Below are positions 1-64,000 of a DNA stretch of 64,000 nt, piece by piece. The notes below the pieces were generated by a model. That model was not told the DNA's origin. It ran no database searches and was given only the letters and a program-made list of their open reading frames with translations. A program made the translations under genes and the position numbers. The stretch is taken from assembly GCA_027491415.1 (NCBI GenBank), contig JAOZFH010000063.1:1-64000 (forward strand), given 5' to 3'. Within the stretch, counting starts at the first letter, position 1. The number at the start of each line of letters is the position of its first letter. This DNA comes from Thermoproteota archaeon (lineage in GTDB: Archaea; Korarchaeota; Korarchaeia; Korarchaeales; Korarchaeaceae).

Positions 1-690
<690 letters not shown>

Positions 691-810
691 CGCGGACGCG
701 CCGGCCTGCGAAACGGCGACTGTGCGGGGCGCTCAGCGGCGCCCAACCGTCCTCCTTCTCGCCCGGCCGGGCTGGGGATCCCAGAGCGTACCCCTCCGCC
801 GGACCCACAG

Positions 811-818
811 TTTATTTT
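811..818 (+). promoter_or_regulatory. putative TATA box of the RNase P RNA gene
   Basis: TTTATTTT about 25 nt upstream of P1 in very GC-rich context. Confidence 0.5.
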
Positions 819-839
819 CCCGGCCTGACATCGTCACTC

Positions 840-1139
840 GGGGAGAGAGCGGGCCGGGGGGCTCGGCCCGGGAGGGCTGAGGAAGGTCCGCCCACGCCCG
901 ACCCCCGCGCCCCCGCAAGGGGGAGCCCCGAGAGGGGCTGAGGGGCCCACAGAAACGACACGTCCCCGCGGACATGGCGGTGACGCCGGCGAGGCAGAGG
1001 ACCCGCGGGGGACCGGTGAAACGCGGGCCGCCGCGGGGTGCAAGCCGCCCCGCCGTGAGCAGGTCGGGCGAGCGGGGCAGGGCGCGCAGCCCAATCCCCC
1101 CGCGAGTACAGAAGGCGGACTATGGCCCGCACTCTCCCC
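840..1139 (+). ncRNA. rnpB: RNase P RNA
   Basis: P1 ends pair (GGGGAGAGAGCGGGCC / GGCCCGCACTCTCCCC); P4 signatures GAGGAAGGTCCGCC and ACAGAAGGCGGACTAT; conserved CAGAAAC, GTGAAAC, GTGCAAG. Confidence 0.95.
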
Positions 1140-1180
1140 CGCCCGCTCCGGTGGAGGCCAGCCGCAGGGGGTCCGAGGGC

Positions 1181-1636
1181 TCACGTTCCGGAGGACGCGA
1201 GCGACACCCCCCTCTCGCAGAGCTCCACGACCCTGCTTGCCAGCTCCAGGGCCTCCCTGGCGTCCCCCTCCCCGTAGAACCTCTCGGGTGGAAGGAGGTC
1301 GAGCCCCCTGCGAATCGGGTACCTCGACATCGTCACATGAGGCTCCAACCTCTTCAGGAGGTGGATCACCTCAGCTAGCAGTTCCCTCAGCTCCCCCTCG
1401 ACCAGCCCCGAAAGCCTGTGGAGGACCAGCGAGTTCCTGTGCCGCCTGCTCGGCTTCGCGCCCACGGCTATGATTAGGGCCGACGACGCGTTCTCAGCGC
1501 TCATCGAGCTCAGGAGGACGCAGAGAGCGTACCTACCCGCGTTAATGGCGAGCCGAGCGTCCTCCAGCTGGTCCCGCGCCGTCTCTAGGTACGCGAGCGC
1601 CTCCCCGCCCTCGAGAGGACCTCCGCCCTCACCCAA
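1181..1636 (-). CDS. HEPN domain protein
   Basis: YLETARDQLEDARLAINAGRY...SRYP...DAREALELA; probable TTG start at 1636 overlapping the MNT gene. Confidence 0.85.
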   Translation of the reverse strand: MGEGGGPLEGGEALAYLETARDQLEDARLAINAGRYALCVLLSSMSAENASSALIIAVGAKPSRRHRNSLVLHRLSGLVEGELRELLAEVIHLLKRLEPHVTMSRYPIRRGLDLLPPERFYGEGDAREALELASRVVELCERGVSLASSGT

Positions 1637-2268
1637 GTCCCGGCCACCTCGTCGTACGTCCACTCCCTGAGCAGCCTCCCCCTCTGGACTGAGAGCAGGG
1701 GCCCGATCCCCGCCCTGTCCAGGAGCACCTCGTAACCCTCGAGGACTCCGAGGATGAGGGCAGTCCCGGCGGCGAGGTTTACCAGTAGGTCGTCGAGCGT
1801 CATGAAAAGGGCCTCGACCGGCACGTCGTACCTGAGCATCAGGTCTTGGACGAGGACGCTCAGCTCCCTCCAAGCCTCAACGTCCGTCACGACGAGCAGA
1901 TCAACGTCGCTGTCCTCCCTGGCCTGACCCCTGGAGACGCTCCCGAACAGCACGACGGCGAGGACCCTCTCGTCCCTCCCGAGCTCCTCGGCTATGAGCC
2001 TGGCCTTCGCCCTGAGCGAGGCCGACTCCCGGAGGTGAGCGACGAAGACCGGATCCTCGAGGACCTTGGAGGGCTCGCGCAGGCGGTAGACCCGGCCGAC
2101 CCTATCCACGACCCCGGCGGAGGTCAGCTCCCTCAGCTTGACGGAGAGCCAGCGGTCGCTCAGGCCGGTCGAGGACCTCAGCTCCCCGTACGTCTTTGGA
2201 CCCTCCAGCAGAGATGCCACTATCCTCCCCTCGGGCGTCACCTCGATCAGCCTCACCGCCCCCTCCAT
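1585..2268 (-). CDS. winged-HTH fused to minimal nucleotidyltransferase (MNT)
   Basis: N-terminal HTH (KTYGELRSSTGLSDRWLSVKLREL) and LFGSVSRG...DSDVDLLVV motif. Confidence 0.88.
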   Translation of the reverse strand: MEGAVRLIEVTPEGRIVASLLEGPKTYGELRSSTGLSDRWLSVKLRELTSAGVVDRVGRVYRLREPSKVLEDPVFVAHLRESASLRAKARLIAEELGRDERVLAVVLFGSVSRGQAREDSDVDLLVVTDVEAWRELSVLVQDLMLRYDVPVEALFMTLDDLLVNLAAGTALILGVLEGYEVLLDRAGIGPLLSVQRGRLLREWTYDEVAGTWVRAEVLSRAGRRSRT

Positions 2269-2765
2269 CGTTACTTTACTGAGTACAGTATCTATATTAT
2301 CTTCACGTCAAGGCTGGAACGATGGGTCTACCGCCAGCGAGGACTCCTCGTCGGCCAGTCGGAACCGGCGAGGTGGGGACAAGCCCAGCGAGTGATGGGG
2401 GCGGTCCACACGCCGGCGCCGGCGCAAGGCAGTCGCTGGCAAGTGCAGAAGGTGGTCCATGGCTGCACTCTCCCCCGACACCTGACTAGACCCAGCCGGC
2501 CGTCGGGCGTGCGGGGGGCCCTCTCGGCGGGTAGGCAGGGGGCTCGGATCGGTCACCCAGCTCCCAGAGGCGTAGTCAGGGCCGCGAAGATCGCCGAAGC
2601 GATGAGAAGGGCGAGTAGGATCTTCCCGGCCCGAGTATCCAAGGCGCGCGCGAAGCCCTCGCCGTCGGCTCACCTCTGCCGGCGATCCTCTCCTCGCTCT
2701 CCATCACCCTCGCGTGCCTGGGTCTGCTGGAAGTTGAGTTGGGTTGGTTGGAGGTCGACTGACCT

Positions 2766-3209
2766 ATGAGGGCGGGCGCGGCGATCCTCACGCTGGGGCT
2801 GGTCGTGTACCTGAGCACCCTGGTGAGCGCAAGCTGGTCGGGGACCTCCGCGGAGCTGACGGTGTCAGAGGACCCGGCCGTGGAACTACTGACCCTGAGG
2901 GCCGGCCGGTACGTCTTGAACGTGAGGGCGGAGTGCCCGGTGAGGGTCAGGGTTTACTCCGCCCTCACGAACCGAACGGTGGCCTCTGCAGGCGCCGCTA
3001 CGAGGGGCACCCTGACCCTGGACATCCCCGAGAGCTCGATATACGCGGTGGAGTTCGGGGCGAGCGAGCGCGCGGTCTGCGGGGTGAAGGCGTGGGTCGG
3101 CCCGATCGAGACCAGGAGAACCCTCACCTCCAAGCTGGCGCTCTCAACGGCCTGCACGGGGTTTGCGCTGGAGGCGTTCTATCGGCTCGGCAGACGCAGA
3201 TCGCCTTGA
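2766..3209 (+). CDS. hypothetical membrane-anchored protein
   Basis: hydrophobic N- and C-termini around a beta-rich core. Confidence 0.6.
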   Translation: MRAGAAILTLGLVVYLSTLVSASWSGTSAELTVSEDPAVELLTLRAGRYVLNVRAECPVRVRVYSALTNRTVASAGAATRGTLTLDIPESSIYAVEFGASERAVCGVKAWVGPIETRRTLTSKLALSTACTGFALEAFYRLGRRRSP

Positions 3210-3371
3210 GGATGGAGCCGCCGAGGGGAGGTGAACCGAGAACAAGCGAATCTACGCAGATTTCCGCGTGAGAGCGACGCGTGATGCGCCGGACGGGGAG
3301 CAATCCGCGCAAGCCTCAAAACCTCCCCCGCCAGAAACCGTCGATTCAAGCCCCGGCACACGAGTAGAGGA

Positions 3372-3660
3372 TGGAGGGCGCATGTTCCTGCGCGCTCGAT
3401 TCGGCATTGACAAAGAGGCGCTGTTCACGCCGCGCGGCGGAGGAGGAGGCCCTGGGGGGCTGAGCCTTGGTTCTCATGGAGAACGACGTCATATTCGCCT
3501 ACATGAACGAGGGGGATAAGAACCACGAGGTCGCCCGCGGGATTTTTGAGAAGATCAGGGCCGGAGAACTCAGCGTGTACCTGTCCAGCGTGGGGCTGAT
3601 CGAGATGGAACTCATCTACGGATCTCAGGAGAGGGAGGGGAGGCTCCTGCGAAGTCAGCC
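3372..3660 (+). pseudogene. decayed vapBC: antitoxin tail plus truncated PIN domain
   Basis: 3467 ORF starts like a PIN (VLMENDVIFAYMNEGDKNH...LSSVGLIEMEL) and then loses similarity; antitoxin-like tail RAAEEEALGG just upstream. Confidence 0.65.
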
Positions 3661-4023
3661 CAGACGGGCTAGAGGCGAGACTCCGCTTGCGGGAGGGTGC
3701 CGACGGGGGGCCAGGAGGTGGCGGGGCTGGCGGCCGGGCGTTCCAGGGGAGAGTTCGTGAAGTCGCGGAAGAAGGAGAGACGGGGAAACAACCCCAAACA
3801 CGAGTACGGGATCTGCAGAGTTCACCTCGACTCCAAAGGCGTCTTGCTGAAGATTCTGGCGGACGTCAAGGAACTTAGGCGGGATCTCGATGGGGATGGG
3901 GGGCCGTGGGGAGGGTTAGAGGCCTCCCCCGGCGAGAGGGGCGGAGCGGCGAGGCGCTCGGCGCGGACCCACCTGAAGTTTATATACCGGCTCGGCAGAC
4001 TAGTCTGACTGGCGGGGCGAGGC

Positions 4024-4098
4024 AGCGGGGTGGGGCAGCCTGGTCAGCCCGCCGGGCTCATAACCCGGAGGTCGGTGGTTCAAATCCACCCCCCGCTA
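4024..4098 (+). tRNA. tRNA-Met (CAT), initiator
   Basis: cloverleaf, A1-U72, three consecutive G-C pairs in the anticodon stem, loop CTCATAA; CCA not encoded. Confidence 0.96.
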
Positions 4099-4104
4099 CT
4101 TCCA

Positions 4105-4145
4105 TAATTTTAACGAATTTGATCGTTTTCTGTTTAATATTTGCA
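4105..4145 (+). terminator. T-rich tract after tRNA-iMet
   Basis: several T runs immediately downstream of the tRNA. Confidence 0.4.
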
Positions 4146-4321
4146 CTGAAAAGTAAGACCCCAGCGGCCCGGGCAGTGTATCCCCCTCTCGCCAAAGACG
4201 AGCCGCTCAAGAGGATCAGCGACCGTTGGTGAGTTCAGCAACGCTGAAGAACATCCGGCCAATTAGCAGTCAGCTCTCCTCTGCGAAATGGAGCCTACGG
4301 TTGACTCTGCTTAAATCAGTG

Positions 4322-4483
4322 CTAGTAGCCGTGCCTCTCGAGGAAATCGTGCAGCGCCATCCTAACGAGCTCCGAGAAGCTCCCCAGCCCCTTCTCCTTT
4401 ATGAACCTCTCCGCCCTGTCCACGAGGGGCCTCGGAAAGCTCATGGTCTTGTTCACCCACTCGATCTCCCTCTGCCTACCCAT
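4322..4483 (-). CDS. 53-aa ribbon-helix-helix (CopG-like) protein, absent from the ORF track
   Basis: MGRQREIEWVNKTMSFPRPLVDRAERFIKEKGLGSFSELVRMALHDFLERHGY; RHH pattern with S-x-SELVR. Confidence 0.85.
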   Translation of the reverse strand: MGRQREIEWVNKTMSFPRPLVDRAERFIKEKGLGSFSELVRMALHDFLERHGY

Positions 4484-4606
4484 ACCTGCTCAGGATGTCT
4501 GGAGAGTGCACGCTATATTCGCATTGCCTAAGCGGGGCGTCCCCCGAAATGCTTATATGTTATATGCATCTTATATACATGAAAAAGATGTATCAATGGT
4601 GGGATT

Positions 4607-5612
4607 ATGGGGGGCAGACGCATCCCCCGCAACCTCAGGCTGAAGCTCTACAGGGAGGTCCTAGAACTACGCGAGGCAGGAATTAGCTACAGAAAGATCC
4701 AGAGAGTCATAAAGGATAAGTATGGCGTGGAAATAAGCAGGTCCAACATATCCTACTGGGTCAGGGGCCTCCACTCTCCACTGAACGAGCCCTACAACCA
4801 CCTAGACACCTCTAGAGAGCGAGATCTCGCCTGGATCGCCGGAATGCTCGCCGGAGACGGCTCGATCAAGGTGAACAGGAAGGGTCGATTTCTGGCGCTC
4901 AAGGTGAGGGACAGGGAGCTGGCGGAAGAGGCGGCGAGGAGGCTCGCCAACGTGATGGGGAGGGGCAGGCCCTACGCCGTCAACAGGCTGGGGGATGGCA
5001 GGTACTACGTTCAGGTCCAGTCCAGAGAACTCGTGGACCACCTGAGCGTCAGAGAGAACGTCTTCCTCCACCTGGAGAGAAGCCCAAGGGAGTTCATCGA
5101 AGCGTTCTTCGACTGTGAGGGCGGTCCGACCGGATTCGTGAAGGTTTCCGGGAGGTTCGGCGCCAGTATTGAGGTTGGCAACACGGACAGGGGTCTGCTC
5201 GAGGCCGTCGCGTTGAAGCTCTCAGAGATGGGGATCAGATGCAGCGTCTCGCTGCACCACTTTAGGGGGGGACTCCTTCGTGACGAGTAAGGGGAGGGCC
5301 GTGGCCAAGAGGGATTGCTACTCCCTCCAAATCGGTGGTCGGGAGAGCATCGTGAGGTATCGGGATGAGATAGGGTTCGTCACCACAAGGAAGCGGAGAA
5401 AGCTGGATGACATCTCGTACATCCTAACAGAGTTCGGAACAGGGTGGGAGGCGGCCGTTGAGTGGATCAGGAGGTACGAGTACAGGATGGGGGAGGGTCG
5501 GCAGAGGTGGTTTAGGAGGAGCCGCCCGCTGGAGTGGGGAGAGGCAGAGAGGGAGTACGAGAGGTTCCTCTCCCGGAGGAGGGCGATGCTGAGAGCGCAG
5601 GGGGGTCAGTAA
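4607..5612 (+). pseudogene. free-standing HTH + double-LAGLIDADG endonuclease, frameshifted at a G7 run (5265-5271)
   Basis: motifs LAWIAGMLAGDGSI and FIEAFFDCEGG; removing one G joins ORFs 4607..5290 and 5280..5612 (HFRGDSFVTSKGR...EIGF...RKRRKL). Confidence 0.85.
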
Positions 5613-5639
5613 ACAGATCGATGCCAAACCTGGGTTCGG

Positions 5640-5712
5640 CTAAAGCAGTCCCTTCCTCTCGCACTCCTCCAGCGCCTCCTCCCACCTCTTCCTGTCTCCG
5701 TAGCCCTCCAGC
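5640..5712 (-). repeat. 73-bp dispersed repeat, copy 1 (orphan gene 3' end)
   Basis: 67/73 identical to 44776..44848; encodes LEGYGDRKRWEEALEECERKGLL*. Confidence 0.85.
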
Positions 5713-5865
5713 CCCTCAAAACATCAAGAAACCGACAGAGGTCCCAAGATTAATCGTCCAGTGGTAGCTTCCTGCCATGAGAGGTGGATCGGCTGACCCG
5801 CCCGTCGCTTCCATTGGGGGAAGCGATTATATCATTGGGGATAAATTGGCATATCTGGGGATAAG

Positions 5866-6129
5866 TTGGCGTACGTGGCCAGAGTGGATGACAGGGAGAG
5901 GGTGAAGCTCCCAAAGGGGCTCGTGAAGCCGGGGGAGAGAGTCGTCGTTATACCTGCTGGCAGGAGGATCGTCCTCATTCCCGTACCCCCGAGGCCGAGG
6001 GAGGCCAGCTCGTCCTGGTTAAAGACCAGGCTCGGGAGGGGGGAGCTGAGGAGGCTGGCCCAGGCCAGGGCTCTCGAGGAGTTGGGAGAGAAGATGGCCA
6101 GGAGGGGGGAGCGTGCTCATAGAGACTGA
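5866..6129 (+). CDS. vapB: AbrB-type VapB antitoxin
   Basis: ARVDDRERVKLPK...PGERVVVI; overlaps the PIN gene. Confidence 0.82.
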   Translation: MAYVARVDDRERVKLPKGLVKPGERVVVIPAGRRIVLIPVPPRPREASSSWLKTRLGRGELRRLAQARALEELGEKMARRGERAHRD

Positions 6130-6553
6130 CGTGCTGGTGGCGCACGTCAAGGAGAGCGACTGGCTCAAGCGCCCGTCGGAGGCGATACTTGAGGCGGCCG
6201 AGTCCGGCGAGCTGAGCCTGTGCGCCAGCAGTGAGTCCCTCCACGAGTTATACTACCTGGGAGTGAGGCTGGGGATCGATCTTGAGACCCTCCTCGCCAA
6301 GATCGCATCCCTCCTCATGATTGAGGGGATAGAGTGGCTCCCGTCCACGGCGGAGGTCTCCCTGACGGCCCTCACGCTAATGGTGGAGTACGGGCTGAGC
6401 TCCATCTTCAACGCCTACTACGCGGCCACCGCCCTCCTCATGGATCCCGACAGGACGGTCGTATCCACGGACACGGCGTACGACTCCGTGCCTGGACTGA
6501 GGAGAGTGGATCCCAGGGACCTCGCCCGATCCCTCGGGACCTCCGGTCGATGA
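6113..6553 (+). CDS. vapC: PIN-domain VapC toxin
   Basis: LIETDVL...LHEL...FNAYYAATAL...VSTDTAYD. Confidence 0.9.
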   Translation: MLIETDVLVAHVKESDWLKRPSEAILEAAESGELSLCASSESLHELYYLGVRLGIDLETLLAKIASLLMIEGIEWLPSTAEVSLTALTLMVEYGLSSIFNAYYAATALLMDPDRTVVSTDTAYDSVPGLRRVDPRDLARSLGTSGR

Positions 6554-6674
6554 GCCTGAGGGTCCGCAGCTCGTGCGCGATGAAGCTTGGGGCTAGTCGT
6601 TTGGAGAGCTCGTCCCGCACGGCGTTCCCTCCGGCGCACAGGCTTATATTGGAGGCATCACGAGTAGGCGATGT

Positions 6675-6914
6675 ATGACAGTAATTACTGTAAGGATCGA
6701 CGAGGAGACCAAGAGGCTGATGGAGCGGATCAGGATAAACTGGAGCGAGTTCATTAGGAATGCCATAAGGAGCAAGATCGCTGAGGAGAGGAGGAAGAAT
6801 CTCGCGAAGGCCGTCCTGATCAATGAGAGGTTGAGGAAGAAGAGCAGGGGAGAGGCGAGAGCCGAGGAGATAGTCAGGAAGTTCAGGGATGAGAGGTATG
6901 GAGGCGGTCGTTGA
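6675..6914 (+). CDS. vapB: RHH-type VapB antitoxin
   Basis: VITVRIDEETKRLMERIRINWSEFIRNAI. Confidence 0.88.
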   Translation: MTVITVRIDEETKRLMERIRINWSEFIRNAIRSKIAEERRKNLAKAVLINERLRKKSRGEARAEEIVRKFRDERYGGGR

Positions 6915-7317
6915 CGCGAGCGTCGTGGTGAAGTGGTTCGTTGAGGAAGAGGGCTCAGAGCTGGCGCTGAGGTTGAGGGACAGGTACATCGACGGGGAGA
7001 TCGAGTTAATAGCCCCAGAGCTCATCACGTTCGAGGTGCTCAACGCCCTACGCTACAAGGGGCTGTTCACGGAGGAGGAGATGGCGCAGGTTCAGGAGGC
7101 CCTGGAGGCCTATGCCTTCTCCCTCTACTCCCTGAGTGGTGACTACGCTAGGAAGACCTTGGAGGTGGCATTCAGGAACGACATCACGGTCTACGACGCA
7201 TCCTACGTGGCCCTAGCCGTGGTCAGGGAGACCCACCTGTACACAGCCGACGAAGATCTGAGGAGAAGGCTGAAGGAACCCTACTCGAAGCACGTCAGGG
7301 GTTTAAGGGAAGTCTAG
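6898..7317 (+). CDS. vapC: PIN-domain VapC toxin
   Basis: VVDASVVVKWF...FEVLNAL...YDASYVALA...TADEDL. Confidence 0.93.
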   Translation: MEAVVDASVVVKWFVEEEGSELALRLRDRYIDGEIELIAPELITFEVLNALRYKGLFTEEEMAQVQEALEAYAFSLYSLSGDYARKTLEVAFRNDITVYDASYVALAVVRETHLYTADEDLRRRLKEPYSKHVRGLREV

Positions 7318-7450
7318 CTCGGCTTCAGATGGAAATTTCAGAGGGGCGGCCCTCCCACCCACTCTCTTCCTCTATTGGCCTCTCAGCTCTCTGTTTTGGG
7401 CTCTCCCCCACATAAGCAGAGTGGATTTGTGGAAAAGATCCCACGCCCCT

Positions 7451-7763
7451 CTAACCCTTCTTGAGACCTAGGATGAGGCCGACCAGGAAGGAACCGGACG
7501 GAAGCGCGCTTGAGATCAGGAAATCCACCAGAGCCCCCACCTGAACGTATCCGCGCCGGGTCAAGTTCTGCACCAGGGACCCCATCCTCTCCACGTTGAT
7601 CGCGATCACGCCCCGCTCCTCATAGATAGAATAGAATCAGGAGGAACGAGCCGAGAAGCACCAGGGCGGCCTTCACAATCTTCTTGACTGTGTAACCTAC
7701 GACGAAACCGAGCGCGGCGGGGATCCCTACGTCAACTGCTATGAGGGTCGTCGCGTCCCCCAT
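7451..7763 (-). pseudogene. FUN14-family membrane protein with one frameshift near 7625
   Basis: LGFVVGYTVKKIVKAALVLLG..., then EERGVIAINV...GSFLVGLILGLKKG* in the +1 frame; absent from the ORF track. Confidence 0.8.
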
Positions 7764-7953
7764 GAGGGTCGGATAGTCCAGATCCGGTCTGAGATTTTAG
7801 GATGACCCACCCCCCCAGAGTCACGACGCTGAGAGGCATGAAAACATCCTGCTTTTTTAGAGCCGCCGAGCCGACTCTGTTGGGTCGAGAACGGAGGACG
7901 GTGATGGCACGTTCTCCGACATTATTCGGTTAGATGAGGAGCGGAGCGTCCTT

Positions 7954-8418
7954 GTGATGCCGCTCGAGCTGGGGGAGAGGGATCCCTCTTGGCTCGAGCG
8001 CCTGGCGCTGGATGCGGGGGCGGAGCTGGCGGTGGCGGTCAACTGGAGGCTCGTCGCGTCAGCGAGGCACGCGGCCATGGCCGTCAGAAGGGCCCTCAGA
8101 TCATTCGGAGCGGGCTCGGCGATCGGGAAGACACTGAGGACCGAGTTCCTCGTCTGTCTCACGGGTACGAGGCAGGTCTCCCGCGCCATCACCCTGGCCA
8201 AGCCAGAGGGAGACCGCTGCACGCTCGTCTGCGTGGCCCAAGATCCTCGCGGGGTCTTGGAGCGTGTCTACTCGTCCGGAGCCATCTGCGTGGACTATCC
8301 AGACGCAGGCGAGGTCTTGGAGGCCCTCGGGGCTGGGTCCTTCTCGGGGGGAACCTGCACGGGCTCGCTCGAGGCGCTGGCGCTGGAGGCCTCGGCCAGG
8401 GTGGAGCTCGACAGGTGA
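7954..8418 (+). CDS. cgi121: KEOPS complex subunit Cgi121
   Basis: EFLVCLTGTRQVSRAI motif. Confidence 0.78.
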   Translation: MMPLELGERDPSWLERLALDAGAELAVAVNWRLVASARHAAMAVRRALRSFGAGSAIGKTLRTEFLVCLTGTRQVSRAITLAKPEGDRCTLVCVAQDPRGVLERVYSSGAICVDYPDAGEVLEALGAGSFSGGTCTGSLEALALEASARVELDR

Positions 8419-8476
8419 CAGACCTACCGGCGGGCGCGGCGCCAACGTTTTAGATTGTGGAGGAGTCGGCCGCCAG

Positions 8477-8833
8477 GTGAACCGCTTGTCGGAGTCCAAG
8501 GAGGAGACCGGGTACGCTGAGGCGAGGTACAGGCAGCTCCTGGAGAGGCTGGAGCTCCTCAGGAACCAGATAGCGACCCTCACGGCGTCCCTCCAGTCCA
8601 TGAAGCAGGCACTCCAGAGGCTCGAGAAGCTCGAGAACGTCGAGACCGTGTACGAGAGGGCCGGGCACATCCTGGTCCCCAGGAAGAGGGATGAGGCCCT
8701 CGAGGAGCTCAAGCTCAACGTGGAGGCCACCGAGTCCATCCTGAAGAAGTACCAAGAGGAGGAGCGGGAGGTCCGGACGGAGCTCAGGCAGCTGATAGAG
8801 GGGCTGAGCTCCGGCGGCGCAGGCTCCTCCTGA
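8477..8833 (+). CDS. pfdB: prefoldin beta subunit
   Basis: coiled coils flanking VYERAGHILV hairpin; start reassigned. Confidence 0.82.
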   Translation: MNRLSESKEETGYAEARYRQLLERLELLRNQIATLTASLQSMKQALQRLEKLENVETVYERAGHILVPRKRDEALEELKLNVEATESILKKYQEEEREVRTELRQLIEGLSSGGAGSS

Positions 8834-8866
8834 GCCGGTTATCGAGCCCTGATTCGGGTGATCGGC

Positions 8867-10273
8867 TCACCGCCTCGTCGACTCAGCGAGCAGTGCCAAG
8901 AGCCTCTGGAGTTCCGATGCGGGGATCGAGAGGCCCGCCGCGGCCGAGTGGCCGCCCCCCTCCCCTCCTAGTTCTGCGGCCGCCCTCGAGGCGAGTTCGC
9001 CGGCGTCCAGACCAGACTCCCCGCCCTCTTGGGTGAGCCTCAGGGAGAGCTTGACGCGCCCGGGATTCTCGGGCTCCTCCGCCGCGACGGCCACCAGCAG
9101 CACCCCCTCCTCGGGCGGGGACCTCGCCGCTATGGAGGCCACCGGACTGGTCAACGTGTCCCTCAGCCTCCCCCTGCCATCGACGAATAGCACGCCGCCC
9201 TCGACCCGCTGGACTTCGCTCAGCACGTCCAAGAACTGAGCCAGCTCTCTCCTGTACTCGGAGAGCACCCGATTTGCCGCCTCGAGGGCGCGACCCCTCC
9301 TGCCCAGGCCGAGGGCGAGGCCCACATCCGCGCGGCCCATCCTGCCGCACGCGTTCAGCACGGTGGCGAATGTGCCGAGGTCCCTCAGGGGGGAGCCCGG
9401 GGGCTCGGTGAGGAGAGTGTAGACCGTTCCAAGGAGCTGGTCGGGCGAGGCCCTCTGGCCCCAGGCGGCAAGTCTCTTCACGATCTCGCTCAGCAGGGCG
9501 CGCCTCTGCTCCTCTGTCAGGTCGGAGAGCGTCGTCATTCGATCTCCCGTCTTCGGGGGGATATCCAGGCTCTCGAGTATCTCGAGGGCGCCGGAGGAAC
9601 TCCCAGACACGCCCGGTATTGGCGGGTCGACGGTCCTCTCGAGGGCGAGGAGGAGGGGGTACTCCGGCCCCCCGAAGAGCCTGAGCTCTGTGTGGGCCTC
9701 CACAAGGCCCATCTCCGTTGCCTGCCTAAGGATCTCCTCGTTCACGCCTGAGAAGCCGTTCCTCGATTGTACGTCTCCTATGGCGCCCAGGAGGGCAAGG
9801 TGCGCCGGCCGGGGCCCGTCAGGGAGCGTCGCCCGGAAGAGGGCGTACGCCACGCCCGCGGCCGAGACCTCCTGCCCGCCGTCGATCCCCAGATCGTGCG
9901 GATTCAGTTCCTCCACGCCCTCCGGGGTCTCGCCGACGGGCTCGTGGTGGTCAACCACTATAACCCTCGCCCGCGAGGCCGCGCCGGAGAGGCGCTCCCT
10001 GTAGCCCGAGCCCATGTCGGACACTATGAGGAGCCCGTAGGACTCCCCGAGCTCCTTGGCCGGGTCCTCAGGGAACCTCTTGACGAAAGAGGCGTGGAAC
10101 GGTATCCTGAGCTCCAAGAGAAGCCAGGCCAGGACGGAGGCTGAGCTAATGCCGTCGGCGTCAATGTGAGAAAGCAGGCGAGCCGGACCACTGACCTCCC
10201 GAAGGGCCGAGGCCGGACCGCTCGCCGCCCTCTCTACCAGCAGCCTGAACCTCTCAGAGGGCTCAGCTTGCAA
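8867..10273 (-). CDS. DHH phosphoesterase, RecJ/Cdc45-like (GAN-type)
   Basis: HIDADG, SDMG, DHH, GAIGD, GGGH motifs; directly follows rps15. Confidence 0.92.
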
Positions 10274-10718
10274 GCAGCTCGGCCCTCTTCGGGTCGTACT
10301 TCCAGTCGGGCGGGAGCTTGCCTACCCTCCTGTAGTACTTCGCTAGCCTGTGGATCTTGGACTCGATGAGCTGGAGCCCCCTCCTTGAGTGGAGGTCCTT
10401 CCTGTGAGTCTCGAGGTGCCTCCTTATCCTGAGGGCCCTCCTGATCAGAGCCTGGAGGTCCTCGGGGATCTCGGGGGCGGCGTCGTGCTCCGCTAGCACC
10501 TTGGTCAACTTCTTGCCTAGGACCCTCCTGACGAGCGGGACGCCGTAGACATCCCTCAGGATCATGCCTATCTGGCTGGGCGGGACGCCTCGCTTGCCAA
10601 GCTTGACGATTATCTCCTCTATCTCCTCCTTGCTCAGAGAGACCCAGTCGAGCGGGACGCTGGCCGGGGGCCTCGTGGACTCCGACTTGCCCCGCTTCCT
10701 GCTGTGCATCCTGGCCAA
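10263..10718 (-). CDS. rps15: 30S ribosomal protein S15 (uS15)
   Basis: [11 protein letters not shown]...IGMILRD...[13 protein letters not shown]; probable TTG start. Confidence 0.97.
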
Positions 10719-10759
10719 CCGTATCACCCGGTTCCTTCCCGCCTCTCAGGCCCTCCCCG

Positions 10760-11344
10760 TTATAAATGCTTGCGCCCCTTGGAGAGCCACTCGCCGAGCC
10801 GCCTGAGGGCCCTGTAGCGGTGCGAGTACCTGTTCTTGTCCTCTCCTAGCTCCCCGTACGTGAGGCCGCCCGGCTCAAGGGGCTCGAAGATCGGGTCGAA
10901 CCCCCACCCCCCTCCCCTGATGGACTCCGCTATCCTGCCCGGGGTCTCGCCGACCAGAACGGCTGGTTCAGAGTCCCTGTCGAGGGCGACGGCCACCACC
11001 GACTTGAAGCTGGCCCCCCTGTCTCGAATTCCGTCCATCAGCTTGAGAATCCCCTCGTTCCCTATGGTCCTGAAGGCGAAGGACGAGTAGGGGCCTGGGA
11101 ACCCCCGGAGGGCGTCTATGAACAGGCCGGCGTCCTCTATGAAGAAGGGGGGGTCCACCCGGTCGAGGAGCCACCTGGCCGAGAATAGGGCCACCTCCTC
11201 CAAGGTGTCGGCCTGGACCTCTGGGTACTCCATCTCGACCCACTCGACCTCGAGCCCGAATCGCGCGAGGATGGTCCTCGCCTCCCGGAACTTGTGTCTG
11301 TTGTGGGTGACGAACCTGATCCTGTCCACCCCCTCACCTACCAC
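10760..11344 (-). CDS. rdgB: non-canonical purine NTP pyrophosphatase (RdgB/HAM1)
   Basis: THNRHKFRE, EDAGL, GFPGPYS, WGFDPIF, SHR. Confidence 0.95.
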   Translation of the reverse strand: MVGEGVDRIRFVTHNRHKFREARTILARFGLEVEWVEMEYPEVQADTLEEVALFSARWLLDRVDPPFFIEDAGLFIDALRGFPGPYSSFAFRTIGNEGILKLMDGIRDRGASFKSVVAVALDRDSEPAVLVGETPGRIAESIRGGGWGFDPIFEPLEPGGLTYGELGEDKNRYSHRYRALRRLGEWLSKGRKHL

Positions 11345-11373
11345 GGGATCACCCCCGCTCCGATCGTCAGTTT

Positions 11374-12012
11374 TTACCCGATCCAGCTCCTGTACCGCCC
11401 CCTCCTCTCCACGGCCTCGAGCCTGGCCAGGGTCGCGTCGGGCCTGGGGGCGGTGTCCCTGTACCCCCTCAGGAAGCGCTCAAAGAGCTCCCCGGCCGTT
11501 TCGGGGAACAAGGCCTCCAAAGACTTCTTCAGGACGTGGAGGTCGACGGCCATATCCTCCTCGCTCCTGGAGAACTCCCCCAGTCCGAAGTCAATGAGGC
11601 AGGTCCTCCCCCCCGTCACGACCACGTTGAGCGGGGTCAGGTCGTTGTGGACGACCCCGGCGGAGTGCATGAGGCCCACCTGCCGGCCCAGGTCCTCCAT
11701 CACCCCGGCGAGTCCCTCGCCCTCCTTCTCTCTCCGTCCTCGGGACAGTAGGTCGAGCAGGGTTGGGCCGGACACCCTCTCCAGCAGCAGCGTGTCTCCC
11801 CAGACGTCCAACACGGCGGGGCACCTGACCCCGTGCTCCTTTAGCCTCATCAGTATCCTGGCCTCGAGCCTGGTCCTCGAGGTCCTTATCCTCCAGTCCA
11901 GCTCCGGGTGCCTGTAGGACTTCTCGATCCTCCTCTTCTCAACCGCGGGCATGCCCCAGGCGTCTGCCTCGTAGACCTCGGCCTCCGCCCCTCTGTGGAT
12001 CAGCCTGGCCAT
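11374..12012 (-). CDS. bud32: KEOPS kinase Bud32
   Basis: GAEAEVY, KSYRHPELD, HNDLT, IDFGL; start reassigned to 12012. Confidence 0.95.
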   Translation of the reverse strand: MARLIHRGAEAEVYEADAWGMPAVEKRRIEKSYRHPELDWRIRTSRTRLEARILMRLKEHGVRCPAVLDVWGDTLLLERVSGPTLLDLLSRGRREKEGEGLAGVMEDLGRQVGLMHSAGVVHNDLTPLNVVVTGGRTCLIDFGLGEFSRSEEDMAVDLHVLKKSLEALFPETAGELFERFLRGYRDTAPRPDATLARLEAVERRGRYRSWIG

Positions 12013-12703
12013 CCGTACCTCCCCCTCAGGGGCACGAACGCGACGGGGGTTATCTCCGTCTGCCTGAACCTGCCCTCGTCCTCCTTGTCGATCACGACGA
12101 GCACCTGCCCGCCCCACCAAGACGGCTCACCTACCGGGACCACCATCCTCCCGCCGACCTTGAGCTGGTCTAAGAGGGGCCTCGGTGGCCCCGGAGCGGC
12201 GGCCGTTACCAGTATCCTGTCCGGCCTGACCCTGAGCGGGAAGCCGGCGCTCCCGTCCATGGCCAGGACCGTGACCCTGTCGGAGTAGCCCGCGCGCCTG
12301 AGGTTTGACCAGGCCCTTCTGGCGAGCGAGGGGACTATCTCGGCGGAGTACACGTGCCCCCAGTCAGCCGGGTCCTCCCCGGCCGGGGCAACTATCTCCG
12401 CCACGGTCGCGGCGTGGTACCCACTCCCGGCGCCCACCTCGAACACCACCATCCCCCTCCTCAGGGCGAGGAGCTCGTCCATCATGAACACAATGTGTCG
12501 CCCGGCCCCAGGCGGCCGTGTGGCGCGCTGATGGTCTGCCCCTCGCCTATCGGGAGGGGGGTGTCCCGGTAGGCGTCCCTCCTGAGGTGCTCAGGGACGA
12601 ACTCCTCCCTCGGGACTGTGAGGGCCGCCCTCCTGACCTCGGGGGTTCGGACCACGCCCAGCATCTCCAGCCTTTTTACGAGCTCGGCGCGCCCCTCCTC
12701 CAG
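12000..12703 (-). CDS. pcm: protein-L-isoaspartate O-methyltransferase, split by a candidate intron: join 12520..12703 and 12000..12496
   Basis: VPREEFVP...[19 protein letters not shown], then [11 protein letters not shown]...ILVTAAA...[13 protein letters not shown]...FVPL; spliced product about 226 aa; start uncertain (CTG at 12703 assumed). Confidence 0.92.
12497..12519 (-). other. candidate 23-nt bulge-helix-bulge mRNA intron
   Basis: RNA CGCC-ACA-CGGCC(GCCUGG)GGCCG-GGCG-ACA: 4-bp helix between two 3-nt bulges; excision restores the frame. Confidence 0.85.
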
Positions 12704-12749
12704 GGACCCCTCCCCCCGCGCGGGTGAAAGGTTCGGGGAGGCTTTAGAG

Positions 12750-13229
12750 TTGAGGTTCCACTCGGATGCGGCGTTCGCCGTAAGGGCCAGGGGCCACCCC
12801 AACGTGAGGGCGAGACACCGCACGACCATGGAGGTGACCCGAGACGACTACCTGACCGAGAGGGGAGACTGCATTCTGGCGATAGAGGCCGACGCGGCCT
12901 GCTCGGACGTCTCGGGCTGGCTCAGGGAGCACCTCAGGTCCGGCGGGTGGGTGCTGATCGAGCTGGAGGTGGAGGGGGAGGAGGACAGGGCGGCGTTCTC
13001 GTTTCGGGCCAGGGGAGACCCCCGGCTCACCCTCGCCAGCGACAGGAGCATCGTGATCAGGAGGTCGAGCTACGTGGACGACCGGACCATGGCAGTCCTA
13101 GCGGAGGCGGCCGCGGCGGACGTTCCGAGGGGCATGGTGAGGGCCCTCAGGGCCGGGGCAAGGCTCACCCTGACCGTGCGGCCCCTGGCGGGAGACGCGA
13201 GCGTGGAGGAGATTCACAGGAACCCCTGA
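12750..13229 (+). CDS. DUF371 family protein
   Basis: [30 protein letters not shown]...IVIRRS. Confidence 0.88.
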
Positions 13230-14365
13230 GACGAGGGGTCGCGCGGGAGCAGGGCCTCCCTCATCAGAGAGGTGGCGTAGGATCCCCGATCGAGGGCGAA
13301 GGATGCTAGGAGCGAGTCTCCCCTCTTCCACAGCCTCAGGCTCCTCGCGGGGACCCAAGCGGGCCTCACCCCACCCGCGAGGTCCAGTCCCAGCTCGGGG
13401 AGGCGGAAGCTCTCGGGGGACAGCCCGTCTCGCCTGAGCACCTCCAGGGTCTCCTCGCCAGCTGACCCGCGGTAGGCGTCTGGGTCGGAGCCGGGCAGCG
13501 GGAGGGCGAGCGACTCCCCGCCTCCGGAGAGGGGGGCCACCCTGTCCCCCGGCCGGGGCGAGAGCCGTCCATCGCGGAGCCTCCCGGACAGTGTGAGGTT
13601 GAACACGTAGGCCTGGTAGGAGTGCAGCATCATCTCCAGGGCCCCGCGCGGGATCGCCCTCAGGGCCTCTAGTCCCCCCGCCCCCCTGTCCAGGGCGTCC
13701 GCCACCCTGGACTCGTATCCCCTCCCGCCCTTCCCCGCCAGGAGCCTCGCTGCCCGGTCGAACTCCCTCCTGAGCACCAGCAGGCCGATCTCGTGGTTGA
13801 GGGGCGGCCTGTCCCCGAACCTCTGGTAGGAGAAGAAGTTGGGGAAGCCTCGGGAGAGTTCCATCAGCCTGCGCGAGAGCTCGCGGGGCTCCGTCTCCCT
13901 AACCCTCAGGGTGAACCTGTTAAGGTCGTTGGAGCCCCTGTATACCGGCTCCGTCGACCTGCAGACGAACCTGGCCATTAACTTCCGGGCTCTCACGACC
14001 TCTGGGGGCCTGCCGAGGGGGGCGCTCATGAACTGAGCCGAGACGGACCTCCTGTCCTTGAGCCCCGCGTAGGACACCCTGCTCGTGGGTATCCTGAGGG
14101 CCCTCGCCAGCAGCCCGGCGGCCTCCTCTGTGGTGAGCCCCACCTTGATGACGGAGAAGACCGCGTGGGGCCCCTCTTGGACCTCGGGGGACTCGAGGCT
14201 CGCGGCCGCCATCAAGGCGGAGGCGCCGCGCCACACCTCGTCCACCAAGAAGTCCGGGAGTCTCTCCCTCAGGCGCCCGGGGAGGGGATCCCAGTCGGGC
14301 CTCGCGTAGGCCAGCATACCGGTCCTGACGTCCAGCTCCGGAGGATTCGCCACTCCCCTCGTCAC
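13214..14365 (-). CDS. truD: tRNA pseudouridine(13) synthase
   Basis: DFLVDE, YAGLKDRR, NRF, PNFFSYQRFG, GSYATSLMRE. Confidence 0.93.
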   Translation of the reverse strand: MTRGVANPPELDVRTGMLAYARPDWDPLPGRLRERLPDFLVDEVWRGASALMAAASLESPEVQEGPHAVFSVIKVGLTTEEAAGLLARALRIPTSRVSYAGLKDRRSVSAQFMSAPLGRPPEVVRARKLMARFVCRSTEPVYRGSNDLNRFTLRVRETEPRELSRRLMELSRGFPNFFSYQRFGDRPPLNHEIGLLVLRREFDRAARLLAGKGGRGYESRVADALDRGAGGLEALRAIPRGALEMMLHSYQAYVFNLTLSGRLRDGRLSPRPGDRVAPLSGGGESLALPLPGSDPDAYRGSAGEETLEVLRRDGLSPESFRLPELGLDLAGGVRPAWVPARSLRLWKRGDSLLASFALDRGSYATSLMREALLPRDPSSQGFL

Positions 14366-14733
14366 CTCAGCAGAGGGAGCCTCCCAGTGACCTTGTCGAC
14401 CTCGCCAGCCCTGTGGGGACCAACGGCGGCCGCGGTGAGCGTCCCGGGAGGCAGCTCAGTCAGCCCCGCATCCCTGACGATGCTCCTCGGCAGGCCCAAC
14501 CTCTCGGCCTGATTGTAGACCTCGAGGAGTTCCTCCTCGGAGCCGACGGCGACCACCACCTTCTTGGCCCCCTCCCTCTTCCAAGCCTCGTAGACATCGG
14601 GGCACCTCTTCATGGCCATCTCGGCGGCCATGCAGGCCGCGTGGGCCACCTGTACCGCCAGTTTGCCGGGGCTCATCTTCAGGTCCTTCCTCACCGCTAT
14701 GACCTGCTTGTAGGCGAACCTGTCGGCCGTCAC
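14362..14733 (-). CDS. pth2: peptidyl-tRNA hydrolase Pth2
   Basis: KQVIAVRKDLKMSPGKLAVQVAHA...DAGLTE. Confidence 0.97.
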   Translation of the reverse strand: MTADRFAYKQVIAVRKDLKMSPGKLAVQVAHAACMAAEMAMKRCPDVYEAWKREGAKKVVVAVGSEEELLEVYNQAERLGLPRSIVRDAGLTELPPGTLTAAAVGPHRAGEVDKVTGRLPLLR

Positions 14734-15806
14734 GACACCACCTCCTCCAGCAGGGACTCGAACTCCCTAGCGACGGCGTCCCACCCCCTGGACAGAGCGA
14801 ACTCCCTCGCCTCCCTGGAGACGCGTTCCAGCGCGTCGCGGTCTGAGAGGACCTCCCTCAGTCTCTCCGAGAGGGCCTCCAGGGACCTGTCGGCCAAGAA
14901 CCCGGTGTGGCCGTCCTTCACGAACTCCGGCAGGGCGCCGACCCTAGCGGCCAGGGGCGGCGTGCCGGCGGCCATCGACTCGAGGGCGGTCAGGCCGAAG
15001 CCCTCCCACCTCGGGGTGTGGAGGGTCAGGTCGCAGGCCCTCAGCACCAGCGGAATCCTCTCGTGAGGGACCTTGCCCAGGAACACCACCCTCCCAGCCC
15101 CCTCGCGCCTGGCCAGCTCCTCAAGCCTGGGCCTGAGGGGCCCGTCCCCGGCCACGAGGACTAGGGCGTCTGGGTGGGAGAGGGCCGCCCTGAGGGCGAG
15201 CTCCGGGTCCCTCACCGGAACTAGAGAGCCCACGATCCCCACCACCTGAGCGTCGGCCGGAATCCCCATCCTCTCTCTAACATCCTCCCCCCTTTCCGGG
15301 AGGGACCTGAAGGCCTCGATGTCCACGCCCCCGCGGATAACCCTAGGTTCGACCCCGAACCTCTCCCTCACGACGCCCGCCAGGTGGGAGCTCACCGTCG
15401 CAACGGCGGGGGCGGACCTGCACGCGCGCCGCAATAGCCAAGCCCCCATACCGACGAGTGCGTCGGTCCCGTGGAAGACAGGGACGTAAGGGGGCCCACC
15501 CAGTGCGCGGCCGATCCAGGCCGCCACCCCGGAGGTCTTGGCGTACTGCGCGACCACAGCGTCCGCATCCCCCAGGCTCGCGGCCAGCCTCAGCGCGGAG
15601 GCGGCCATGAAGCTAGTCCCCCTAATCCCGGGGACTCTCGGGGTCGGGAGCCGGATCACCCTCTCACCCCATCTCGACCTGGCCCAGCCGTAAGAGACTA
15701 CCGTGACCTCGTGCCCCCTCCTAGCAAGCTCGCCAGCCAGCATGGTATTGTAGACCTGGACTCCGCCTACGTCTGGGTAGTAGGGGCCCAGGAGGACTAT
15801 CCGCAC
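14730..15806 (-). CDS. GT4 glycosyltransferase
   Basis: YPDVGGVQ and EGFGLTALESMAAGTP. Confidence 0.92.
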   Translation of the reverse strand: MRIVLLGPYYPDVGGVQVYNTMLAGELARRGHEVTVVSYGWARSRWGERVIRLPTPRVPGIRGTSFMAASALRLAASLGDADAVVAQYAKTSGVAAWIGRALGGPPYVPVFHGTDALVGMGAWLLRRACRSAPAVATVSSHLAGVVRERFGVEPRVIRGGVDIEAFRSLPERGEDVRERMGIPADAQVVGIVGSLVPVRDPELALRAALSHPDALVLVAGDGPLRPRLEELARREGAGRVVFLGKVPHERIPLVLRACDLTLHTPRWEGFGLTALESMAAGTPPLAARVGALPEFVKDGHTGFLADRSLEALSERLREVLSDRDALERVSREAREFALSRGWDAVAREFESLLEEVVS

Positions 15807-15867
15807 CTCTCTAACGGCCGAACCGTTGATTTAAGTTTCTCGCGGCCCCGCCAAAGGATGACCCGGG

Positions 15868-16893
15868 ATGGGGGTCAAGCTCGGCGACATCGTGGTGGGG
15901 AGGGAGGTAGACCTCAAGGACCTCGGCGGTAGGAGGCTGGCCCTCGACGCCTACAATGCCCTCTACCAGTTTCTGGCGAAGGTCAGACAGCCTGACGGCA
16001 CTCCGCTCATGACCAGCAGGGGAGAGATCACCTCCGTGCACTCAGGTATATTCTACAGGACCGCCAATCTGCTCTCGCTGGGGATAACCCCGGTCTACGT
16101 GTTCGACGGTGAGCCTCCGGAGTTCAAGAGGAGGGAGCTGGAGGAGAGGGCCGCCAGGAGGGAGGAGGCCAGGGAGAAGTGGGCCGAGGCGGCCGAGAGG
16201 GGGGACGTGGAGGAGATGCGGAAGTACGCCCAGGCGGCGCTGGAGCTCACGGACGAGATGGTCGAGGATGCCAAGAGGATACTGGAGCTCATGGGGGTCC
16301 CCTGGGTCCAGGCGCCCAGCGAGGGGGAGGCCCAAGCGGCGCACATGGCGGCGAGGGGGGACGTGTGGGCCGCGGCCAGCCAGGACTACGACTCCCTGCT
16401 CTTCGGCTCTCCGAGGCTCGTCAGGAACGTGACTATAACGGGGAAGAGGAAGCTCCCCGGGAGGGACGTGTACGTCGAGGTCAGGCCCGAGATCATCTCC
16501 CTCAGGGAGACCCTCGAGTCGCTGGGGATCACCAGGGAGCAGCTCGTCCTCCTAGGGATCCTCGTCGGCACGGACTACAACCCCGGCGGCGTGAGGGGCG
16601 TGGGGCCGAAGAGGGCGCTGGAGATCGTGAGGCGCCACCGCACCGTGGAGGAGGTCGAGAGGGCTATCAAGTGGGAGTTTGACGTCCCGCTGAGGGAGAT
16701 CTACGAGTTCTTCCTGAGCCCGCCGGTGACGGACGAGTACGACGTGACCCTCAAGAGGCCTGACGCCGAGGGCCTCCTCAGGTTCATGGTGGACGAGCAC
16801 GAGTTCTCCGAGAAGAGGGTCAGGAAGGTCATAGAAGAGATAACCGAGGCATACAAGATGCACGCCAGCGGCGGGCTGGAGGCCTGGTTCTGA
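15868..16893 (+). CDS. fen: flap endonuclease 1
   Basis: DAYNALYQFL, APSEGEAQAA, SQDYDSLLFG, GTDYNPGG, C-terminal PIP-like LEAWF. Confidence 0.98.
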   Translation: MGVKLGDIVVGREVDLKDLGGRRLALDAYNALYQFLAKVRQPDGTPLMTSRGEITSVHSGIFYRTANLLSLGITPVYVFDGEPPEFKRRELEERAARREEAREKWAEAAERGDVEEMRKYAQAALELTDEMVEDAKRILELMGVPWVQAPSEGEAQAAHMAARGDVWAAASQDYDSLLFGSPRLVRNVTITGKRKLPGRDVYVEVRPEIISLRETLESLGITREQLVLLGILVGTDYNPGGVRGVGPKRALEIVRRHRTVEEVERAIKWEFDVPLREIYEFFLSPPVTDEYDVTLKRPDAEGLLRFMVDEHEFSEKRVRKVIEEITEAYKMHASGGLEAWF

Positions 16894-16925
16894 AAGGGAC
16901 GCACTCTAGAGGAGCCCTCGGGCGC

Positions 16926-17153
16926 TCACTCCTCGTCGGGCGTCAGATAGGCGTGCTCGCCCTCCGCGACCTCTATGACCAGCGTCCCGCCCTTGCCCCC
17001 GCTGGACACCCTTATCACGCCCGCCACCTCGAGCCTCATCAGGGCTCGCTCCAGCTGGTCTAGCGAGAGCGTCGGATCCTTGGACCTCAGCGCCTCGTAG
17101 AGCTCCCTGTCCGTGACGGTCCCCCTCCTCTTCTTGACCTCTTCGTACACCAC
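16926..17153 (-). CDS. small winged-helix-like hypothetical protein
   Basis: TDRELYEAL...LERALMRLEVAGVIRV. Confidence 0.7.
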   Translation of the reverse strand: MVYEEVKKRRGTVTDRELYEALRSKDPTLSLDQLERALMRLEVAGVIRVSSGGKGGTLVIEVAEGEHAYLTPDEE

Positions 17154-17186
17154 GTGCGTGAGGGGAAGCTCGAGGGGCAGACCCGA

Positions 17187-17443
17187 TCACCCGCCCCTGG
17201 ACATGGTCTCCAGCTCGACCGAGCTCACGCCCGGGACGCTGGAGAGGGCCTCCTCAACCTTGTCGGTTATGCCCTCCTCCTCGGGGGTGGAGAGCAGGAT
17301 CGTCAGGGCCACTATCCCGAAGGCAAGCTCGGCCTGTCCCCTGTCCATCAGCTGAACCCCCAGGGGCTTCAGGGACTCTTGGATCTTGCCAGCGACCTCC
17401 TCCGGATCCGCGCCCGGATCGACCAGGACCCTGAACTGCGCCA
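17187..17443 (-). CDS. ef1b: translation elongation factor aEF-1beta
   Basis: ELAFGIVAL...EEGITDKVEEALSSVPGVSSVE; start approximate. Confidence 0.9.
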
Positions 17444-17474
17444 TAACGCGAGCCAACCCGAACCCTCCCACCGA

Positions 17475-17678
17475 TCACGGACCGACGAACCCGCAGTTGG
17501 GGCAGACGTACTCGTTCGCCTGCTTCCTGCAGATCCTGCACCGGACTATGAGGTACTCCCCGCAGTTGGGGCACGGGAACTTGACGACCCCCCTCTCGTA
17601 GGTCACCCTCCTGCCGCACGACGTACAGTAGAGCTCCTCCACAGCTGGAGGCTGATTGACTCCGACCTCCTGCGCCAT
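17475..17678 (-). CDS. zinc-ribbon protein (DUF1610-like)
   Basis: four CxxC motifs, FPCPNCGE...[11 protein letters not shown]; upstream of EF-1beta. Confidence 0.92.
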
Positions 17679-17681
17679 CTT

Positions 17682-18722
17682 TCAGCCCTCTCCGACCCTG
17701 GGGCTCCACTCCCCGGCCTTAAAAATCTTGGCGGGATAGAGCACGTAGGTCTTTCCCCTCCGCTCCCTCTCGATCAGGCCCCTGTCGATGAGCTCCGCGA
17801 CCAGCCTGCTCACCTTCGGCTTGGAGAAGCCCGTGAGCTCCGGGAGCCTGTCCTGGGTTATCTGCCCCCTCTCCACCACCGCCGAGAATATGGCCCTCTC
17901 GTCGGCGGTGAGGAACCCCTCCAGCAGGTCGAGGGGGGTCTCCCGCCCCCTCGCCCGCGAGACCAGGAGATACGCCACGACCGCCCCTAGGGCGGCTCCC
18001 ACCGCCGTGCCCGGCGTCAGCAGGACCGAAGCCACGGCGCTCAGGCGTCCCCTCCTCGGCCACTCGGTCGGCGCCTCGGTGGGTGACACCCTGATCACTT
18101 GGTACGAGGAGGAGAGCCTGGACAGCTCGTCCGCCGAGAGCGGGTCGCCGATCAGGATTACCCTCTCCAAGTTGGGGAGGTAGGTGCCTGCGGAGGCCCA
18201 GAAGGAGTCGGGGAGGTGGCCCTCGCTCGAGTAGACGATGGGGGCCGAGTACTGCCGCGACCACAGGAGGGCGGGGAAGTAGAGCTCCGGCCTGGTTCCG
18301 TCCACCACGATCAGCGTGTCCGCATCTCCCCAGAGCTGGGTGGTGACGTAGATGGCCGTGTCGAATCTGGTCGGCCCCCCGAACCTGCTGACCGCCACCC
18401 CCTGGGACTCCAGCCTGATCACGAAGTCCTCCGGAACCGCTCTCCTGTCGCCGACCACCATGACCCTCGGCGTCTCGTCGAACGACGTCAGGCCAAGGAC
18501 CATGCTGACGACCTCGTCGTCGTTGATGCCCGGTATCAGCGTGATCACGGGGATGTCCCTGTGGAGGCCGTAGGCCACGGCCACCGTCCAGTCGGCGTAG
18601 ATGTCTCCCCTGACCACTATGGCCTCGAACTGCCCGCCCGCAGGCTGAGCCTGAGCCGCGGCGGGCACCGCGATCGAGGCGGCGAGGAGCAGCGCCAGCA
18701 GCGGCGTCCGATTTCTGATCAT
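17682..18722 (-). CDS. signal peptide + cell-wall-binding-2-like ectodomain + TM helix + C-terminal winged HTH
   Basis: RFGGPTRFDTA motif; hydrophobic helix; ITQDRLPELTGFSKPKVSRLVAELIDRGLIERERRGK. Confidence 0.82.
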   Translation of the reverse strand: MIRNRTPLLALLLAASIAVPAAAQAQPAGGQFEAIVVRGDIYADWTVAVAYGLHRDIPVITLIPGINDDEVVSMVLGLTSFDETPRVMVVGDRRAVPEDFVIRLESQGVAVSRFGGPTRFDTAIYVTTQLWGDADTLIVVDGTRPELYFPALLWSRQYSAPIVYSSEGHLPDSFWASAGTYLPNLERVILIGDPLSADELSRLSSSYQVIRVSPTEAPTEWPRRGRLSAVASVLLTPGTAVGAALGAVVAYLLVSRARGRETPLDLLEGFLTADERAIFSAVVERGQITQDRLPELTGFSKPKVSRLVAELIDRGLIERERRGKTYVLYPAKIFKAGEWSPRVGEG

Positions 18723-18772
18723 CTTCTCGACAACCAGTCAAGGCCCCGATAAAATAGGTTGGCCAGGGCGGG

Positions 18773-18868
18773 TGGCGGGCCCGGGGGGACTCGAACCCCC
18801 GACCTGCGGCTTGCCCCGGCCACGGCCGTAGGAGGCCGCCGCTCTAATCCATGCTGAGCTACGGGCCC
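18773..18868 (-). tRNA. tRNA-Arg (CCT) with a 17-nt intron at 37/38 (18812..18828)
   Basis: cloverleaf; GCGGC-CTCCTA-[CGGCCGTGGCCGGGGCA]-A-GCCGC with BHB; CCA encoded. Confidence 0.93.
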
Positions 18869-18930
18869 AGCCGATCCCTTACCTGTCCTAAGCGTTATAT
18901 AAGCTTTGGCGAACTGCGGCCCGTGAGCCG

Positions 18931-20217
18931 ATGCCCGTGAGAACGCTCAGGGGCTTCAGGGATCTGCTCCCAAACTACTTAGAGGACTTCAGGTGGGTCG
19001 AGTCGAGGGCCAGGGCCGTGTTCGAGAGGGCGGGATACAGAGAGGTGCTCACGCCCACCGTGGAGCCCTTTGAGCTCTACGAGGAGAAGGAGGGGGAGCA
19101 GATCGAGGAGAGCATGTTCGTGTTCGAGGACAAGGCCGGCAGGAGGGTCGCGCTCAGGCCGGAGTTCACGGCCTCCCTGGCGAGGCTGTTCGCCTTCATG
19201 GGTGGAGAGTTCAAGCTCCCCGTGAAGTGGTACTACGTGGGCAACGTGTTCAGGTACGACGAGCCCCAGAGGATGAGGTACAGGGAGTTCTGGCAGGCGG
19301 GTGCTGAGCTGATGGGGGCCTCGACGCCGGAGTCTGACGCCGAGATCATGTCGCTGGCCTGGAACACGCTGAGAGACGTCGGCCTCGGGGAGGGGGCGCT
19401 GATCAGGCTCAACAACGTCGGCATAGTGAAGTCCATGCTGGAGGCCTGGGGCGTCTCGGGAGAGATGCAGTCGAGGGTCCTCACCTGGATGGACAAGCTC
19501 GGCAAGGTCGAGAGGTCCGAGGTTGAAAGGGGGCTCGCGGAGTTGCTGGGAGAGGAGAGGGGGTCCAGGCTCATGGGCCTAGTCGACGTTGAGGGTGAGG
19601 ACCCCTCCGAGCTGGAGCCGGTCCTCAGAGGATTCGAGGGCAGCGTGGAGGCCCTCAAGAACCTGGAGGAGGTCTACGACGCGGCCAGGGCCGTCGGCAT
19701 GAGGGTCAGGCTCACGCCGTTCCTCGTGAGGGGGCTGGCCTACTACACCGGCACGGTCTTCGAGGCGTTCGTGGAGGATATACCGTATGCGCTGGGTGGG
19801 GGAGGGAGGTACGACGGGCTCGTAGCCGAGTACGGCGGCCCACCCACCCCGGCGACCGGCCTGTCCCTGGGGCTGGACAGGATCGTCGACGCGGTGAGGG
19901 AAAAGGGAGTGAGAGTAAAGAGGGAGAGGTCGGGCGTCTTCGTGGCCGTGGTGTCCGACGATCTCCGCAGGAGGGCGTTCGTCCTCGTCGAGTCCCTCAG
20001 GGCGGCCGGCATCAGGGCGGACCTCGACCTCAGGGGGGGCAGGTCCCTCTCCAAGCAGGCGGAGTACGCAGACAGGACCGGATGGAGGTACGTGATCTTC
20101 CTCGGGCCGAAGGAGGTAGAGAGGGGCGTCTACGTCGTCAAGGACCTGGAGAGCTGGGAGCAGCTCGAGGTGCCAGAGGGGGGGCTCCTGGACTTCCTCA
20201 GGGCCGGGCTTGACTGA
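18931..20217 (+). CDS. hisS: histidine--tRNA ligase
   Basis: LRPEFTAS, FRYDEPQ, REFWQ, VRGLAYYTG, GGGRYD. Confidence 0.97.
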   Translation: MPVRTLRGFRDLLPNYLEDFRWVESRARAVFERAGYREVLTPTVEPFELYEEKEGEQIEESMFVFEDKAGRRVALRPEFTASLARLFAFMGGEFKLPVKWYYVGNVFRYDEPQRMRYREFWQAGAELMGASTPESDAEIMSLAWNTLRDVGLGEGALIRLNNVGIVKSMLEAWGVSGEMQSRVLTWMDKLGKVERSEVERGLAELLGEERGSRLMGLVDVEGEDPSELEPVLRGFEGSVEALKNLEEVYDAARAVGMRVRLTPFLVRGLAYYTGTVFEAFVEDIPYALGGGGRYDGLVAEYGGPPTPATGLSLGLDRIVDAVREKGVRVKRERSGVFVAVVSDDLRRRAFVLVESLRAAGIRADLDLRGGRSLSKQAEYADRTGWRYVIFLGPKEVERGVYVVKDLESWEQLEVPEGGLLDFLRAGLD

Positions 20218-20255
20218 CGGTTAGCGTTTAATACCTGTGGGGCCCATGTCACCCT

Positions 20256-20330
20256 GCCGGGGTGGCCGAGCGGCATAGGCGGCGGGCTGCAGACCCGCAG
20301 ACCCGGGTTCAAATCCCGGCCCCGGCTCCA
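20256..20330 (+). tRNA. tRNA-Cys (GCA)
   Basis: cloverleaf, loop CTGCAGA, U73, CCA. Confidence 0.95.
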
Positions 20331-20441
20331 CCCCCCGTTCTCCCTGGTTCTCGGCCTCGCGAGGGAGTGGGGACGCAGGTTAATATAGAGGGGGCGAGCG
20401 ACCAGACCCGGCCGAGCGCCCGCGCGTTCGGCACCTCGGCT

Positions 20442-20518
20442 GGCCGGGGTGGGGCAGCCTGGCAGCCTGGGGGCCTGTGGAGCCCCAGACCCGGGTTCAA
20501 ATCCCGGCCCCGGCCCCA
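20442..20518 (+). tRNA. tRNA-His (GTG), G-1 encoded
   Basis: loop CTGTGGA, C73, CCA. Confidence 0.95.
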
Positions 20519-20661
20519 TCAACTGCTCTCAACGGGGTCGATCCCGGAGGCCACCAAAGACGCGATTAGGCGCGATTGAAGGTCTCCTCGGCGCTGACGA
20601 TGGCTTCCTAACTCACCCACGCGTGTGGGCTGGCGTAACCTCTGGGAAAACGGGTTGGAAG

Positions 20662-20738
20662 TGGTGGACCGGCCGGGATTCGAACCCGGGACCTCCCGCG
20701 TGCGAGGCGGGCGCTCTACCGAGCTGAGCTACCGGCCC
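20662..20738 (-). tRNA. tRNA-Ala (CGC)
   Basis: loop CTCGCAC, G3-U70, CCA. Confidence 0.96.
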
Positions 20739-20776
20739 GCCACTTACCGGGGGACCAGCGTATAAAAGGCCTACGG

Positions 20777-22012
20777 CTATGAGGAGAACTCGTACCTGAG
20801 CAGGGCCGCTATCCCTCCCAGGGCGGCGAGCTGCTCGCCCCACTCGGACTTGGGGTTGACTATGGAGACCTTCGCCGCGCTCTGCTTGGCCAGTTCACCC
20901 ACGTACTCGATTATGTGGGTCTTCTCCTCGGTGAAGGTTGTTGCGCCGCACTTTGGGCATGTCCACCCCTTGGACTGGGCCTTAGAGGACCTCCTGATCT
21001 CGGACTCCTGGTACCCGCAGTTCTGGCAGGTTCTGACCACGTACTCGTAGTCCACATCCTCCAGCACCAAGACCTCCTCGGCCGCCCCGGCCTGGAGCGC
21101 CCTGACCACCTCCCCCACGCCGTAGGCCACGGCCCCGGGCCTGGTGGCCAGCATCGTGAGCAGCTTCTCGACCTTGCTCCTCTCCTCGTACAGAGAGGCC
21201 TCCCTCATGTAGTCCTGGGCCTTGATGATGAGCTCTCTCAGGCCCTGCTCCTCCGTGTAGGACAGGGGTAGGTTGGCCACGACCTTCTGCTGAAGCCTGT
21301 AGTCCATGAAGTCGCCCTCCTCAAACTTCTCCCTGGCGTCACCGGGCCCACCTATGATTATGCCCTCCAGCTCGTTCAGGTAGGGGAGGAGAGCCTTGCT
21401 CGCCCTGGCCCCGAGCCTCTTGAAGAAGTCGTGCACCCTCTCCTCCCTTATCCTCTCGAACCTCCTCTGAGACTGGCCTCCGGCGCTGTGCTTCGGGGGG
21501 ATGTCGGCGGTGACCCACTCCAGGATCTGGTAGGTGCTCCCCCTGAGGAGGGCCACCAGCCCGCCGCCCCTGTCCATCACTATGAGGCCGTAGGCCTTCT
21601 TCTCCCTAGCCATGTCCTCCAAGGGCTCTAGGTAGAACTCGTGATCGCAGACGTACCTGAAGGATGGGACGGGCTCGGGGGGCTCGATCACGTAGATCTC
21701 GATCTTCTCTGTCCCCCTGTCGGCGCCCTGGGGGATGGCGCCGCAGAATATGACGAGCCCGTTGGGCGGCACCTTCCTGTAGAGCTTCAGCCTCTGCATT
21801 ATGCTCTCAAGGGCACTCTGCACGTTCTTCCTGGTCAGCTTGTCCTTGATGTTCCCCGCCTGGTCGTACTCCTTCCTCAGGTAGCGCATCACGTCGGCGA
21901 CGGGCCTCCCTGGGGGTATGTAGAGCGAGATGAGCTCCGTCCCCCTACCCCGCTTCCGCCGCAGCTCCTTCAGCAGCTTCCTGAACTCGTACATCTCGTA
22001 GGTCATGGCCAA
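20777..22012 (-). CDS. prf1: peptide chain release factor aRF1
   Basis: GTELISLYIP, NIKD, YVCD, GGQS, Zn-ribbon mini-domain. Confidence 0.97.
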   Translation of the reverse strand: MAMTYEMYEFRKLLKELRRKRGRGTELISLYIPPGRPVADVMRYLRKEYDQAGNIKDKLTRKNVQSALESIMQRLKLYRKVPPNGLVIFCGAIPQGADRGTEKIEIYVIEPPEPVPSFRYVCDHEFYLEPLEDMAREKKAYGLIVMDRGGGLVALLRGSTYQILEWVTADIPPKHSAGGQSQRRFERIREERVHDFFKRLGARASKALLPYLNELEGIIIGGPGDAREKFEEGDFMDYRLQQKVVANLPLSYTEEQGLRELIIKAQDYMREASLYEERSKVEKLLTMLATRPGAVAYGVGEVVRALQAGAAEEVLVLEDVDYEYVVRTCQNCGYQESEIRRSSKAQSKGWTCPKCGATTFTEEKTHIIEYVGELAKQSAAKVSIVNPKSEWGEQLAALGGIAALLRYEFSS

Positions 22013-22077
22013 TTTTCGCTACACCTCGCTCTGGTCGGCCGAGTCGCGTTTTAAAGAGTCTCGGGTGGGGGTTCTGG

Positions 22078-23340
22078 ATGCTCCTGCTCTTCGAGGACGA
22101 GGGCGCCGCCTTGCTCAGGCCCCCGACCGACCTCACTCCGGTCCACGAGCTAGTGATCGGTAGGGAGACCATCCTAGAGAGGGTCAAGAGGCTCTTGAGA
22201 CACGACGGCGAGACCGCCAGCCTCGTCAGGCCGCACCTCGTGCCCAAGGCGCGGGACTCCGAGGCGCCCCCCTTCCGCGGGGCGGACGAGGGGGTCCTGG
22301 CGGTCAACTCGAGGTGGGTGATGGGGGAGGAGGAGGCGAGGCTCGCGCTCTCGCTGGATGTGGGAGAGGCGCTCGCCGCCCCGGACGGGACGGTGCTCTG
22401 CGCCAGGTTGAGGGCCGAGGAGGCGGATTCCGCCCTCTCTCCGGAGCGGGGAGGAGCCTCAGGCGTGGGAGAGGCGCTCCACGCCTCTGCGGAGAGCTTC
22501 AGGGTTCTCGAGGGAGCCAAGCTGATATCCTACCCCTGGGACCTGCTCCGCACCTCCCTAGAGGCCCTGAGGGAGCCGGTGAGCGTCGAGGGATCCTCCA
22601 GGGTACCGGAGAGCGTGAGGGTCCTGGGGAACCCGAAGATGCTCTCGCTCGGCGAAGGGGTCGAGTTCGAGGGCCCGGCCGTCCTGGACGCGAGGGGGGG
22701 CCCGATCTGCATATCAGACGGCGTCGCCGTGGGGCCCCACGTCTCCCTCTCCGGCCCCCTCCACGTGGGCCCGAGGTCCGCCATCCTCCCAGGGGCCCAA
22801 ATCTCCAACTCCTACGTGGGCCCGGTCTGCAAGGTTGGCGGGGAGCTGGCCGACTCCGTCATACTCGGGTACAGCAACAAGGCCCACTACGGCTACGTGG
22901 GCCACAGCTACGTCGGGAGGTGGGTGAACGTCGGCGCAGGCACGGCCACGTCGGACCTCAAGAACACCTACGGCGAGGTCAGGAAGACAGTCGGTGGGAG
23001 GAGGCTCGGGACCGGCACGATAAAGCTCGGCTCCTTCCTGGGGGACCACGTCAAGACCGCGATAGGGGCCATGCTCTACACCGGCCTCTTCGCCGGGGCA
23101 GCGAGCCACCTACACGGGTTCGTGCTGGAGGACGTGCCCCCATTCACCATCTACGCCGTTACCCTCGGCTGGGGCAAGGTGGAGTTGGAGCTGGGGTCTG
23201 CGATAAGGACGTACAGGAGGATGGCCGCCAGGAGGTCCGTCAAGCCGTCCGAGGGTGAGGAGAGGTCCATGGAGCTCCTGTTCGAGCTCACCAGAGAGGA
23301 GAGAGATGAGGCAGGCGTGAGGAGTGGGAGAATTAGGTGA
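22078..23340 (+). CDS. GlmU-like putative sugar nucleotidyltransferase with hexapeptide repeats
   Basis: CKVGGE...SNKAHYGYVGHSYVGRWVNVGAGT..SDLKNTYG. Confidence 0.88.
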   Translation: MLLLFEDEGAALLRPPTDLTPVHELVIGRETILERVKRLLRHDGETASLVRPHLVPKARDSEAPPFRGADEGVLAVNSRWVMGEEEARLALSLDVGEALAAPDGTVLCARLRAEEADSALSPERGGASGVGEALHASAESFRVLEGAKLISYPWDLLRTSLEALREPVSVEGSSRVPESVRVLGNPKMLSLGEGVEFEGPAVLDARGGPICISDGVAVGPHVSLSGPLHVGPRSAILPGAQISNSYVGPVCKVGGELADSVILGYSNKAHYGYVGHSYVGRWVNVGAGTATSDLKNTYGEVRKTVGGRRLGTGTIKLGSFLGDHVKTAIGAMLYTGLFAGAASHLHGFVLEDVPPFTIYAVTLGWGKVELELGSAIRTYRRMAARRSVKPSEGEERSMELLFELTREERDEAGVRSGRIR

Positions 23341-23418
23341 TGGTGCGGCCGCCGGGATTTGAACCCGGGTCTGGGGCTCGGGGGGCCCCAATCCTAGTCC
23401 AGGCTAGACCACGGCCGC
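23341..23418 (-). tRNA. tRNA-Gly (CCC) with C at position 33
   Basis: acceptor GCGGCCG, stem GGGGC/GCCCC, loop CCCCCGA, CCA. Confidence 0.9.
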
Positions 23419-23485
23419 ACTGCCATAGGACAGGCGGTCAGGTCATAAAAGGTTTGTGGCGGAGCCGCGAGTAGGCTGAGGGAAG

Positions 23486-23564
23486 TGGCGGGCCCGGCGG
23501 GACTTGAACCCGCGACCTCCGGCTCCGCAGGCCGGCGCTCTGATCCATTCTGAGCTACGGGCCC
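23486..23564 (-). tRNA. tRNA-Arg (GCG)
   Basis: loop CTGCGGA, CCA. Confidence 0.96.
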
Positions 23565-23600
23565 GGGCCTACGTGGCGCCCGGGCTATTTTAAGTTGGGC

Positions 23601-23765
23601 TCACCTCCTGGCGAGCTTGGTCCTCTTCAGCCTGAGGTTCTTGCTCCTGCAGCGCCTGCACTTGGTGGCGCTTATGGGGTTTCGGGCCCCGCAGCGCCTG
23701 CAGATCTTGTAGCTGAGCAGGGCCTTCTGGGCGATGCGTCGCTTTATCGGATCCTCGATGGGCAA
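23601..23765 (-). CDS. rpl40e: 50S ribosomal protein L40e
   Basis: [28 protein letters not shown]; TTG start. Confidence 0.96.
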
Positions 23766-23828
23766 GTCGAAGACCTCCCCGAGCCGGCCCCCCTTGCGAT
23801 TCATAAATATTAGCCCGGCCCGATAACG

Positions 23829-24203
23829 GTGGGAATGTCCAGAGTTGACGAGGTCTCCCAGCAGATAATGAGGCTGCTGGAGAGCGAGGAGACCGTTCAC
23901 TTGAGGATCCTCCTCCAGAGGCTCCCCTACGGCCTGAGGGAGATCAAGAGGGCGCTGGCGAAGCTTGAGGCTGAGGGGGCCGTGGAGTCCTTCAGGCACG
24001 GGGGGTACACCTTCTACAGGCTGGCAGGCCGGGGAGAAGAGGAAGAGGGGGGAGAGGGCGGCTGGTCCTGGAGGGAGTCCTCCGAGGGCGAGTCCCCCGC
24101 TCTGGAGTCTGAGGCTCAGCCCCAGACGGAACCCGAGGACGAGGGTGAGGGGGCAGAGGGCAGTGGGAAGGAGCCCTCAGCGCCTGAGGAGGCCGGCCAG
24201 TAG
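23829..24203 (+). CDS. winged-helix protein with acidic tail
   Basis: [16 protein letters not shown]...FYRL followed by a Glu-rich tail. Confidence 0.65.
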
Positions 24204-25058
24204 GTCCGGGATCTCGAACGGAGTCTTGGCCACAGGTATCCCAGCCCCGTTCAGGGCTCTGAGCTTGGAGTCGTAGGTCCCCATGCCCCCGGAGATTATG
24301 GCCCCGGCGTGCCCCATCCTCCTCCCAGGCGGAGCCGTCCTGCCGGCGACGTACGCGACCACGGGCTTGGGGTAGCCGATCCTCATCACGTACTCCGCGG
24401 CGTCCTCCTCGGCCCTCCCGCCAATCTCGCCGACCAGAACCACCGCCTCGGTCTCCTCGTCTTCCCTGAACATCTCCAGCACGTCCGTGAAGCTCAGGCC
24501 GGTCACTGGGTCCCCGCCTATCCCCACGGTCAGGGGCGTCCCCATCCCGCGCCTCTTGAGCGAGAGGGCTATCTCGTAGGTCAGTGTTCCGCTCCTTGAG
24601 ACTATGCCCACGCCCCCGGGCGCGAACACGTCCCCCGGCATTATCCCCAGCTTGACGCCCTCTCCCGGGGCAATGGCGCCTGGGGTGTTGGGCCCGACTA
24701 TCGTGGCGCCCTTGAGCCTCGCGTACTCGACGAACTTGGCGGCGTCGTGGACGGGTATGTGCTCGGTTATCACGACCAGCAGCCCTATGCCAGCCTCCAG
24801 GGCCTCCATCACAGCATCGTAGGCGAACGGGGCCGGCACGAATATCACCGAGGCGTCCACAGTCCCCACTTCGCCCACGGCTTCCTCGACGGAGTCGAAG
24901 ACTGGGACGCCCTCGACCTCCTGCCCACCCTTCCCGGGGGTGACGCCGGCCACGATCTCGGTCCCGTAGTCCAGCATGAGCCTGGCGTGGGTCCTGCCCT
25001 GGCGGCCGGTTATGCCCTGGACGATCACCCTCATTCCCTTCCTCAGGAGCGGGGGCAT
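24177..25058 (-). CDS. sucD: succinyl-CoA ligase alpha subunit
   Basis: [30 protein letters not shown]. Confidence 0.96.
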
Positions 25059-25120
25059 CTTGTCATCTCCCCGGCCGGAGAGTTACAGGCTTTAATTGTT
25101 CGTTGCCGTCGGGCCGGGCG

Positions 25121-26251
25121 ATGAGGCTCCTGGAGCACGAGGTCAAGGCCATGCTGGCCGAGGCCGGCATCCCCGTTCCGAGGGGGAGGGTCGCCAGGAC
25201 CCCGGAGGAGGCGCGCGAGGTCGCCAGTGAGCTCGGCGTTCCTGTCGCGGTCAAGGCGCAGGTCCCGGTCGGCAAGAGGGGGAAGGCCGGTGGAATAAAG
25301 CTGGCGAGCACTCCGGAGGAGGCTGAGGAGGCGGCCAGGGCCATCCTCTCCATGGAGGTCTGGGGGCACAGGCCGGAGTCCGTGCTGGTGGAGGAGGCCG
25401 TCCGGGTCGGGGCGGAACACTACCTGGGGACCATCCTGGACAGGTCGGCCAGGAGGATGGTCCTGATGACCACCCCCTACGGAGGCATGGACGTGGAGGA
25501 GTCCGCTGCGCTGCACCCGGAGGCCATGGCCAGGGTGGAGGTGAATCCCCTCGTCGGCCTCGCCCAGTTCCAGGTCAGGAAGCTCGCGTGGAACGTCTCA
25601 AGGGACCCGGAGGTGGCGAAGCAGCTCGCCAGGGTGATATCGGCGTTCTGGGACCTGGTGGAGAGGTACGACCTCCTGATGGCGGAGATCAACCCGCTCG
25701 CCGTTGCGGAGGACGGGAGGATCCTGGCGCTGGACGCGAGGGCCGAGGTAGACGACAACTCCCTCTTCAGGCACCCGCAGTTCTCAAAGAGGGCTCACTC
25801 GGCCAACCCCAGGGAGAGGATGGCGGAGGAGGCTGGCGTGACCTACGTGGAGCTCGACGGCGACGTGGGCACGATGGCCAACGGGGCGGGCCTGGCGATG
25901 GCGACCATGGACCTCGTGGCCGAGGCCGGGGGCAGGCCAGCGAACTTCTGCGACGTGGGCGGAGGGGCGTCGGCGAAGGCTGTGGAGTCGGCGATGAGGG
26001 TCATCACGTCGAACCCCAACGTCAAGGTCGTGCTGGTGAACGCCCTGTGCGGGATCACCAGCGGCGAGGACGTTGCCCGGGGGATAGCCGAGGCCGTCGC
26101 CAACCTCGGGCTGGGGCCCGAATCCCTGGTCGTCAGGCTCGAGGGGTTTAGGGCGGAGGAGGGGGCCGAGATACTCAGAGAGGCGGGCATAGAGGTCTAC
26201 AAGGATCCGATGGAGGCCGTGAGGGAGGCGGTCAGGAGGGCCTCCGTCTAG
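25121..26251 (+). CDS. sucC: succinyl-CoA ligase beta subunit
   Basis: MRLLEHEVK, KAQV..GKRGKAGG, EINPL, NGAGLAMATMD. Confidence 0.96.
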   Translation: MRLLEHEVKAMLAEAGIPVPRGRVARTPEEAREVASELGVPVAVKAQVPVGKRGKAGGIKLASTPEEAEEAARAILSMEVWGHRPESVLVEEAVRVGAEHYLGTILDRSARRMVLMTTPYGGMDVEESAALHPEAMARVEVNPLVGLAQFQVRKLAWNVSRDPEVAKQLARVISAFWDLVERYDLLMAEINPLAVAEDGRILALDARAEVDDNSLFRHPQFSKRAHSANPRERMAEEAGVTYVELDGDVGTMANGAGLAMATMDLVAEAGGRPANFCDVGGGASAKAVESAMRVITSNPNVKVVLVNALCGITSGEDVARGIAEAVANLGLGPESLVVRLEGFRAEEGAEILREAGIEVYKDPMEAVREAVRRASV

Positions 26252-26299
26252 CCACCAACCACAGGGAAAAATCTTATTCGGAGTCTCCCGGAATGGATA

Positions 26300-27028
26300 A
26301 TGATGAACCCGAGAGCAGCGGGAGCGGCTCTCGCGTTCACGCTGACGCTCGCCTACTTCTCGATAATTTGGCTCTCGGAGGTGGGATGCGGGCTCTGCTC
26401 ATCAGCGGCCCTACTCTCCCTCGCGATCTTCGCCATCAAGAGGCCTGGATCCGCTCACTTTCTCCTCCACGAGCCTCTCGTTCGCGAGGGGGGAGTCAGA
26501 CTCAGGATGGGTTGGTGGGCCGTCCTGGGTGGGCTCGGCGGAGTCCTGGCCGCCTGGCCGATCTCAGAGGTCGCATCGAGGTTTGCGGAGGGGGTGGAAA
26601 CCCCCCGTGAGGCCCTTGGACGTGAGGCTCCTGATCCTGTTCCTCCTCCTCGGCCTCATACCCAGCCTCGACTCGGGGAGGCCGAGCGAGTGGCCTGTGA
26701 GGCCCTTTGTGATGCAGTGGCCGATCTGGGGTCGGTTCCGCCAAAAGGCGTAGTGGACTCGTGGCTCTTGGTCGCCGGGGGGTCTGGCGCCAGGCTGGCA
26801 AAGGAGATCGCCGGGCTAGAGAGGAGGCTGAAGAAGCTCCGCGATCAGGCAGAGATCTTCAGGGCGCGCCTCTACCTCCACGAGACGAGGGGAGTCCCGC
26901 TGGAGGACTGGATACCAGTGAAGGCAAGAGAGGTCGAGGCGGAGATTCGGGAGGTCGAGAGCAGGTTGGAGAGGACCAGGTCCGAGCTGGAGGAGAGGTT
27001 CAGGCGGGCGCTCTCTGCGGCCTCCTGA
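26300..27028 (+). CDS. hypothetical membrane protein with C-terminal coiled coil
   Basis: three hydrophobic segments, then heptad-like tail. Confidence 0.55.
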   Translation: MMNPRAAGAALAFTLTLAYFSIIWLSEVGCGLCSSAALLSLAIFAIKRPGSAHFLLHEPLVREGGVRLRMGWWAVLGGLGGVLAAWPISEVASRFAEGVETPREALGREAPDPVPPPRPHTQPRLGEAERVACEALCDAVADLGSVPPKGVVDSWLLVAGGSGARLAKEIAGLERRLKKLRDQAEIFRARLYLHETRGVPLEDWIPVKAREVEAEIREVESRLERTRSELEERFRRALSAAS

Positions 27029-27317
27029 CGACCTTCAAGGTACGACCTCCGCGGTGGCCCTGACTCTAGAGACACCCTGAACGCGTAATAGCCGAAGTGG
27101 CCCTGCACGTTGGGTACGATCGCCTTGAACTCCACCGGCCTGGCGTGGCTCTCTCGGGAACGCGGAGCCCAAACTCGACGACGAGGGACCACCCCTCCTC
27201 CAGGGCCATCAGGGAGCGCCCTCCCACCCCACGGGCGAGAGTCCCCGCTCGTTCTTCAAGAAAATGAAGAACTAAAGGCTTATAACGCACAAAGCTTTGT
27301 CTGTATTTGGGGCAGAT

Positions 27318-27723
27318 ATGAGGTTCCCAGGAACCTCTCCACACCTCGAACTCAAGTTCGTCGTTCTCATCTTCCTGCTGTCGACCGCTATAGTGTGTCA
27401 GGCCTTGGCAGATTCAAGGGAGTCAGGTGAGGTGGAGCCCCTGTCCATACCAGTCGTCAACTGCAAGAGATATGAAGGTACTTACTCTTAGGTTGTTGCA
27501 TGCGTATCCGCGAATTACGATCCGGTTAGGGGGGTATACTTCAACTGGCGGCACTGGGCCGAATGTGGAAGAAATGAAGGCTTCGAGTATGCCACCGTAG
27601 TTTGCTACTATACCGGCGATCACTCATCCTTCGGCGGCTGCCGAGGCCTGGACCGACGTGTACCTCCCCTGGGGAGAGGTTAAACCATACGACGCACGCG
27701 CTTTCGTTGCTATATGGGGGTGA
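27318..27723 (+). pseudogene. small secreted Cys/Tyr/Trp-rich protein with an internal TAG (27489-27491) and one frameshift
   Basis: signal peptide; frame continues past the TAG (VVACVSANYDPVRGVYFNWRHWAECG...); ends ...AFVAIWG*; AT-richer than flanks. Confidence 0.7.
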
Positions 27724-27732
27724 GGGTGAGGC

Positions 27733-28752
27733 GTGAATATAGCCCGAGCTGCCGGAGTTCTTGCGCTGGTAGCACTGGCAGGGTCGGCCCTGACGGTAAG
27801 CCTAGCGCCCGATGAAAGATACCTGCCTGTAGAGAGGGCAGTCATAGCGTTTGGGGGAGCTCGGGAAACCACCACAATCCTCTTAGACGACGGCGGAGTC
27901 ATAGAGACTGACGCAGAGAAGCTGTCGGCGGCCGTTGGGAGGGAGGAGGAGGGCGGCAGCGTCGAGGGAGTCTATGGGTGGGAGCTAATCGGGTTTGATG
28001 GGGAGCTCGCCAGGCTGAGGGTGTGGTTCAGTGTGAACGCCACCGCCGTCCTATATGAGGGGAGGGAGGCGGCGGAGCTGGCGGAGAGCCGAGACTTCTC
28101 CTTCGTTAGGAGGGTCGAGATCCTATCCTTGGATTCCGTGAGCGCGAGGGGGAAAACCGTTCTACTCCGTGGACTATTTCAGCTGGGACGTGAGGAGGAG
28201 ATCCTCCTGGACCCGTCGCGCGGTGTGATTGTGGACGAGAGCGGGGAGCCCTGGGGGAGGTTCCTACTCTGGATAGATCCTGAGGGGGTTCCTCGGTCTG
28301 GGTGGGTCACGGGGGTGGCTATCTTCAACTGGACCGACGGCACGGAGGTTGTCTGGAACCTTAGCAGGTTGGAGCTCAAGAGCCCGCTTAGGAGGGGCGG
28401 GTTGGAGTCCTCTGAGGTCGTGATTGGAGCCGCGAACCTCTCCCTATACGAGCCCGGCCGGGTGATGGTTGTCCCGCTGCTCGTACTGTACGACTCCGAG
28501 ACCGGAGCGTTCCTCGAGGCACCCAGCGGGTACGCCGACGACTACCTGCGTCAGAGGCTCGGCATCGTGTTGATCCGCTCCGCGCCCAAGCCAGGCTCGA
28601 GGGAGTTCGGGCTGAGGCTCGTGGAGGTTAAGTTGACGCGGGTCGAGGGAGGCGCGGGAGAGCGGCTCTACCGAGGACTCATACCAGCCTTCTTGGTCGC
28701 CGCGCTGGCAGCATTGAGCCTCCTGCTCACCCGACTTAGGAGGGGCCGATGA
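27733..28752 (+). CDS. membrane-anchored extracellular protein
   Basis: signal peptide, NxS/T sequons, C-terminal TM helix with basic tail. Confidence 0.78.
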   Translation: MNIARAAGVLALVALAGSALTVSLAPDERYLPVERAVIAFGGARETTTILLDDGGVIETDAEKLSAAVGREEEGGSVEGVYGWELIGFDGELARLRVWFSVNATAVLYEGREAAELAESRDFSFVRRVEILSLDSVSARGKTVLLRGLFQLGREEEILLDPSRGVIVDESGEPWGRFLLWIDPEGVPRSGWVTGVAIFNWTDGTEVVWNLSRLELKSPLRRGGLESSEVVIGAANLSLYEPGRVMVVPLLVLYDSETGAFLEAPSGYADDYLRQRLGIVLIRSAPKPGSREFGLRLVEVKLTRVEGGAGERLYRGLIPAFLVAALAALSLLLTRLRRGR

Positions 28753-28862
28753 GCCCGCCCGTCAGATTCAGCCCCTATTGTCACGAGAGGGCGGGGGCGT
28801 TCTCGCCTTGGCCGTCTTATCCTGGAAAGTCGATGTCGCTTAATTCGCCGGCCCGGGTGAAT

Positions 28863-29279
28863 CTAGAAGACCCTCCTGACCCACGGTATCAGGTCGAAGT
28901 CGCGGTCGTTCGACAGAACCTCTTCGACGCCGATTCTCCTCATCTGAACCGCTAGAACTAGATCGTCCCACACGCTCAAGCTCAGGCCAAGCCTCTCAGC
29001 CTCTCTCAACGCCTCTTCGAAGTCCTCAAGCCCGGTCTCGATTACTTCGATGGGCTTATCCCTTAGGAAGGCTAGGAAAGTAGGTATGGCGCTCCACGCC
29101 CTCCTCCTGTCGAGGTGCGCCAGGACCTGGGACAGGGCCAGCGTGGACGTGACTAGCCCGGCTTCCTTGAGGCGCTCCCTCGCCCTGGGTCCGTACCTCG
29201 GGTCGGCCATGAGCACGTAGAGGAAGACGTTCGAGTCAACGAACCTCCTCTCCCGAGAGGGAGGACTCGACCTCCTCAA
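28863..29279 (-). CDS. vapC: PIN-domain VapC toxin
   Basis: FVDSNVFLY...WDDLVLA...SNDRDFD; start uncertain. Confidence 0.9.
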   Translation of the reverse strand: MRRSSPPSRERRFVDSNVFLYVLMADPRYGPRARERLKEAGLVTSTLALSQVLAHLDRRRAWSAIPTFLAFLRDKPIEVIETGLEDFEEALREAERLGLSLSVWDDLVLAVQMRRIGVEEVLSNDRDFDLIPWVRRVF

Positions 29280-29469
29280 TCTCGACCTCCTCCCCGCCCG
29301 CCAAGCCGTAGAGGTCGTCCACCGTGACCCTCCTCTTAGGGGCCAAGACCAGGGAGTCTCCTCTCACTCTGAGGATCAATATGGACCCCTCTCTCAGCCC
29401 GAGGAGCCTCCTGACCCTGGCCGGGATCAGGATCCGGCCCTTCCTCTCGAGCCTGACCTCGTACTCCAT
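29236..29469 (-). CDS. vapB: AbrB-type VapB antitoxin
   Basis: KGRILIPARVRRLLGLREG. Confidence 0.92.
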   Translation of the reverse strand: MEYEVRLERKGRILIPARVRRLLGLREGSILILRVRGDSLVLAPKRRVTVDDLYGLAGGEEVEIEEVESSLSGEEVR

Positions 29470-29589
29470 CGGTGGGATCGTATAGAGTGGGAGGTTCCAC
29501 CTATATATGTCCCACTACCCAGATAGCGACGGCCCGCCCTGAGCACGCGCGAGCGCGCGGCCGCGCGAAGTTCCGCGGCCTCCCGCGTG

Positions 29590-30008
29590 AGAGGTAGGGG
29601 GATATCACCCTGTCGATTTCCCTCAGCGCATCCCTCAACTTCGCGTCGAAGCTGGCCAGCTTGAAACACCTCCTGAGGGCAAGAGTGACTTAGGCCGAGT
29701 CGTAGACCGTGATTCCATACCTGTGGGCGTTGTCCAGGGCCTCCGGTATGAGTCTCCTCACCTCCACCACCTCTCCCACGCTGCTCCCGATCAGGGGCAC
29801 CACGAGGGTCCTGAGCCTCCTGTAGCTCCCTCGGGTATCCTCTTGAGCACGCGCGCGTGCTCAAGAGGACGTTGGCGGTCTCCACGAAGGCCAGGTCCAC
29901 CGTGACGAGCTCCGACCTGCCATGAGAGATCAGGAAGGACTCGGCCCTCTCGAAGAACTCGTCCTTTATCATCAGGCTCGAGAAGACCAAGGCGTCCACC
30001 ACGTACAA
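29590..30008 (-). pseudogene. vapC: vapC pseudogene (two frameshifts and a premature TAA)
   Basis: YVVDA...VETANVL / HARVLKRIP / GITVYDSA*VTLAL...ASFDAKL. Confidence 0.85.
29838..29869. repeat. perfect 32-bp palindrome
   Basis: TCCTCTTGAGCACGCG|CGCGTGCTCAAGAGGA. Confidence 0.95.
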
Positions 30009-30236
30009 CTACCTGCCCTCCCTGGACTCCCTGATTGCCTCCCAGGCGGGCTCACCAGAGGGCTCAACTCCCTCCAGCGCCTCCTTAACGGACCTGATCG
30101 TCCCTCTGAACTCCTCCTCCCTCAGCCTCTCCTCTACGAACTTCTCTATTTCGGCCCTCCAGTTCACCCCGACCCTCTTCATCCTCTCCCTCAGCTCTCT
30201 GCTGACCCTGACGCTGAACACGACGGTCTCGGTCAT
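30009..30236 (-). CDS. vapB: RHH-type VapB antitoxin
   Basis: VFSVRVSRELRERMKRVGVNWRAEI...IRESRE. Confidence 0.88.
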   Translation of the reverse strand: MTETVVFSVRVSRELRERMKRVGVNWRAEIEKFVEERLREEEFRGTIRSVKEALEGVEPSGEPAWEAIRESREGR

Positions 30237-32067
30237 CGCACTTTGTCTGCAATTAGTAAAATTGTAGCAGCCGACCGATATCTGCCGTGCATGTCGAGCC
30301 AAACTGAAAAGCGCGCTGAGGCTGACTGGCTACGAAATGCTGGCGATCGCTTGGCAGATTCTCCTGGGGGAGGACATCCCTGAATCACGAACGTGCCGTT
30401 GGATGAGGCAAGCGTGGCCAGAACCATTTCTTCACCGTGCTTGTCGGTGAGGTAGACCAGCCGCCAGGTCAGGTCGTGGATCTCAGCGAGAGTGATATTC
30501 AGCATCTCGTAAACATCGAGTCCCCTGTCCTCCAACTCAACTAGCCCCCCGAGGAGAGCGTATGCAGCCGGGTCACCAGCCCGCGCCTGGCCCAGCTGGG
30601 CCCTGAACTCCGGGCTATAGTCGCCATACTTCGCCCTGTAAATGAGTTCCCTTACGTAGATCCACTTCCGCGCGAGCTCCTCTCTCATCGTCTCCAGCTT
30701 AACCTCCTCGGCGGCAAACTCCCTGGAGTCCGGCTGGTACTCCTGACCCTCGGATATGAGAAAGAGCGCACTTAGCACACCGTGCCTCTCTGAGAGCAGC
30801 AGGATCAGACGGGTCAGATTCTCCACCTCAACGGCCGTGGCGTTTATTGCATCGGCAAGTTCCACGTCTCCAACATCGGGGAAATCGGAGAGCCAACTTT
30901 GAGCCGTGAAGTTGCTCTCCCTTGCCTCCTCAAGCGCCCTGCTGAACTCGGGGCTGTAGCTCCCGGTCAACGCCCTTCGAACGAGCTGCTCCAGGTGCGC
31001 CTGCTTCTGCATCAGTTCTTCTCCCACCATGCCCTTGAACAGCAGCTCTCATACCACATCCACACCGCATCCTCTTCCGGGTAGATCAGCGTGGAGTTCC
31101 AGACCGTCTTCTCGACGAACGACAGGTTGGAGAGGTCGAGGTCATAGCCCGGCACCCAAGGGACGCACACCACTCCGGTTACCGACTCGTTGTTCGCGGG
31201 CTCCTCGAGCATGGACCTGACAACGTCCAGAACCTCCTCAGCCGGGATCTTGGGGCTGGCCAGCACGAGGTACTGGGTCTTCCAGTCCTCCGAGAAGAAC
31301 GTGACCTCGTGCCAGAAGTGCGGGTGGCTGGGGCTCTCCCCCCTCATGAGGTGAGCGTAAACAGGCCTGCCGCCCACCTCCAGGAGGAGATCCTCGGCAT
31401 CCGGGACGGTCAGGACGACCGAGGTCCCATCCCTGAACCGGTACCTGTAGGTGGTCGCCCCCGGCTCCCTGGTCACGATCACATTGTCGACCTGATCCAA
31501 GGGGGCCGCAGGGTTCCTCTCGGCCAGCAGCTCCAGCGGGTCCTTGGGAGGGCTCTGAGCCCGCTTCACAAATCCCTCCATCAGCGACTCAGACGCCTCC
31601 GGCGGGAGATCTGGGTGATGAATCTCTATTATGACCATTCCACCGGACAGGATAACCTCGGGTACGCTGATGATCCCACCCTCTTCTATCCCACCCGGGG
31701 CGTAGACGAGGTGCACCGTGACCCGCCCGTCGTCAGAGGAGTACCAGACGCCCGCCAGCTCAAGGCCCGGCGGGGTCACGCTGGGCGCGAGCAGTTCAAA
31801 CTGGGCCCTGTCGTGGGCCTCACGGAGCGAGAGCCGCTCCCCGGGTATAGGCTCTGGCGGGGGCGCCCACGCGCCGGACGACGACTGAGGGTGGCGGGCC
31901 GCGGACAGGTCTGATCTACCCCGCCCCCGGCCTTGGTGGATCAAGAATACTCCCAATCCGGCGGCGACGAGGGCGAGCAGGAGGCACGCGGCCAGCGCGT
32001 GAGGCCTCACTTCCCTAGCACTCCCACCACGTTCGTAAAAATTCCTTAATCGCCAAGTGCCTAACAC
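30233..32067 (-). pseudogene. membrane-anchored protein (DUF4367-like domain plus two helical repeats), split by a frameshift near 31050
   Basis: TM helix, LSLREA...LAPSVTPPGL motif; removing 2 nt at GAGAG joins the ORFs (MWYELLFKGMVGEE); repeats GSYSPEF/GDYSPEF. Confidence 0.65.
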
Positions 32068-32160
32068 AGCCTCCTGACTGCCGCCACGATGACAAACTCT
32101 TCAACTCGATCCGTAATGGTATCTGCCAGGTCAGCCCAGCGGCCTGAACCTCCCTCCCTC

Positions 32161-32550
32161 CTATTCGGCGGCTCCCCTCACGCTCTCGTCCGAGCCCACA
32201 TAGACCAGCCTCCCGGCCAGCGCCACGGCCCCGTGAACGGAGTCAAAGAATCTCAGGCCGTACCTATCCCTCAGCTCGGCGGCCAGGGCGGCGTGGGAGA
32301 GGCTTAACCCCGGGGACTCCACCCTGGCGAACGTGGAGATGACAGTCTGCATGGCGCCCAGGGCCCTCGCAATGCTTGAGTCGTCGAGCCCGGCGGACCT
32401 CATGACGAGGGCCGCCTCCAGCGGCGCGGCCGGGGACAGATTTATCACCACCCTCCCGGCTCGGGCCTCCTCTAGCAGCGCCATGACGGCGTAGTGAGGC
32501 CCACCCCCCTCCTAAGGCCGCAGAGGAAGTCAGTCTCCACCAGGACCCTC
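32161..32550 (-). pseudogene. vapC: frameshifted vapC
   Basis: VETDFL in one frame; LEAALV...FFDSVHGAVA...GSD in another. Confidence 0.75.
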
Positions 32551-32811
32551 TCGGGCAACGCCCCACCTCCTCGCCGCCTCCTCGATCGCGGCCTCTTCCG
32601 CCCTCTTCCTGGCCTCGCGGTCGAATCTCAGACCTCCCAAGAGCCTCTCAAGGGTCTCGAACGGGTCCTCGACCTTCTCGAGCACGATCCTGTCTCCCCT
32701 CGTGGAGACCCTCAGCCGGTCCCCGGGCCTCACCCCCGGGGCCGACCTCACCTCCCTGGGGAGCGTGACCCTCCCCCTATAGTCGACGACGACCGTTTCT
32801 CCCATCAACAT
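32530..32811 (-). CDS. vapB: AbrB-type VapB antitoxin
   Basis: VDYRGRVTLPREVR...PGDRL. Confidence 0.9.
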   Translation of the reverse strand: MLMGETVVVDYRGRVTLPREVRSAPGVRPGDRLRVSTRGDRIVLEKVEDPFETLERLLGGLRFDREARKRAEEAAIEEAARRWGVAREGPGGD

Positions 32812-32951
32812 TCATAGGTGGGTCCCACAAAATAATTATTGTGGGCATAAAGAAACGCGAGGGTCCGCTCAGGCCCAGAATGCCGTCCGTGGAAGCTAAA
32901 TTCGACCGATCGTAGATGGGATCAGGGGACCCCGGGGGTAGATGACTCGGG

Positions 32952-33338
32952 ATGTCGAAGAGGGAAGAGGTCGAGCACCTCCTCCGGAGGTCGAGGGAGT
33001 TCCTGGAGACGGCCCGGCTCCAGCTGGACAGGGGATTCTACGGGCTGGCCGTGTTCAGCCTGGAGCAGTCCCTGCAGATGTTCCTCAAGGCGAGGCTCCT
33101 TGAGAGCGGGGTGTACTACCCGAGAACCCACAGCCTTAGGAGGCTGCTGGAGATGCTGGCAGAGGCGTCGCCAGACTCCGCCGAGGCCCCGCGCGGGGTC
33201 CTGAGGAGGTTCATGCTGGAACTCGGCGCGCTCGAGGATGCCTACATAACCTCCAGGTACGTTCCCAGAGAGTTCAGGAGGGAGGACGCCGAGAGGCTGA
33301 TGGCCGTGGTCGAGGAGGTGATGAGGGCTGTCTCGTGA
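32952..33338 (+). CDS. HEPN domain protein
   Basis: EQSLQMFLKA...PRTHSL...YITSRY. Confidence 0.93.
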   Translation: MSKREEVEHLLRRSREFLETARLQLDRGFYGLAVFSLEQSLQMFLKARLLESGVYYPRTHSLRRLLEMLAEASPDSAEAPRGVLRRFMLELGALEDAYITSRYVPREFRREDAERLMAVVEEVMRAVS

Positions 33339-33645
33339 CCTGCTGATCGAGGAGGCCAGGAGGAGGCGGGAGGTATTCAGAAACCTGCGAAAGTATCTCG
33401 ATCTGATTAAAGAGGTAGCCAGGAGGATCGACCCAGGGGCCGAGGTGTACCTGTTCGGATCCGTCGCCGAGGGGACCCACACGCTGTCAAGCGACATAGA
33501 TGTGCTCGTGGTCACCACCGCCGAGCCCGCAGAGCTGCTCAAGGAGCTGTGGCTCGCGGGCGTGGGGGATCCCTTCGAGGTCCACATTCAGCCGCCTCGG
33601 ATGCTGAAGCTGTATGCTAGGAGGGGGAGGCTGATCAGGGTGTAA
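33328..33645 (+). CDS. minimal nucleotidyltransferase
   Basis: YLFGSVAEG...SDIDVLVV...PFEVH; frame extends upstream to a CTG at 33328. Confidence 0.88.
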   Translation: MSRDLLIEEARRRREVFRNLRKYLDLIKEVARRIDPGAEVYLFGSVAEGTHTLSSDIDVLVVTTAEPAELLKELWLAGVGDPFEVHIQPPRMLKLYARRGRLIRV

Positions 33646-33923
33646 GTGGAAGTGGAGAGGTTACCCCCGAGACCCTAGATGGGATCTGGGAAACATGACT
33701 CCACCGATGGGGCAGGTCTCTCTGCCGGGAGCTACTAGTTTTTCTGCAGGGCTCTCCCTTCTCTTCACGCTTGGCCTCGTTCTAGCCTTGACTGGATACC
33801 CCAGCTGAGGCCCGAACCCTCCGCAGCCCCTCCCGAGACCCCCCTCCTTCCAACTAGGCATCCTAAATACCCTGCTTGTAATGCTTTCCTCATCATGCTC
33901 TCTGGCTAAATCGTTCTTCCCAA

Positions 33924-33974
33924 AAAAGTTTCATAAAAGTATTAGAAATGTGTTAAAGCGCAGAACTTAAAATC
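33924..33974 (+). promoter_or_regulatory. 51-bp AT-rich upstream element, copy 1
   Basis: 45/51 identical to the reverse complement of 47071..47121. Confidence 0.8.
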
Positions 33975-34013
33975 AGAACATCTCGTGATTATTGTAGCCA
34001 AGGCGTAGATGCT

Positions 34014-34715
34014 ATGGGGGTGGCAAAAATGTCCTACAAGAAGATGTTATTGATCTCTATTTCAACACTACTTATAACTTTCACAGGTATTTTTATCGTA
34101 TCTGCGGCTGTTGGCCCTCCGATCGATGTTGGTGGGAAAAACTGTGCTACAAGCCTCTGCACCAGTCGGCTTCACAGAACAGGCGTAAACGGGTATATAT
34201 CAGTCTCTAACCCTTACGTCCCCTCTGGAGAGTTCACGGCGCGCTACTTTGGCATAAAGGATGGCTCTGGATTCATAGGCTTCGGATGGGGGAAGGGGTA
34301 TAACCCAGTATGCGGATACTTGAACTCTCCCACGGCCTACATAGACTATGTGAAGGTGAAGAAAAGTGGTAGCGAATACGATTGCATTGTTATAGGGGAG
34401 GTATCCACGACGTCTCACAGATTTGCCCTCGCCTTTGATATAGACGAGAGAAGATGGGAATTCTACCTCGACGGCTCCCTAGTCCACACCTTGCCGAGTG
34501 GCATCGCCCCGAAAGATGACGATGGAAAAGCCCTTTCTTACTCTGAATCCGGCGCTAATGCGGTCTATCCTGACATGAGCGGTCACTTCTACGACCTGTG
34601 GTACTACGAGGGTGAGTACGGAGGCTGGTGGGACGCCTTCTATCCAGTGGACGGCTCCGACTACTACAAAGTCAACAAAATAGCTAATTGGGAGTTTTAC
34701 GTCGTGAGGGGGTGA
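34014..34715 (+). CDS. secreted beta-sandwich protein, glutamic-peptidase-like (paralogue of 43783..44481)
   Basis: signal peptide; GVNGYI, TARY, FGWGKGY, GHF, EFYVxRG shared with the paralogue; AT-richer. Confidence 0.75.
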   Translation: MGVAKMSYKKMLLISISTLLITFTGIFIVSAAVGPPIDVGGKNCATSLCTSRLHRTGVNGYISVSNPYVPSGEFTARYFGIKDGSGFIGFGWGKGYNPVCGYLNSPTAYIDYVKVKKSGSEYDCIVIGEVSTTSHRFALAFDIDERRWEFYLDGSLVHTLPSGIAPKDDDGKALSYSESGANAVYPDMSGHFYDLWYYEGEYGGWWDAFYPVDGSDYYKVNKIANWEFYVVRG

Positions 34716-34720
34716 GGGAT

Positions 34721-35917
34721 ATGCGCGTAAAAATTGCGGTCTTCATGGCCGTGATTGCATCCCTAATCTTGCTCGTGTCCTTTTACTTCCTATCTCAGCA
34801 CCAGCAGGCGGCTCCACCGGTCGAGGGCCCATCCATCGGGCCCAGGTCTACAGCACCCACACTCCAGCCCGCTCAGGTTACTCCACCGAGCGGTAACTCG
34901 TCGATCGAGCCCGGATCTATAGTCCCGATATGGGCTCCCCCTGACGAGGACTACTGGGATCTCATACCGACCGAGATGGGGCTGGAGGCCTGGAGGAGGC
35001 ACGGAGGGGTCCTCCCGACATATGTGCCGAAGGGCCTGAGGTTCTTGGGCGTCGCCTGCTACTACGGGATGGAGGGCGCGAGGCAGGGAGCGCTGGATGA
35101 CCCCGAGCTGATCGTCCTAGAGTACGCCCTCGAGGGCAAGAACGTCTCGATCCACGGGAAGGTCTCCAGGCTCCTCCCGGGGCCGGACGTGGTCGTGAGC
35201 ATGGACTGGGGGGGGCTCGTCGGGAGGGGGAACGTGACCCTGGTTCGGGGGTGCCCCATGGAGGTTAGCCCCCCGGGGGAGGGCGTGGACTACTGGACGC
35301 GCCGGTGGACGACCCTGCCGGCCGCGGTCACGTTCCAAGTGGGCAACCTGACCTACACGATCTGGGGCCTGCTGCCGACGGGGGAGCTGGTCAGGATGGC
35401 GGAGTCCATGATCCCGGAGTCCGGGTGCAGGCCGGAGGACGTGAGGCCGGAGGTCCGCAGGGTGAGCGGGCGGGTGATACCGGTCGAGGACGTCCCGGAC
35501 GTCTTCGGCCTCAACCTCAGCCTGCCGAGGGTTCTGCTGGGTAATCTGGAGCTAAGGTTGGCGGTGCAGGACACCCTGGCTGGCGAGTCTCTGAGGGAGG
35601 TCACCCTGTTCTACTGCGACCACGAGTGCGGCCCCTACTCTCCCCCCGCCCCGTGGAACCCGCGAGCGCCAAACCTGACCGTCCTGATCGACACCCTCCC
35701 GGTCAACGCCACGGCCATGGAGTGGTTCCAGTACTCGATCGAGGTCGACGGGGTAAAGCTCTACGTCTGGCCCGAGGGGGCCTACCTACCGAACGGCGTC
35801 ACATTCTGGTTCGGAGGGCTGCACTACGAGATCCAGGGCTACTACCCCATCAAGGACCTCCTGGAAGTTGCCCGCGAGATAATAGCGCTTGGCTCGACGG
35901 CTCCGCCGGGGGAGTGA
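34721..35917 (+). CDS. N-anchored extracellular protein with two DUF4367-like repeats
   Basis: TM helix; LPTYVPKGL; two ...LxYxIxGxxPxxEL endings; paralogue of 42463..43776. Confidence 0.8.
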   Translation: MRVKIAVFMAVIASLILLVSFYFLSQHQQAAPPVEGPSIGPRSTAPTLQPAQVTPPSGNSSIEPGSIVPIWAPPDEDYWDLIPTEMGLEAWRRHGGVLPTYVPKGLRFLGVACYYGMEGARQGALDDPELIVLEYALEGKNVSIHGKVSRLLPGPDVVVSMDWGGLVGRGNVTLVRGCPMEVSPPGEGVDYWTRRWTTLPAAVTFQVGNLTYTIWGLLPTGELVRMAESMIPESGCRPEDVRPEVRRVSGRVIPVEDVPDVFGLNLSLPRVLLGNLELRLAVQDTLAGESLREVTLFYCDHECGPYSPPAPWNPRAPNLTVLIDTLPVNATAMEWFQYSIEVDGVKLYVWPEGAYLPNGVTFWFGGLHYEIQGYYPIKDLLEVAREIIALGSTAPPGE

Positions 35918-36049
35918 GCGAGCTGCTGGGTCACCATTAGGGTACGACTAGCGGCCTGGGCCCCCCTCGCCTAACCTTTTTCTGATGCTTAGGAGCCCTA
36001 GACCCGTCTTATTACCTCAAGCGTTGACCTCCAGCCCCAACGCTTTTTT

Positions 36050-36535
36050 ATGCCTTGGAGTTGTGACGAGATGGCTCACAGGGGACAACCAGCAGGCCGC
36101 TTGCCCGCGGCCTGGGCCCTTAGGTGCGGCCTGCACGACTGCCCGGGCTTCCTCGAGGATGTCCTCGGGTTCTTTCAGTCCGTACTGGGCCTCCTATGGC
36201 TCGAGGCCCTCCTCGCCGCGTCCTCGGACTGGCTGAGGGGCAGGCCGCTGCTGGCGTTCGCCCTGGGCTCCGCGGCCCTCTACTCCGTCCTCATGTCCCC
36301 GACCTCGGCCACGTTCCTGCACAAGGCCCTCGCGTATGGGAGCCGCTGGCCCCTAGAATATCTCGTTGGCCTCTTCCTCCCTCCGACCGTACTCTCGATC
36401 GCCTGGGGGTTCGGCGCCGCGGTCACATCCGGGCTGATCGGGATGGAGAGGGAGAGGAGGGAGCAGGGATACGTCATCACTGCCCTGGCGGCCCTGGCCG
36501 CCGGCCTGTTCATCTTCCTGATCACCCCACTGTGA
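36050..36535 (+). CDS. small multi-TM protein, family A
   Basis: WLEALLAASSDWLRGRPLLAFALGS shared with 38290..38778; start uncertain. Confidence 0.75.
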   Translation: MPWSCDEMAHRGQPAGRLPAAWALRCGLHDCPGFLEDVLGFFQSVLGLLWLEALLAASSDWLRGRPLLAFALGSAALYSVLMSPTSATFLHKALAYGSRWPLEYLVGLFLPPTVLSIAWGFGAAVTSGLIGMERERREQGYVITALAALAAGLFIFLITPL

Positions 36536-36655
36536 AGACCCCTGGGGCGCGCCGACTCCCTCTCGGGGCGCGTGTGGCCAGCGGGAACTTTCTGAGACCT
36601 CAGCCCGCCCGTTTCTTACCTCAACCGCGCGACGACTCGGGGGCGCGGGGAGGTG

Positions 36656-37867
36656 TCACGCCACGACCGCCAGGAACAGGTGAATATTCTCCTCGTCGAG
36701 GATCCTGACGCCCCTCGGATACCTCCTGTGGGGCTTCCCCGCCTTGACCTCCACCCTCAGGCCGTCCGCGAGGGCGTCGACCTCGTGCGAGTTCCGGTAG
36801 TAGAAGACCTCGCCGAACCTCCTGAGGAGGTGGGCCTGGACCACCCACTCGTACAGGGCCCCCTCCAGGAAGTCGGTCACGGTCCAGATGGACATAGCCC
36901 CGGCCGTGAAGGGATCCAGGAAGAAGAACTTCCTCTCCTTCCGCCACACCACCCTGCCGCCCCTCCTCAGCATCGCGCTGCCCAAGACCATCAGGGCCCT
37001 CAGCACCTCCACGTACTCCCTGACGGTCCTGTGGGACACGGAGAGGTCGGAGCCTATGGAGGCGTAGGACACGGGCGAGGGAGCCTTCCTCAGTATGGAG
37101 GAGATGACCCCCCTGGCGAGCTGGGGGTCCCGGCCGGCCCTCAGGATCTCTCCCTCGAGCGACCTCACCGTGTACTCCACCGCCCTGGGGTCTCGGTTCA
37201 CAGAGAGGGGGAACCCACCGACCTCCAGATAATCCAGGAACAGCTCCCTTATCTCCCTGGACTTTGGGAGGAGCCTGGCCACGTCCCTGTCCAGGTCCCC
37301 CGTAGTCCTGACCTCCACGCCCATAACCCCGAGGAACTCCCTGAAGGAGAGGGGCCACGCCACCACCTCCCTACCCGAGCCCATCCTGCCCGGGAACAGC
37401 TCGGCCTCCCCCCTCAGCCTCAGCGACGAGGAGCCGGTCAGCACCAGCACGTCCCTCGAGAAGAAGCCCGCGTCCACGTACCCCTTTATGACCCTCCACC
37501 ACCCCCTCAGGCTCGTCACCTCGTCCAAGAACAGGTAGCTGGACCTCACGCCGGAGGCCCTCCTGAAGGAGTGGTACTCCTCCAGCATGGCCCTCAGCGA
37601 GCCGGGATCCGGGGCCAGGTCGAGGTTGATGTAGAGGATCGCCTCCGGCCTAACTCGCCTCAGGAGCTCGTCTATTAGCAGGTGAATGCCGGTCGTCTTG
37701 CCCACGAGCCTCGGTCCGATCAGGATGTTGAGGGAGTAGGGCTCCAGGCTTATCCGATCGAGCCAGGCGGGCCTCCACCTGATCTTCCTCCTCCTCCACT
37801 CCGTGATCACGGGGCTCTCCTTACCCACCCACCAGGGGTTGAGGAGGGGCAGGACGTCGGTCGGCAC
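36656..37867 (-). CDS. AAA_14-type ATPase with DUF4143/PD-(D/E)xK tail
   Basis: GPRLVGKTT, FLDEV, TGSS, PLSFREF, EVD...VEVK. Confidence 0.92.
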   Translation of the reverse strand: MPTDVLPLLNPWWVGKESPVITEWRRRKIRWRPAWLDRISLEPYSLNILIGPRLVGKTTGIHLLIDELLRRVRPEAILYINLDLAPDPGSLRAMLEEYHSFRRASGVRSSYLFLDEVTSLRGWWRVIKGYVDAGFFSRDVLVLTGSSSLRLRGEAELFPGRMGSGREVVAWPLSFREFLGVMGVEVRTTGDLDRDVARLLPKSREIRELFLDYLEVGGFPLSVNRDPRAVEYTVRSLEGEILRAGRDPQLARGVISSILRKAPSPVSYASIGSDLSVSHRTVREYVEVLRALMVLGSAMLRRGGRVVWRKERKFFFLDPFTAGAMSIWTVTDFLEGALYEWVVQAHLLRRFGEVFYYRNSHEVDALADGLRVEVKAGKPHRRYPRGVRILDEENIHLFLAVVA

Positions 37868-38289
37868 TTGATACTTTGACTACCAAATAATATATAAATA
37901 GTTGGGAGAGTTGGTAACATGTAGTTCCCCGCAAGCGCGCGCCGTGTCGCGCGGGCTGCGCCCGGAACCTCGTCGGTTACGTCCGTAGCCGCGGACGACC
38001 CGGATATCCACTTAGGACCCGCAGCCTCCCGCGCCCCTTTATCAGCCACCGGGTATAGTTTCGCCAGGATGGTAGGCAGGGTTGCCTCCAGAGCCCTCGC
38101 TCTGGCCCTGGCGACGCTCTGAGGGCTCGGCTGCGCCCTCTTCGCCTCTTCGGGACCTCCAGCTTGGCATGAGAAGGTCGTTCTCGAGGTCACAAAGACT
38201 GACCTAGGGGGGAATCGGCATCAAACTCAGGCTGGGTGGGTGGAGATTCTGGGCTAACACTTTAGTGCCTTCTGAGGTGAGTAGAGGCG

Positions 38290-38778
38290 GTGCGTGAGGT
38301 GAACCGCCGCCAGCCGGCCGCCTGTGCGCTCACGATCCTGCTCCCGCCAGCCGCATGGGCCTTGACCTGCGGCTGGCTGGACTGCTCGTTCTTCCTCGTG
38401 GAGCTGGGAAGGCTCCTCCAGCCGATCCTCTCGTTGATCTGGCTCGAGGCCCTCCTCGCCGCGTCATCGAGCTGGCTGAGGGGCAGGCCGCTGCTGGCGT
38501 TTACCCTTGGCTCACTTGGCGTCTTCTCCACGCTGACTTCTCCCTTCCTGTGCCCAGAACTCCGCTGGATCCTGGCCGAAGGCCTTGCGGAGTCCCTGCG
38601 GGATCTCCTGGGCACTCCGCTCCTCCTCCCGCCCGCCCTCCTCTCCATCTCCTGGGGCCTCGGCGCCGCCGTGGCATCCGGCCTCCTTGGAGAGGGAAGG
38701 AGGGAGGCTGGATATGTGTTAACAGCCCTCGTCGCAGTCGTCGTGGCTCTTTTCACGTTCATGTTGGTCTGGGATTAA
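38290..38778 (+). CDS. small multi-TM protein, family A
   Basis: paralogue of 36050..36535. Confidence 0.78.
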   Translation: MREVNRRQPAACALTILLPPAAWALTCGWLDCSFFLVELGRLLQPILSLIWLEALLAASSSWLRGRPLLAFTLGSLGVFSTLTSPFLCPELRWILAEGLAESLRDLLGTPLLLPPALLSISWGLGAAVASGLLGEGRREAGYVLTALVAVVVALFTFMLVWD

Positions 38779-38859
38779 TCTCCAGGCCGAGCCTGTGCTG
38801 AGACCTGTCCCTGAGTCAACCACGGTAGCTCGCTGAACTAGGTGAAGCTCGGTGTCCCT

Positions 38860-39297
38860 TGCCCTCGCGCGTCTCGCGCGGACGGCCAAGACCTCACCTG
38901 GCTGAGCCATATCACATGGGGGGTCGCACTGCGGGTGGACCTAAACGTGGCCCGTGGCCACAAGCTACGTCTGCGAGCCCGTCTACGGCTGGGAGGCGCG
39001 GCAGGACGGTTGGGGCAGTCCCCACCCAGCGAGCGACTACGACCGCTACCACGTGAGGCTCTGGAAGGTCCACAAGTGGTGCTACGGCAGGGTCGACGTG
39101 GTGGGGCAGGCCCACGTGGACACAAATTTCCCTCACAGGGCCGTCTTATTCGAAGCCGCGGAGGAAGAGGCCGTCAAGGCCTTCAGCCTCTAACTCCCGG
39201 CTACGAGGACTGGATGCCGGAGGGGGAGGTCATCTGGCTGGGCAACTACGACAAGGGAGGTAACGGCTGGGCCGACATCATAAGGCACGATGGGTAA
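38860..39297 (+). pseudogene. C-terminal fragment of an LssY_C-like protein, frameshifted
   Basis: RYHVRLW...GQAHVD...PH...FEAAEE, then EGEVIWLGNYDKGGNGWA. Confidence 0.6.
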
Positions 39298-39383
39298 CCT
39301 CAGCCGCCTTCTTCCTCACTATTTTCTGAAAAAACTTAGGAACTTCGGTCAAGCTTATTACTTCGGCCCGCTTTCAGATCCGC

Positions 39384-39884
39384 GTGGGCTGGAGAGACGC
39401 CTCGGCCTTCCTCTACATCTGGCTCGCCCTGCTCCTCTTCATGGCCCTCGCCCCTCCCCTGGCGGGCCTCCTCGCCAGGTGCAGAACCGCCATGGGAGTC
39501 GCCTGGACCCTGACTGGCGACCTCGCGTACCGTCCTCCCGGGCTCCTCTTCACCGTCCCCGAGTCCCTCAGGCTCGCGTACGAGCTGTCCACCCTCCTGT
39601 TCGTCCCTCCCATCATAGCCGCCCTGGCTTCCCTGTCGAGGCCCCTTAGGGACGAGCCTGCAGCGGCCTTCCTCCTTGGGTTCCTCACGTTCTCCCTTAG
39701 CCCGTTCAGCTGGCTGCGTGCCAGGCCGCCCTACCACATCGTCATGCTTGCCGTCTCCACCATCTGGGGCCTGGGGTGCGCATCCCTGACCAAGGCGGAG
39801 GATCCAAGGGACCCCTGGGCTCGCGTGGGGTACCTCGTCCTCTTCATCACCTGGTGGTTCTCCCTCGGCGGCCTGATGGACTAG
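39384..39884 (+). CDS. small multi-TM protein, family B
   Basis: WRD...WLAL...PP...LR.E..AAF.LG...WGLGCA...D*. Confidence 0.8.
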   Translation: MGWRDASAFLYIWLALLLFMALAPPLAGLLARCRTAMGVAWTLTGDLAYRPPGLLFTVPESLRLAYELSTLLFVPPIIAALASLSRPLRDEPAAAFLLGFLTFSLSPFSWLRARPPYHIVMLAVSTIWGLGCASLTKAEDPRDPWARVGYLVLFITWWFSLGGLMD

Positions 39885-40063
39885 GGGCCCGTCTCGGCTC
39901 TCCGTCCTCCTGAGTCTCGATGACCTGGTCTCTCCTCTCCGTTCGGTAGACCAGTCGGTTGAGGCAAGCCTGTGGCGACTCATTGGGGCGCGATCCGTTC
40001 CATCGGTTTGGAGCGGAACCAGCCCCCGGAGACGTCTTATTGCCCGGCGGCCCCCCTCCCGAC

Positions 40064-40524
40064 GTGTCCTGGAGGGACGAGCCCGGATTCTTCTACACCT
40101 GGCTGGCGCTCGCCGCTCTATTGACCGCGGCCCGCCTGGCCCTCGAGTTCAGGTTGCGCGACCCCTTCTTGGAGGCCGTTTACTATCTCTCCATCATGCT
40201 GTACCTCCCTCCGGTGTTTGCCACCCTGGCCTCCCTCTCCGGGCCCCTCAGGGGAGAGTCCCTGGCGGCCTTCACCCTCGGCATCTACACATACTCCGCC
40301 TCGCCCGTGCCCGGGGCTCCGCTCGGCCTCCTGGCCTGCCTCGCCCGCCGGTGCGGCTCGTTGAGCTGGCCCACGTATCCCTAGCCTTGGTTCTGGACCT
40401 GATCTGGGGCCTAGGCTGCGCCCTCCTCGCCTCGTCAAGGAGGCCCTGGGACCTCAGGGCCCTCCCAGCCTATCCAGTCCTGTTCCTCACCTGGCGATAT
40501 GGTCTGACCCTATTGATCGACTAG
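40064..40524 (+). pseudogene. family B membrane protein, frameshifted
   Basis: VSWRDEPGFFYTWLAL; later IWGLGCA and LTLLID* in other frames. Confidence 0.75.
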
Positions 40525-40635
40525 AATCCTAATTCTGGTACGTGGATGGCGAGGGCCCCACGAGTCCAGGATCTCCCCAGGTATCGGAACCGCCACGATT
40601 TTTTATCACCCAGGCGCCTCAGAAGGTAGATCAGC

Positions 40636-41028
40636 TTGGGACTGGAGAGGGCCGACTTCCTGAGGGCCAGGGCTGCCGCCTTCTTGGAGGCCGCCAGGTC
40701 GGACCTCTCTAGGGGAGACTACGACCTGGTCCTCTTCCACGCCGAGCAGGCCATCCAGCTGTGCCTGAAGCACCTGATATTCTCGAGAGTAGGGGACTTC
40801 CCAAAGGCCCACTCCCTAGTACGCCTGATAAGGGAGGCCCTGAAGCTGGGGGGAATCCCTGGCCTGAGGGAGCTCTACGAGGAGAACCTAGAGATGATCT
40901 ACCTGCTGGAGGAGGCCTACATCTCCTCCAGATACCTTCCCCACAGCTACGGCAGGGACATAGCCGAGAGGGCCCTGAGGTTCGCTGAACACGCTCTGGG
41001 GGTGTTGGGGTGCCTGAGGAGGGCCTGA
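40636..41028 (+). CDS. HEPN domain protein
   Basis: EQAIQLCLK...PKAHSL...YISSRY. Confidence 0.93.
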   Translation: MGLERADFLRARAAAFLEAARSDLSRGDYDLVLFHAEQAIQLCLKHLIFSRVGDFPKAHSLVRLIREALKLGGIPGLRELYEENLEMIYLLEEAYISSRYLPHSYGRDIAERALRFAEHALGVLGCLRRA

Positions 41029-41369
41029 GCCTCGTGGATCTCGAGCTGGAGAGGCTGAGGGAGTGGAGGAGGTACTTGGAGGATCCGCTGAGGTACGCCC
41101 GGAGGATGAGGGAGGTGGCTAGGAGGGTAGACCCAGAGGCCAGGGTCATCCTATACGGCAGCAGGGTGTCTGGCGAGGCCAGGCCCGACAGCGACGTTGA
41201 CGTGCTCGTGGTAACGAGGGTGGCGGGGGACGCGTGGGCGAGGGCCAGGCTGAGGGTTGAGATAGCCAGGGAGATCGGAGACTACACGCCCTTCGAGATC
41301 CACATAGTCACGCCGGAGGAGTTCGAGCGCTGGTACGGCAGGTTCATCGGAGACCACATTGAGGCGTGA
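41010..41369 (+). CDS. minimal nucleotidyltransferase
   Basis: LYGSRVSG...DSDVDVLVV...PFEIH. Confidence 0.93.
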   Translation: MPEEGLSLVDLELERLREWRRYLEDPLRYARRMREVARRVDPEARVILYGSRVSGEARPDSDVDVLVVTRVAGDAWARARLRVEIAREIGDYTPFEIHIVTPEEFERWYGRFIGDHIEA

Positions 41370-41612
41370 GGCACGCACCCCAGCCAGGAGGGGCAAAAGA
41401 CTGTCTCCTCCTGGACGCCAAGAGCAGGATATCCAGCATCTCTCGTAGCAGCCCGCCGACTTCTGATGTTGCTATGGAAGTCAGAAGTTAGGTGATGGGT
41501 ATAGGGACCAGCCATGCGGCGCGCGAAGAAGTCCCGAGTCGGCGATGCTGCTCGCGACGGTAGACCCCCCAGTCGCGGTCCATGAGGGGGCTCAGCCCAG
41601 CCTGGCCACGGG

Positions 41613-42272
41613 TCAGGCGGCCAGGGCGCCCCAGTAAAGTGCCAGGGCCCACGCCACAGTGACTGCCGCGAGCAGGGCCCCGATCCCCCTCCTCTCCTCC
41701 CCGAGGATGCCCGTGAGCATTGAAGCCGAGAGCCCGAAGGCCACGCCGGGGATCCCCCCCCAGATGAGGAAGAATATGGCGGCCTCGAGGGTCCCGCGGC
41801 CCAGGGTGAAGTCGACGAGGCCCTGGGACGCGAGGGCGGAGAAGAGCGCGGGGCCCGCCAAGACTCCCGCGGTCAGGGGCCTCCCGTAGAGGTCCTTGTG
41901 GGTGGCTAGGAGGAGCCAGAGCGTCCAAGACGCCACAACGATAGGCTGCAGCAGGTCGTAGGATGGGCACACTGTCGGAGGGAGTCGGCAGGCGCCGAAG
42001 CCGTACCTGTAGGCCCAGTAGATGGGAGAGACAGCCAGGGTGGCCAGCCACAGCGTTAAGGAGGTGTAAAAAGCCCTCCCTCCTATCGGGATTGACCTCG
42101 AGCGGGCGACCGAGGCAGCGAGGGGCGCGGCTACCACGTGGGTGCAGAGGAGGAGCGCCAGGGGGGCGGGGCCCCTCACCCCAACTCTAAGCCAGAGCAG
42201 TAAGGGAATGGGTATGGCGACCAGCCATGCGGCCAAGATTAGATGGAATAGGCTTAACCCATCCTCACTCAC
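41613..42272 (-). CDS. multi-TM protein distantly resembling family A
   Basis: C-x5-C loop, LYGRPLTA, GILGEERRGIG. Confidence 0.72.
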   Translation of the reverse strand: MSEDGLSLFHLILAAWLVAIPIPLLLWLRVGVRGPAPLALLLCTHVVAAPLAASVARSRSIPIGGRAFYTSLTLWLATLAVSPIYWAYRYGFGACRLPPTVCPSYDLLQPIVVASWTLWLLLATHKDLYGRPLTAGVLAGPALFSALASQGLVDFTLGRGTLEAAIFFLIWGGIPGVAFGLSASMLTGILGEERRGIGALLAAVTVAWALALYWGALAA

Positions 42273-42462
42273 TTGATACCCCCCATTCCTAGCGTACGTA
42301 CGCGGATAAGTTAAAAAATAAAAAACACAACAGGAAATACCATGTTAATAAAAGCTCTTAATTCCCCGATCACATCCCTCAGTTCTTCATCGACCTGAAA
42401 CCCTGGGATCTATTAGAGAGTGGGTCAAACAGAATAAACACCTGTCGGCTCCAGGGGCCCCA

Positions 42463-43776
42463 CTACCCACCTATTATCGACTCGGCCACCCTTAGGATCT
42501 CCTCGAGCGGGTAGTACCCCTGGATCGTGTAGGCGAGCCCCTTGAACCAGAATTCCACCCTGGTCGGGTAGTACTCGACCCTGGGCCACACGTATACAGT
42601 CACACCGTCGATCACGATCTCGTCTGCAGACTCCGGGGGGACGAGCCCGCCCTCAGACAGAGCCTCCACCCAGATCGTCAGGTTCTGAGCGTCGGGGACC
42701 CAGGGCGCCGGGACGTTGTACACCGCGCACGGGTGGTCCGCGTAGGCCAGGATTACCTCCCTGACGGCCCACTCCCCCGCCCCGATCTCCCTCACCATCG
42801 CCGCCTCGAGCCTCAGCCCATCCGGCACGTACGTTGGGAGCACCAAGCCGGCGCCCTCCGGCACCGGCTCGCCCGCCGCCCTGTGCCTATCCAGCTCCCT
42901 CTTCAGCGCCTCCATGGCTTCCTGTAGCGAGACGAGGTACCCCTGAACCCTGTAGACCTCCGGCCTCAGGGTCGACTTGGGGCAGCCCTCGGGGGGAGCG
43001 ATGGACTCGATCACCCTGTACAGCTCCCCCTCCGGGAGGTAGGCCTCCACCGTGTAGTACAGGTCTCCCACCTGGATCTCTGCGTACCCCGGCTCTAGAT
43101 CTGGGACCCCGAAGTAGAGAGACGCGGTCGTCGTGCATGTGATCCTGCCTAGGAAGGGCGTGATCCGGTAGGGGCAGCCTCTGATTGTGCCATCATATCC
43201 CAGCTCCAGGTTCATCTTGCCCCTGCCCGCCCTCAGAACCATCTCTGGGCCACTCATCGCGTAGGTGACGTAGGGGATCGCGAGGGTCACGTTTCGACCT
43301 GGGAACGCGTAGACTACCGCGAACACTTCGGGAACCCCCTGCTTCTCCGCCTCTCTCAGCTGATTCATCGCTTGGCTGTGGTTTCCCGCCCCGACCACCA
43401 TGACCCCAACGAGCCTCATCCCTCCTGAGTAGGAGGGGAGCCTGACTCCCAGATCCGTCAGGGCAGGCATCGCCTCGTCGGCTGGCAGGATGAAGCCCGT
43501 CTCCAGCGGGGGTACCCAGGAGGACGTTGGGCAGGACTCCCCAAGAGCCTTCAGAGCTGAGTCGTTGAGCCGCAGCCAGGGAGGCTCCTCCTCGGCGTCA
43601 TTGGCCAGCTGGGGCTCTGAGGATTCAGAGGGTTGGGTCATGCACCCAGGGGCAGATGGCGTCGGGGACAGCCTCCTGACGACCTCCGAACTCCGGCGCG
43701 CGACGTGAAGCAGGCAAGCCAGCGCGATTAGAGAGAACGCAAGTGCGATTAAGAGTAACCTGCGACCATCAGCCAT
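42463..43776 (-). CDS. N-anchored extracellular protein with two DUF4367-like repeats
   Basis: shares RGCP, RPEV.RV.G, APW.P.A.NLT, DGV..YVWP, FWF.GL.Y.IQGYYP with 34721..35917. Confidence 0.82.
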   Translation of the reverse strand: MADGRRLLLIALAFSLIALACLLHVARRSSEVVRRLSPTPSAPGCMTQPSESSEPQLANDAEEEPPWLRLNDSALKALGESCPTSSWVPPLETGFILPADEAMPALTDLGVRLPSYSGGMRLVGVMVVGAGNHSQAMNQLREAEKQGVPEVFAVVYAFPGRNVTLAIPYVTYAMSGPEMVLRAGRGKMNLELGYDGTIRGCPYRITPFLGRITCTTTASLYFGVPDLEPGYAEIQVGDLYYTVEAYLPEGELYRVIESIAPPEGCPKSTLRPEVYRVQGYLVSLQEAMEALKRELDRHRAAGEPVPEGAGLVLPTYVPDGLRLEAAMVREIGAGEWAVREVILAYADHPCAVYNVPAPWVPDAQNLTIWVEALSEGGLVPPESADEIVIDGVTVYVWPRVEYYPTRVEFWFKGLAYTIQGYYPLEEILRVAESIIGG

Positions 43777-43782
43777 GCCACA

Positions 43783-44481
43783 TCAACCTCTCTTGACGTA
43801 AAATTCATAGTTCGTTACTTTCTGAACGTAAAAGCACGTGCCGCTCTCATGCTTTGATAGCACATCCCAAAGGCACCAACCTCCGCAGTTGGGTATGCTG
43901 AAATAATGTAAAAGTTTGAAGTGGCCGTAAGCATTTATCCTACATCCGCAGTTAGAGTCGCAAGATATCTCAGATACACCACGCACAAAACCTTTCTCAT
44001 AATTTGGCCCAGAACCGGCGGGTAATCTGAGCTTAGTAACACCATCGATGATTATCTTCCATTTATTTATAGGTTGGTCAAACCATATCCGGATGTGATG
44101 ATGCCCTGAAGAAGCTGTTCCTAGAACGTAGTACCCGTAAGTTGTCCCTCTCCTATGTTCCGCATAAAATGTAGGCTCTGTTAAGCAACCAGCGGGCGAG
44201 TATCCCTTACCCCAGCCAGCTTGTATCCACCCGCCGTTCTGAATTAGTAGGTACCTAGCCGTTTTATCGTAACTCGAACAGTAGATCCCCGACGGATTGT
44301 AGGTATAGATATAGCCAGATACGCCCTGTCTGTCAATTCTATCGATGCAAGTAGTAAGTTCGCAGTTAGATCCGTAATACCATGCGGGAGTGGAATATAC
44401 TTCCAAGACAATACCGCTGAAGCTAAGAGTAAGCAAATAAACTAGGCATACCACGTAACTTTGTCTAAAGCTCGCGGTCAT
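43783..44481 (-). CDS. secreted Cys-rich glutamic-peptidase-like protein
   Basis: signal peptide, WIQAGW, downstream VSE; AT-rich. Confidence 0.75.
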   Translation of the reverse strand: MTASFRQSYVVCLVYLLTLSFSGIVLEVYSTPAWYYGSNCELTTCIDRIDRQGVSGYIYTYNPSGIYCSSYDKTARYLLIQNGGWIQAGWGKGYSPAGCLTEPTFYAEHRRGTTYGYYVLGTASSGHHHIRIWFDQPINKWKIIIDGVTKLRLPAGSGPNYEKGFVRGVSEISCDSNCGCRINAYGHFKLLHYFSIPNCGGWCLWDVLSKHESGTCFYVQKVTNYEFYVKRG

Positions 44482-44607
44482 CTATTATCTATGTTTTCTC
44501 CAAATTTTCCTTTTAACCCTTACGCTTGCGCGCTCTAGATGGACGAGATAGAAGAGAAGAGAATAGAGGTTCTGGTTCTCTTCTCGCGGTCTCAGAGAGA
44601 GGAGGAC

Positions 44608-44735
44608 TCAGCTGGGCAGGGACGTGAAGGAGACCAGCCACCCGCCGAACAGGAGAAAGAATCCCACGGCGGCTCCGACATCCCTAGGGTCCTCTGACCT
44701 GGCCAGGAGCGCGCAGCCTAGGCCCCAGAGCAGTT
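44608..44735 (-). pseudogene. 3' fragment of a family B membrane gene
   Basis: LLWGLGCALLARSEDPRDVGAAVGFFLLF matches IWGLGCASLTKAEDPRDPWARVGYLVLF. Confidence 0.75.
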
Positions 44736-44775
44736 CAGGGGTCAGGGGGGAGCTCCTCACGAGGGTCTTCAGGGA

Positions 44776-44848
44776 GCTGGAGGGCTACGGGGATAGGAAG
44801 AGGTGGGAGGAGGCGCTGGAGGAGTGCGAGAGGAGGGGCCTCCTCTAG
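44776..44848 (+). repeat. 73-bp dispersed repeat, copy 2
   Basis: 67/73 identical to 5640..5712 (minus strand). Confidence 0.85.
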
Positions 44849-44954
44849 GCTGCTCGCCACGCCCCCCGGGCGACGCGCCGAGAGGCTGTCGGAGACCCGA
44901 GCGCTCCAACCCTCCGCCAAGCATAACGAGGTTGTGGGGGGCCTGCAGAGACTC

Positions 44955-45347
44955 TCAGTCCACCATGAGGAAGGGCACACGCCATGCGAGGAGGAGCAGA
45001 GAGTAGCCCAGGAGTGCGCTCAGGTCCCAAGGCCTCTCGGACCTAGCAACGAGCGCTGATCCGAGGGAGAAGGGGAGGCTCAGGGCGAGCCCTATGAGGC
45101 CCCAGCGGATCACCCCGAAGGGGGCGAAGAGGTAGGTGAGGAGACCCAACAGGAGGGCGAGGGCTGGCCTCCTCCTGATTGGCCCTGTGAGGCAGGCCAC
45201 GGCCGAGACCGCCGGGGGGACGTAGAGGATCGTCAAGACGTAGGACAGATCCCGGAGGATGGGGTCTACGCCCGTGACGCCCAGCGCGAGGAGGGCTATG
45301 AGCGCCAGCCAGGTGTAGAAGAACCCCGGCTCGTCCCTCCAAGGCAC
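44955..45347 (-). CDS. small multi-TM protein, family B
   Basis: VPWRDEPGFFYTWLAL...MVD*. Confidence 0.8.
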   Translation of the reverse strand: MPWRDEPGFFYTWLALIALLALGVTGVDPILRDLSYVLTILYVPPAVSAVACLTGPIRRRPALALLLGLLTYLFAPFGVIRWGLIGLALSLPFSLGSALVARSERPWDLSALLGYSLLLLAWRVPFLMVD

Positions 45348-45429
45348 GCTGATGGCAGAGCAGGTCAAAGTAATAATTCTTTCTCAGAAAAACCTGGAGA
45401 AACAAAAAATGTAGGGAAGGGTTTGCGAG

Positions 45430-45564
45430 TTAACCATCGCACCTTGTCCTAGTGGCCCAGCCGTCGCCTCCCTCATCGTAGTTCCCCAGCCAGACCACCT
45501 CGCCCTCAACCACCCAGTCGTGGTAGTAGGGGGTCTCGAAGGCCTCCCTGAACTCCTGTGCCAT
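45430..45564 (-). pseudogene. orphan C-terminal tip of the LssY_C-like protein
   Basis: PYYHDWVVEGEVVWLGNYDEGGDGWA...DG* matches PGYEDWMPEGEVIWLGNYDKGGNGWA...DG* at 39195-39297. Confidence 0.8.
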
Positions 45565-45621
45565 TAGATCGGTGCTCTCAGGCGCACTCTCCTCTCAAAA
45601 ATGGGGGAGGGTTGGGGGCCC

Positions 45622-46239
45622 CTACCCCTGGCCCGGAACCACCTCGAAGTCGTAAGTCTCGATCAGCGTGCCCGGCTTCGAGAGGGCGCCCCTCATTATC
45701 ACGTTGATCCTGTAGCGGCCCGGGGCGACTGCTTGGCCCACCTCCAGCGTGGCGTTGAGGACTTTCACCTCCCCCTCTTTCAGGGTGAACGCCGGGGAGG
45801 GCCGAATCGCCAGCCTGATCGCGGAGTCCCCCTCCCCGGCGACCAGCTCGAGTGCCTCGCCCTCTACCGGCGCCTCTGCAGAGAGGTTCACCTCCAGGGG
45901 CCCGGGGAACTTGCCAGGGGTCAGCCCCTCAGGAGGCGGGAGGTCCCTGAGTCGCGTTAGCGTTATCTCGGGCCTGAAGTCGCACTCCGGCTTGAAGCAG
46001 TAGACCTTGATGACGAAGGAGACCGCCTCGCCCTGCCTCACCACGCTGGGGAGTCCCTCGACGCTGGTCGTCATCAGGGATATCGGGGTCTCGGGTATGT
46101 CCTCCGGCGGGATGGTGGGAGGCGCCTTCGTGGCCTCCGGGCTGGCGGAGCCGAATGGGTACTGGATCCAGAGACCTAAGGCCAAGAGGGAGATGGAGGC
46201 CGCGGTCAACAGTAGGAGGCTAGACCGCCCCATGAGCAT
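45622..46239 (-). CDS. N-anchored extracellular Ig-like protein
   Basis: TM helix; VRQGEAVSF, APGRYRINV; start overlaps the upstream stop (TGATG). Confidence 0.75.
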   Translation of the reverse strand: MLMGRSSLLLLTAASISLLALGLWIQYPFGSASPEATKAPPTIPPEDIPETPISLMTTSVEGLPSVVRQGEAVSFVIKVYCFKPECDFRPEITLTRLRDLPPPEGLTPGKFPGPLEVNLSAEAPVEGEALELVAGEGDSAIRLAIRPSPAFTLKEGEVKVLNATLEVGQAVAPGRYRINVIMRGALSKPGTLIETYDFEVVPGQG

Positions 46240-47021
46240 CACCCCCAAATCTTTTCCCCGTCGCCATAATCACATGTGGGATTCGTATACTGTCCTACTT
46301 GGATGTAATTAAATCCAAGCCTTACAATGTCGTAGTTCTGGTTGCAGTTATCCGTGGGCTCCCTGTAGGCGTAGCCCTGCTCGGCCTGCCTGAAGTAGGA
46401 GGACCCCCTGGGTTTGTACGAGATGGCCGGGTTAAAGTAAACGGGCTTAAGCCAACCCCCGTACTCCCCACCCTTCTCAGCTATTGAAGCAGGTGCGTGA
46501 TATCCCGTGGAATCCACGTCAAAGAACTCAGTGCCCAAGTACTCATCGCCCCCCTTGACAAACGACCAGTATCCGTCGCCCACGTGAATTGCCGAGTAGT
46601 ACATGTAGGTGTAGGTGGGGCCTGCTGATCCGTCGGGGCCCTTTCTTACGACATAATCGCCCCCAGCTGGGGGGAGGTAGCAGTAAAACCACGCACCTCT
46701 TGGCCGCTCGTGTGCCGTGAGGTAGCCGACTTGGATCCAGTATCCATTGGCTAGGTGAGACCCTATCCAATAATAGTGCGCTTCTGGGTCTGGGACGTTG
46801 TAGTCCGGAACTATGTACACCCTGGTTTTGAACCCCTCACTCCAATACGTGGTTGTCCCTCCCCTGGCACCGACAGATGGATCAAGCATTCCTGCCAAGT
46901 TAAGAGGATTCTCTTGACGGTCTAGGGGTTGCGTTGAGGTTTGGGCAATAATAGAGGCTGTAACCAGGGGAGAGAGGAGACCTAAAATCCCCAAAACTGC
47001 CAAACACCTTCTCTCATCCAT
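46239..47021 (-). CDS. secreted glutamic-peptidase (G1/neprosin)-like protein
   Basis: signal peptide; YWIG...YWIQVGY...SIAE. Confidence 0.75.
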   Translation of the reverse strand: MDERRCLAVLGILGLLSPLVTASIIAQTSTQPLDRQENPLNLAGMLDPSVGARGGTTTYWSEGFKTRVYIVPDYNVPDPEAHYYWIGSHLANGYWIQVGYLTAHERPRGAWFYCYLPPAGGDYVVRKGPDGSAGPTYTYMYYSAIHVGDGYWSFVKGGDEYLGTEFFDVDSTGYHAPASIAEKGGEYGGWLKPVYFNPAISYKPRGSSYFRQAEQGYAYREPTDNCNQNYDIVRLGFNYIQVGQYTNPTCDYGDGEKIWG

Positions 47022-47070
47022 ATCTCCACCCCGCAGGCTCCTCGCCTGCAAGAGTTTTGGTTAAATAATC

Positions 47071-47121
47071 GAATTTAACTTCTGCGCTTTAATACATTTT
47101 CAATACTTTCATGAAACTTTT
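47071..47121 (-). promoter_or_regulatory. 51-bp AT-rich upstream element, copy 2
   Basis: 45/51 identical to 33924..33974. Confidence 0.8.
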
Positions 47122-47221
47122 CTTATATTATGTTACATCTCCACGCCACTCTGGGAGGGATCGTTCTGTATGAAGGGACACGGAGCTACGCCGGGCTGAG
47201 CATAGAGGCACGCCAGGGCCG

Positions 47222-47410
47222 CTACGGCCGTGGGTGATGAAGGGGAAGTTCAGGACGGTCACCGGTCCGAGTGTGACCTGTCAGTCGTCGCCTGGACACG
47301 GACTCGCTGAAGGGACGCTCCTCCAGCCCGTGGAGCTCGAGTAGACCCTCCAGATCCCCCTCTGAGACCTCTCTCACGCTCACGCCTGGCCGCGAATTGA
47401 GGTCGGGCAC
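47222..47410 (-). pseudogene. possible GNAT N-terminal remnant
   Basis: VREVSEGDLEGLLEL...PFS, then truncated. Confidence 0.4.
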
Positions 47411-47521
47411 CCTCCTCGGGGCCCCAGCAAGGGCTTAAGGTTGGGGCGGCCGCCTCCTTGGGACGGCTGCGGAGGGCCCTGGGGGCAAGGTTTTTATCTC
47501 CGGACCCGCGAAGGCGAGTTG

Positions 47522-47595
47522 GGGCCCGTAGCTCAGTATGGTAGAGCGCCCGGCTCTTAACCGGGAGGTCGAGGGTTCGAAGCCCTCCGGGCCCG
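47522..47595 (+). tRNA. tRNA-Lys (CTT)
   Basis: loop CTCTTAA; CCA not encoded. Confidence 0.95.
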
Positions 47596-47669
47596 CTTCT
47601 CTCGCCTTTTCTCGTCTTTTCGAGCTTTCTCCTTCCGAATTTCCGTGAAACAAGCGACCTCGTGGCGAA

Positions 47670-48242
47670 TCACGTGGCCGGCCCCTGAGGCCCCCTCTGG
47701 CCCGATCGAACAGCCTCCTCACTCAGAACCTCAGACTCGCGCCTCGCAGTCTTGTAGGCGTCGTACGCCGACAGCACAGGGGCCAACCCCGTGGAGATGG
47801 CCAGGATCGCGGTAGCGTCGGTCACGACCCCCGGCAGGTCGTAGCGCATCGACCCGACGAAGAGGACCCAGGCGGCCGAGACGTACCCCCAGATCTTCCA
47901 AGCCCTCCCGGTCCTCCCCAGGTAGGCCTGACCCAGGCCTGGGAGGAACAGCGAGAGCAGAGCTGCCACCCACGGCCTCGACCTGAAGTCGGCGCCCTTC
48001 GCGGTCCTCCAGGCGTCCAAGATAGACCAGGGGTAGAGGAAGACCAGGGCGAGTATGCACCACATCCCCGCGACGACGGCCGCCGGCCTCCCCCAGTAGC
48101 CGAGCGCCACCACCGCCACCACGAGGGCCCAGAACGTGAGCCATATCGCCAGGCCCCTCCTCCTCTCTCCGGCGTAGGCCGTGCCCAGGCCTGGCTGCAG
48201 GGCTGAGACGAGGGCGGCCAGCCAGGACCTCCCACCCGCCAA
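47670..48242 (-). CDS. membrane protein with two TM2/DUF5683-like repeats
   Basis: AALVSALQPGLGTAY and AALLSLFLPGLGQAYLG; DAWRTAK / DAYKTAR. Confidence 0.8.
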   Translation of the reverse strand: MAGGRSWLAALVSALQPGLGTAYAGERRRGLAIWLTFWALVVAVVALGYWGRPAAVVAGMWCILALVFLYPWSILDAWRTAKGADFRSRPWVAALLSLFLPGLGQAYLGRTGRAWKIWGYVSAAWVLFVGSMRYDLPGVVTDATAILAISTGLAPVLSAYDAYKTARRESEVLSEEAVRSGQRGPQGPAT

Positions 48243-48335
48243 CCCGCATCACCATCGTGAAATTTGCGCTGGTGGTGGTTTGACATTAGAACAATCAAAT
48301 CTTATTAGAAATTTGGTTTGAAAGTCAGCCCTTAG

Positions 48336-51200
48336 ATGGGTCAGAGGGTCAGAACATTCCTGGCCTCTCTCCTCATCTCGCTGGCCGCCTCTCCGTCGGC
48401 TGCGGTCGGGCTCGCCCTCTCCAACCCCGTGCATGTGTCCCTCTCAGTCTCGCCCACCGCGGTCGAGCCGGGAGGCTCCGTGAGCATCTCAGCGTCCGCA
48501 TGGTCCTCCGACCCCTCGCTCCGCGTGGAGCTTACCGTGCTCGTGCAGGGGCCGGGGTTCTCGAGGACGCTGCACTCGGGCGGCGCGAGCTGGTCGGGCA
48601 CGTGGACGCCCCCGGCCAGGGGGAGCTACACCGTGTGGGCCCTCGCCGAGGGCAGGGACTCCTCTGGGAGCCTGGCGGGCTCGGCCACCGCCTACGCGAC
48701 CGTTGTCGTGACCGACCAGGCGGGCGGCGGGTCAGGAGCGGTGGAGACAGGCTCGTCCGACGTCTCGGGCGGCTCGACTGGCTCAGGCGGACTCCTCGGC
48801 AAGATAGAGGGCCTGGCCAAGTCGGCCTGGTCCAAGGTCAAGGGAGCCCTGTCTCAGGCGAAGGAGGCCGTCGAGGGTGCGCTCTCCTCCCTGGGAGAGG
48901 TGCTCGGGGAGTACGCGGACGCCCTCGTGGATGGAGTGGGTTGGCTGGTCGGCAAGGTCAGGGGGGCCCTGAGCGAGGTTGGGGAGGCGATCTCAGGGGC
49001 CCTGGACTACCTCAGCGGCAGGACGCGCGGGCTGGTGGAGGAGGCCCTCTCGATGGCCGCCGGCGCCTACTACGACGCGGTGTCGGCGCTGTCGGACGCC
49101 GCCAGCGAGGCCGACTCCCCGGCCGCCACGTTCGTGCTCTCGGCCGCCGAGGCGATAGTCGGGGCCCCCGGCGGGACCGCCCTCGGCTTCGCGGTCGGGT
49201 CCGAGGGGTGGTATCAGATCACCGCCAGGGTGGCGGAGGTCCTGTCGGGCCTGGACGCCTGGCTCGCGAGCTGGGCGGAGGAGAACCTGCCGGAACCGCT
49301 GGCCGACCTCGTGGAGTTCGGCGCGGCCCTCGACTCCTCGATGCGCGCGGGCGCGGCCTGCCAGCTAGCCGGACTCCTGGAGGCCGCTAACTTCCTCTCG
49401 TTCGGCTTCCTCGACGCCGTGAGGGACGCCCTGGCGGGGGCGGGCGCCGAGGGCGGCCCGGGGCTCGGAGAGGCCCTCAAGGAGGAGCTGTACACCCAGA
49501 CCTTCCCCGGCCAGATCCTGGGGCTGCTCGAGGAGGCCGTTGGCCCGGGGAGGAGCTGGAGGGAGAGGGCCAGGGCCGCCGGCACCCTCACAGGGCTGGC
49601 CCTCCTGGCGGCCGCGACGGCGGGCAGGAGGGACTACAGGCTTGAGTCGAACCCGGAGGCCAGGGCCCTCCTGGAGGAGATCAGGGCGGAGCTGGGTGGC
49701 AGAAAGGCCGGCGCCATCAAGAGGAGGGCCGTCGAGGTCGCTGAGCTGTTCGGGGAGGAGGACGCGATCAGGTACCTCAGGGGCGACGCCAACTTCGTGA
49801 GGCTGCTCGTGAAGAAGAGGAAGGTCGGAGACCGCATCGTCGAGAGGATCTACCTCAAGCTGAGTTCCGACGAGATCAAGAGGCTCGGCCTCAAATCCGA
49901 AGAGTACGCGAACCTCGTGTTCAGGACCGCCGACGGCAGGACCTTCGAGCTCAGCCTGAAGGTGCCGAAGGCGATGAGCAACGGGAAGATGGAGGTGGCC
50001 CTCCCATACTTCTCCGAGCTGCACCCGGAGCTGGGCGAGCAGCTGGTGGAGATCGAGGTGAGGCCGCCGAGGGACGTCGGGTGGCTGATGCAGGTCACGG
50101 ACGACAGGGGGTACAGGAAGCTCAAGGTGAGCCCGGAGTACGTCAGGATGAAGGCCTCCCTGGGGGACGAGCTGGCGCCGGACCAGCTGGTAAGGGTGGA
50201 GGTGGACGGCCGCAAGTACTACGCGATCCTGAGGAGGTCCGGGGACGACCTCACGCTCACCCTGCCGAGGGACGTGACGGCGGAGCACCACGTGATCAGG
50301 ATCGAGCGGGCGGGGCTCGAGGAGGTCTTCCCGTCCGAGCCGGTGCCGGGCCTCAAGCTGGAGTACGCCGGCGATACCCTGTCCATCAGGGTCGCGGCAG
50401 GGGCGGGCGGTGGTCCCCTGACGCTCGCCGAGGGGGTGAGGCCGGAGCTGGACCCCTACACGGGCGAGCTGAGGCTCCTGTTCAGCGTCGACGGCGTCGA
50501 GTTCGCCCTAGAGGCGGATGGAGATGTGAGGGTCAGGGTCTCCAAGAGGTGGGTCGAGGTCGAGAGGGTCAGGGTCGCGGGCAGCGAAGCGTCCATCGTA
50601 ACCGGGCTGGGCGAGATCTCACTCGGCAGAGGGGTGAGAGCCGTACTCTCCACGGTCGAGGGAGATCTCACTCTGAGCGGCCCGATAGCCGTGCCCGACG
50701 AGATTCTAGAAAGTCCCGAGATTCAGGCAGGGATCTCAGAGTATGTGAACTCTCTAAAGGGCGGAGAGGAGGGCACTTTTCAGGCGGAACTGGGCAAACT
50801 TGGAGAGAAAGTGACCAAAAAATACTTTGAGCTTAGAGGGTTTGAGTTCGAGAAGCACGGAAAACCTACTTCCCCAGTTGATGGTTTTGTAATAGAGAAT
50901 GGGATAAGGATCCCAGTAGAGGTCAAGACCTCTGCCGTTGACGACTTCTCAACGCTGATCCGCAGGGCCATAAGGGGGGATGTGAGGTCTAACGGGGAAG
51001 TTAGAGGCGGCGCGCTCTACAAGTACTTCAGGAGCCACCCTGAGGTACCGTACGGATACGCCGTGGCGGTGAAATACGAGAGTGGGAGGCTGCTCATACT
51101 CATAAGGAAGGTCGTGAACCCATTCAGAAGAACCGCCAGCGCCCGTCCACCGACGCGTCCGCCGGGCAGGACCTACCTTCCCGGGAGGATACCGAGGTGA
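48336..51200 (+). CDS. secreted multidomain polymorphic-toxin-like protein with C-terminal PD-(D/E)xK nuclease
   Basis: signal peptide, Ig-like domain, amphipathic and hydrophobic helices, beta-rich repeats, then GKLGE...VDG...VEVKTS. Confidence 0.82.
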   Translation: MGQRVRTFLASLLISLAASPSAAVGLALSNPVHVSLSVSPTAVEPGGSVSISASAWSSDPSLRVELTVLVQGPGFSRTLHSGGASWSGTWTPPARGSYTVWALAEGRDSSGSLAGSATAYATVVVTDQAGGGSGAVETGSSDVSGGSTGSGGLLGKIEGLAKSAWSKVKGALSQAKEAVEGALSSLGEVLGEYADALVDGVGWLVGKVRGALSEVGEAISGALDYLSGRTRGLVEEALSMAAGAYYDAVSALSDAASEADSPAATFVLSAAEAIVGAPGGTALGFAVGSEGWYQITARVAEVLSGLDAWLASWAEENLPEPLADLVEFGAALDSSMRAGAACQLAGLLEAANFLSFGFLDAVRDALAGAGAEGGPGLGEALKEELYTQTFPGQILGLLEEAVGPGRSWRERARAAGTLTGLALLAAATAGRRDYRLESNPEARALLEEIRAELGGRKAGAIKRRAVEVAELFGEEDAIRYLRGDANFVRLLVKKRKVGDRIVERIYLKLSSDEIKRLGLKSEEYANLVFRTADGRTFELSLKVPKAMSNGKMEVALPYFSELHPELGEQLVEIEVRPPRDVGWLMQVTDDRGYRKLKVSPEYVRMKASLGDELAPDQLVRVEVDGRKYYAILRRSGDDLTLTLPRDVTAEHHVIRIERAGLEEVFPSEPVPGLKLEYAGDTLSIRVAAGAGGGPLTLAEGVRPELDPYTGELRLLFSVDGVEFALEADGDVRVRVSKRWVEVERVRVAGSEASIVTGLGEISLGRGVRAVLSTVEGDLTLSGPIAVPDEILESPEIQAGISEYVNSLKGGEEGTFQAELGKLGEKVTKKYFELRGFEFEKHGKPTSPVDGFVIENGIRIPVEVKTSAVDDFSTLIRRAIRGDVRSNGEVRGGALYKYFRSHPEVPYGYAVAVKYESGRLLILIRKVVNPFRRTASARPPTRPPGRTYLPGRIPR

Positions 51201-51832
51201 GGGCAATGCCCAGGAGGAACGTTGAGGGGATCGAGAGGCTCGAGAAAGAGGTTCTTGACGCCATCCTCAGCGAGTACGGGTCTGCCAGAGAGAGAATGAG
51301 CGATAGGCTTAGGACGGAGTTTAGAAGGCTCGCGAGGGCCTCGGCCATAGTGATAGCCGTCTACGGGTCTGAGGAGTGGTTCGTGAAGTACGGAGGCGCG
51401 CTTGTGGCGCTCCCGGATGTGGATCCGGTGTGGACCGTACGAATAGACGGAGCGGTGCTTCCGAGGCCGGGCCCCACCTACGTCGTCCTGAGCCGGGGGC
51501 TGTATGCCGAGGGGAGGGAGTACGTGCCGTTCGACGTGCCCGGGCTGGAGCAGGTCTCCCCGGCAGAGCTGGACGCGGCCTCGTGGGAGAAATACGCCTC
51601 CGAGCACCCTGAGGCGGCCAGGCACCTGGAGACGGCGCTGAAGCTCGCCTGGGCCGCGACCCACAGGTTCAACCTGCCCGTGCTCGTGGTGAGAGGGTGG
51701 CGGCCCCCTCTAGCCTATCGGGTCCTCCTGCCTATCGACGACTTCAGGGACGAGGACGTCCTGAAGTCGCTGGAGGCGATGGAGTGGATGCTGGAGCAGC
51801 TGAAGCAGACCGGGTTCCCCCTTATGGTGTAG
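51197..51832 (+). CDS. candidate cognate immunity protein
   Basis: 4-nt overlap with the toxin stop; three paralogues follow. Confidence 0.78.
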   Translation: MRAMPRRNVEGIERLEKEVLDAILSEYGSARERMSDRLRTEFRRLARASAIVIAVYGSEEWFVKYGGALVALPDVDPVWTVRIDGAVLPRPGPTYVVLSRGLYAEGREYVPFDVPGLEQVSPAELDAASWEKYASEHPEAARHLETALKLAWAATHRFNLPVLVVRGWRPPLAYRVLLPIDDFRDEDVLKSLEAMEWMLEQLKQTGFPLMV

Positions 51833-51885
51833 GCAGACCCCTACACCTGTAAAGCCGGAGCTGGACCTCCCTATGAAAGCACGGA

Positions 51886-52080
51886 ATGTACTTTGAGGAA
51901 CGCCTAAAGATCCCGTATGGGTACGCGGTCGCAGTAAGATATGATAGGGGGAGATGGGAGATCCTCGTAGAAATAGTAATGAATCCCTATTTCCATTCAT
52001 CGACGAGGAATCTTCCCAGGACAAAGTTTGCTAGGGGAGTATTGGGCTTATATGAACAAAACAAGTGGTGGAGTAGATGA
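51886..52080 (+). pseudogene. orphan toxin C-terminal tip
   Basis: YF...IPYGYAVAVRYDRGR...VMNPY matches YF...VPYGYAVAVKYESGR...VVNPF of the toxin. Confidence 0.82.
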
Positions 52081-52703
52081 GAGGGGATCCACGAGCAGAT
52101 TCACTTCCAGAGATTGAGAAAGAGGTTCTTTCTGCTCTAATGAGTGATCGCTTCCCACTCAGAGGGGTCGACAGGGAAGATCTTATTGAGGAACTCAAGC
52201 AGCTAGCAAAGGCTGCGGCGGCCGTGATAGCGAGGTACAGATCCAAGGACTGGTTCATCCGACGGGGGAGGTACATAGTGACGCTCCCCGACGTGGACCC
52301 CGTATGGTGGGTGAACGTGGACTGGGCCACGGGAGAAGAGCCTGGACCAGCGTACGTCTGCCTGAACAGGCCAATCTATGAGCCGTCTCTCAGCCCACGC
52401 AGGCTAGAAGGACTAGAACGCCTGATCTCAGGCGATCCAACGGCGTCATTGAGGGGGGCAACTTCTGGAGGAGGTGAAGGTGTCGAGTACCTGCAGGGGA
52501 TCCTCTTGGCCTGCTGGGAGGCCACAGTCAGATCCGGTGTCCCCACCCTGCTGCTAGTGGATGGGGAAGAGCTCTCCCTAACAGTCAGGGCGATACTGCC
52601 GCTTCACGGATTCCGGGAGAAAGACGTGGCTCGCGCGGCGGAGGCCATGGAACTCACATTGAAGAGACTTAAGGAAATGGGCTTCCCACTGGCCAGGAGG
52701 TGA
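52077..52703 (+). CDS. candidate immunity paralogue 2
   Basis: EKEVL, LPDVDPVW, GP.YV, AME, GFPL. Confidence 0.8.
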   Translation: MRGDPRADSLPEIEKEVLSALMSDRFPLRGVDREDLIEELKQLAKAAAAVIARYRSKDWFIRRGRYIVTLPDVDPVWWVNVDWATGEEPGPAYVCLNRPIYEPSLSPRRLEGLERLISGDPTASLRGATSGGGEGVEYLQGILLACWEATVRSGVPTLLLVDGEELSLTVRAILPLHGFREKDVARAAEAMELTLKRLKEMGFPLARR

Positions 52704-52796
52704 GGCCAAGCCCCGGCGAGGGATGGTGGTCCCCTCAACCGTCTCGCGAGGGTGGGAGGTCGTGTTGAGGGGCCCATTCCGGTGAGGGGTGGTTGT

Positions 52797-53432
52797 GTGA
52801 GCCTTAGGGGGAAGTTCGACGGGGATGAATTGAAGGGGCTTGAGAAGGAGGTTCTCCACGCCATCCTCAGCGAGTACGGGCCAGTGAGAGACGAGGATAG
52901 GAAAAGCCTGTTGGAGGAGTTTGGCAGGCTCGCGAGGGCCTCGGCCATCGTGATAGCAGTCTACGGCTCGGAAGAGTGGTTCGTGAAGTACGGGGGGGCG
53001 CTGGTCGCGTTCCCGGACGTCGACCCGATATGGACCGTCGGCCTGGACGGGGCGACGTCGCCGAGGTCCGGTCCCTCGTACATCGCGCTGAGCAGGGGGC
53101 TCTATGCTGAGGGAGAGGAGTATGTCCCGTTCAACGTCTCCGGCTTGGAAAATGTCTCTCCCGCCGACCTAGACGCGGCCTCCTGGGAGGAGTTCTCCTC
53201 TAGGTACCCGGAGGCGGCCAGGCACCTGGAGACGGCCCTGAGGCTGGCCTGGGCCGCGACCCACAGGTTCAACGTGCCCGTGATCGTGGCGAAGTGGCGG
53301 CGCCCCCCGCTGTCCTACCGGGTCGTCCTGCCGATGTGCGACCTCGATGTCGAGGACGTCCTGATCGCGATCGACGCCATGGAGTGGATGCTGGAGCAGC
53401 TGAGGCGGACCGACTTCCCCCTGATGGTGTAA
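52797..53432 (+). CDS. candidate immunity paralogue 3
   Basis: closest to 51197..51832 (RLARASAIVIAVYGSEEWFVKYGGALVA identical). Confidence 0.82.
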   Translation: MSLRGKFDGDELKGLEKEVLHAILSEYGPVRDEDRKSLLEEFGRLARASAIVIAVYGSEEWFVKYGGALVAFPDVDPIWTVGLDGATSPRSGPSYIALSRGLYAEGEEYVPFNVSGLENVSPADLDAASWEEFSSRYPEAARHLETALRLAWAATHRFNVPVIVAKWRRPPLSYRVVLPMCDLDVEDVLIAIDAMEWMLEQLRRTDFPLMV

Positions 53433-53562
53433 CCCTCCCCTCTCCCCCCGACCGGCGCGGGCCTCTCGGAGGAGGCTGGGTTCCCCTACGAAGCGGCAGA
53501 AGTTAGAGTCAGGGAATCAAAGCGCTAGATCTTCAGTCTGGTGGGGAATTAGGCTCTACAAG

Positions 53563-54243
53563 TCACGGCCACGACTCTGAGTCCCTGATCGAGTACTCTC
53601 TATCCACGCGGTACAGGGGGAACCCCATCTCGAGAAGCCTGGCGTACACCCACTCCATGGCGTCTATCGCTCCCAAAATGTCCTCCTCATCGAATCCCCC
53701 CGGGAGTACGGCGACGTAATTCAGCGAAGCCTCAACGTCCAAGTCCCCGAACTTCAGCGTGACCAGGGTCTCGAATCGGCGGGTCGCCGCCGAGAAGACC
53801 CTCAGCGCGCCTGACAGGTATCTCGCAGCGTCCGGATACTCCTGTTCAAACTCCTCCCACGCCGATGGATCCCCCAGAAGATCCGGGGTGACTTTCTCCA
53901 TTCCCTGGATCCTGCTGTCGTTCTCCTCGAAGTCGTAGAGGGGTCTCCACAGGGAGAAGAAGAATGGCCCGTACCTCGTTGCGACCGGGCCCGACCAGAC
54001 GTACCAGACGGGGTCTGCGCCCCAGATCCGGACAAGGTCTAGCAGGCCCCTCTCCTCCACCGACCAACCGGCCGCCCCAAGCGACACTCCGGTGGTGGCC
54101 GTGACCCTCGCCAGGTCGCTGAAATAGGAGACGTTGTCGGGCTCCCTGCACTCTGGCGTGTCAAAAGTTGACTTATAGTGGCACATTTCAACAAGATTCA
54201 AGAAAAATCTCGTGTAAACTTCTAATATCTTTTCTTTCTCCAC
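53563..54243 (-). CDS. candidate immunity paralogue 4, inverted and most divergent
   Basis: EKE, DPVW.V, YPDAARYL..AL, ATRRF, IDAMEW, MGFPL. Confidence 0.78.
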   Translation of the reverse strand: MEKEKILEVYTRFFLNLVEMCHYKSTFDTPECREPDNVSYFSDLARVTATTGVSLGAAGWSVEERGLLDLVRIWGADPVWYVWSGPVATRYGPFFFSLWRPLYDFEENDSRIQGMEKVTPDLLGDPSAWEEFEQEYPDAARYLSGALRVFSAATRRFETLVTLKFGDLDVEASLNYVAVLPGGFDEEDILGAIDAMEWVYARLLEMGFPLYRVDREYSIRDSESWP

Positions 54244-54453
54244 GCCCGCCCCCCGTGCGGCCCCTCACGCGGGCTGGAGCATGGAGAGGTTGAGCTCGGG
54301 CCCTACCTCCGGAGCATCGTGGAGAGCAGGGGACTTACGGAGGTCCTCGAGCGACGGGGGGTGAAGTGGGCGGCGCGAACATCCGACGATCTTTAGGTCC
54401 GGTAGGAGTGGAGTCCTATTACGTGACCCCCTAGCCTGTGGGGCGGATGGGGG

Positions 54454-55534
54454 ATGGAGTGGAGAGGGGCCCTCCCCCCGTTGACCCTGACGGCGCTTCT
54501 GATGGTCTCCTCGGGGAGGCCCCCTGAGGCCTTCGACCTTCAGGCCCCACCTGGGGAGCTAGGCGAGTGCCCGAGCCTGAGGGAGTTCCCTCGTCCGTTC
54601 GTCAGGAACGGGACGGTGGACTACGACTGGGACGGCTCCCCAGACGTCGCCATAGTCGTGGGCACCCACGGCGGCTCTTGGGTGGCGCCGGAGGACCTGA
54701 AGGCCGCCGTGCTCCTGGGCGCGAAGGTCGGGTCGCACCTCTACCTCGCGCGCCTCTGGGACTCTTACGCGAACCTCACGGGCGAGTGGAGGGGGACCAG
54801 GCTGCTCGACCCCCGGAACGGGGACGCGACTCCCCCGGGAGAGGTGGACCTGATCTACGAGGGCGAGGACGTCTTCAGCTTCGTCAGGGCGCCGTTGGTC
54901 TGGTCAGACATCGAGATACTCGATGAGAACTACGAGCCCACTCAGGCGGCCCGGGAGCTGGGCCTGCTGGACAGGGATCTCATACTGGTGGGAGGGCCCG
55001 GAGCGAACCGGCTCGTGGACTACCTGAACGACTCCGGCCTCCTGTGGATCCCCTTCGCGGGACCGGCCCTACGACTCGGGGCTCCGCGGGGGGAACGGTG
55101 GAAGCGGGAGATGCGTGAATCCCGACCGCCTGGTCAAGCTCATACCCCAGCTGGCATACGGCCACGTGAGGGGGATGGGGGTGATCCAGTACGCCAGGGG
55201 AGATCCATGGGGGGAGAGGGAGAGCCGCATACTCGTGGTGGCCGGAGACAACGGGTACGGCACCCTCATGGCGGCCGTCGCCCTGGCGGACCCCACTAGG
55301 ATAGTCAGGGTGCCCGAGGACTCTGCGGTGGCGTTCTACGACCCGTCGAGGATCTGTGGCGGTGAGTTTCCCGCCGTCGTCGTGGCCAGCGTCGTCGAAG
55401 TGTCAGAGGGCCCAGGTCCGTGCTCGCCTCCCAAGGCCGCGCCGCCCCTGAGCCGGATCCCGGTCGTCGTGATCCTGTGGCCCTGGCCAGCTGAGGCGGT
55501 TCCCGTGGGCCGGCCCTGCGCCGGCGGGGGGTGA
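54454..55534 (+). pseudogene. short S-layer-protein-like gene (S_layer_N/C motifs), frameshifted near 55050-55110
   Basis: IVVG...EDLKAA, LILVGGPGAN, then LVVAGDNGYGT in the next frame. Confidence 0.72.
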
Positions 55535-55629
55535 GCCGTGGACAAGCCGAGGTCACCTCGCGTCGGCTGGGCCTACCCCGCGGTATGGTATCAACTTATT
55601 ATATCAGATATCTTTCAATGATATAGAAG

Positions 55630-55845
55630 ATGCAGGTGCTCGTCAGACTCGACGAGGAGACGGGCAGGCTCTTGGACAGGGTAGCCCGAAGCCTCGGAGT
55701 CTCCAGGGCCGAGGTCGTGAGGAGGGCCCTCAGGCTGTACCTGGCCAGGGGGAGGGGGAGGATGACCAAGAGGATGAGGGGGATAGTCAGGCCTAAGCTC
55801 TCGCTCGAAGAGCTGGAGGAGCTCTACTGGGAGGGCGCCCGTTGA
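55630..55845 (+). CDS. vapB: CopG/RHH antitoxin
   Basis: VRLDEE...LGVSRAEVVRRAL. Confidence 0.9.
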   Translation: MQVLVRLDEETGRLLDRVARSLGVSRAEVVRRALRLYLARGRGRMTKRMRGIVRPKLSLEELEELYWEGAR

Positions 55846-56309
55846 GGATCTTCCTGGACTCCTCGGTCTTCCTGCACCTCCTGCTAGACGGACCCAGGGC
55901 AGACGAGGCCGAGGAGATCCTGAGCGCTGTGGAGGAGGGAGAGGAGGAGGCTGGCGTCACGGTGATGGTCGTGGAGGAGGTGGCCTACAAGCTCCTGGTG
56001 GCCAAGGCCTCGGAGCTCGGGGTTGCTGGACCCCTGGAGCTGAGGAGGAGGCTGCTCAGGGACGGGGAGCTCAGGGAGAGGTGCCTCGAGCCGGTCGAGG
56101 AGTTCAGTCGCTACCTGAGGGGCATGGGCGGGCTCTCGTGGGTGAGGATTCTCCCGGTCGACTGGGAGGCCGCGCTGGACCTGGTGCGGAGGGCGGGCCT
56201 GCTCCCAGCGGACGCCGTGCACGCGTCGGTGAGCCTCAGGCTCGGGCTCAAGATGGCGACGTTCGACTCTGACTTCAGGAGGGTGCCCGGGCTCGAGGTC
56301 ATCCCCTGA
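55842..56309 (+). CDS. vapC: PIN-domain VapC toxin
   Basis: FLDSSVFL...VVEEV...PADAVH...TFDSDF. Confidence 0.93.
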   Translation: MRIFLDSSVFLHLLLDGPRADEAEEILSAVEEGEEEAGVTVMVVEEVAYKLLVAKASELGVAGPLELRRRLLRDGELRERCLEPVEEFSRYLRGMGGLSWVRILPVDWEAALDLVRRAGLLPADAVHASVSLRLGLKMATFDSDFRRVPGLEVIP

Positions 56310-56424
56310 GGGGCTGTGGTGGGCGGAGGAAGTCGCGGGTGGGGCCTCCGTCGCCGCGAAGCGGGGTTCCGGTCGCCCACTGAGTTCAGCGTGGGGCTTC
56401 GTGGAACCAGGCCACTCCTGGGGC

Positions 56425-56895
56425 TTACCTCGTCAGCTCCCTGTGACTGACGAGTTTGCGGTGATTGAATCCCCTCCTCCTCAAGAACTCCTTGAATCGG
56501 CCGTCGAGGGTGAGGGCCGGCGCGTCGAGCCTCTCGGCAGTCGCGTAGAGGGCCGCGTCGTACAGGTCGCTCCACCCGGCGGAGATCACGCGATACGCGA
56601 TCTCCAGATCTTCGTCTGTTGGGGGGACCAGCTCCACCAGCGCCCCGTGGACCACGGAGTTGAACCCGTCGAGGGCCGCCCTGGGCAGTCTGTCCATCCC
56701 CCTCTCCCTGCCCACCTTGTAAAGCACGCCCTCGAGCTCAGCCAGCATCAACGCCGGGTAGAGGGGCCGGTGGGACCTGAGGATCACGTCCAGGCGAGTC
56801 GGCCCCACCCCCACCCTTATGCCGAGGTAGGGGAGGAGGTACGTCGTGTCCAGCAGGAGCTCACCCGATCGCCCCCCTCGAGAGATCCTCGCCAA
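56425..56895 (-). CDS. vapC: PIN-domain VapC toxin
   Basis: LLDTTYLLP...LAE...DLYDAALYATA...LTLD; start uncertain. Confidence 0.88.
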   Translation of the reverse strand: MARISRGGRSGELLLDTTYLLPYLGIRVGVGPTRLDVILRSHRPLYPALMLAELEGVLYKVGRERGMDRLPRAALDGFNSVVHGALVELVPPTDEDLEIAYRVISAGWSDLYDAALYATAERLDAPALTLDGRFKEFLRRRGFNHRKLVSHRELTR

Positions 56896-57097
56896 ACTCC
56901 TCGACCTCCTCCGGACCGACCTCCGCCCAGTACTCTCCGGGCTTGGGCCTCTTCACCGGCCTGAGCCTGATCTCCCCATCCCTCACCTCAATGGCGACGA
57001 GGTCTCCCTCCTCAATCCCGAGAGCCTCGACAACCCTCTTGGGAATGTACAGGGCGTACCTCCTCCCGACCCGAATGGTCGTAGTCGTCTGATTCAT
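56861..57097 (-). CDS. vapB: AbrB-type VapB antitoxin
   Basis: VGRRYALYIPKRVVEALGIEEGD; start reassigned. Confidence 0.9.
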   Translation of the reverse strand: MNQTTTTIRVGRRYALYIPKRVVEALGIEEGDLVAIEVRDGEIRLRPVKRPKPGEYWAEVGPEEVEEFGEDLSRGAIG

Positions 57098-57171
57098 CGG
57101 ATAATTCCGAGCGATCTGACCCCTTAAGGTTTCCGTGGCCCGCGGCGGAGGCGCGAACCGATTCCGCGGGC

Positions 57172-57762
57172 TCAGGGGTCCAGATCCAACAGCAGCCTGG
57201 CGGCCTCGGCGGCCGACGAGACGTTCCTGTCCCCCCGGGCCTTCTCGCCCACGATCACCGTGAACACCCCCAGCCTCCTGCCGGCCTCGGCGTCCCAGGG
57301 CATGTCCCCCACCAAGGCGGTCTCCCCCGGCTTCGCTCCGACCTCGCGCATGGCCGCAGCCAGCTGGACGTCCCTCGACATTCCGTCCTCCCTGGTCACG
57401 ACGACGTCGAACAGGTCCCTGACACCGAGGCCCTCCAGGGCGGTGAGGGCGGGCCTCCTGGCCTGCAGCGTCACCAGGGCTATCTTGACGCCCTTGGACC
57501 TCAGCGCCTCCAGGGCGCTCCTGAGCTCCGGATCCGGCCTCGCCTGCCTGGCCGCCTCGAGCTCGGCCTCCTCCACGATCCTGAAGGCTTCCTCCTCCAG
57601 CTCCCTGTCCCCCCTGGCCGCGACGGGTATGCTCGGGCCGAGGGGCTTGAGCGGGTGGTCCGTGCCCATGAACTCCCTGACCCTCGCGCGCAGGGCGTCC
57701 CAGTCTATTGGAAGGTTTGCCAGGGTCCCGTCCAGGTCGAACGCGACGAGCTTGAGGCCCAC
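57172..57762 (-). CDS. HAD-superfamily hydrolase
   Basis: FDLDGTL, LVT, VGD...D. Confidence 0.92.
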   Translation of the reverse strand: MGLKLVAFDLDGTLANLPIDWDALRARVREFMGTDHPLKPLGPSIPVAARGDRELEEEAFRIVEEAELEAARQARPDPELRSALEALRSKGVKIALVTLQARRPALTALEGLGVRDLFDVVVTREDGMSRDVQLAAAMREVGAKPGETALVGDMPWDAEAGRRLGVFTVIVGEKARGDRNVSSAAEAARLLLDLDP

Positions 57763-57850
57763 GGGCCTGATGCGCCGGGGGATCGATATATAGCTCGGGG
57801 GCGGGGTGGGTGGAAAGGGTTATATCGCCGCCCCACAAGCTATCCGGCGG

Positions 57851-57928
57851 AGCCCCGTGGTGTAGCCAGGTCAAGCACGCCGGGCTCTGGACCCGGCGAC
57901 CCCGGTTCGAATCCGGGCGGGGCTACCA
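57851..57928 (+). tRNA. tRNA-Gln (CTG)
   Basis: A1-U72, loop CTCTGGA, CCA. Confidence 0.96.
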
Positions 57929-58047
57929 CTCCCCTCCTCATTTTCGGCTGGCGGCGCGCAGACCCCTGACCCTGGGTTCGCCCCCTCCGGTCCGCCTCAG
58001 AGGTTGAAGCGATGCGTTAATTTCGAAGGGGGCTCCCTGGCCGCGCC

Positions 58048-58548
58048 GTGGACGGGGAGGCTCTGCTCCACGCGTCGCTCGGTCTGATCGCGTGGCCAGC
58101 CCTCATACCGCCGATGAGCGCGCTGGTCGAGTCCGGCCACCTCGCCTACTCGTTCCTCCTGACCCTCGCGGTGCCGACGGGCGTGGCCTATCTCCACTTC
58201 AGGCTGGAGCGGAGGCTCGATCCAGAGCGCAGGCTGAGGCTGGCCAGGCTTCTGCTCGCGGGGCTACTGGCCGGCTCCCTCGCGTCGGCGGCCCTGGCGG
58301 GGGCCCTGCTGTGGAGGGTCAGCCCCGCGAGGGTCGCCGAGCTCACCGTCTCCGCCGGCCTGGGGGTCGTGTTCAGCCTGAACTTCTGGAGCGGCGCGTT
58401 CCTCGTCGCCTCCCTGCTCTGCGCGATTGTCACTTCCTCCAGGGCTGAGGTTCCGAGGCCCGTAGAGGCGGCCGCCCACTTCGCCGCCCTCACGGCGTCG
58501 GGAGGGTCGGCCATCCTGCTGGCCTACCTCCTCGCAGCCGGCCACTAA
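58048..58548 (+). CDS. hypothetical multi-TM protein
   Basis: about five hydrophobic segments. Confidence 0.6.
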   Translation: MDGEALLHASLGLIAWPALIPPMSALVESGHLAYSFLLTLAVPTGVAYLHFRLERRLDPERRLRLARLLLAGLLAGSLASAALAGALLWRVSPARVAELTVSAGLGVVFSLNFWSGAFLVASLLCAIVTSSRAEVPRPVEAAAHFAALTASGGSAILLAYLLAAGH

Positions 58549-58582
58549 GGTAGGTGAATTCGATTCCACCCAGCTTTATATA

Positions 58583-59983
58583 ATGTGGGTGGAACATAAT
58601 CCACCTATGATGACCGTGGAGGGGTTCGTGGCCAACAGACTGGCCGCGGCCCCCGGAGAGTGGAGGAGGCTCGTCGGTGGTAAGTTCAGGAGGTGGATCT
58701 TCTACAGGCTCAGGTCGATCCTCAGGAGATTCCTCGCTGGCGGAAAGACTAGGCTTGTCATAGTGCCGGGGCTGAGGGGGGTCGGGAAGAGCACGGTCCT
58801 GTGGCAGATCTACGGGGCCCTGCTGGAGGAGGGGATGGACCCCGGCAGGGTTCTCCATCTCCCCGTCGATCAGATGCTCGCCTACACGGGTAGCGACAGC
58901 GTGCTTGAAGCCTACGAGGCCTTCTCCCTGCACTCCAGGGGCAGGCGGGTCATGCTCGTCGATGAGATAACCTACTCCGGCAGGTGGCCCCTCGAGCTGA
59001 AGGTGCTCTACGATAGAGATCCGGACATGGCCTTTGTCGTGGTCGGCTCGTCCTCCCTCCACCTCAGGGTGGCGGAGAGCGCGGATCTGGCCAGGAGAGC
59101 GGTCGTTGAGCCACTCTTCCCCATGAGCTTTGGTGAGTACCTCGGCGTGAGGGGGTCCCTGGGTCCCGTCAGGGTGGCCAGAGACCTAGAGGAGGCCGTC
59201 TACTCGCTGCCGCCCGGGGAGGCGCTGGAGAAGCTCAGGAAGGTGGAGGAGGACGTTATCTCTGACAGCAGGGGCTTCAAGCCAGATAGGGATCTGAGGG
59301 AATTCCTCGAGATCGGCGGCCTCCCGTTCTCGGCCCTGGCGGACGACAGGCTGGTAGCCTGGAGGGAGGTGGTGGACACCGTCCAGAGGGCGGTGGATGT
59401 GGACCTCCGGGGAGTCAGCTCCTTCGACCAGGAGACGGTGGTCAAGGCGAAGAGGCTAGTCTACTCCCTCGCTCTGTCTCAGGGGGCCGCCGTTAACCTG
59501 GCCAGGCTGGCCGGGGAGATAGGGATGGACAAGAAGACTCTGCTGAAGGTCGTGGACGCGCTCGAGAAGTGTGAGCTCATCTTCAGGGTCCGCCCCGCCG
59601 GAGAGCGAGCCGCCAGTGTCAGGGTCCACAAGGCGTACTTCGCCACCCCTACCCTCAGGGTGGCGATCAGGAGGGAGGCCGGGTTTAAGACGGACAGCCT
59701 GGGGCTGCTGGCTGAGGAGGCCGTTGCCGCCTCCCTGAGGAAGGCCGCCTTCCTTGGGAGGGGGGGCTTCGGAGGAGTCGGGTACCTGCCGACCGACGGG
59801 GGGGTCGACTTCGTCCTAGAGGGCATGGGCGGGCGGAGGGTGCTCGTCGAGGTCGGGGTCGGGAGGAAGGAGAGGGGGGCCGTGTCGCGGGCTCGGGGGA
59901 GGGGGATAGTGGTCCACGGAGGGGGGTTAAGGCTTGAGGGAGACGTGCTCTTCGTTCCTCTCTGGCTCTTCCTGCTGGTATGA
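58583..59983 (+). CDS. AAA_14-type ATPase with DUF4143-like tail
   Basis: GLRGVGKST, LVDEI, GSSS, PMSFGEY, VDF...VEVG. Confidence 0.9.
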   Translation: MWVEHNPPMMTVEGFVANRLAAAPGEWRRLVGGKFRRWIFYRLRSILRRFLAGGKTRLVIVPGLRGVGKSTVLWQIYGALLEEGMDPGRVLHLPVDQMLAYTGSDSVLEAYEAFSLHSRGRRVMLVDEITYSGRWPLELKVLYDRDPDMAFVVVGSSSLHLRVAESADLARRAVVEPLFPMSFGEYLGVRGSLGPVRVARDLEEAVYSLPPGEALEKLRKVEEDVISDSRGFKPDRDLREFLEIGGLPFSALADDRLVAWREVVDTVQRAVDVDLRGVSSFDQETVVKAKRLVYSLALSQGAAVNLARLAGEIGMDKKTLLKVVDALEKCELIFRVRPAGERAASVRVHKAYFATPTLRVAIRREAGFKTDSLGLLAEEAVAASLRKAAFLGRGGFGGVGYLPTDGGVDFVLEGMGGRRVLVEVGVGRKERGAVSRARGRGIVVHGGGLRLEGDVLFVPLWLFLLV

Positions 59984-60084
59984 CCGAGCAGAGGAAAAGT
60001 TCTGCCTAGAATACTGCTAGTGGTTCGACTTGTGCTTACAATCCAAATTTTAGTTATTTAGGTTTGATTGTGAGTAATTTAAGA

Positions 60085-61173
60085 CTATATCCATTTTTCT
60101 AATGTTTCAAATTTTACTTCTGTTTTCTCCTCTTTTAAGATTTTTCCGAATTTTTCTTTGGCGTATTTTCTCGTAAAGTAATCGAGAGGATCCTTAACTC
60201 TCAGGGGTTTCCAATAGATTACATAGTATTCCTTGCCATCTCGGGAAAGTTCGTCTGCTAGTTTTAATTTTACTAACAATCTTAGTATCTTTCTCAAAAG
60301 AGACTTGCTAAATTGTGGGATCTTACGCCCATCGTGGGAAGAAATAAAGAAATTTTCCGCAAGCTTCTGATATAACTCATCGAAGCTAAATTCGATTCTG
60401 ATCTTGCCTTCATTGCGCATTCTAAGCAGACTATCGTCGCTCAATATGTCATACGATTTGGGCAAAACTTTCAAATAGAACTGTACCAACACAAAGGGGA
60501 TCAAATAATCTTCAACTTCTTCCTCTAGTAGGAATATTTCATTCATGCGCTGGTGAAGAACTGGAAGTTCAACCGAGAAAGTGCTTTGGAGTTTACGCTG
60601 AAATTCTTTAAAGGCCGAACCTTTAAACTGGCCATAAGATAGTGAGAGTACGAGCATCTCTCCTTCAATTCCTCTGTCGCTTCGCCTTTTATGTAAAAAA
60701 TAGTTTATGATTGAAAGCCCGTGTGTGAGCTGATTTTTTATCCCTTCTAGCATTTCAATCAATAATGCTTGAAACTTATGGAGCCCGCCCTGAATCAGGA
60801 GAAATAATTGATAATTAGTTAACCAACCCTCCCTAATATCCCTATCATATTTTTCAAGCTGTCCGATTATCTTACTTACAATGCGATCATTTTCCAGCTC
60901 ACTCAAACCCTCAGGATTAGGCAAAGATGATTTGAGTTCTCCGACTGCATATTCTCCACGTATATGGATAAGTAAATCCGGAGTTACCCGCTTATCTTGG
61001 TCAGTCCGTAACTTAGGACGAAGAAAGCACTCCCCTCCACATTCCCGCGCCAGTATCATAAGGGAAATCGTGGCCCACAGACTCTTAACATAATCATCTA
61101 TTCTCATTTTCGATCTTTTTATGAATTCTTCAACTTTTCTTAGAGTTTCACTGCCATTATCCGGGTTGCCCAT
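60085..61173 (-). CDS. AT-rich hypothetical protein with PD-(D/E)xK-like N-terminal domain
   Basis: TPDLLI...GELKSS...QLEKY; possible winged-helix C-terminus. Confidence 0.75.
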   Translation of the reverse strand: MGNPDNGSETLRKVEEFIKRSKMRIDDYVKSLWATISLMILARECGGECFLRPKLRTDQDKRVTPDLLIHIRGEYAVGELKSSLPNPEGLSELENDRIVSKIIGQLEKYDRDIREGWLTNYQLFLLIQGGLHKFQALLIEMLEGIKNQLTHGLSIINYFLHKRRSDRGIEGEMLVLSLSYGQFKGSAFKEFQRKLQSTFSVELPVLHQRMNEIFLLEEEVEDYLIPFVLVQFYLKVLPKSYDILSDDSLLRMRNEGKIRIEFSFDELYQKLAENFFISSHDGRKIPQFSKSLLRKILRLLVKLKLADELSRDGKEYYVIYWKPLRVKDPLDYFTRKYAKEKFGKILKEEKTEVKFETLEKWI

Positions 61174-62218
61174 ACAAAACCTCCCCCTCCAACCCCTCGA
61201 GCAAAGATGCTAACAGATGATAGGAAGATAGTATTGACCTTGTGTTTATCCCGTTAATGTGGATTTCATTACCCTTATAGAGCATCAAACTGTAGGAATC
61301 CCCAGTTTGATAGTCATATACCTCCAAGATGGCGTAGGGATTGCTGATCACTATGGGTGACACTCCCCATCTCGGTAGGTTCTTTCTGACGAATTGGATG
61401 AAATTTTCTATTCCTTCACGATCTTCGAAAACGTTTTTATCTAGTTTGACTACTACTCTGCTGATCCTCCTTGGGCGTGGTTTAGCGATGATGTAAAGGT
61501 AAATTGAATTTAGGACGTATGACCTTAATATTTCCCAGCCGTCAGACCTAATTATAGAGATTATCCCATCTCTACCAATGCTGTATTTTATCCCTCCATG
61601 TGGTGTCTGCAAAGTACAGGTTGCCCTATGCATCCATAGCTTAGCCAAACGAAGCTTTTCTCGAGCTTCATCTAACGTCAAACCCTTTCCAAGAAAGGAG
61701 GACCCTCCTTTAAGATAGGATATCGATGTCTCCGGTTTTTTGCCGAAATATCTCATTCCAACAATCCTGACGACCCTCAGTTCCTCCGACATTTTTTTCA
61801 TTTTTTCTAAAATATTCCATAGATCCCTTTCTCTAAATCTTAAAATCTGAAATGTGGGATATAGTTTTTTCAATATGGAAATAAATTTTTGGAAAGACGC
61901 ACTACCACCAACACCAAAAGCTATCACGGGTTGAAACTTTTCTGAAGGTACTAGGAGATAATAGTTTTCTCCAGACTCCCTTCCCCCTTCCGTCTTGAGT
62001 TTAAAAGGCGTTACCCTGTAGATGACATAACCCTCTTTTTCTTTAATTTCTTGGAAATATTTCCTAATTCCTGCCACGTTATTCACTAGAAAGCTGACCT
62101 TAGGGCTAGCCCATCCCAATAATATCTTTAGCTTTCTGATAGACCCCTCCCCTATTTTTAGCTGATCTTGTATTATTTTATTATAAAGTTCCATGTTTAC
62201 TGTGCTTGACCCTTCCAT
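61157..62218 (-). CDS. AT-rich hypothetical protein
   Basis: 353-aa ORF in AT-rich DNA overlapping the next gene; no motif recognised. Confidence 0.75.
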   Translation of the reverse strand: MEGSSTVNMELYNKIIQDQLKIGEGSIRKLKILLGWASPKVSFLVNNVAGIRKYFQEIKEKEGYVIYRVTPFKLKTEGGRESGENYYLLVPSEKFQPVIAFGVGGSASFQKFISILKKLYPTFQILRFRERDLWNILEKMKKMSEELRVVRIVGMRYFGKKPETSISYLKGGSSFLGKGLTLDEAREKLRLAKLWMHRATCTLQTPHGGIKYSIGRDGIISIIRSDGWEILRSYVLNSIYLYIIAKPRPRRISRVVVKLDKNVFEDREGIENFIQFVRKNLPRWGVSPIVISNPYAILEVYDYQTGDSYSLMLYKGNEIHINGINTRSILSSYHLLASLLEGLEGEVLYGQPG

Positions 62219-62480
62219 CGTCTCAATGGAGAGAGATTAGAACATAAACTTTGCATATAAGCAATGAGCCCTGTCTCCCGTCGTGAAACCAGACTTTCGC
62301 GAAATCACGAGGGGAAGGAGGGAAGCCCTCCGACGTTGTCCTTCGCCCAAGCGGCAAGTTTTCTTCCCTAAGGCTCGCCTCCAGTCCTGAAGAGACCTGT
62401 AGTCGGGCGGCCCTGCCCCCGCTGCCTGGGGCGTGGCGGCCGTGGAAAAGGATTAAACGGTCGGTGTCGCCGCGAGGCGC

Positions 62481-63023
62481 GTGAGCCGCGCGAGGCCCTC
62501 CAGGGCCCTTGTGGTGGGGAGGTTCCAGCCCTTCCACTTCGGGCACCTGCACGCGATAAGGTACGCAATGAAGCACGCCGAGGAGATAGTAATCGGGCTC
62601 GGCTCCTCCCAGATAGCCTTCACCCTCAGGAATCCCCTGACGGTGGACGAGCGGTACGAGATGATCGTCAGGGCCCTGAGGGCCGAGGGGCTCCCCCTCG
62701 GCAAGTTCTACTTCTCCCCCATCCCGGACACGGAGTCGCCCGAGGAAGATTGGGGCCGGATAGTGCTGGACAGGGTGCCGAGGGTGGACGTGGCCTTCTC
62801 AAACGACAGGGAGACCCAGGAGGACCTCTCGAGGGTGGGGATCGAGGTCAGGCCCATCCCCTTCTACAGGAGGGACCTCTTCCAGGCCACCCACATCAGG
62901 GAGATGGCCGCCAAGGGGGACCGTCTCTGGAGGCAGCTCGTGCCCAGGCCGGTCGCCCAGTTCCTCGACGAGGTGGGGTTCGAGGCCCGCATGCGCTCTA
63001 TAGCCGGGAACAGGCCCGGGTGA
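62481..63023 (+). CDS. nadM: nicotinamide-nucleotide adenylyltransferase
   Basis: GRFQPFHFGH, GSSQ, NPLT..ER, AT.IR. Confidence 0.92.
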   Translation: MSRARPSRALVVGRFQPFHFGHLHAIRYAMKHAEEIVIGLGSSQIAFTLRNPLTVDERYEMIVRALRAEGLPLGKFYFSPIPDTESPEEDWGRIVLDRVPRVDVAFSNDRETQEDLSRVGIEVRPIPFYRRDLFQATHIREMAAKGDRLWRQLVPRPVAQFLDEVGFEARMRSIAGNRPG

Positions 63024-63041
63024 TGTGGGGCGGGCAGAGGA

Positions 63042-64000
63042 TCACTCCTCGCTCGGCAGGACGCCCAGCCTGTCCCTCCTGGCCGCCTCGAGTATCCTCC
63101 TCCCGGCCGGGCTGTTCCTGGCCAGGGTTATCCTCCCCCTGGAGTCGGTGGTGAGCCTGACGAACTCCCTGCCGTCCACCGTTATGATGACCTCCTGGTC
63201 AGCCCTCTCCGGGCCCAGGTCGAGCACCACGGTGTGCTTCCTCCTGATGAGCCTGTACCTGAGGCCCTCCTCCGCCCTCTCGCGCCTGGCCCTGGCCCTC
63301 GCGGCGGCGCCGGGCCTCAGGGGCATCACCACGACCTCGTCGCCGAAGGTGTAGATCTCGTACTCCGGCACGCCCGTCTCGAAGTCGCTGACCAGCACGA
63401 CGGGCCTGGCGAGGGAGGTGTCCTGCATGCCCGTCGGGAGCTTCACGGTTATCCTCAGGCTGTAGACCTTCACGACCCTGCCGTCCCTGATGAAGATCAC
63501 CGTGTCGACCACGTGCGGTAGCAGGCCCAGGTCCACCCGGCGGATGAACCTCTGCACCGCCTCGATCGGCGCCCCGCAGTGGACCACGCCGACCATGCCT
63601 ATGCCCGCGAGCCTCATGTCCGTGAAAACGTTGAAGTCGTCGGTCTTCCTCATCTCGTCGAAGATGACGTAGTCCGGCCGGACCAGGAGGAGCAGGTCGG
63701 CCGTGCCCTCGAAGCTCGGGCCGAGCTTGCCGTACTGAGTGATCTCGGGGCCGACCATGAGGTCCCTGGGCGACTCCAGGGTCTTCACTATCTTCCCCAG
63801 CGACCTGTAGAACTCCGCCAGGGCGCTGGCGAACGTCGTCTTCCCGGCCCCCGGGGGGCCAGCTATCACCACGCCCTCTGCCCTCTCCGCGAGCCTCTCC
63901 TTGAGCCTCTCGCTCAGCTCGTAGTCGTCCAGCGTGACCCTCACCACCGGCCTGACGGCCGTGATCTCGATCCCGTCGGAGAACGGGGGAAGGGCCACCA
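63042..64000 (-). CDS. PIN/PilT-like ATPase (PINA family), 5' end outside the window
   Basis: EITAVRPV, GPPGAGKTT, ESPRDL, RPDYVIFDEMR, GMVGVVH. Confidence 0.92.
   Translation of the reverse strand, partial: VALPPFSDGIEITAVRPVVRVTLDDYELSERLKERLAERAEGVVIAGPPGAGKTTFASALAEFYRSLGKIVKTLESPRDLMVGPEITQYGKLGPSFEGTADLLLLVRPDYVIFDEMRKTDDFNVFTDMRLAGIGMVGVVHCGAPIEAVQRFIRRVDLGLLPHVVDTVIFIRDGRVVKVYSLRITVKLPTGMQDTSLARPVVLVSDFETGVPEYEIYTFGDEVVVMPLRPGAAARARARRERAEEGLRYRLIRRKHTVVLDLGPERADQEVIITVDGREFVRLTTDSRGRITLARNSPAGRRILEAARRDRLGVLPSEE

Follow-up and report, generated by a model that had tools for sequence, protein, structure and literature searches.

A predicted bulge-helix-bulge mini-intron in the coding sequence of an archaeal pcm gene

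The interrupted pcm gene and its fold

The window analysed here, a stretch of 64,000 nucleotides, lies within contig C30 of a 1.78-Mb archaeal MAG of 63 contigs that is 96% complete and has a G+C content of 65%. On its minus strand the window carries pcm, the gene for protein-L-isoaspartate O-methyltransferase, in two reading frames whose pieces are separated by 23 nt (Table 1); a search of the whole MAG found this single copy and no second pcm. The Pfam family PCMT (PF01135) matches the two pieces separately, each in its own frame, and the C-terminal piece begins at the residues that normally follow the His. NCBIfam pimt (TIGR00080, 216 positions) is split in the same way, with 47.1 bits for the N-terminal piece and 109.4 bits for the C-terminal one; each lies below the cut-off of 159.05, and a full-length match in one frame fails on the unspliced DNA. 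The profile coordinates of both families abut across the predicted exon junction, and a single-frame Pcm profile match appears only once the 23 nt are removed. Their excision joins C to AC as a His codon and produces one open frame of 274 codons; a first-pass annotation of this DNA had arrived at the removal of exactly these bases from the cleavage rule of archaeal splicing endonuclease. Without excision, the frame runs into a stop 12 codons downstream of the insert site.

The start of the gene is less firmly placed. The pcm frame is open upstream to 12829, and a start at the ATG at 12664..12662 would give a protein of 213 residues; the product of about 226 residues proposed in the first-pass annotation falls within the possible range. 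This ATG, in the context RLE-M-LG, is the sole ATG, GTG or TTG that the four pcm genes of genus g1 have in common near the conserved N-terminus, and in three of these four genes, the present one included, it is also the only such codon to be found upstream of the N-terminal helix. We have provisionally drawn exon 1 from this position. Downstream, bud32 begins with an ATG at 12012..12010 and shares its first 13 nt with the end of pcm, and rdgB comes next, so that pcm does head a pcm-bud32-rdgB run as had been proposed. Among the matches listed, the nearest named pcm loci are Thermoproteota-labelled MAGs, at 53% identity.

Table 1. Positions of the pcm locus, the elements of its predicted intron and further features of the window
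Feature	Position	Strand	Description
pcm exon 1 (predicted)	12520..12664	-	from the sole conserved ATG (12664..12662) to base 1 of the split His codon; PCMT 4-60, pimt 3-63
Predicted BHB intron, 23 nt	12497..12519	-	bulge 1 base 3, h' stem-loop, 3' strand of the central helix, bulge 2 bases 1-2
Central helix H, 5' exonic strand CGCC	12522..12525	-	within the Ala-Pro codons GCG CCA
Bulge 1, ACA	12519..12521	-	predicted 5' splice site between 12520 and 12519
Intronic helix h', CGGCC/GGCCG, with hexaloop GCCUGG	12503..12518	-	5 bp
Parts of h': CGGCC; loop GCCUGG; GGCCG	12518..12514; 12513..12508; 12507..12503	-	
Central helix H, 3' intronic strand GGCG	12499..12502	-	non-coding
Bulge 2, ACA	12496..12498	-	A-N-A in relatives; predicted 3' splice site between 12497 and 12496
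pcm exon 2 (predicted)	12000..12496	-	stop TGA at 12000..12002; SAM-binding fold; PCMT 64-208, pimt 68-211
bud32 (KEOPS kinase)	11374..12012	-	203.6 bits with TIGR03724 (cut-off 125)
rdgB/HAM1 (non-canonical NTP pyrophosphatase)	10760..11344	-	162 bits with TIGR00042 (cut-off 145.35); closes the run
tRNA-Arg(CCU)	18773..18868	-	17-nt canonical BHB intron, GGCC-type stem

The RNA of the minus strand reads CGCC-ACA-CGGCC-GCCUGG-GGCCG-GGCG-ACA around the insert, with a central helix of 4 bp and bulges of 3 nt each, and every segment is identical to the bulge-helix-bulge (BHB) anatomy that the first-pass annotation had laid out. A BHB consists of two 3-nt bulges on opposite strands with a 4-bp helix between them (PMC6379350), which is what CGCC/GGCG and the two ACA bulges amount to; a BHB intron further has at least two Watson-Crick pairs in a helix, h', that closes the 5' bulge, and this helix has 5 bp here. 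When 12465..12547 was folded with no structure imposed, the minimum free energy structure (-44.6 kcal/mol, z = -4.15) had the hairpin, the first bulge and the central 4-bp helix in it, and none of 200 shuffled sequences is as stable. When RNAalifold was run on 14 genes without a given structure, it returned the same 4-bp helix, 3-nt first bulge and stem, and it favoured an exon-exon helix, ACCAU/AUGGU, with which the 3' bulge becomes a 5x4 internal loop.

The strict form of the motif, hBHBh', also calls for at least two Watson-Crick pairs in an exonic helix h, according to a footnote in the available part of PMC7714728. In this genome the exonic helix that closes the 3' bulge is weak, consisting of a G-C pair, a C.A mismatch and a G.U pair; its second pair is U-A in 5 of 14 relatives. 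Because this closing helix is weak and the alternative helix opens the 3' bulge, the pcm motif is best filed as a relaxed BHB and not as a strict hBHBh'. A relaxed motif fits the type of EndA that the genome encodes, a fit that is in itself no proof of splicing.

The motif alone proves little in a GC-rich genome. Over 3.57 million positions on both strands we counted 11,275 compact BHBs under relaxed settings (a helix with no more than one G.U pair, a stem of at least 4 bp and a loop of 3-10 nt) and 1,662 that are as good as the one in pcm, corresponding to 3.2e-3 and 4.7e-4 per base, or about one in every 300 to 2,000 bases. A search of Rfam at the intron site gave no significant family (best E-value 0.65). 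Since compact BHBs are this common by chance, the case for an intron rests on comparison: what goes beyond chance is a BHB in register with an insertion that orthologues define, and its recurrence in related genomes.

Conservation of the insert in related pcm genes

A search of 41 related genomes with the exon-2 protein, in which tblastn placed both pieces of the gene in 29 loci, divides the pcm genes into 15 with an uninterrupted SAP-H-M-V-F and 14 with an insert. Alignment of related genes had been suggested as a check in the first-pass annotation, and it places all 14 inserts at the identical codon, with the BHB kept and the stem covarying throughout. The inserts measure 20 (two genes), 21, 22, 23 (three), 27, 28 (two) or 29 nt (four); twelve are not multiples of three and shift the frame, and one of the two that stay in frame carries a TAG. 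All share the consensus GCGCCA-CA...GGGCG-A-N-A-C. The Ala-Pro codons read GCGCCA in every one of the 14 intron-bearing genes and in none of the 15 intron-less ones, and all four pairs of the central helix are invariant in the 14 although its 3' strand, GGCG, is non-coding. The bulges are 3 nt long in every intron-bearing relative, and the h' stem ranges from 5 to 9 bp. In the 14-gene alignment 92.1% of cells are paired in the BHB structure, a figure that drops to 27-44% once the 3' partners are displaced by 1-3 columns. Five stem pairs show compensatory change, with 20 cells altered on both sides, and the covariation score was reached by none of 500 shuffles, a control that overstates independence because the sequences are related. 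Long exon-exon helices had also been claimed to flank the motif. These are present in the sequence of this genome and are broken in most relatives: 76.3% of their cells are paired, 51 of 500 shuffles reach their covariation score, which gives no sign of covariation, and the 10-bp helix holds mainly in genera g1 and g4. Each prediction that could be tested at the level of sequence has nevertheless been borne out for the BHB-intron reading itself, which we regard as supported on those grounds.

The relatives also narrow down the likely position of the 3' cut. Bulge 2 reads ACA in four of the 14 genes, AAA in four, AGA in five and ATA in one, so a cut after its first base would yield His, Asn, Asp or Tyr depending on the gene. 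A cut after the second base (or the third) restores CAC in all 14, and intron-less relatives have CAC or CAT at this position. In cbf5 introns cleavage falls between bulge residues 2 and 3, as stated in the available part of PMC2738675. With the insert removed, every one of the 14 genes has an open frame of at least 233 codons with no other stop or frameshift. We compared 18 pairs of genes within genera and obtained dN/dS values of 0.01-0.34 in exon 1 and 0.04-0.18 in exon 2, at a dS frequently above 1; such values indicate purifying selection on both predicted exons.

An explanation other than splicing is translational recoding, in which the ribosome would hop or shift frame over the 23 nt with the hairpin as its signal; gene 60 of phage T4 is an example of such bypassing. 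The locus has some of the expected elements: a stable hairpin directly after the take-off codon, a CAC before exon 2 that resembles the His codon before the gap, and the stop that the unspliced frame meets 12 codons on. The landing triplet, however, is CAC in only four of the 14 relatives (AAC in four, GAC in five, TAC in one), and over gaps of 20-29 nt the invariant elements are the 4-bp helix and the two 3-nt bulges, which are what EndA recognises and not what a hop needs. Moreover, the genome's cbf5 gene has an insert of the same build at a site where splicing has been shown experimentally in Crenarchaeota, according to the available part of PMC2738675. Bypassing fails because a match between take-off and landing codon, its defining feature, is not conserved, and we consider recoding very improbable.

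Slightly less probable again is that pcm is a decaying pseudogene, or has tolerated a palindromic DNA insertion, and resembles a BHB intron by chance. As the DNA stands the gene is frameshifted, standard annotation would probably score it as broken, and chance BHBs at the density given above are plentiful. Against this, the interruption remains confined to one codon at dS above 1 and between families; none of the 14 genes has acquired a further stop or frameshift, and their dN/dS stays within 0.01-0.34; the stem covaries, whereas neither the bulges nor the non-coding GGCG change; and this is the genome's only copy of a gene found in all 43 genomes of the phylum. Because 14 of 29 loci have inserts at the same codon, with a covarying stem, restored frames and purifying selection, the interruption does not look like gene decay. 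An error of assembly or binning as the source of the 23 nt, which might be suspected in a MAG of 63 contigs, is scarcely credible: homologous inserts occur in 13 further assemblies from the class and in six from another phylum, and Logan DNA contigs from four runs (one study), which come from a relative of about 95% identity, bridge the site with the insert present. A search of sequencing runs for this stretch listed no RNA run, and no run contained more than 0.13 of the words sampled from it.

Splicing machinery, other introns and distribution

Splicing of the pcm transcript would require an endonuclease that accepts BHBs in mRNA and a ligase. The EndA of this genome, encoded at 17707-18804 of contig C52, is a single chain of 366 residues in which beta and alpha parts are fused (TIGR00324, 130.4 bits). 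Its C-terminal half is closest to 3P1Z_B, the alpha subunit that carries catalysis in Aeropyrum pernix (3.8e-39), and its N-terminal half matches beta subunits weakly. A loop motif, E-K-P-R, aligns with K44 and R46 of the A. pernix enzyme, residues of the Crenarchaea-specific loop that mutagenesis has linked to broad substrate specificity (PMC3241643). RtcB is encoded as well (596.7 bits). The genome is thereby predicted to supply both a broad-specificity EndA and an RtcB ligase, as BHB splicing of mRNA requires.

A second gene of this genome, cbf5, has a 21-nt insert with the helix CCCU/GGGG, bulges AGA and AGA and a 4-bp hairpin, which splits the Asp codon in the motif GTL-D-PKV. An Acidilobus MAG and a 'Thermoproteota' MAG each carry an insert at the identical site of cbf5, and for this reason we regard the one here as the cbf5 intron already known from Crenarchaeota. 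The genome thus has a second mRNA intron of the same build, which provides a precedent for pcm splicing. Across 39 evaluated loci the cbf5 intron is present in 16, from genera g1, g2, g4, g6 and g7 and three outgroup genomes, and absent in 23, those of g3 and g5; within the class its presence and absence match those of the pcm intron, and g3 and g5 lack both.

We screened the genome for a third such intron, looking for compact BHBs with at least 50 open codons on each side and a broken frame when unspliced. The screen gave 2,470 matches, and in 46 of these, pcm and cbf5 among them, both flanks scored best in the joined frame. Pfam searches on both halves of 15 of the other 44 candidates found no case of one family split across the junction: three have no match on either side, and most of the 15 are gene boundaries (S8/L6, HepT/nucleotidyltransferase, Cas1/Cas2, SecY/EMC3-like, ChsH2-like/HMG-CoA reductase, Pyr_redox_2/Fer4 and others). 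Eight further candidates were judged by eye to be gene starts or boundaries, on the basis of the ORF map and of familiar N-terminal motifs. The introns of 177-1989 nt called by aragorn look unreliable and were set aside.

The distribution of the pcm intron was followed over the 40 species genomes of the class, which belongs to a phylum of 43 genomes, with a pattern made up of the helix, the bulges and the first codon of exon 2; the pattern fixes the helix sequence, which makes the resulting counts lower bounds. It matches once each in 13 of the 40 class genomes, with no reversed-control match, and the present genome, which has ATT where the pattern needs ATG, is counted as the fourteenth intron-bearing genome. 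By genus, the intron is found in 4 of 5 genomes of g1 (pcm is cut by a contig end in the fifth), 5 of 5 of g2, 1 of 1 of g4, 2 of 2 of g6 and 2 of 2 of g7, and in 0 of 21 of g3 and 0 of 4 of g5. Absence was checked at the sequence level in 10 loci of g3 and 4 of g5; for the remaining 11 g3 loci, of which one is truncated by a contig end, it rests on the pattern and on frames of 222-333 aa that stay open across the site. The gene itself was found in 43 of 43 genomes, and in the three genomes from the phylum's other families it is intron-less.

We compared 81 more pcm loci: the 80 from named records lack any insert, and the remaining one, from a 'Thermoproteota archaeon' MAG of another phylum, is interrupted by 25 nt with the same build. 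In that other phylum the pattern matches 3 of 11 genomes of the MAG's class and 6 of 400 sampled genomes of the phylum, with two control matches. All six matches sit between two pcm pieces and have the same build, one of them with a mismatch at the second pair of the h' stem. All 20 intron cores differ from one another in sequence, and the stems from the other phylum differ again.

How this pattern arose depends in part on the tree that is consulted. On a tree of Cbf5 and Pcm proteins rooted on the three genomes of other families, the pcm intron needs two changes, and on a wider pcm tree it needs four, two of them forced by well-supported branches; on a tree of pcm alone g3 and g5 are sisters (SH-aLRT 94), and one loss would suffice. 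An old origin with losses, transfer or repeated gain may each account for the history. A change in EndA was considered as the cause of intron loss and set aside at the level of architecture, since 41 of the phylum's 43 genomes, those of the intron-less genera included, have the fused form.

Proposed splicing and comparison with known systems

We propose, with a probability of about 0.88, that 12497..12519 is a BHB mini-intron in the pcm pre-mRNA that is spliced by EndA and RtcB; cleavage, ligation and the enzymes responsible are what we infer from sequence. In this model, exonic CGCC of the Ala-Pro codons would pair with intronic GGCG to form the 4-bp central helix between two 3-nt bulges, and the short intronic hairpin would close the 5' bulge. 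The genome's own fused beta-alpha EndA, with its Crenarchaea-specific loop, would cut each bulge between bases 2 and 3, and RtcB would ligate the exons, so that the active-site motif SAP-H regains its His codon and Pcm its full frame. Unspliced transcripts would be translated to a stop 12 codons past the site, and the methyltransferase domain would not be made.

Such an intron would explain the apparent frameshift in pcm, which annotation pipelines would probably call a pseudogene; metabolic reconstructions built on such calls would wrongly score protein repair as absent. With a second host gene, 20 independent sequence versions, covariation and a traceable loss, splicing of mRNA by the tRNA machinery would also cease to look like the oddity of one gene. 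For biochemical work, the pcm intron would be a compact natural substrate of 20-32 nt on which to study BHB recognition by EndA when no tRNA body is present.

A more speculative idea, which we think improbable, is that the pcm and cbf5 introns are the survivors of an old set of EndA-spliced mRNA introns, placed at active-site codons of maintenance enzymes in at least two phyla and gained or lost together. If this were true, the two introns would not be neutral, and how much of one RNA-modification enzyme and of one protein-repair enzyme is made would be tied to EndA and RtcB capacity; through the 13-nt overlap between pcm and bud32, translation of the KEOPS kinase would depend on EndA and RtcB as well. 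Genera g3 and g5, which have neither intron yet possess the same fused EndA, would then represent a lineage that gave up this control, and the arrangement as a whole would be an archaeal counterpart of mRNA splicing controlled by IRE1 and RtcB.

The closest known system is the BHB intron in the cbf5 pre-mRNA of Crenarchaeota, reportedly described by Watanabe in 2002 and Yoshinari in 2006. The available part of Yokobori 2009 (PMC2738675) speaks of introns in other archaeal genes as predicted and not confirmed, and that of a 2020 paper (PMC7714728) names cbf5 as the only archaeal coding-sequence example reported. Our search of the open literature found no published BHB intron in pcm, and within that literature pcm would be the second coding sequence with a splicing-endonuclease intron. 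As far as the available parts of these sources describe it, the cbf5 intron resembles the one proposed here in being short, lying within coding sequence and being defined by a relaxed BHB, in the rule of cleavage between residues 2 and 3, and in its link to a broad-specificity EndA. Both introns are patchily distributed, with losses, and both split a codon of a highly conserved motif. They differ in host, cbf5 encoding an RNA-modification enzyme and pcm a protein-repair enzyme, and the pcm intron has its own site and helix, CGCC/GGCG in SAP-H. The pcm lineage also stands outside the orders in which cbf5 splicing has been demonstrated, and the EndA of that cbf5 system has two subunits, unlike the single fused beta-alpha chain found here.

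Canonical archaeal tRNA introns are hBHBh' motifs at position 37/38. The pcm intron shares with them the 4-bp helix, the two 3-nt bulges and the intronic hairpin, and presumably the enzymes; it is unlike them in lying within an mRNA, with no tRNA body to aid recognition, and in its weak exonic closing helix. An mRNA also appears as a substrate of the splicing endonuclease in Haloferax volcanii, where the available part of PMC7714728 places a BHB intron in the 5' UTR of HVO_1309. That intron lies in an untranslated leader and leaves the reading frame independent of splicing, whereas the coding frame of pcm would depend on intron removal.

The broadest parallel is found in eukaryotes. In IRE1/RtcB splicing of HAC1 and XBP1 mRNA, a short intron whose removal changes the frame is taken out by an endonuclease together with a ligase of the RtcB type, and no spliceosome is involved. 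This system, named in PMC13149111, uses a different nuclease and a different recognition motif, and a regulatory role is proven for the IRE1 system only; for a role of this kind in introns such as the one proposed here, pcm would offer a test case.

Splicing endonuclease and the cbf5 intron

The tRNA-splicing endonuclease EndA, the proposed cutter of the bulge-helix-bulge (BHB) introns in both pcm and cbf5, is encoded in this genome as one single chain in which beta and alpha units are fused, and it carries the Crenarchaea-specific loop. The same fused form occurs in 41 of the 43 genomes of the phylum; in the literature passages that we searched, we found no description of a natural fused beta-alpha EndA. 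The genome's own cbf5 intron has the helix CCCU/GGGG, AGA/AGA bulges and an in-frame TGA, and it interrupts GTL-D-PKV within the Asp codon, at the same insertion site as in an Acidilobus MAG. Across the phylum, 16/39 evaluated cbf5 loci contain the intron, and the two genera that lack it are the same two that lack the pcm intron.

Features of the window and of the rest of the genome
Feature	Location	Strand	Remarks
EndA, fused beta-alpha	contig C52:17707-18804 (= L037:673-1770)		366 aa
cbf5 BHB intron	contig C43:73666-73686	minus	21 nt; outside the window
tRNA-Arg(CCU)	window 18773-18868	minus	canonical BHB intron, 17 nt
Candidate pcm start region	window 12662-12829	minus	
23S rRNA, 3' end	window 1-690		opens the window
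RNase P RNA gene	window 845-1134		Rfam 99.8 bits; directly after 23S rRNA

Ends and neighbours of pcm

The stop codon of pcm and the start codon of bud32, the KEOPS kinase gene directly behind it, are joined in a 13-nt overlap (window 12000-12012), so that in pcm mRNA that stays unspliced the early stop might break the translational coupling to the kinase as well. At the other end, three of the four pcm genes of genus g1, including the one studied here, have no ATG, GTG or TTG ahead of the conserved N-terminal helix, the sole exception in these three being one ATG inside the helix itself, a putative start. The pcm open frame extends upstream to 12829, where a divergent DUF371 gene begins on the opposite strand.

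tRNA genes and base composition

The intron of tRNA-Arg(CCU) is built on a CUCC/GGGG helix with bulges UAC and CAA; aragorn's call of a tRNA with a four-base anticodon is a mis-reading of this intron-containing gene. Across all contigs of the genome (96% complete), the aragorn count of tRNA genes is only 32. Among the long "introns" that the program reports, several look spurious, and tRNAs with unusual introns may escape it.

G+C content falls to 0.39 at window 60001-62000, versus 0.58-0.69 in the rest of the window; this segment is possibly an island of foreign or non-coding DNA.

The pcm intron in another phylum

Six genomes of a different phylum, one of them titled "Thermoproteota archaeon" at NCBI, also carry a pcm intron, of 25-32 nt, and one of these introns has a U.U mismatch inside its stem. 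All six share the central helix and bulges of the intron described here, but differ from it in their stems.

Follow-up and report, generated by a model that had tools for sequence, protein, structure and literature searches.

We identified three two-gene modules, each pairing a gene for a predicted secreted protein (S1–S3) with one for a membrane-anchored partner (A1–A3), in DNA from an uncultured Thermoproteota archaeon (GCA_027491415.1, JAOZFH010000063.1:1-64000; this whole stretch of 64,000 nt is hereafter the window). We give a probability of about one half to the reading that the S proteins are prodomain-less proteins with a glutamic-peptidase fold, each held by a membrane-tethered protein that serves as an inhibitor, an immunity protein or a prodomain supplied in trans. 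The data show the gene order and its junctions, the paralogy of S1 with S2 and of A1 with A2, the contrast in composition, the fold of the S2 model, the conservation of E171 throughout the family, the recurrence of the pairing and the existence of orphan partners. The complex and its interface are predicted, and we infer that the proteins are exported, that the S proteins cleave peptides and are inhibited by their partners, and that the modules may serve antagonism.

Organization and composition of the modules

As the first-pass annotation had it, three secreted-protein genes are each tightly trailed by the gene for an anchored partner. First, S1 (34014..34715, + strand), coding for a 233-aa β-sandwich protein paralogous to S2, is followed 5 nt after its TGA by the ATG of A1 (34721..35917, + strand; alternative TTG start at 34688), whose product is an N-terminally anchored two-domain protein. 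Second, the TGA of S2 (43783..44481, − strand; 232 aa) is separated by 6 nt from the ATG, at 43776, of A2 (42463..43776, − strand), which codes for a 437-aa N-terminally anchored protein with two α/β domains. Third, S3 (46239..47021, − strand; 260 aa from its ATG, or 270 aa if the TTG at 47051 is used) overlaps A3 (45622..46239, − strand) at a TGATG stop–start junction; A3 codes for an N-terminally anchored protein of about 205 aa from a family other than that of A1 and A2. The window also features A4 (31012..32067, − strand), an N-terminally anchored protein of the partner type that lacks an S gene. Read by eye, the N-termini of S1, S2 and S3 have the basic-hydrophobic character of Sec signal peptides, and A1, A2 and A3 display a single N-terminal hydrophobic helix followed by a stalk rich in Pro, Ser and Thr.

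The left block of the window is mainly on the + strand and the right block mainly on the − strand, the two converging, as had been described, on a HEPN gene (40636-41028) and an MNT gene (41010-41369), both recognized by Pfam matches. In the genus-mate G004 the corresponding flanking genes enclose no counterpart of the HEPN–MNT pair; thus, the pair looks like an unrelated insertion.

The modules are marked by a contrast in codon composition. The S genes show GC3 values of 0.58 (S1), 0.46 (S2) and 0.61 (S3), whereas their partners (A1, 0.85; A2, 0.82; A3, 0.87) resemble most neighboring genes (0.80–0.92). When the genome's 1134 ORFs of 200 aa or more, which average a GC3 of 0.80, are ranked by this value, S2 is the sixth lowest, S1 lies within the lowest 2.8% and S3 within the lowest 4.9%. 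The earlier description of AT-richer secreted genes next to GC-rich partners is therefore real at the codon level. If the pairs co-evolved in place, this difference would need a separate explanation, and it counts against our preferred reading.

Relationships and fold of the S proteins

S1 and S2 are paralogues (34% identity, E 1e-33), but S3 is unrelated to either by BLAST (E 0.27 and 0.10, respectively), and its family is linked to theirs by profile comparison alone (probability 50–58%). None of S1–S3 or A1–A3 reached a Pfam or NCBIfam cut-off, and S1, S2 and S3 had no match in NCBIfam or, at E ≤ 1, in Pfam, the neprosin activation-peptide domain included. The profiles of the eqolisins (PF01828) and neprosins (PF03080) matched none of 18 S-family members at E ≤ 10, and a PF01828 search of the archaeon's own genome returned nothing. 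Likewise, profile–profile comparisons with hhalign gave probabilities of just 0.5% (S1/S2 family) and 0.1% (S3 family) against 11 actinobacterial G1 domains, and of 2% and 0.3%, respectively, against a pair of bacterial PF03080 proteins. In the top-scoring local profile alignments, neither of them significant, the WIQAGW motif fell on TIEVGW of the bacterial neprosins and on leQlGT of the G1 domains. Sequence comparison placed the S proteins in no peptidase family, which counts against our preferred reading; they would make up a protease-like family not described before.

In a Foldseek search, an AF2 model of S2 (pLDDT 78.5, pTM 0.75) retrieved neprosin entries in the first five places (E 1.5e-7 to 7.3e-7), with scytalidoglutamic peptidase (SGP) coming next. 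In VIA, neprosin (MEROPS G3; PDB 7zvb/7zvc) was again first (7zvb_A, Z 19.4, rmsd 2.5 Å over 191 residues); of the eqolisins (MEROPS G1; scytalidoglutamic and aspergilloglutamic peptidases), SGP 2ifr_A came next at Z 16.6 (rmsd 2.8 Å, 169 residues), and 1y43_B scored Z 11.7. The G1/neprosin-like fold that had been proposed for the S proteins is thus supported for S2 by its model, and S3 probably shares it. The aligned region begins at residue 37–38 of S2, immediately after the predicted signal peptide, leaving no N-terminal propeptide or prodomain.

The same comparisons bear on an alternative in which the S proteins are concanavalin-like enzymes or binders of glycans, such as those of the S-layer or an exopolysaccharide, that the partner regulates or positions. 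The S2 model also resembles GH16 glucanases (Z ~13), PL7 lyases and a lectin-like protein, matches that together span Z 10–14, but the glutamic peptidases score clearly higher (Z 16–19 versus at most 13). Further, the 18-sequence alignment, inspected by eye, lacks a GH16-type pair of acidic residues on one strand, and the Q/E...E arrangement, spacing included, agrees with G1. We regard a glycan-directed role as improbable.

Candidate catalytic residues

Only four positions are invariant in the 18-sequence alignment: G53, G89, E171 and W202 (S2 numbering). Position 87, in the WIQ motif, is Q in eight members, E in seven and G in three, i.e., Q or E in 15 of 18. S2 presents the candidate dyad Q87/E171, and S3, with the motif YYWIGS...WIQVGY, the conserved Q107/E192. 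Their Gln-to-Glu spacings of 84 and 85, respectively, fall within the 81–95 range of G1 dyads given in Table 1 of PMC3009609, which also reports putative archaeal members of G1. Residues 37–232 of the S2 model align with residues 1–206 of the SGP chain. The SGP dyad, Q53 and E136, would fall at about 89 and 172 in the S2 register, adjoining Q87 and E171; this equivalence is drawn from the linear register together with the interface pattern described below.

With Gln...Glu retained at eqolisin-like spacing, S2 and S3 are probably glutamic peptidases. S1 instead reads GFIGFGW, with Gly replacing Gln, as also in P0008, which is closely related to it, and in one other member; having lost the Gln, S1 is probably inactive or altered. 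The proposal that WIQAGW or WIQVGY plus a later Glu fits the G1 dyad is plausible for S2 and S3 and fails for S1. Besides the Gly-bearing members, a further finding goes against the peptidase reading: a single family mixing Q and E at the assistant position is unexpected, since swapping Glu and Gln at this position kills activity in neprosin and SCP-B, as reported in PMC9343461.

Comparison with the two peptidase families sharpens the picture. Neprosin is a secreted β-sandwich whose general-base Glu and Q/E assistant sit on the concave sheet, a layout that S2 may share. The neprosin assistant is Glu, as in seven of the 18 S-family members, but its Glu/Glu dyad (E188/E297 in PMC9343461) is not seen in the window, where Gln occupies the assistant position in S2 and S3 and Gly in S1; the spacing also differs (109 in the plant enzyme versus 84–85). 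Eqolisins agree in fold and spacing with S2, and differ in that the S proteins lack a propeptide and S1 lacks the Gln.

The partner proteins

A1 and A2 are paralogues (34% identity, E 4e-50), and a second alignment between them reveals an internal repeat (E 3e-4). The first-pass annotation had described them as paralogues with tandem DUF4367-like repeats; paralogy and repeat were recovered, but DUF4367 was not. The A2 match to this domain (PF14285) scores 14.6 bits, short of the 22.1-bit cut-off, and covers only residues 412–434; A1 has none, five further partners yielded none at E ≤ 0.1 and the genome itself none at E ≤ 1. A language-model lead (Atlas) pointed to DUF4367 for the partners with a score of 0.88–0.89. 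With one sub-threshold Pfam match and this lead, membership of the partners in DUF4367 is unsupported.

Foldseek found nothing for A2 at E ≤ 1e-3. For its C-terminal domain, the best VIA matches were the C-terminal domains of MucB (Z 8.0, 22% identity) and RseB (Z 7.7, 17%), with weak matches to Tsi3 (Z 7.9) and TplEi (Z 6.1); Z of about 8 is inside the background range stated for the tool. A tethered regulator of this general kind is known in GerS, a LolA-like protein that controls an amidase (GerS–CwlD) and whose Bacillus orthologue carries DUF4367, according to bioRxiv 10.1101/2025.01.13.632879. The partners differ from such regulators in the sub-threshold score of A2 and in the lack of DUF4367 matches elsewhere among them.

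A predicted complex of S2 and A2

Co-folding of one pair, S2 with A2, from shallow input alignments (17 and 4 rows) gave ipSAE values of 0.91, 0.86 and 0.93, whereas none of three controls scored above 0.00; among solved complexes, 116 of 157 attain the mark used for this score, versus 2 of 215 mismatched pairs. The predicted interface comprises about 160 contacts, the runs had at least 74% of contacts in common, and partner pLDDT was at least 84. Binding of S2 to A2 is thus supported by modeling. In the predicted complex, A2 contacts residues 85, 87, 167, 169, 171 and 202 of S2, along with alternate residues of the strands 73–81, 106–110, 129–135 and 142–146, amounting to one entire face of the sheet. 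Both Q87 and E171 lie on this covered face. Further, strand 148–154 of S2 pairs edge-on with residues 371–381 of A2.

The co-fold does not distinguish an inhibitor from an anchor or a substrate. In one alternative, the partner is a mere membrane dock that displays a soluble lectin-like or enzymatic β-sandwich for adhesion or nutrient capture, with no inhibition or immunity. The anchor and stalk, the large predicted interface and the edge-strand pairing suggest a stable complex that would suit a dock. Laminin_G_3 lectin-type domains account for three of 22 profile hits, making a non-catalytic binding role possible, and the family member P0016 has its own C-terminal membrane helix, indicating that anchoring of this fold occurs. 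Yet the predicted interface buries Q87 and the only invariant acidic residue, which would block an enzymatic or lectin site located there. We consider simple surface display unlikely, if less so than a glycan-directed role.

A second alternative, that the secreted peptidase processes its anchored neighbor by shedding or maturation at the Pro-rich N-terminal segment, draws on a conserved W87-x-P89 motif with which the A ectodomain opens (a further Pro follows in three of four rows). This motif falls within the predicted interface, and neprosin cuts after proline (PMC9343461). The interface, however, involves both folded domains of A2 and exceeds a linear segment, and the partner genes found alone (see below) would be left with no processing enzyme. 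A substrate role thus has a very slim chance.

The first-pass annotation had offered effector–inhibitor or ligand–receptor pairs. Pair binding is supported in silico for S2 and A2, and since A2 is predicted to lie over the putative catalytic face, the effector–inhibitor version fits better. The other version, in which sister cells display the cognate A and bind secreted S to recognize kin or self with no catalysis, is in keeping with a variable island that holds several paralogous pairs, diverged from one another. It also gains, as does our preferred reading, from the partner contact residues being more diverged than the rest: A1 and A2 are identical at 11 of 67 interface residues and 104 of 286 others, a comparison confounded by surface exposure. 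Nevertheless, an invariant Glu and a Q/E site kept across distant members point to chemistry beyond recognition alone, and we hold pure recognition to be very unlikely.

Recurrence of the pairs and orphan partners

A survey of pairings in related genomes, as had been advised, recovered S and A genes side by side in three genera and in both orders: A then S in G012, S then A in G014, and a fourth pair in G004. The S proteins of these recurring pairs are only about 28% identical to S2, and the G012 partner is homologous to A1 and A2 (hhalign probability 92%). In G004 a fourth S-family gene, S4, lies ahead of the A4 orthologue; it is missing beside A4 in the window. Although it lacks the Q/E residue, S1 is accompanied by its partner in G004 as well as here, an observation favorable to a dock. 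A more distant S-family member in the Thermoplasmata-titled MAG L076 had no partner-like gene in the 4.2 kb covered, which counts against our preferred reading.

Partners also occur on their own. The genus-mate G002 (97% complete) codes for an A1-like (80% identity) and an A3-like (68%) protein and yielded no S-family match; in G003, another genus-mate, a fragment of A3 is present and S3 is absent, and A4 stands alone at 31012–32067 in the window. Such isolated partners had been named as grounds against the pairing model. The effector–immunity version of that model nevertheless expects orphan immunity genes, and their occurrence therefore does not refute it. Partners kept without S genes are hard to explain for a dock.

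A proposed model for latency and immunity in trans

Under our preferred reading of a peptidase-fold protein held by a tethered inhibitor, each module would be a two-gene operon with both products leaving the cell through Sec. Its first gene would supply a soluble, prodomain-less β-sandwich with a glutamic-peptidase fold of the neprosin (G3) or eqolisin (G1) kind, and the second, translationally coupled to it as the junctions indicate, an extracellular protein with a type-II anchor. The two α/β domains of A2 would clamp the concave sheet of S2, including the putative catalytic residues, so that the partner stands in, in trans, for the prodomain that is lacking and keeps the enzyme inactive on the surface of the producer. 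Like an immunity protein, it could also shield the cell from the enzyme, whether self-made or released by neighbors. In the neprosin zymogen, an all-β prodomain with a plug residue covers the cleft (PMC9343461). The predicted A2 clamp resembles that cover in effect, but the latter is provided in cis, whereas here a separate membrane-anchored gene product with α/β domains would be responsible.

A parallel in organization is offered by the effector–immunity pairs of type VI secretion systems (T6SS), such as Tse3–Tsi3 and TplE–TplEi. These share with the S/A modules the adjacent coupled genes, a partner over the active face (predicted in our case), diverged paralogous pairs and orphan partner genes in relatives. 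They differ in that the S/A system is archaeal, apparently Sec-exported and equipped with a partner anchored by an N-terminal helix; the likeness is a functional analogy and implies no family membership. More tentatively, and with odds well below even, these could be the first archaeal Sec-exported protease-toxin/immunity modules, representing a Pfam-invisible branch of glutamic peptidases that lacks a cis prodomain and has rapidly diversifying membrane-anchored clamps. If so, the clamp would have two uses, locking the producer's enzyme as a zymogen and conferring immunity against the enzymes of neighbors, the S genes would be mobile low-GC cassettes that arrive ahead of resident partner genes, and the orphan partners would be a record of past encounters.

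Organization of the gene pairs

The window has three operon-like pairs in its 31–47 kb interval, in each of which a gene coding for a protein with a basic-hydrophobic signal peptide (S1 to S3) is directly followed by one coding for a partner with a single N-terminal hydrophobic helix and then a Pro/Ser/Thr-rich stalk (A1 to A3), both N-terminal features being read by eye. S1 (34014–34715) and A1 (ATG at 34721, end at 35917) lie on the plus strand, while S2 (44481–43783) with A2 (43776–42463) and S3 (47021–46239) with A3 (46239–45622) lie on the minus strand; a fourth partner-type gene, A4 (32067–31012, minus strand), is solitary. The tight succession proposed in the first-pass annotation was borne out: 5 nt separate the S1 TGA from the A1 ATG, 6 nt the S2 TGA from the A2 ATG, and the S3 stop overlaps the A3 start as TGATG. 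We rejected the possibility that these are chance ORFs because of the paralogy among them, their orthology to genes of the genus-mate G004 at 84–97% identity, and their folded models.

A separate family with a glutamic-peptidase fold

S1 is a paralogue of S2 (34% identity, E 1e-33). S3 had no BLAST relationship to either, and a profile comparison gave 50–58% probability, with its WIQVGY set on WIQAGW. None of the six S and A proteins reached a Pfam or NCBIfam cut-off, and none was matched by PADLOC. The S family is small and unnamed: when 1.84 billion representatives were searched exhaustively with its profile, 23 proteins were recovered at E ≤ 1e-3 and four at E ≤ 1e-10, and word-indexed homologue searches returned one match for S2, two for S3 and three for the family alignment. 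PDB sequence searches with the S, S3 and A families returned nothing relevant, and two metagenome scans and one viral scan found no relatives. A scan of genome contigs with the degenerate pattern W-I-[QE]-x-G-W-x-K-G yielded 119 stretches, with family members encoded in three of the 80 examined. Among the 22 matches other than the library protein P0007, 17 are without a Pfam domain, most of these being secreted proteins of about 215–250 aa, and three are multi-domain proteins with Laminin_G_3 domains by Pfam scan. One library member, P0016 (335 aa), has its own C-terminal hydrophobic helix and is thus a self-anchored variant of the fold.

The predicted S2 model (pLDDT 78.5, pTM 0.75, with residues 22–49 poorly defined) retrieved neprosin entries as its top five Foldseek matches, followed by scytalidoglutamic peptidase (SGP, 2ifr). 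The suggestion that the secreted proteins are glutamic-peptidase-like thus held for S2 at the level of fold, with VIA-align Z-scores of 19.4 against neprosin (rmsd 2.5 Å over 191 residues) and 16.6 against the eqolisin SGP. Further scores were 15.9 for the Bacillus protease 8xai, 15.1 for YncM, 14.0 for the mucin-type peptidase HC7 and about 13 for GH16 glucanases. The structural alignments start at S2 residue 37–38, which leaves no space for a prodomain. SGP 1–206 aligned to S2 37–232, and in this register the SGP residues Q53 and E136 fall at about 89 and 172, adjoining the candidate S2 dyad of Q87 and E171, the Gln being carried by the WIQ motif. The Q-to-E spacing of 84 in S2 and 85 in S3 (Q107/E192) lies inside the 81–95 tabulated for G1 enzymes in Table 1 of PMC3009609; the same source describes glutamic peptidases as a small, little-studied catalytic class whose role in archaea is unknown. 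The neprosin dyad is given as E188/E297 in PMC9343461.

Across an 18-sequence alignment of the family, G53, G89, E171 and W202 are invariant, with no others, and position 87 is Q in eight sequences, E in seven and G in three (S1, P0008, which is closely related to it, and a third member). Q107 and E192 of S3 are kept in a 30%-identical relative. Given that S1 is degenerate and position 87 is mixed between Q and E, we are cautious about catalysis.

Kinship at the sequence level was assessed with two bacterial PF03080 proteins (PF03080 being present in two of 201 genomes searched, and absent in a search of five bacterial genomes) and eleven actinobacterial PF01828 domains (present in 14 of 301 genomes, with one of the 14 left out). 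Profile comparison with these bacterial neprosin and actinobacterial G1 sets was not significant (probability 0.1–2%), and the best local alignments, likewise non-significant, placed WIQ.GW over TIEVGW in the neprosins and over leQlGT in G1. Hence, by profile the S family belongs to neither G1 nor G3 and forms a sequence family of its own within the glutamic-peptidase fold. A language-model look-up offered, as leads only and at a score of 0.90, a neprosin-family cluster and a cluster with PF01828 in 12% of its members.

A predicted membrane-tethered clamp

The paralogy of A1 and A2 claimed at first pass is upheld (34% identity, E 4e-50), and both show an internal duplication; their assignment to DUF4367 found no profile support. 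The A2 model (pLDDT 73.4) has two α/β domains, with residues 2–36 helical, and had no Foldseek match at E ≤ 1e-3. In an exhaustive structural search, its C-terminal domain scored Z 8.0 against the MucB C-terminal domain, within the tool's stated background, as were Tsi3 (7.9), RseB (7.7) and PsbP/Mog1-like proteins (6–7).

Co-folding of S2 31–232 with A2 85–437, on alignments built for this analysis, gave ipSAE values of 0.91, 0.86 and 0.93, against 0.00 for the best of three controls. Of solved complexes, 116 of 157 attain this mark, as do two of 215 mismatched pairs, counts that are only roughly valid as a calibration because of these purpose-built alignments. The runs had at least 74% of contacts in common, with partner pLDDT of at least 84. 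The predicted S2 interface comprises alternate residues of six strands (73–81, 85/87, 106–110, 129–135, 142–146 and 167–171) plus W202, and amounts to one entire face of the sheet, Q87 and E171 included. Further, in this predicted complex, S2 strand 148–154 pairs with A2 371–381, and the conserved W87-x-P89 segment of A2 also contacts S2. The predicted A2 cover would resemble the neprosin prodomain over its cleft, the latter conferring latency from within the same chain (PMC9343461); such a geometry is in itself no proof of inhibition.

The best-supported mechanism, to which we assign a probability of roughly one half, is a secreted protein of the glutamic-peptidase fold whose active face is covered by a clamp that is tethered to the membrane and co-translated with it. 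Rival readings are a recognition pair, an enzyme–substrate pair, an enzyme acting on glycans, or a mere surface dock. If the clamp is real, a separate membrane-tethered latency protein would constitute a new mode of control for an extracellular protease; the residues to probe would be Q87, E171 and W202 of S2 and W87-x-P89 and strand 371–381 of A2. Literature searches found no published account of such pairing of secreted and anchored proteins.

Phyletic distribution and lone partners

In a survey of 43 genomes of the phylum, the S1/S2 family was found in four (G000, G004, G012 and G014), the A1/A2 family in five, and the S3 family in three, if a disrupted copy in G004 and a fragment of 80 aa in G009 are included. 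The pairing takes three further forms: A then S in G012, S then A in G014, and a fourth pair, S4–A4, in G004. By profile comparison, A1/A2 have a homologue in the G012 partner (probability 92%), and the G014 partner and A4 have only the domain-start motif in common with them (4% and 7%). For a distant family member from a MAG with the title Thermoplasmata archaeon, the 4.2 kb of sequence covered contain no gene resembling a partner.

Partners also occur alone. In the genus-mate G002 (97% complete), an A1-like gene (80% identity) adjoins an A3-like one (68%), and there is no S-family match; G003 carries a fragment of A3 beside which S3 would not fit. At the predicted contacts, A1 and A2 are identical at 11 of 67 residues vs 104 of 286 elsewhere, a comparison confounded by surface exposure. 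An immunity-like role fits the partners because of these orphans and the stronger, exposure-confounded divergence at partner contacts, and, if real, would amount to a form of antagonism between archaea that is new and does not depend on contact.

The island is rearranged among the genus-mates. In G004 (L013), S4 is bracketed by two direct copies, 91% identical, of a 181-bp stretch of the A4 5′ coding region (1184–1364 and 2246–2423); the window carries just one such copy and lacks S4. The repeat is the trace of an S gene gained or lost by recombination. At G004 locus L006, in-frame stops break the S3 orthologue into three ORFs (3910–4692), and the A2 orthologue is in two pieces (6878–8192), reflecting either gene decay or assembly errors. 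Between A2 and a 219-aa membrane protein, G004 has additional sequence relative to the window (L006 8497–11392), which holds an ORF of 329 aa, a gene for a small membrane protein, and a gene, not preceded by any S gene, for a fifth partner of 392 aa that shares 42% identity with A2.

Codon composition

The S genes had been described as AT-richer, which is correct, the contrast with their partners sitting at the codon level: GC3 is 0.58, 0.46 and 0.61 for S1–S3 vs 0.85, 0.82 and 0.87 for A1–A3, with most neighbours at 0.80–0.92. This 1.78-Mb genome has 1134 ORFs of 200 aa or more (mean GC3 0.80); among them, S2 is the sixth lowest, S1 within the lowest 2.8% and S3 within the lowest 4.9%. In G012 and G014, which are relatives of low GC, the composition of S and A genes matches that of their surroundings. 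One possibility for the deviation in the high-GC genus is cassette-like acquisition of S genes ahead of resident partner genes; another is rare-codon selection keeping the amount of S below that of A.

Other genes of the region

Two families of small polytopic membrane proteins, both without a Pfam match, are interleaved with the S–A modules and may be part of the same island function: one at 36050–36535 (+), 38290–38778 (+) and 41613–42272 (−), the other at 39384–39884 (+), 39959–40384 (+) and 44955–45368 (−). One of the two has a common WRDEPGFFYTWLAL-type N-terminus, and both are conserved in G004 in a different arrangement. Within their block, on the opposite strand, lies an AAA_14/DUF4143 ATPase gene (36656–37867, −), 97% identical to its G004 counterpart.

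The HEPN–MNT pair (40636–41369, +) recognized at first pass was confirmed by Pfam (HEPN 5e-26, NTP_transf_2 2.7e-12). A functional link to the S–A modules was rejected, as the pair is absent between the same flanking genes in G004 and is therefore an indel. Another HEPN gene is located at 32952–33338 (+), and PIN-domain genes at 28863–29279 and 32161–32484. Adjoining the S3 module is a gene for a 954-aa protein (48336–51200, +) with a signal-peptide-like start, Gly/Ala/Ser-rich regions and no Pfam match. Finally, the lowest GC3 values anywhere in the genome (0.39 and 0.42) belong to two neighbouring ORFs of 362 and 353 aa (60085–62218, −; 39–40% GC, no Pfam match), which are probably of foreign origin.
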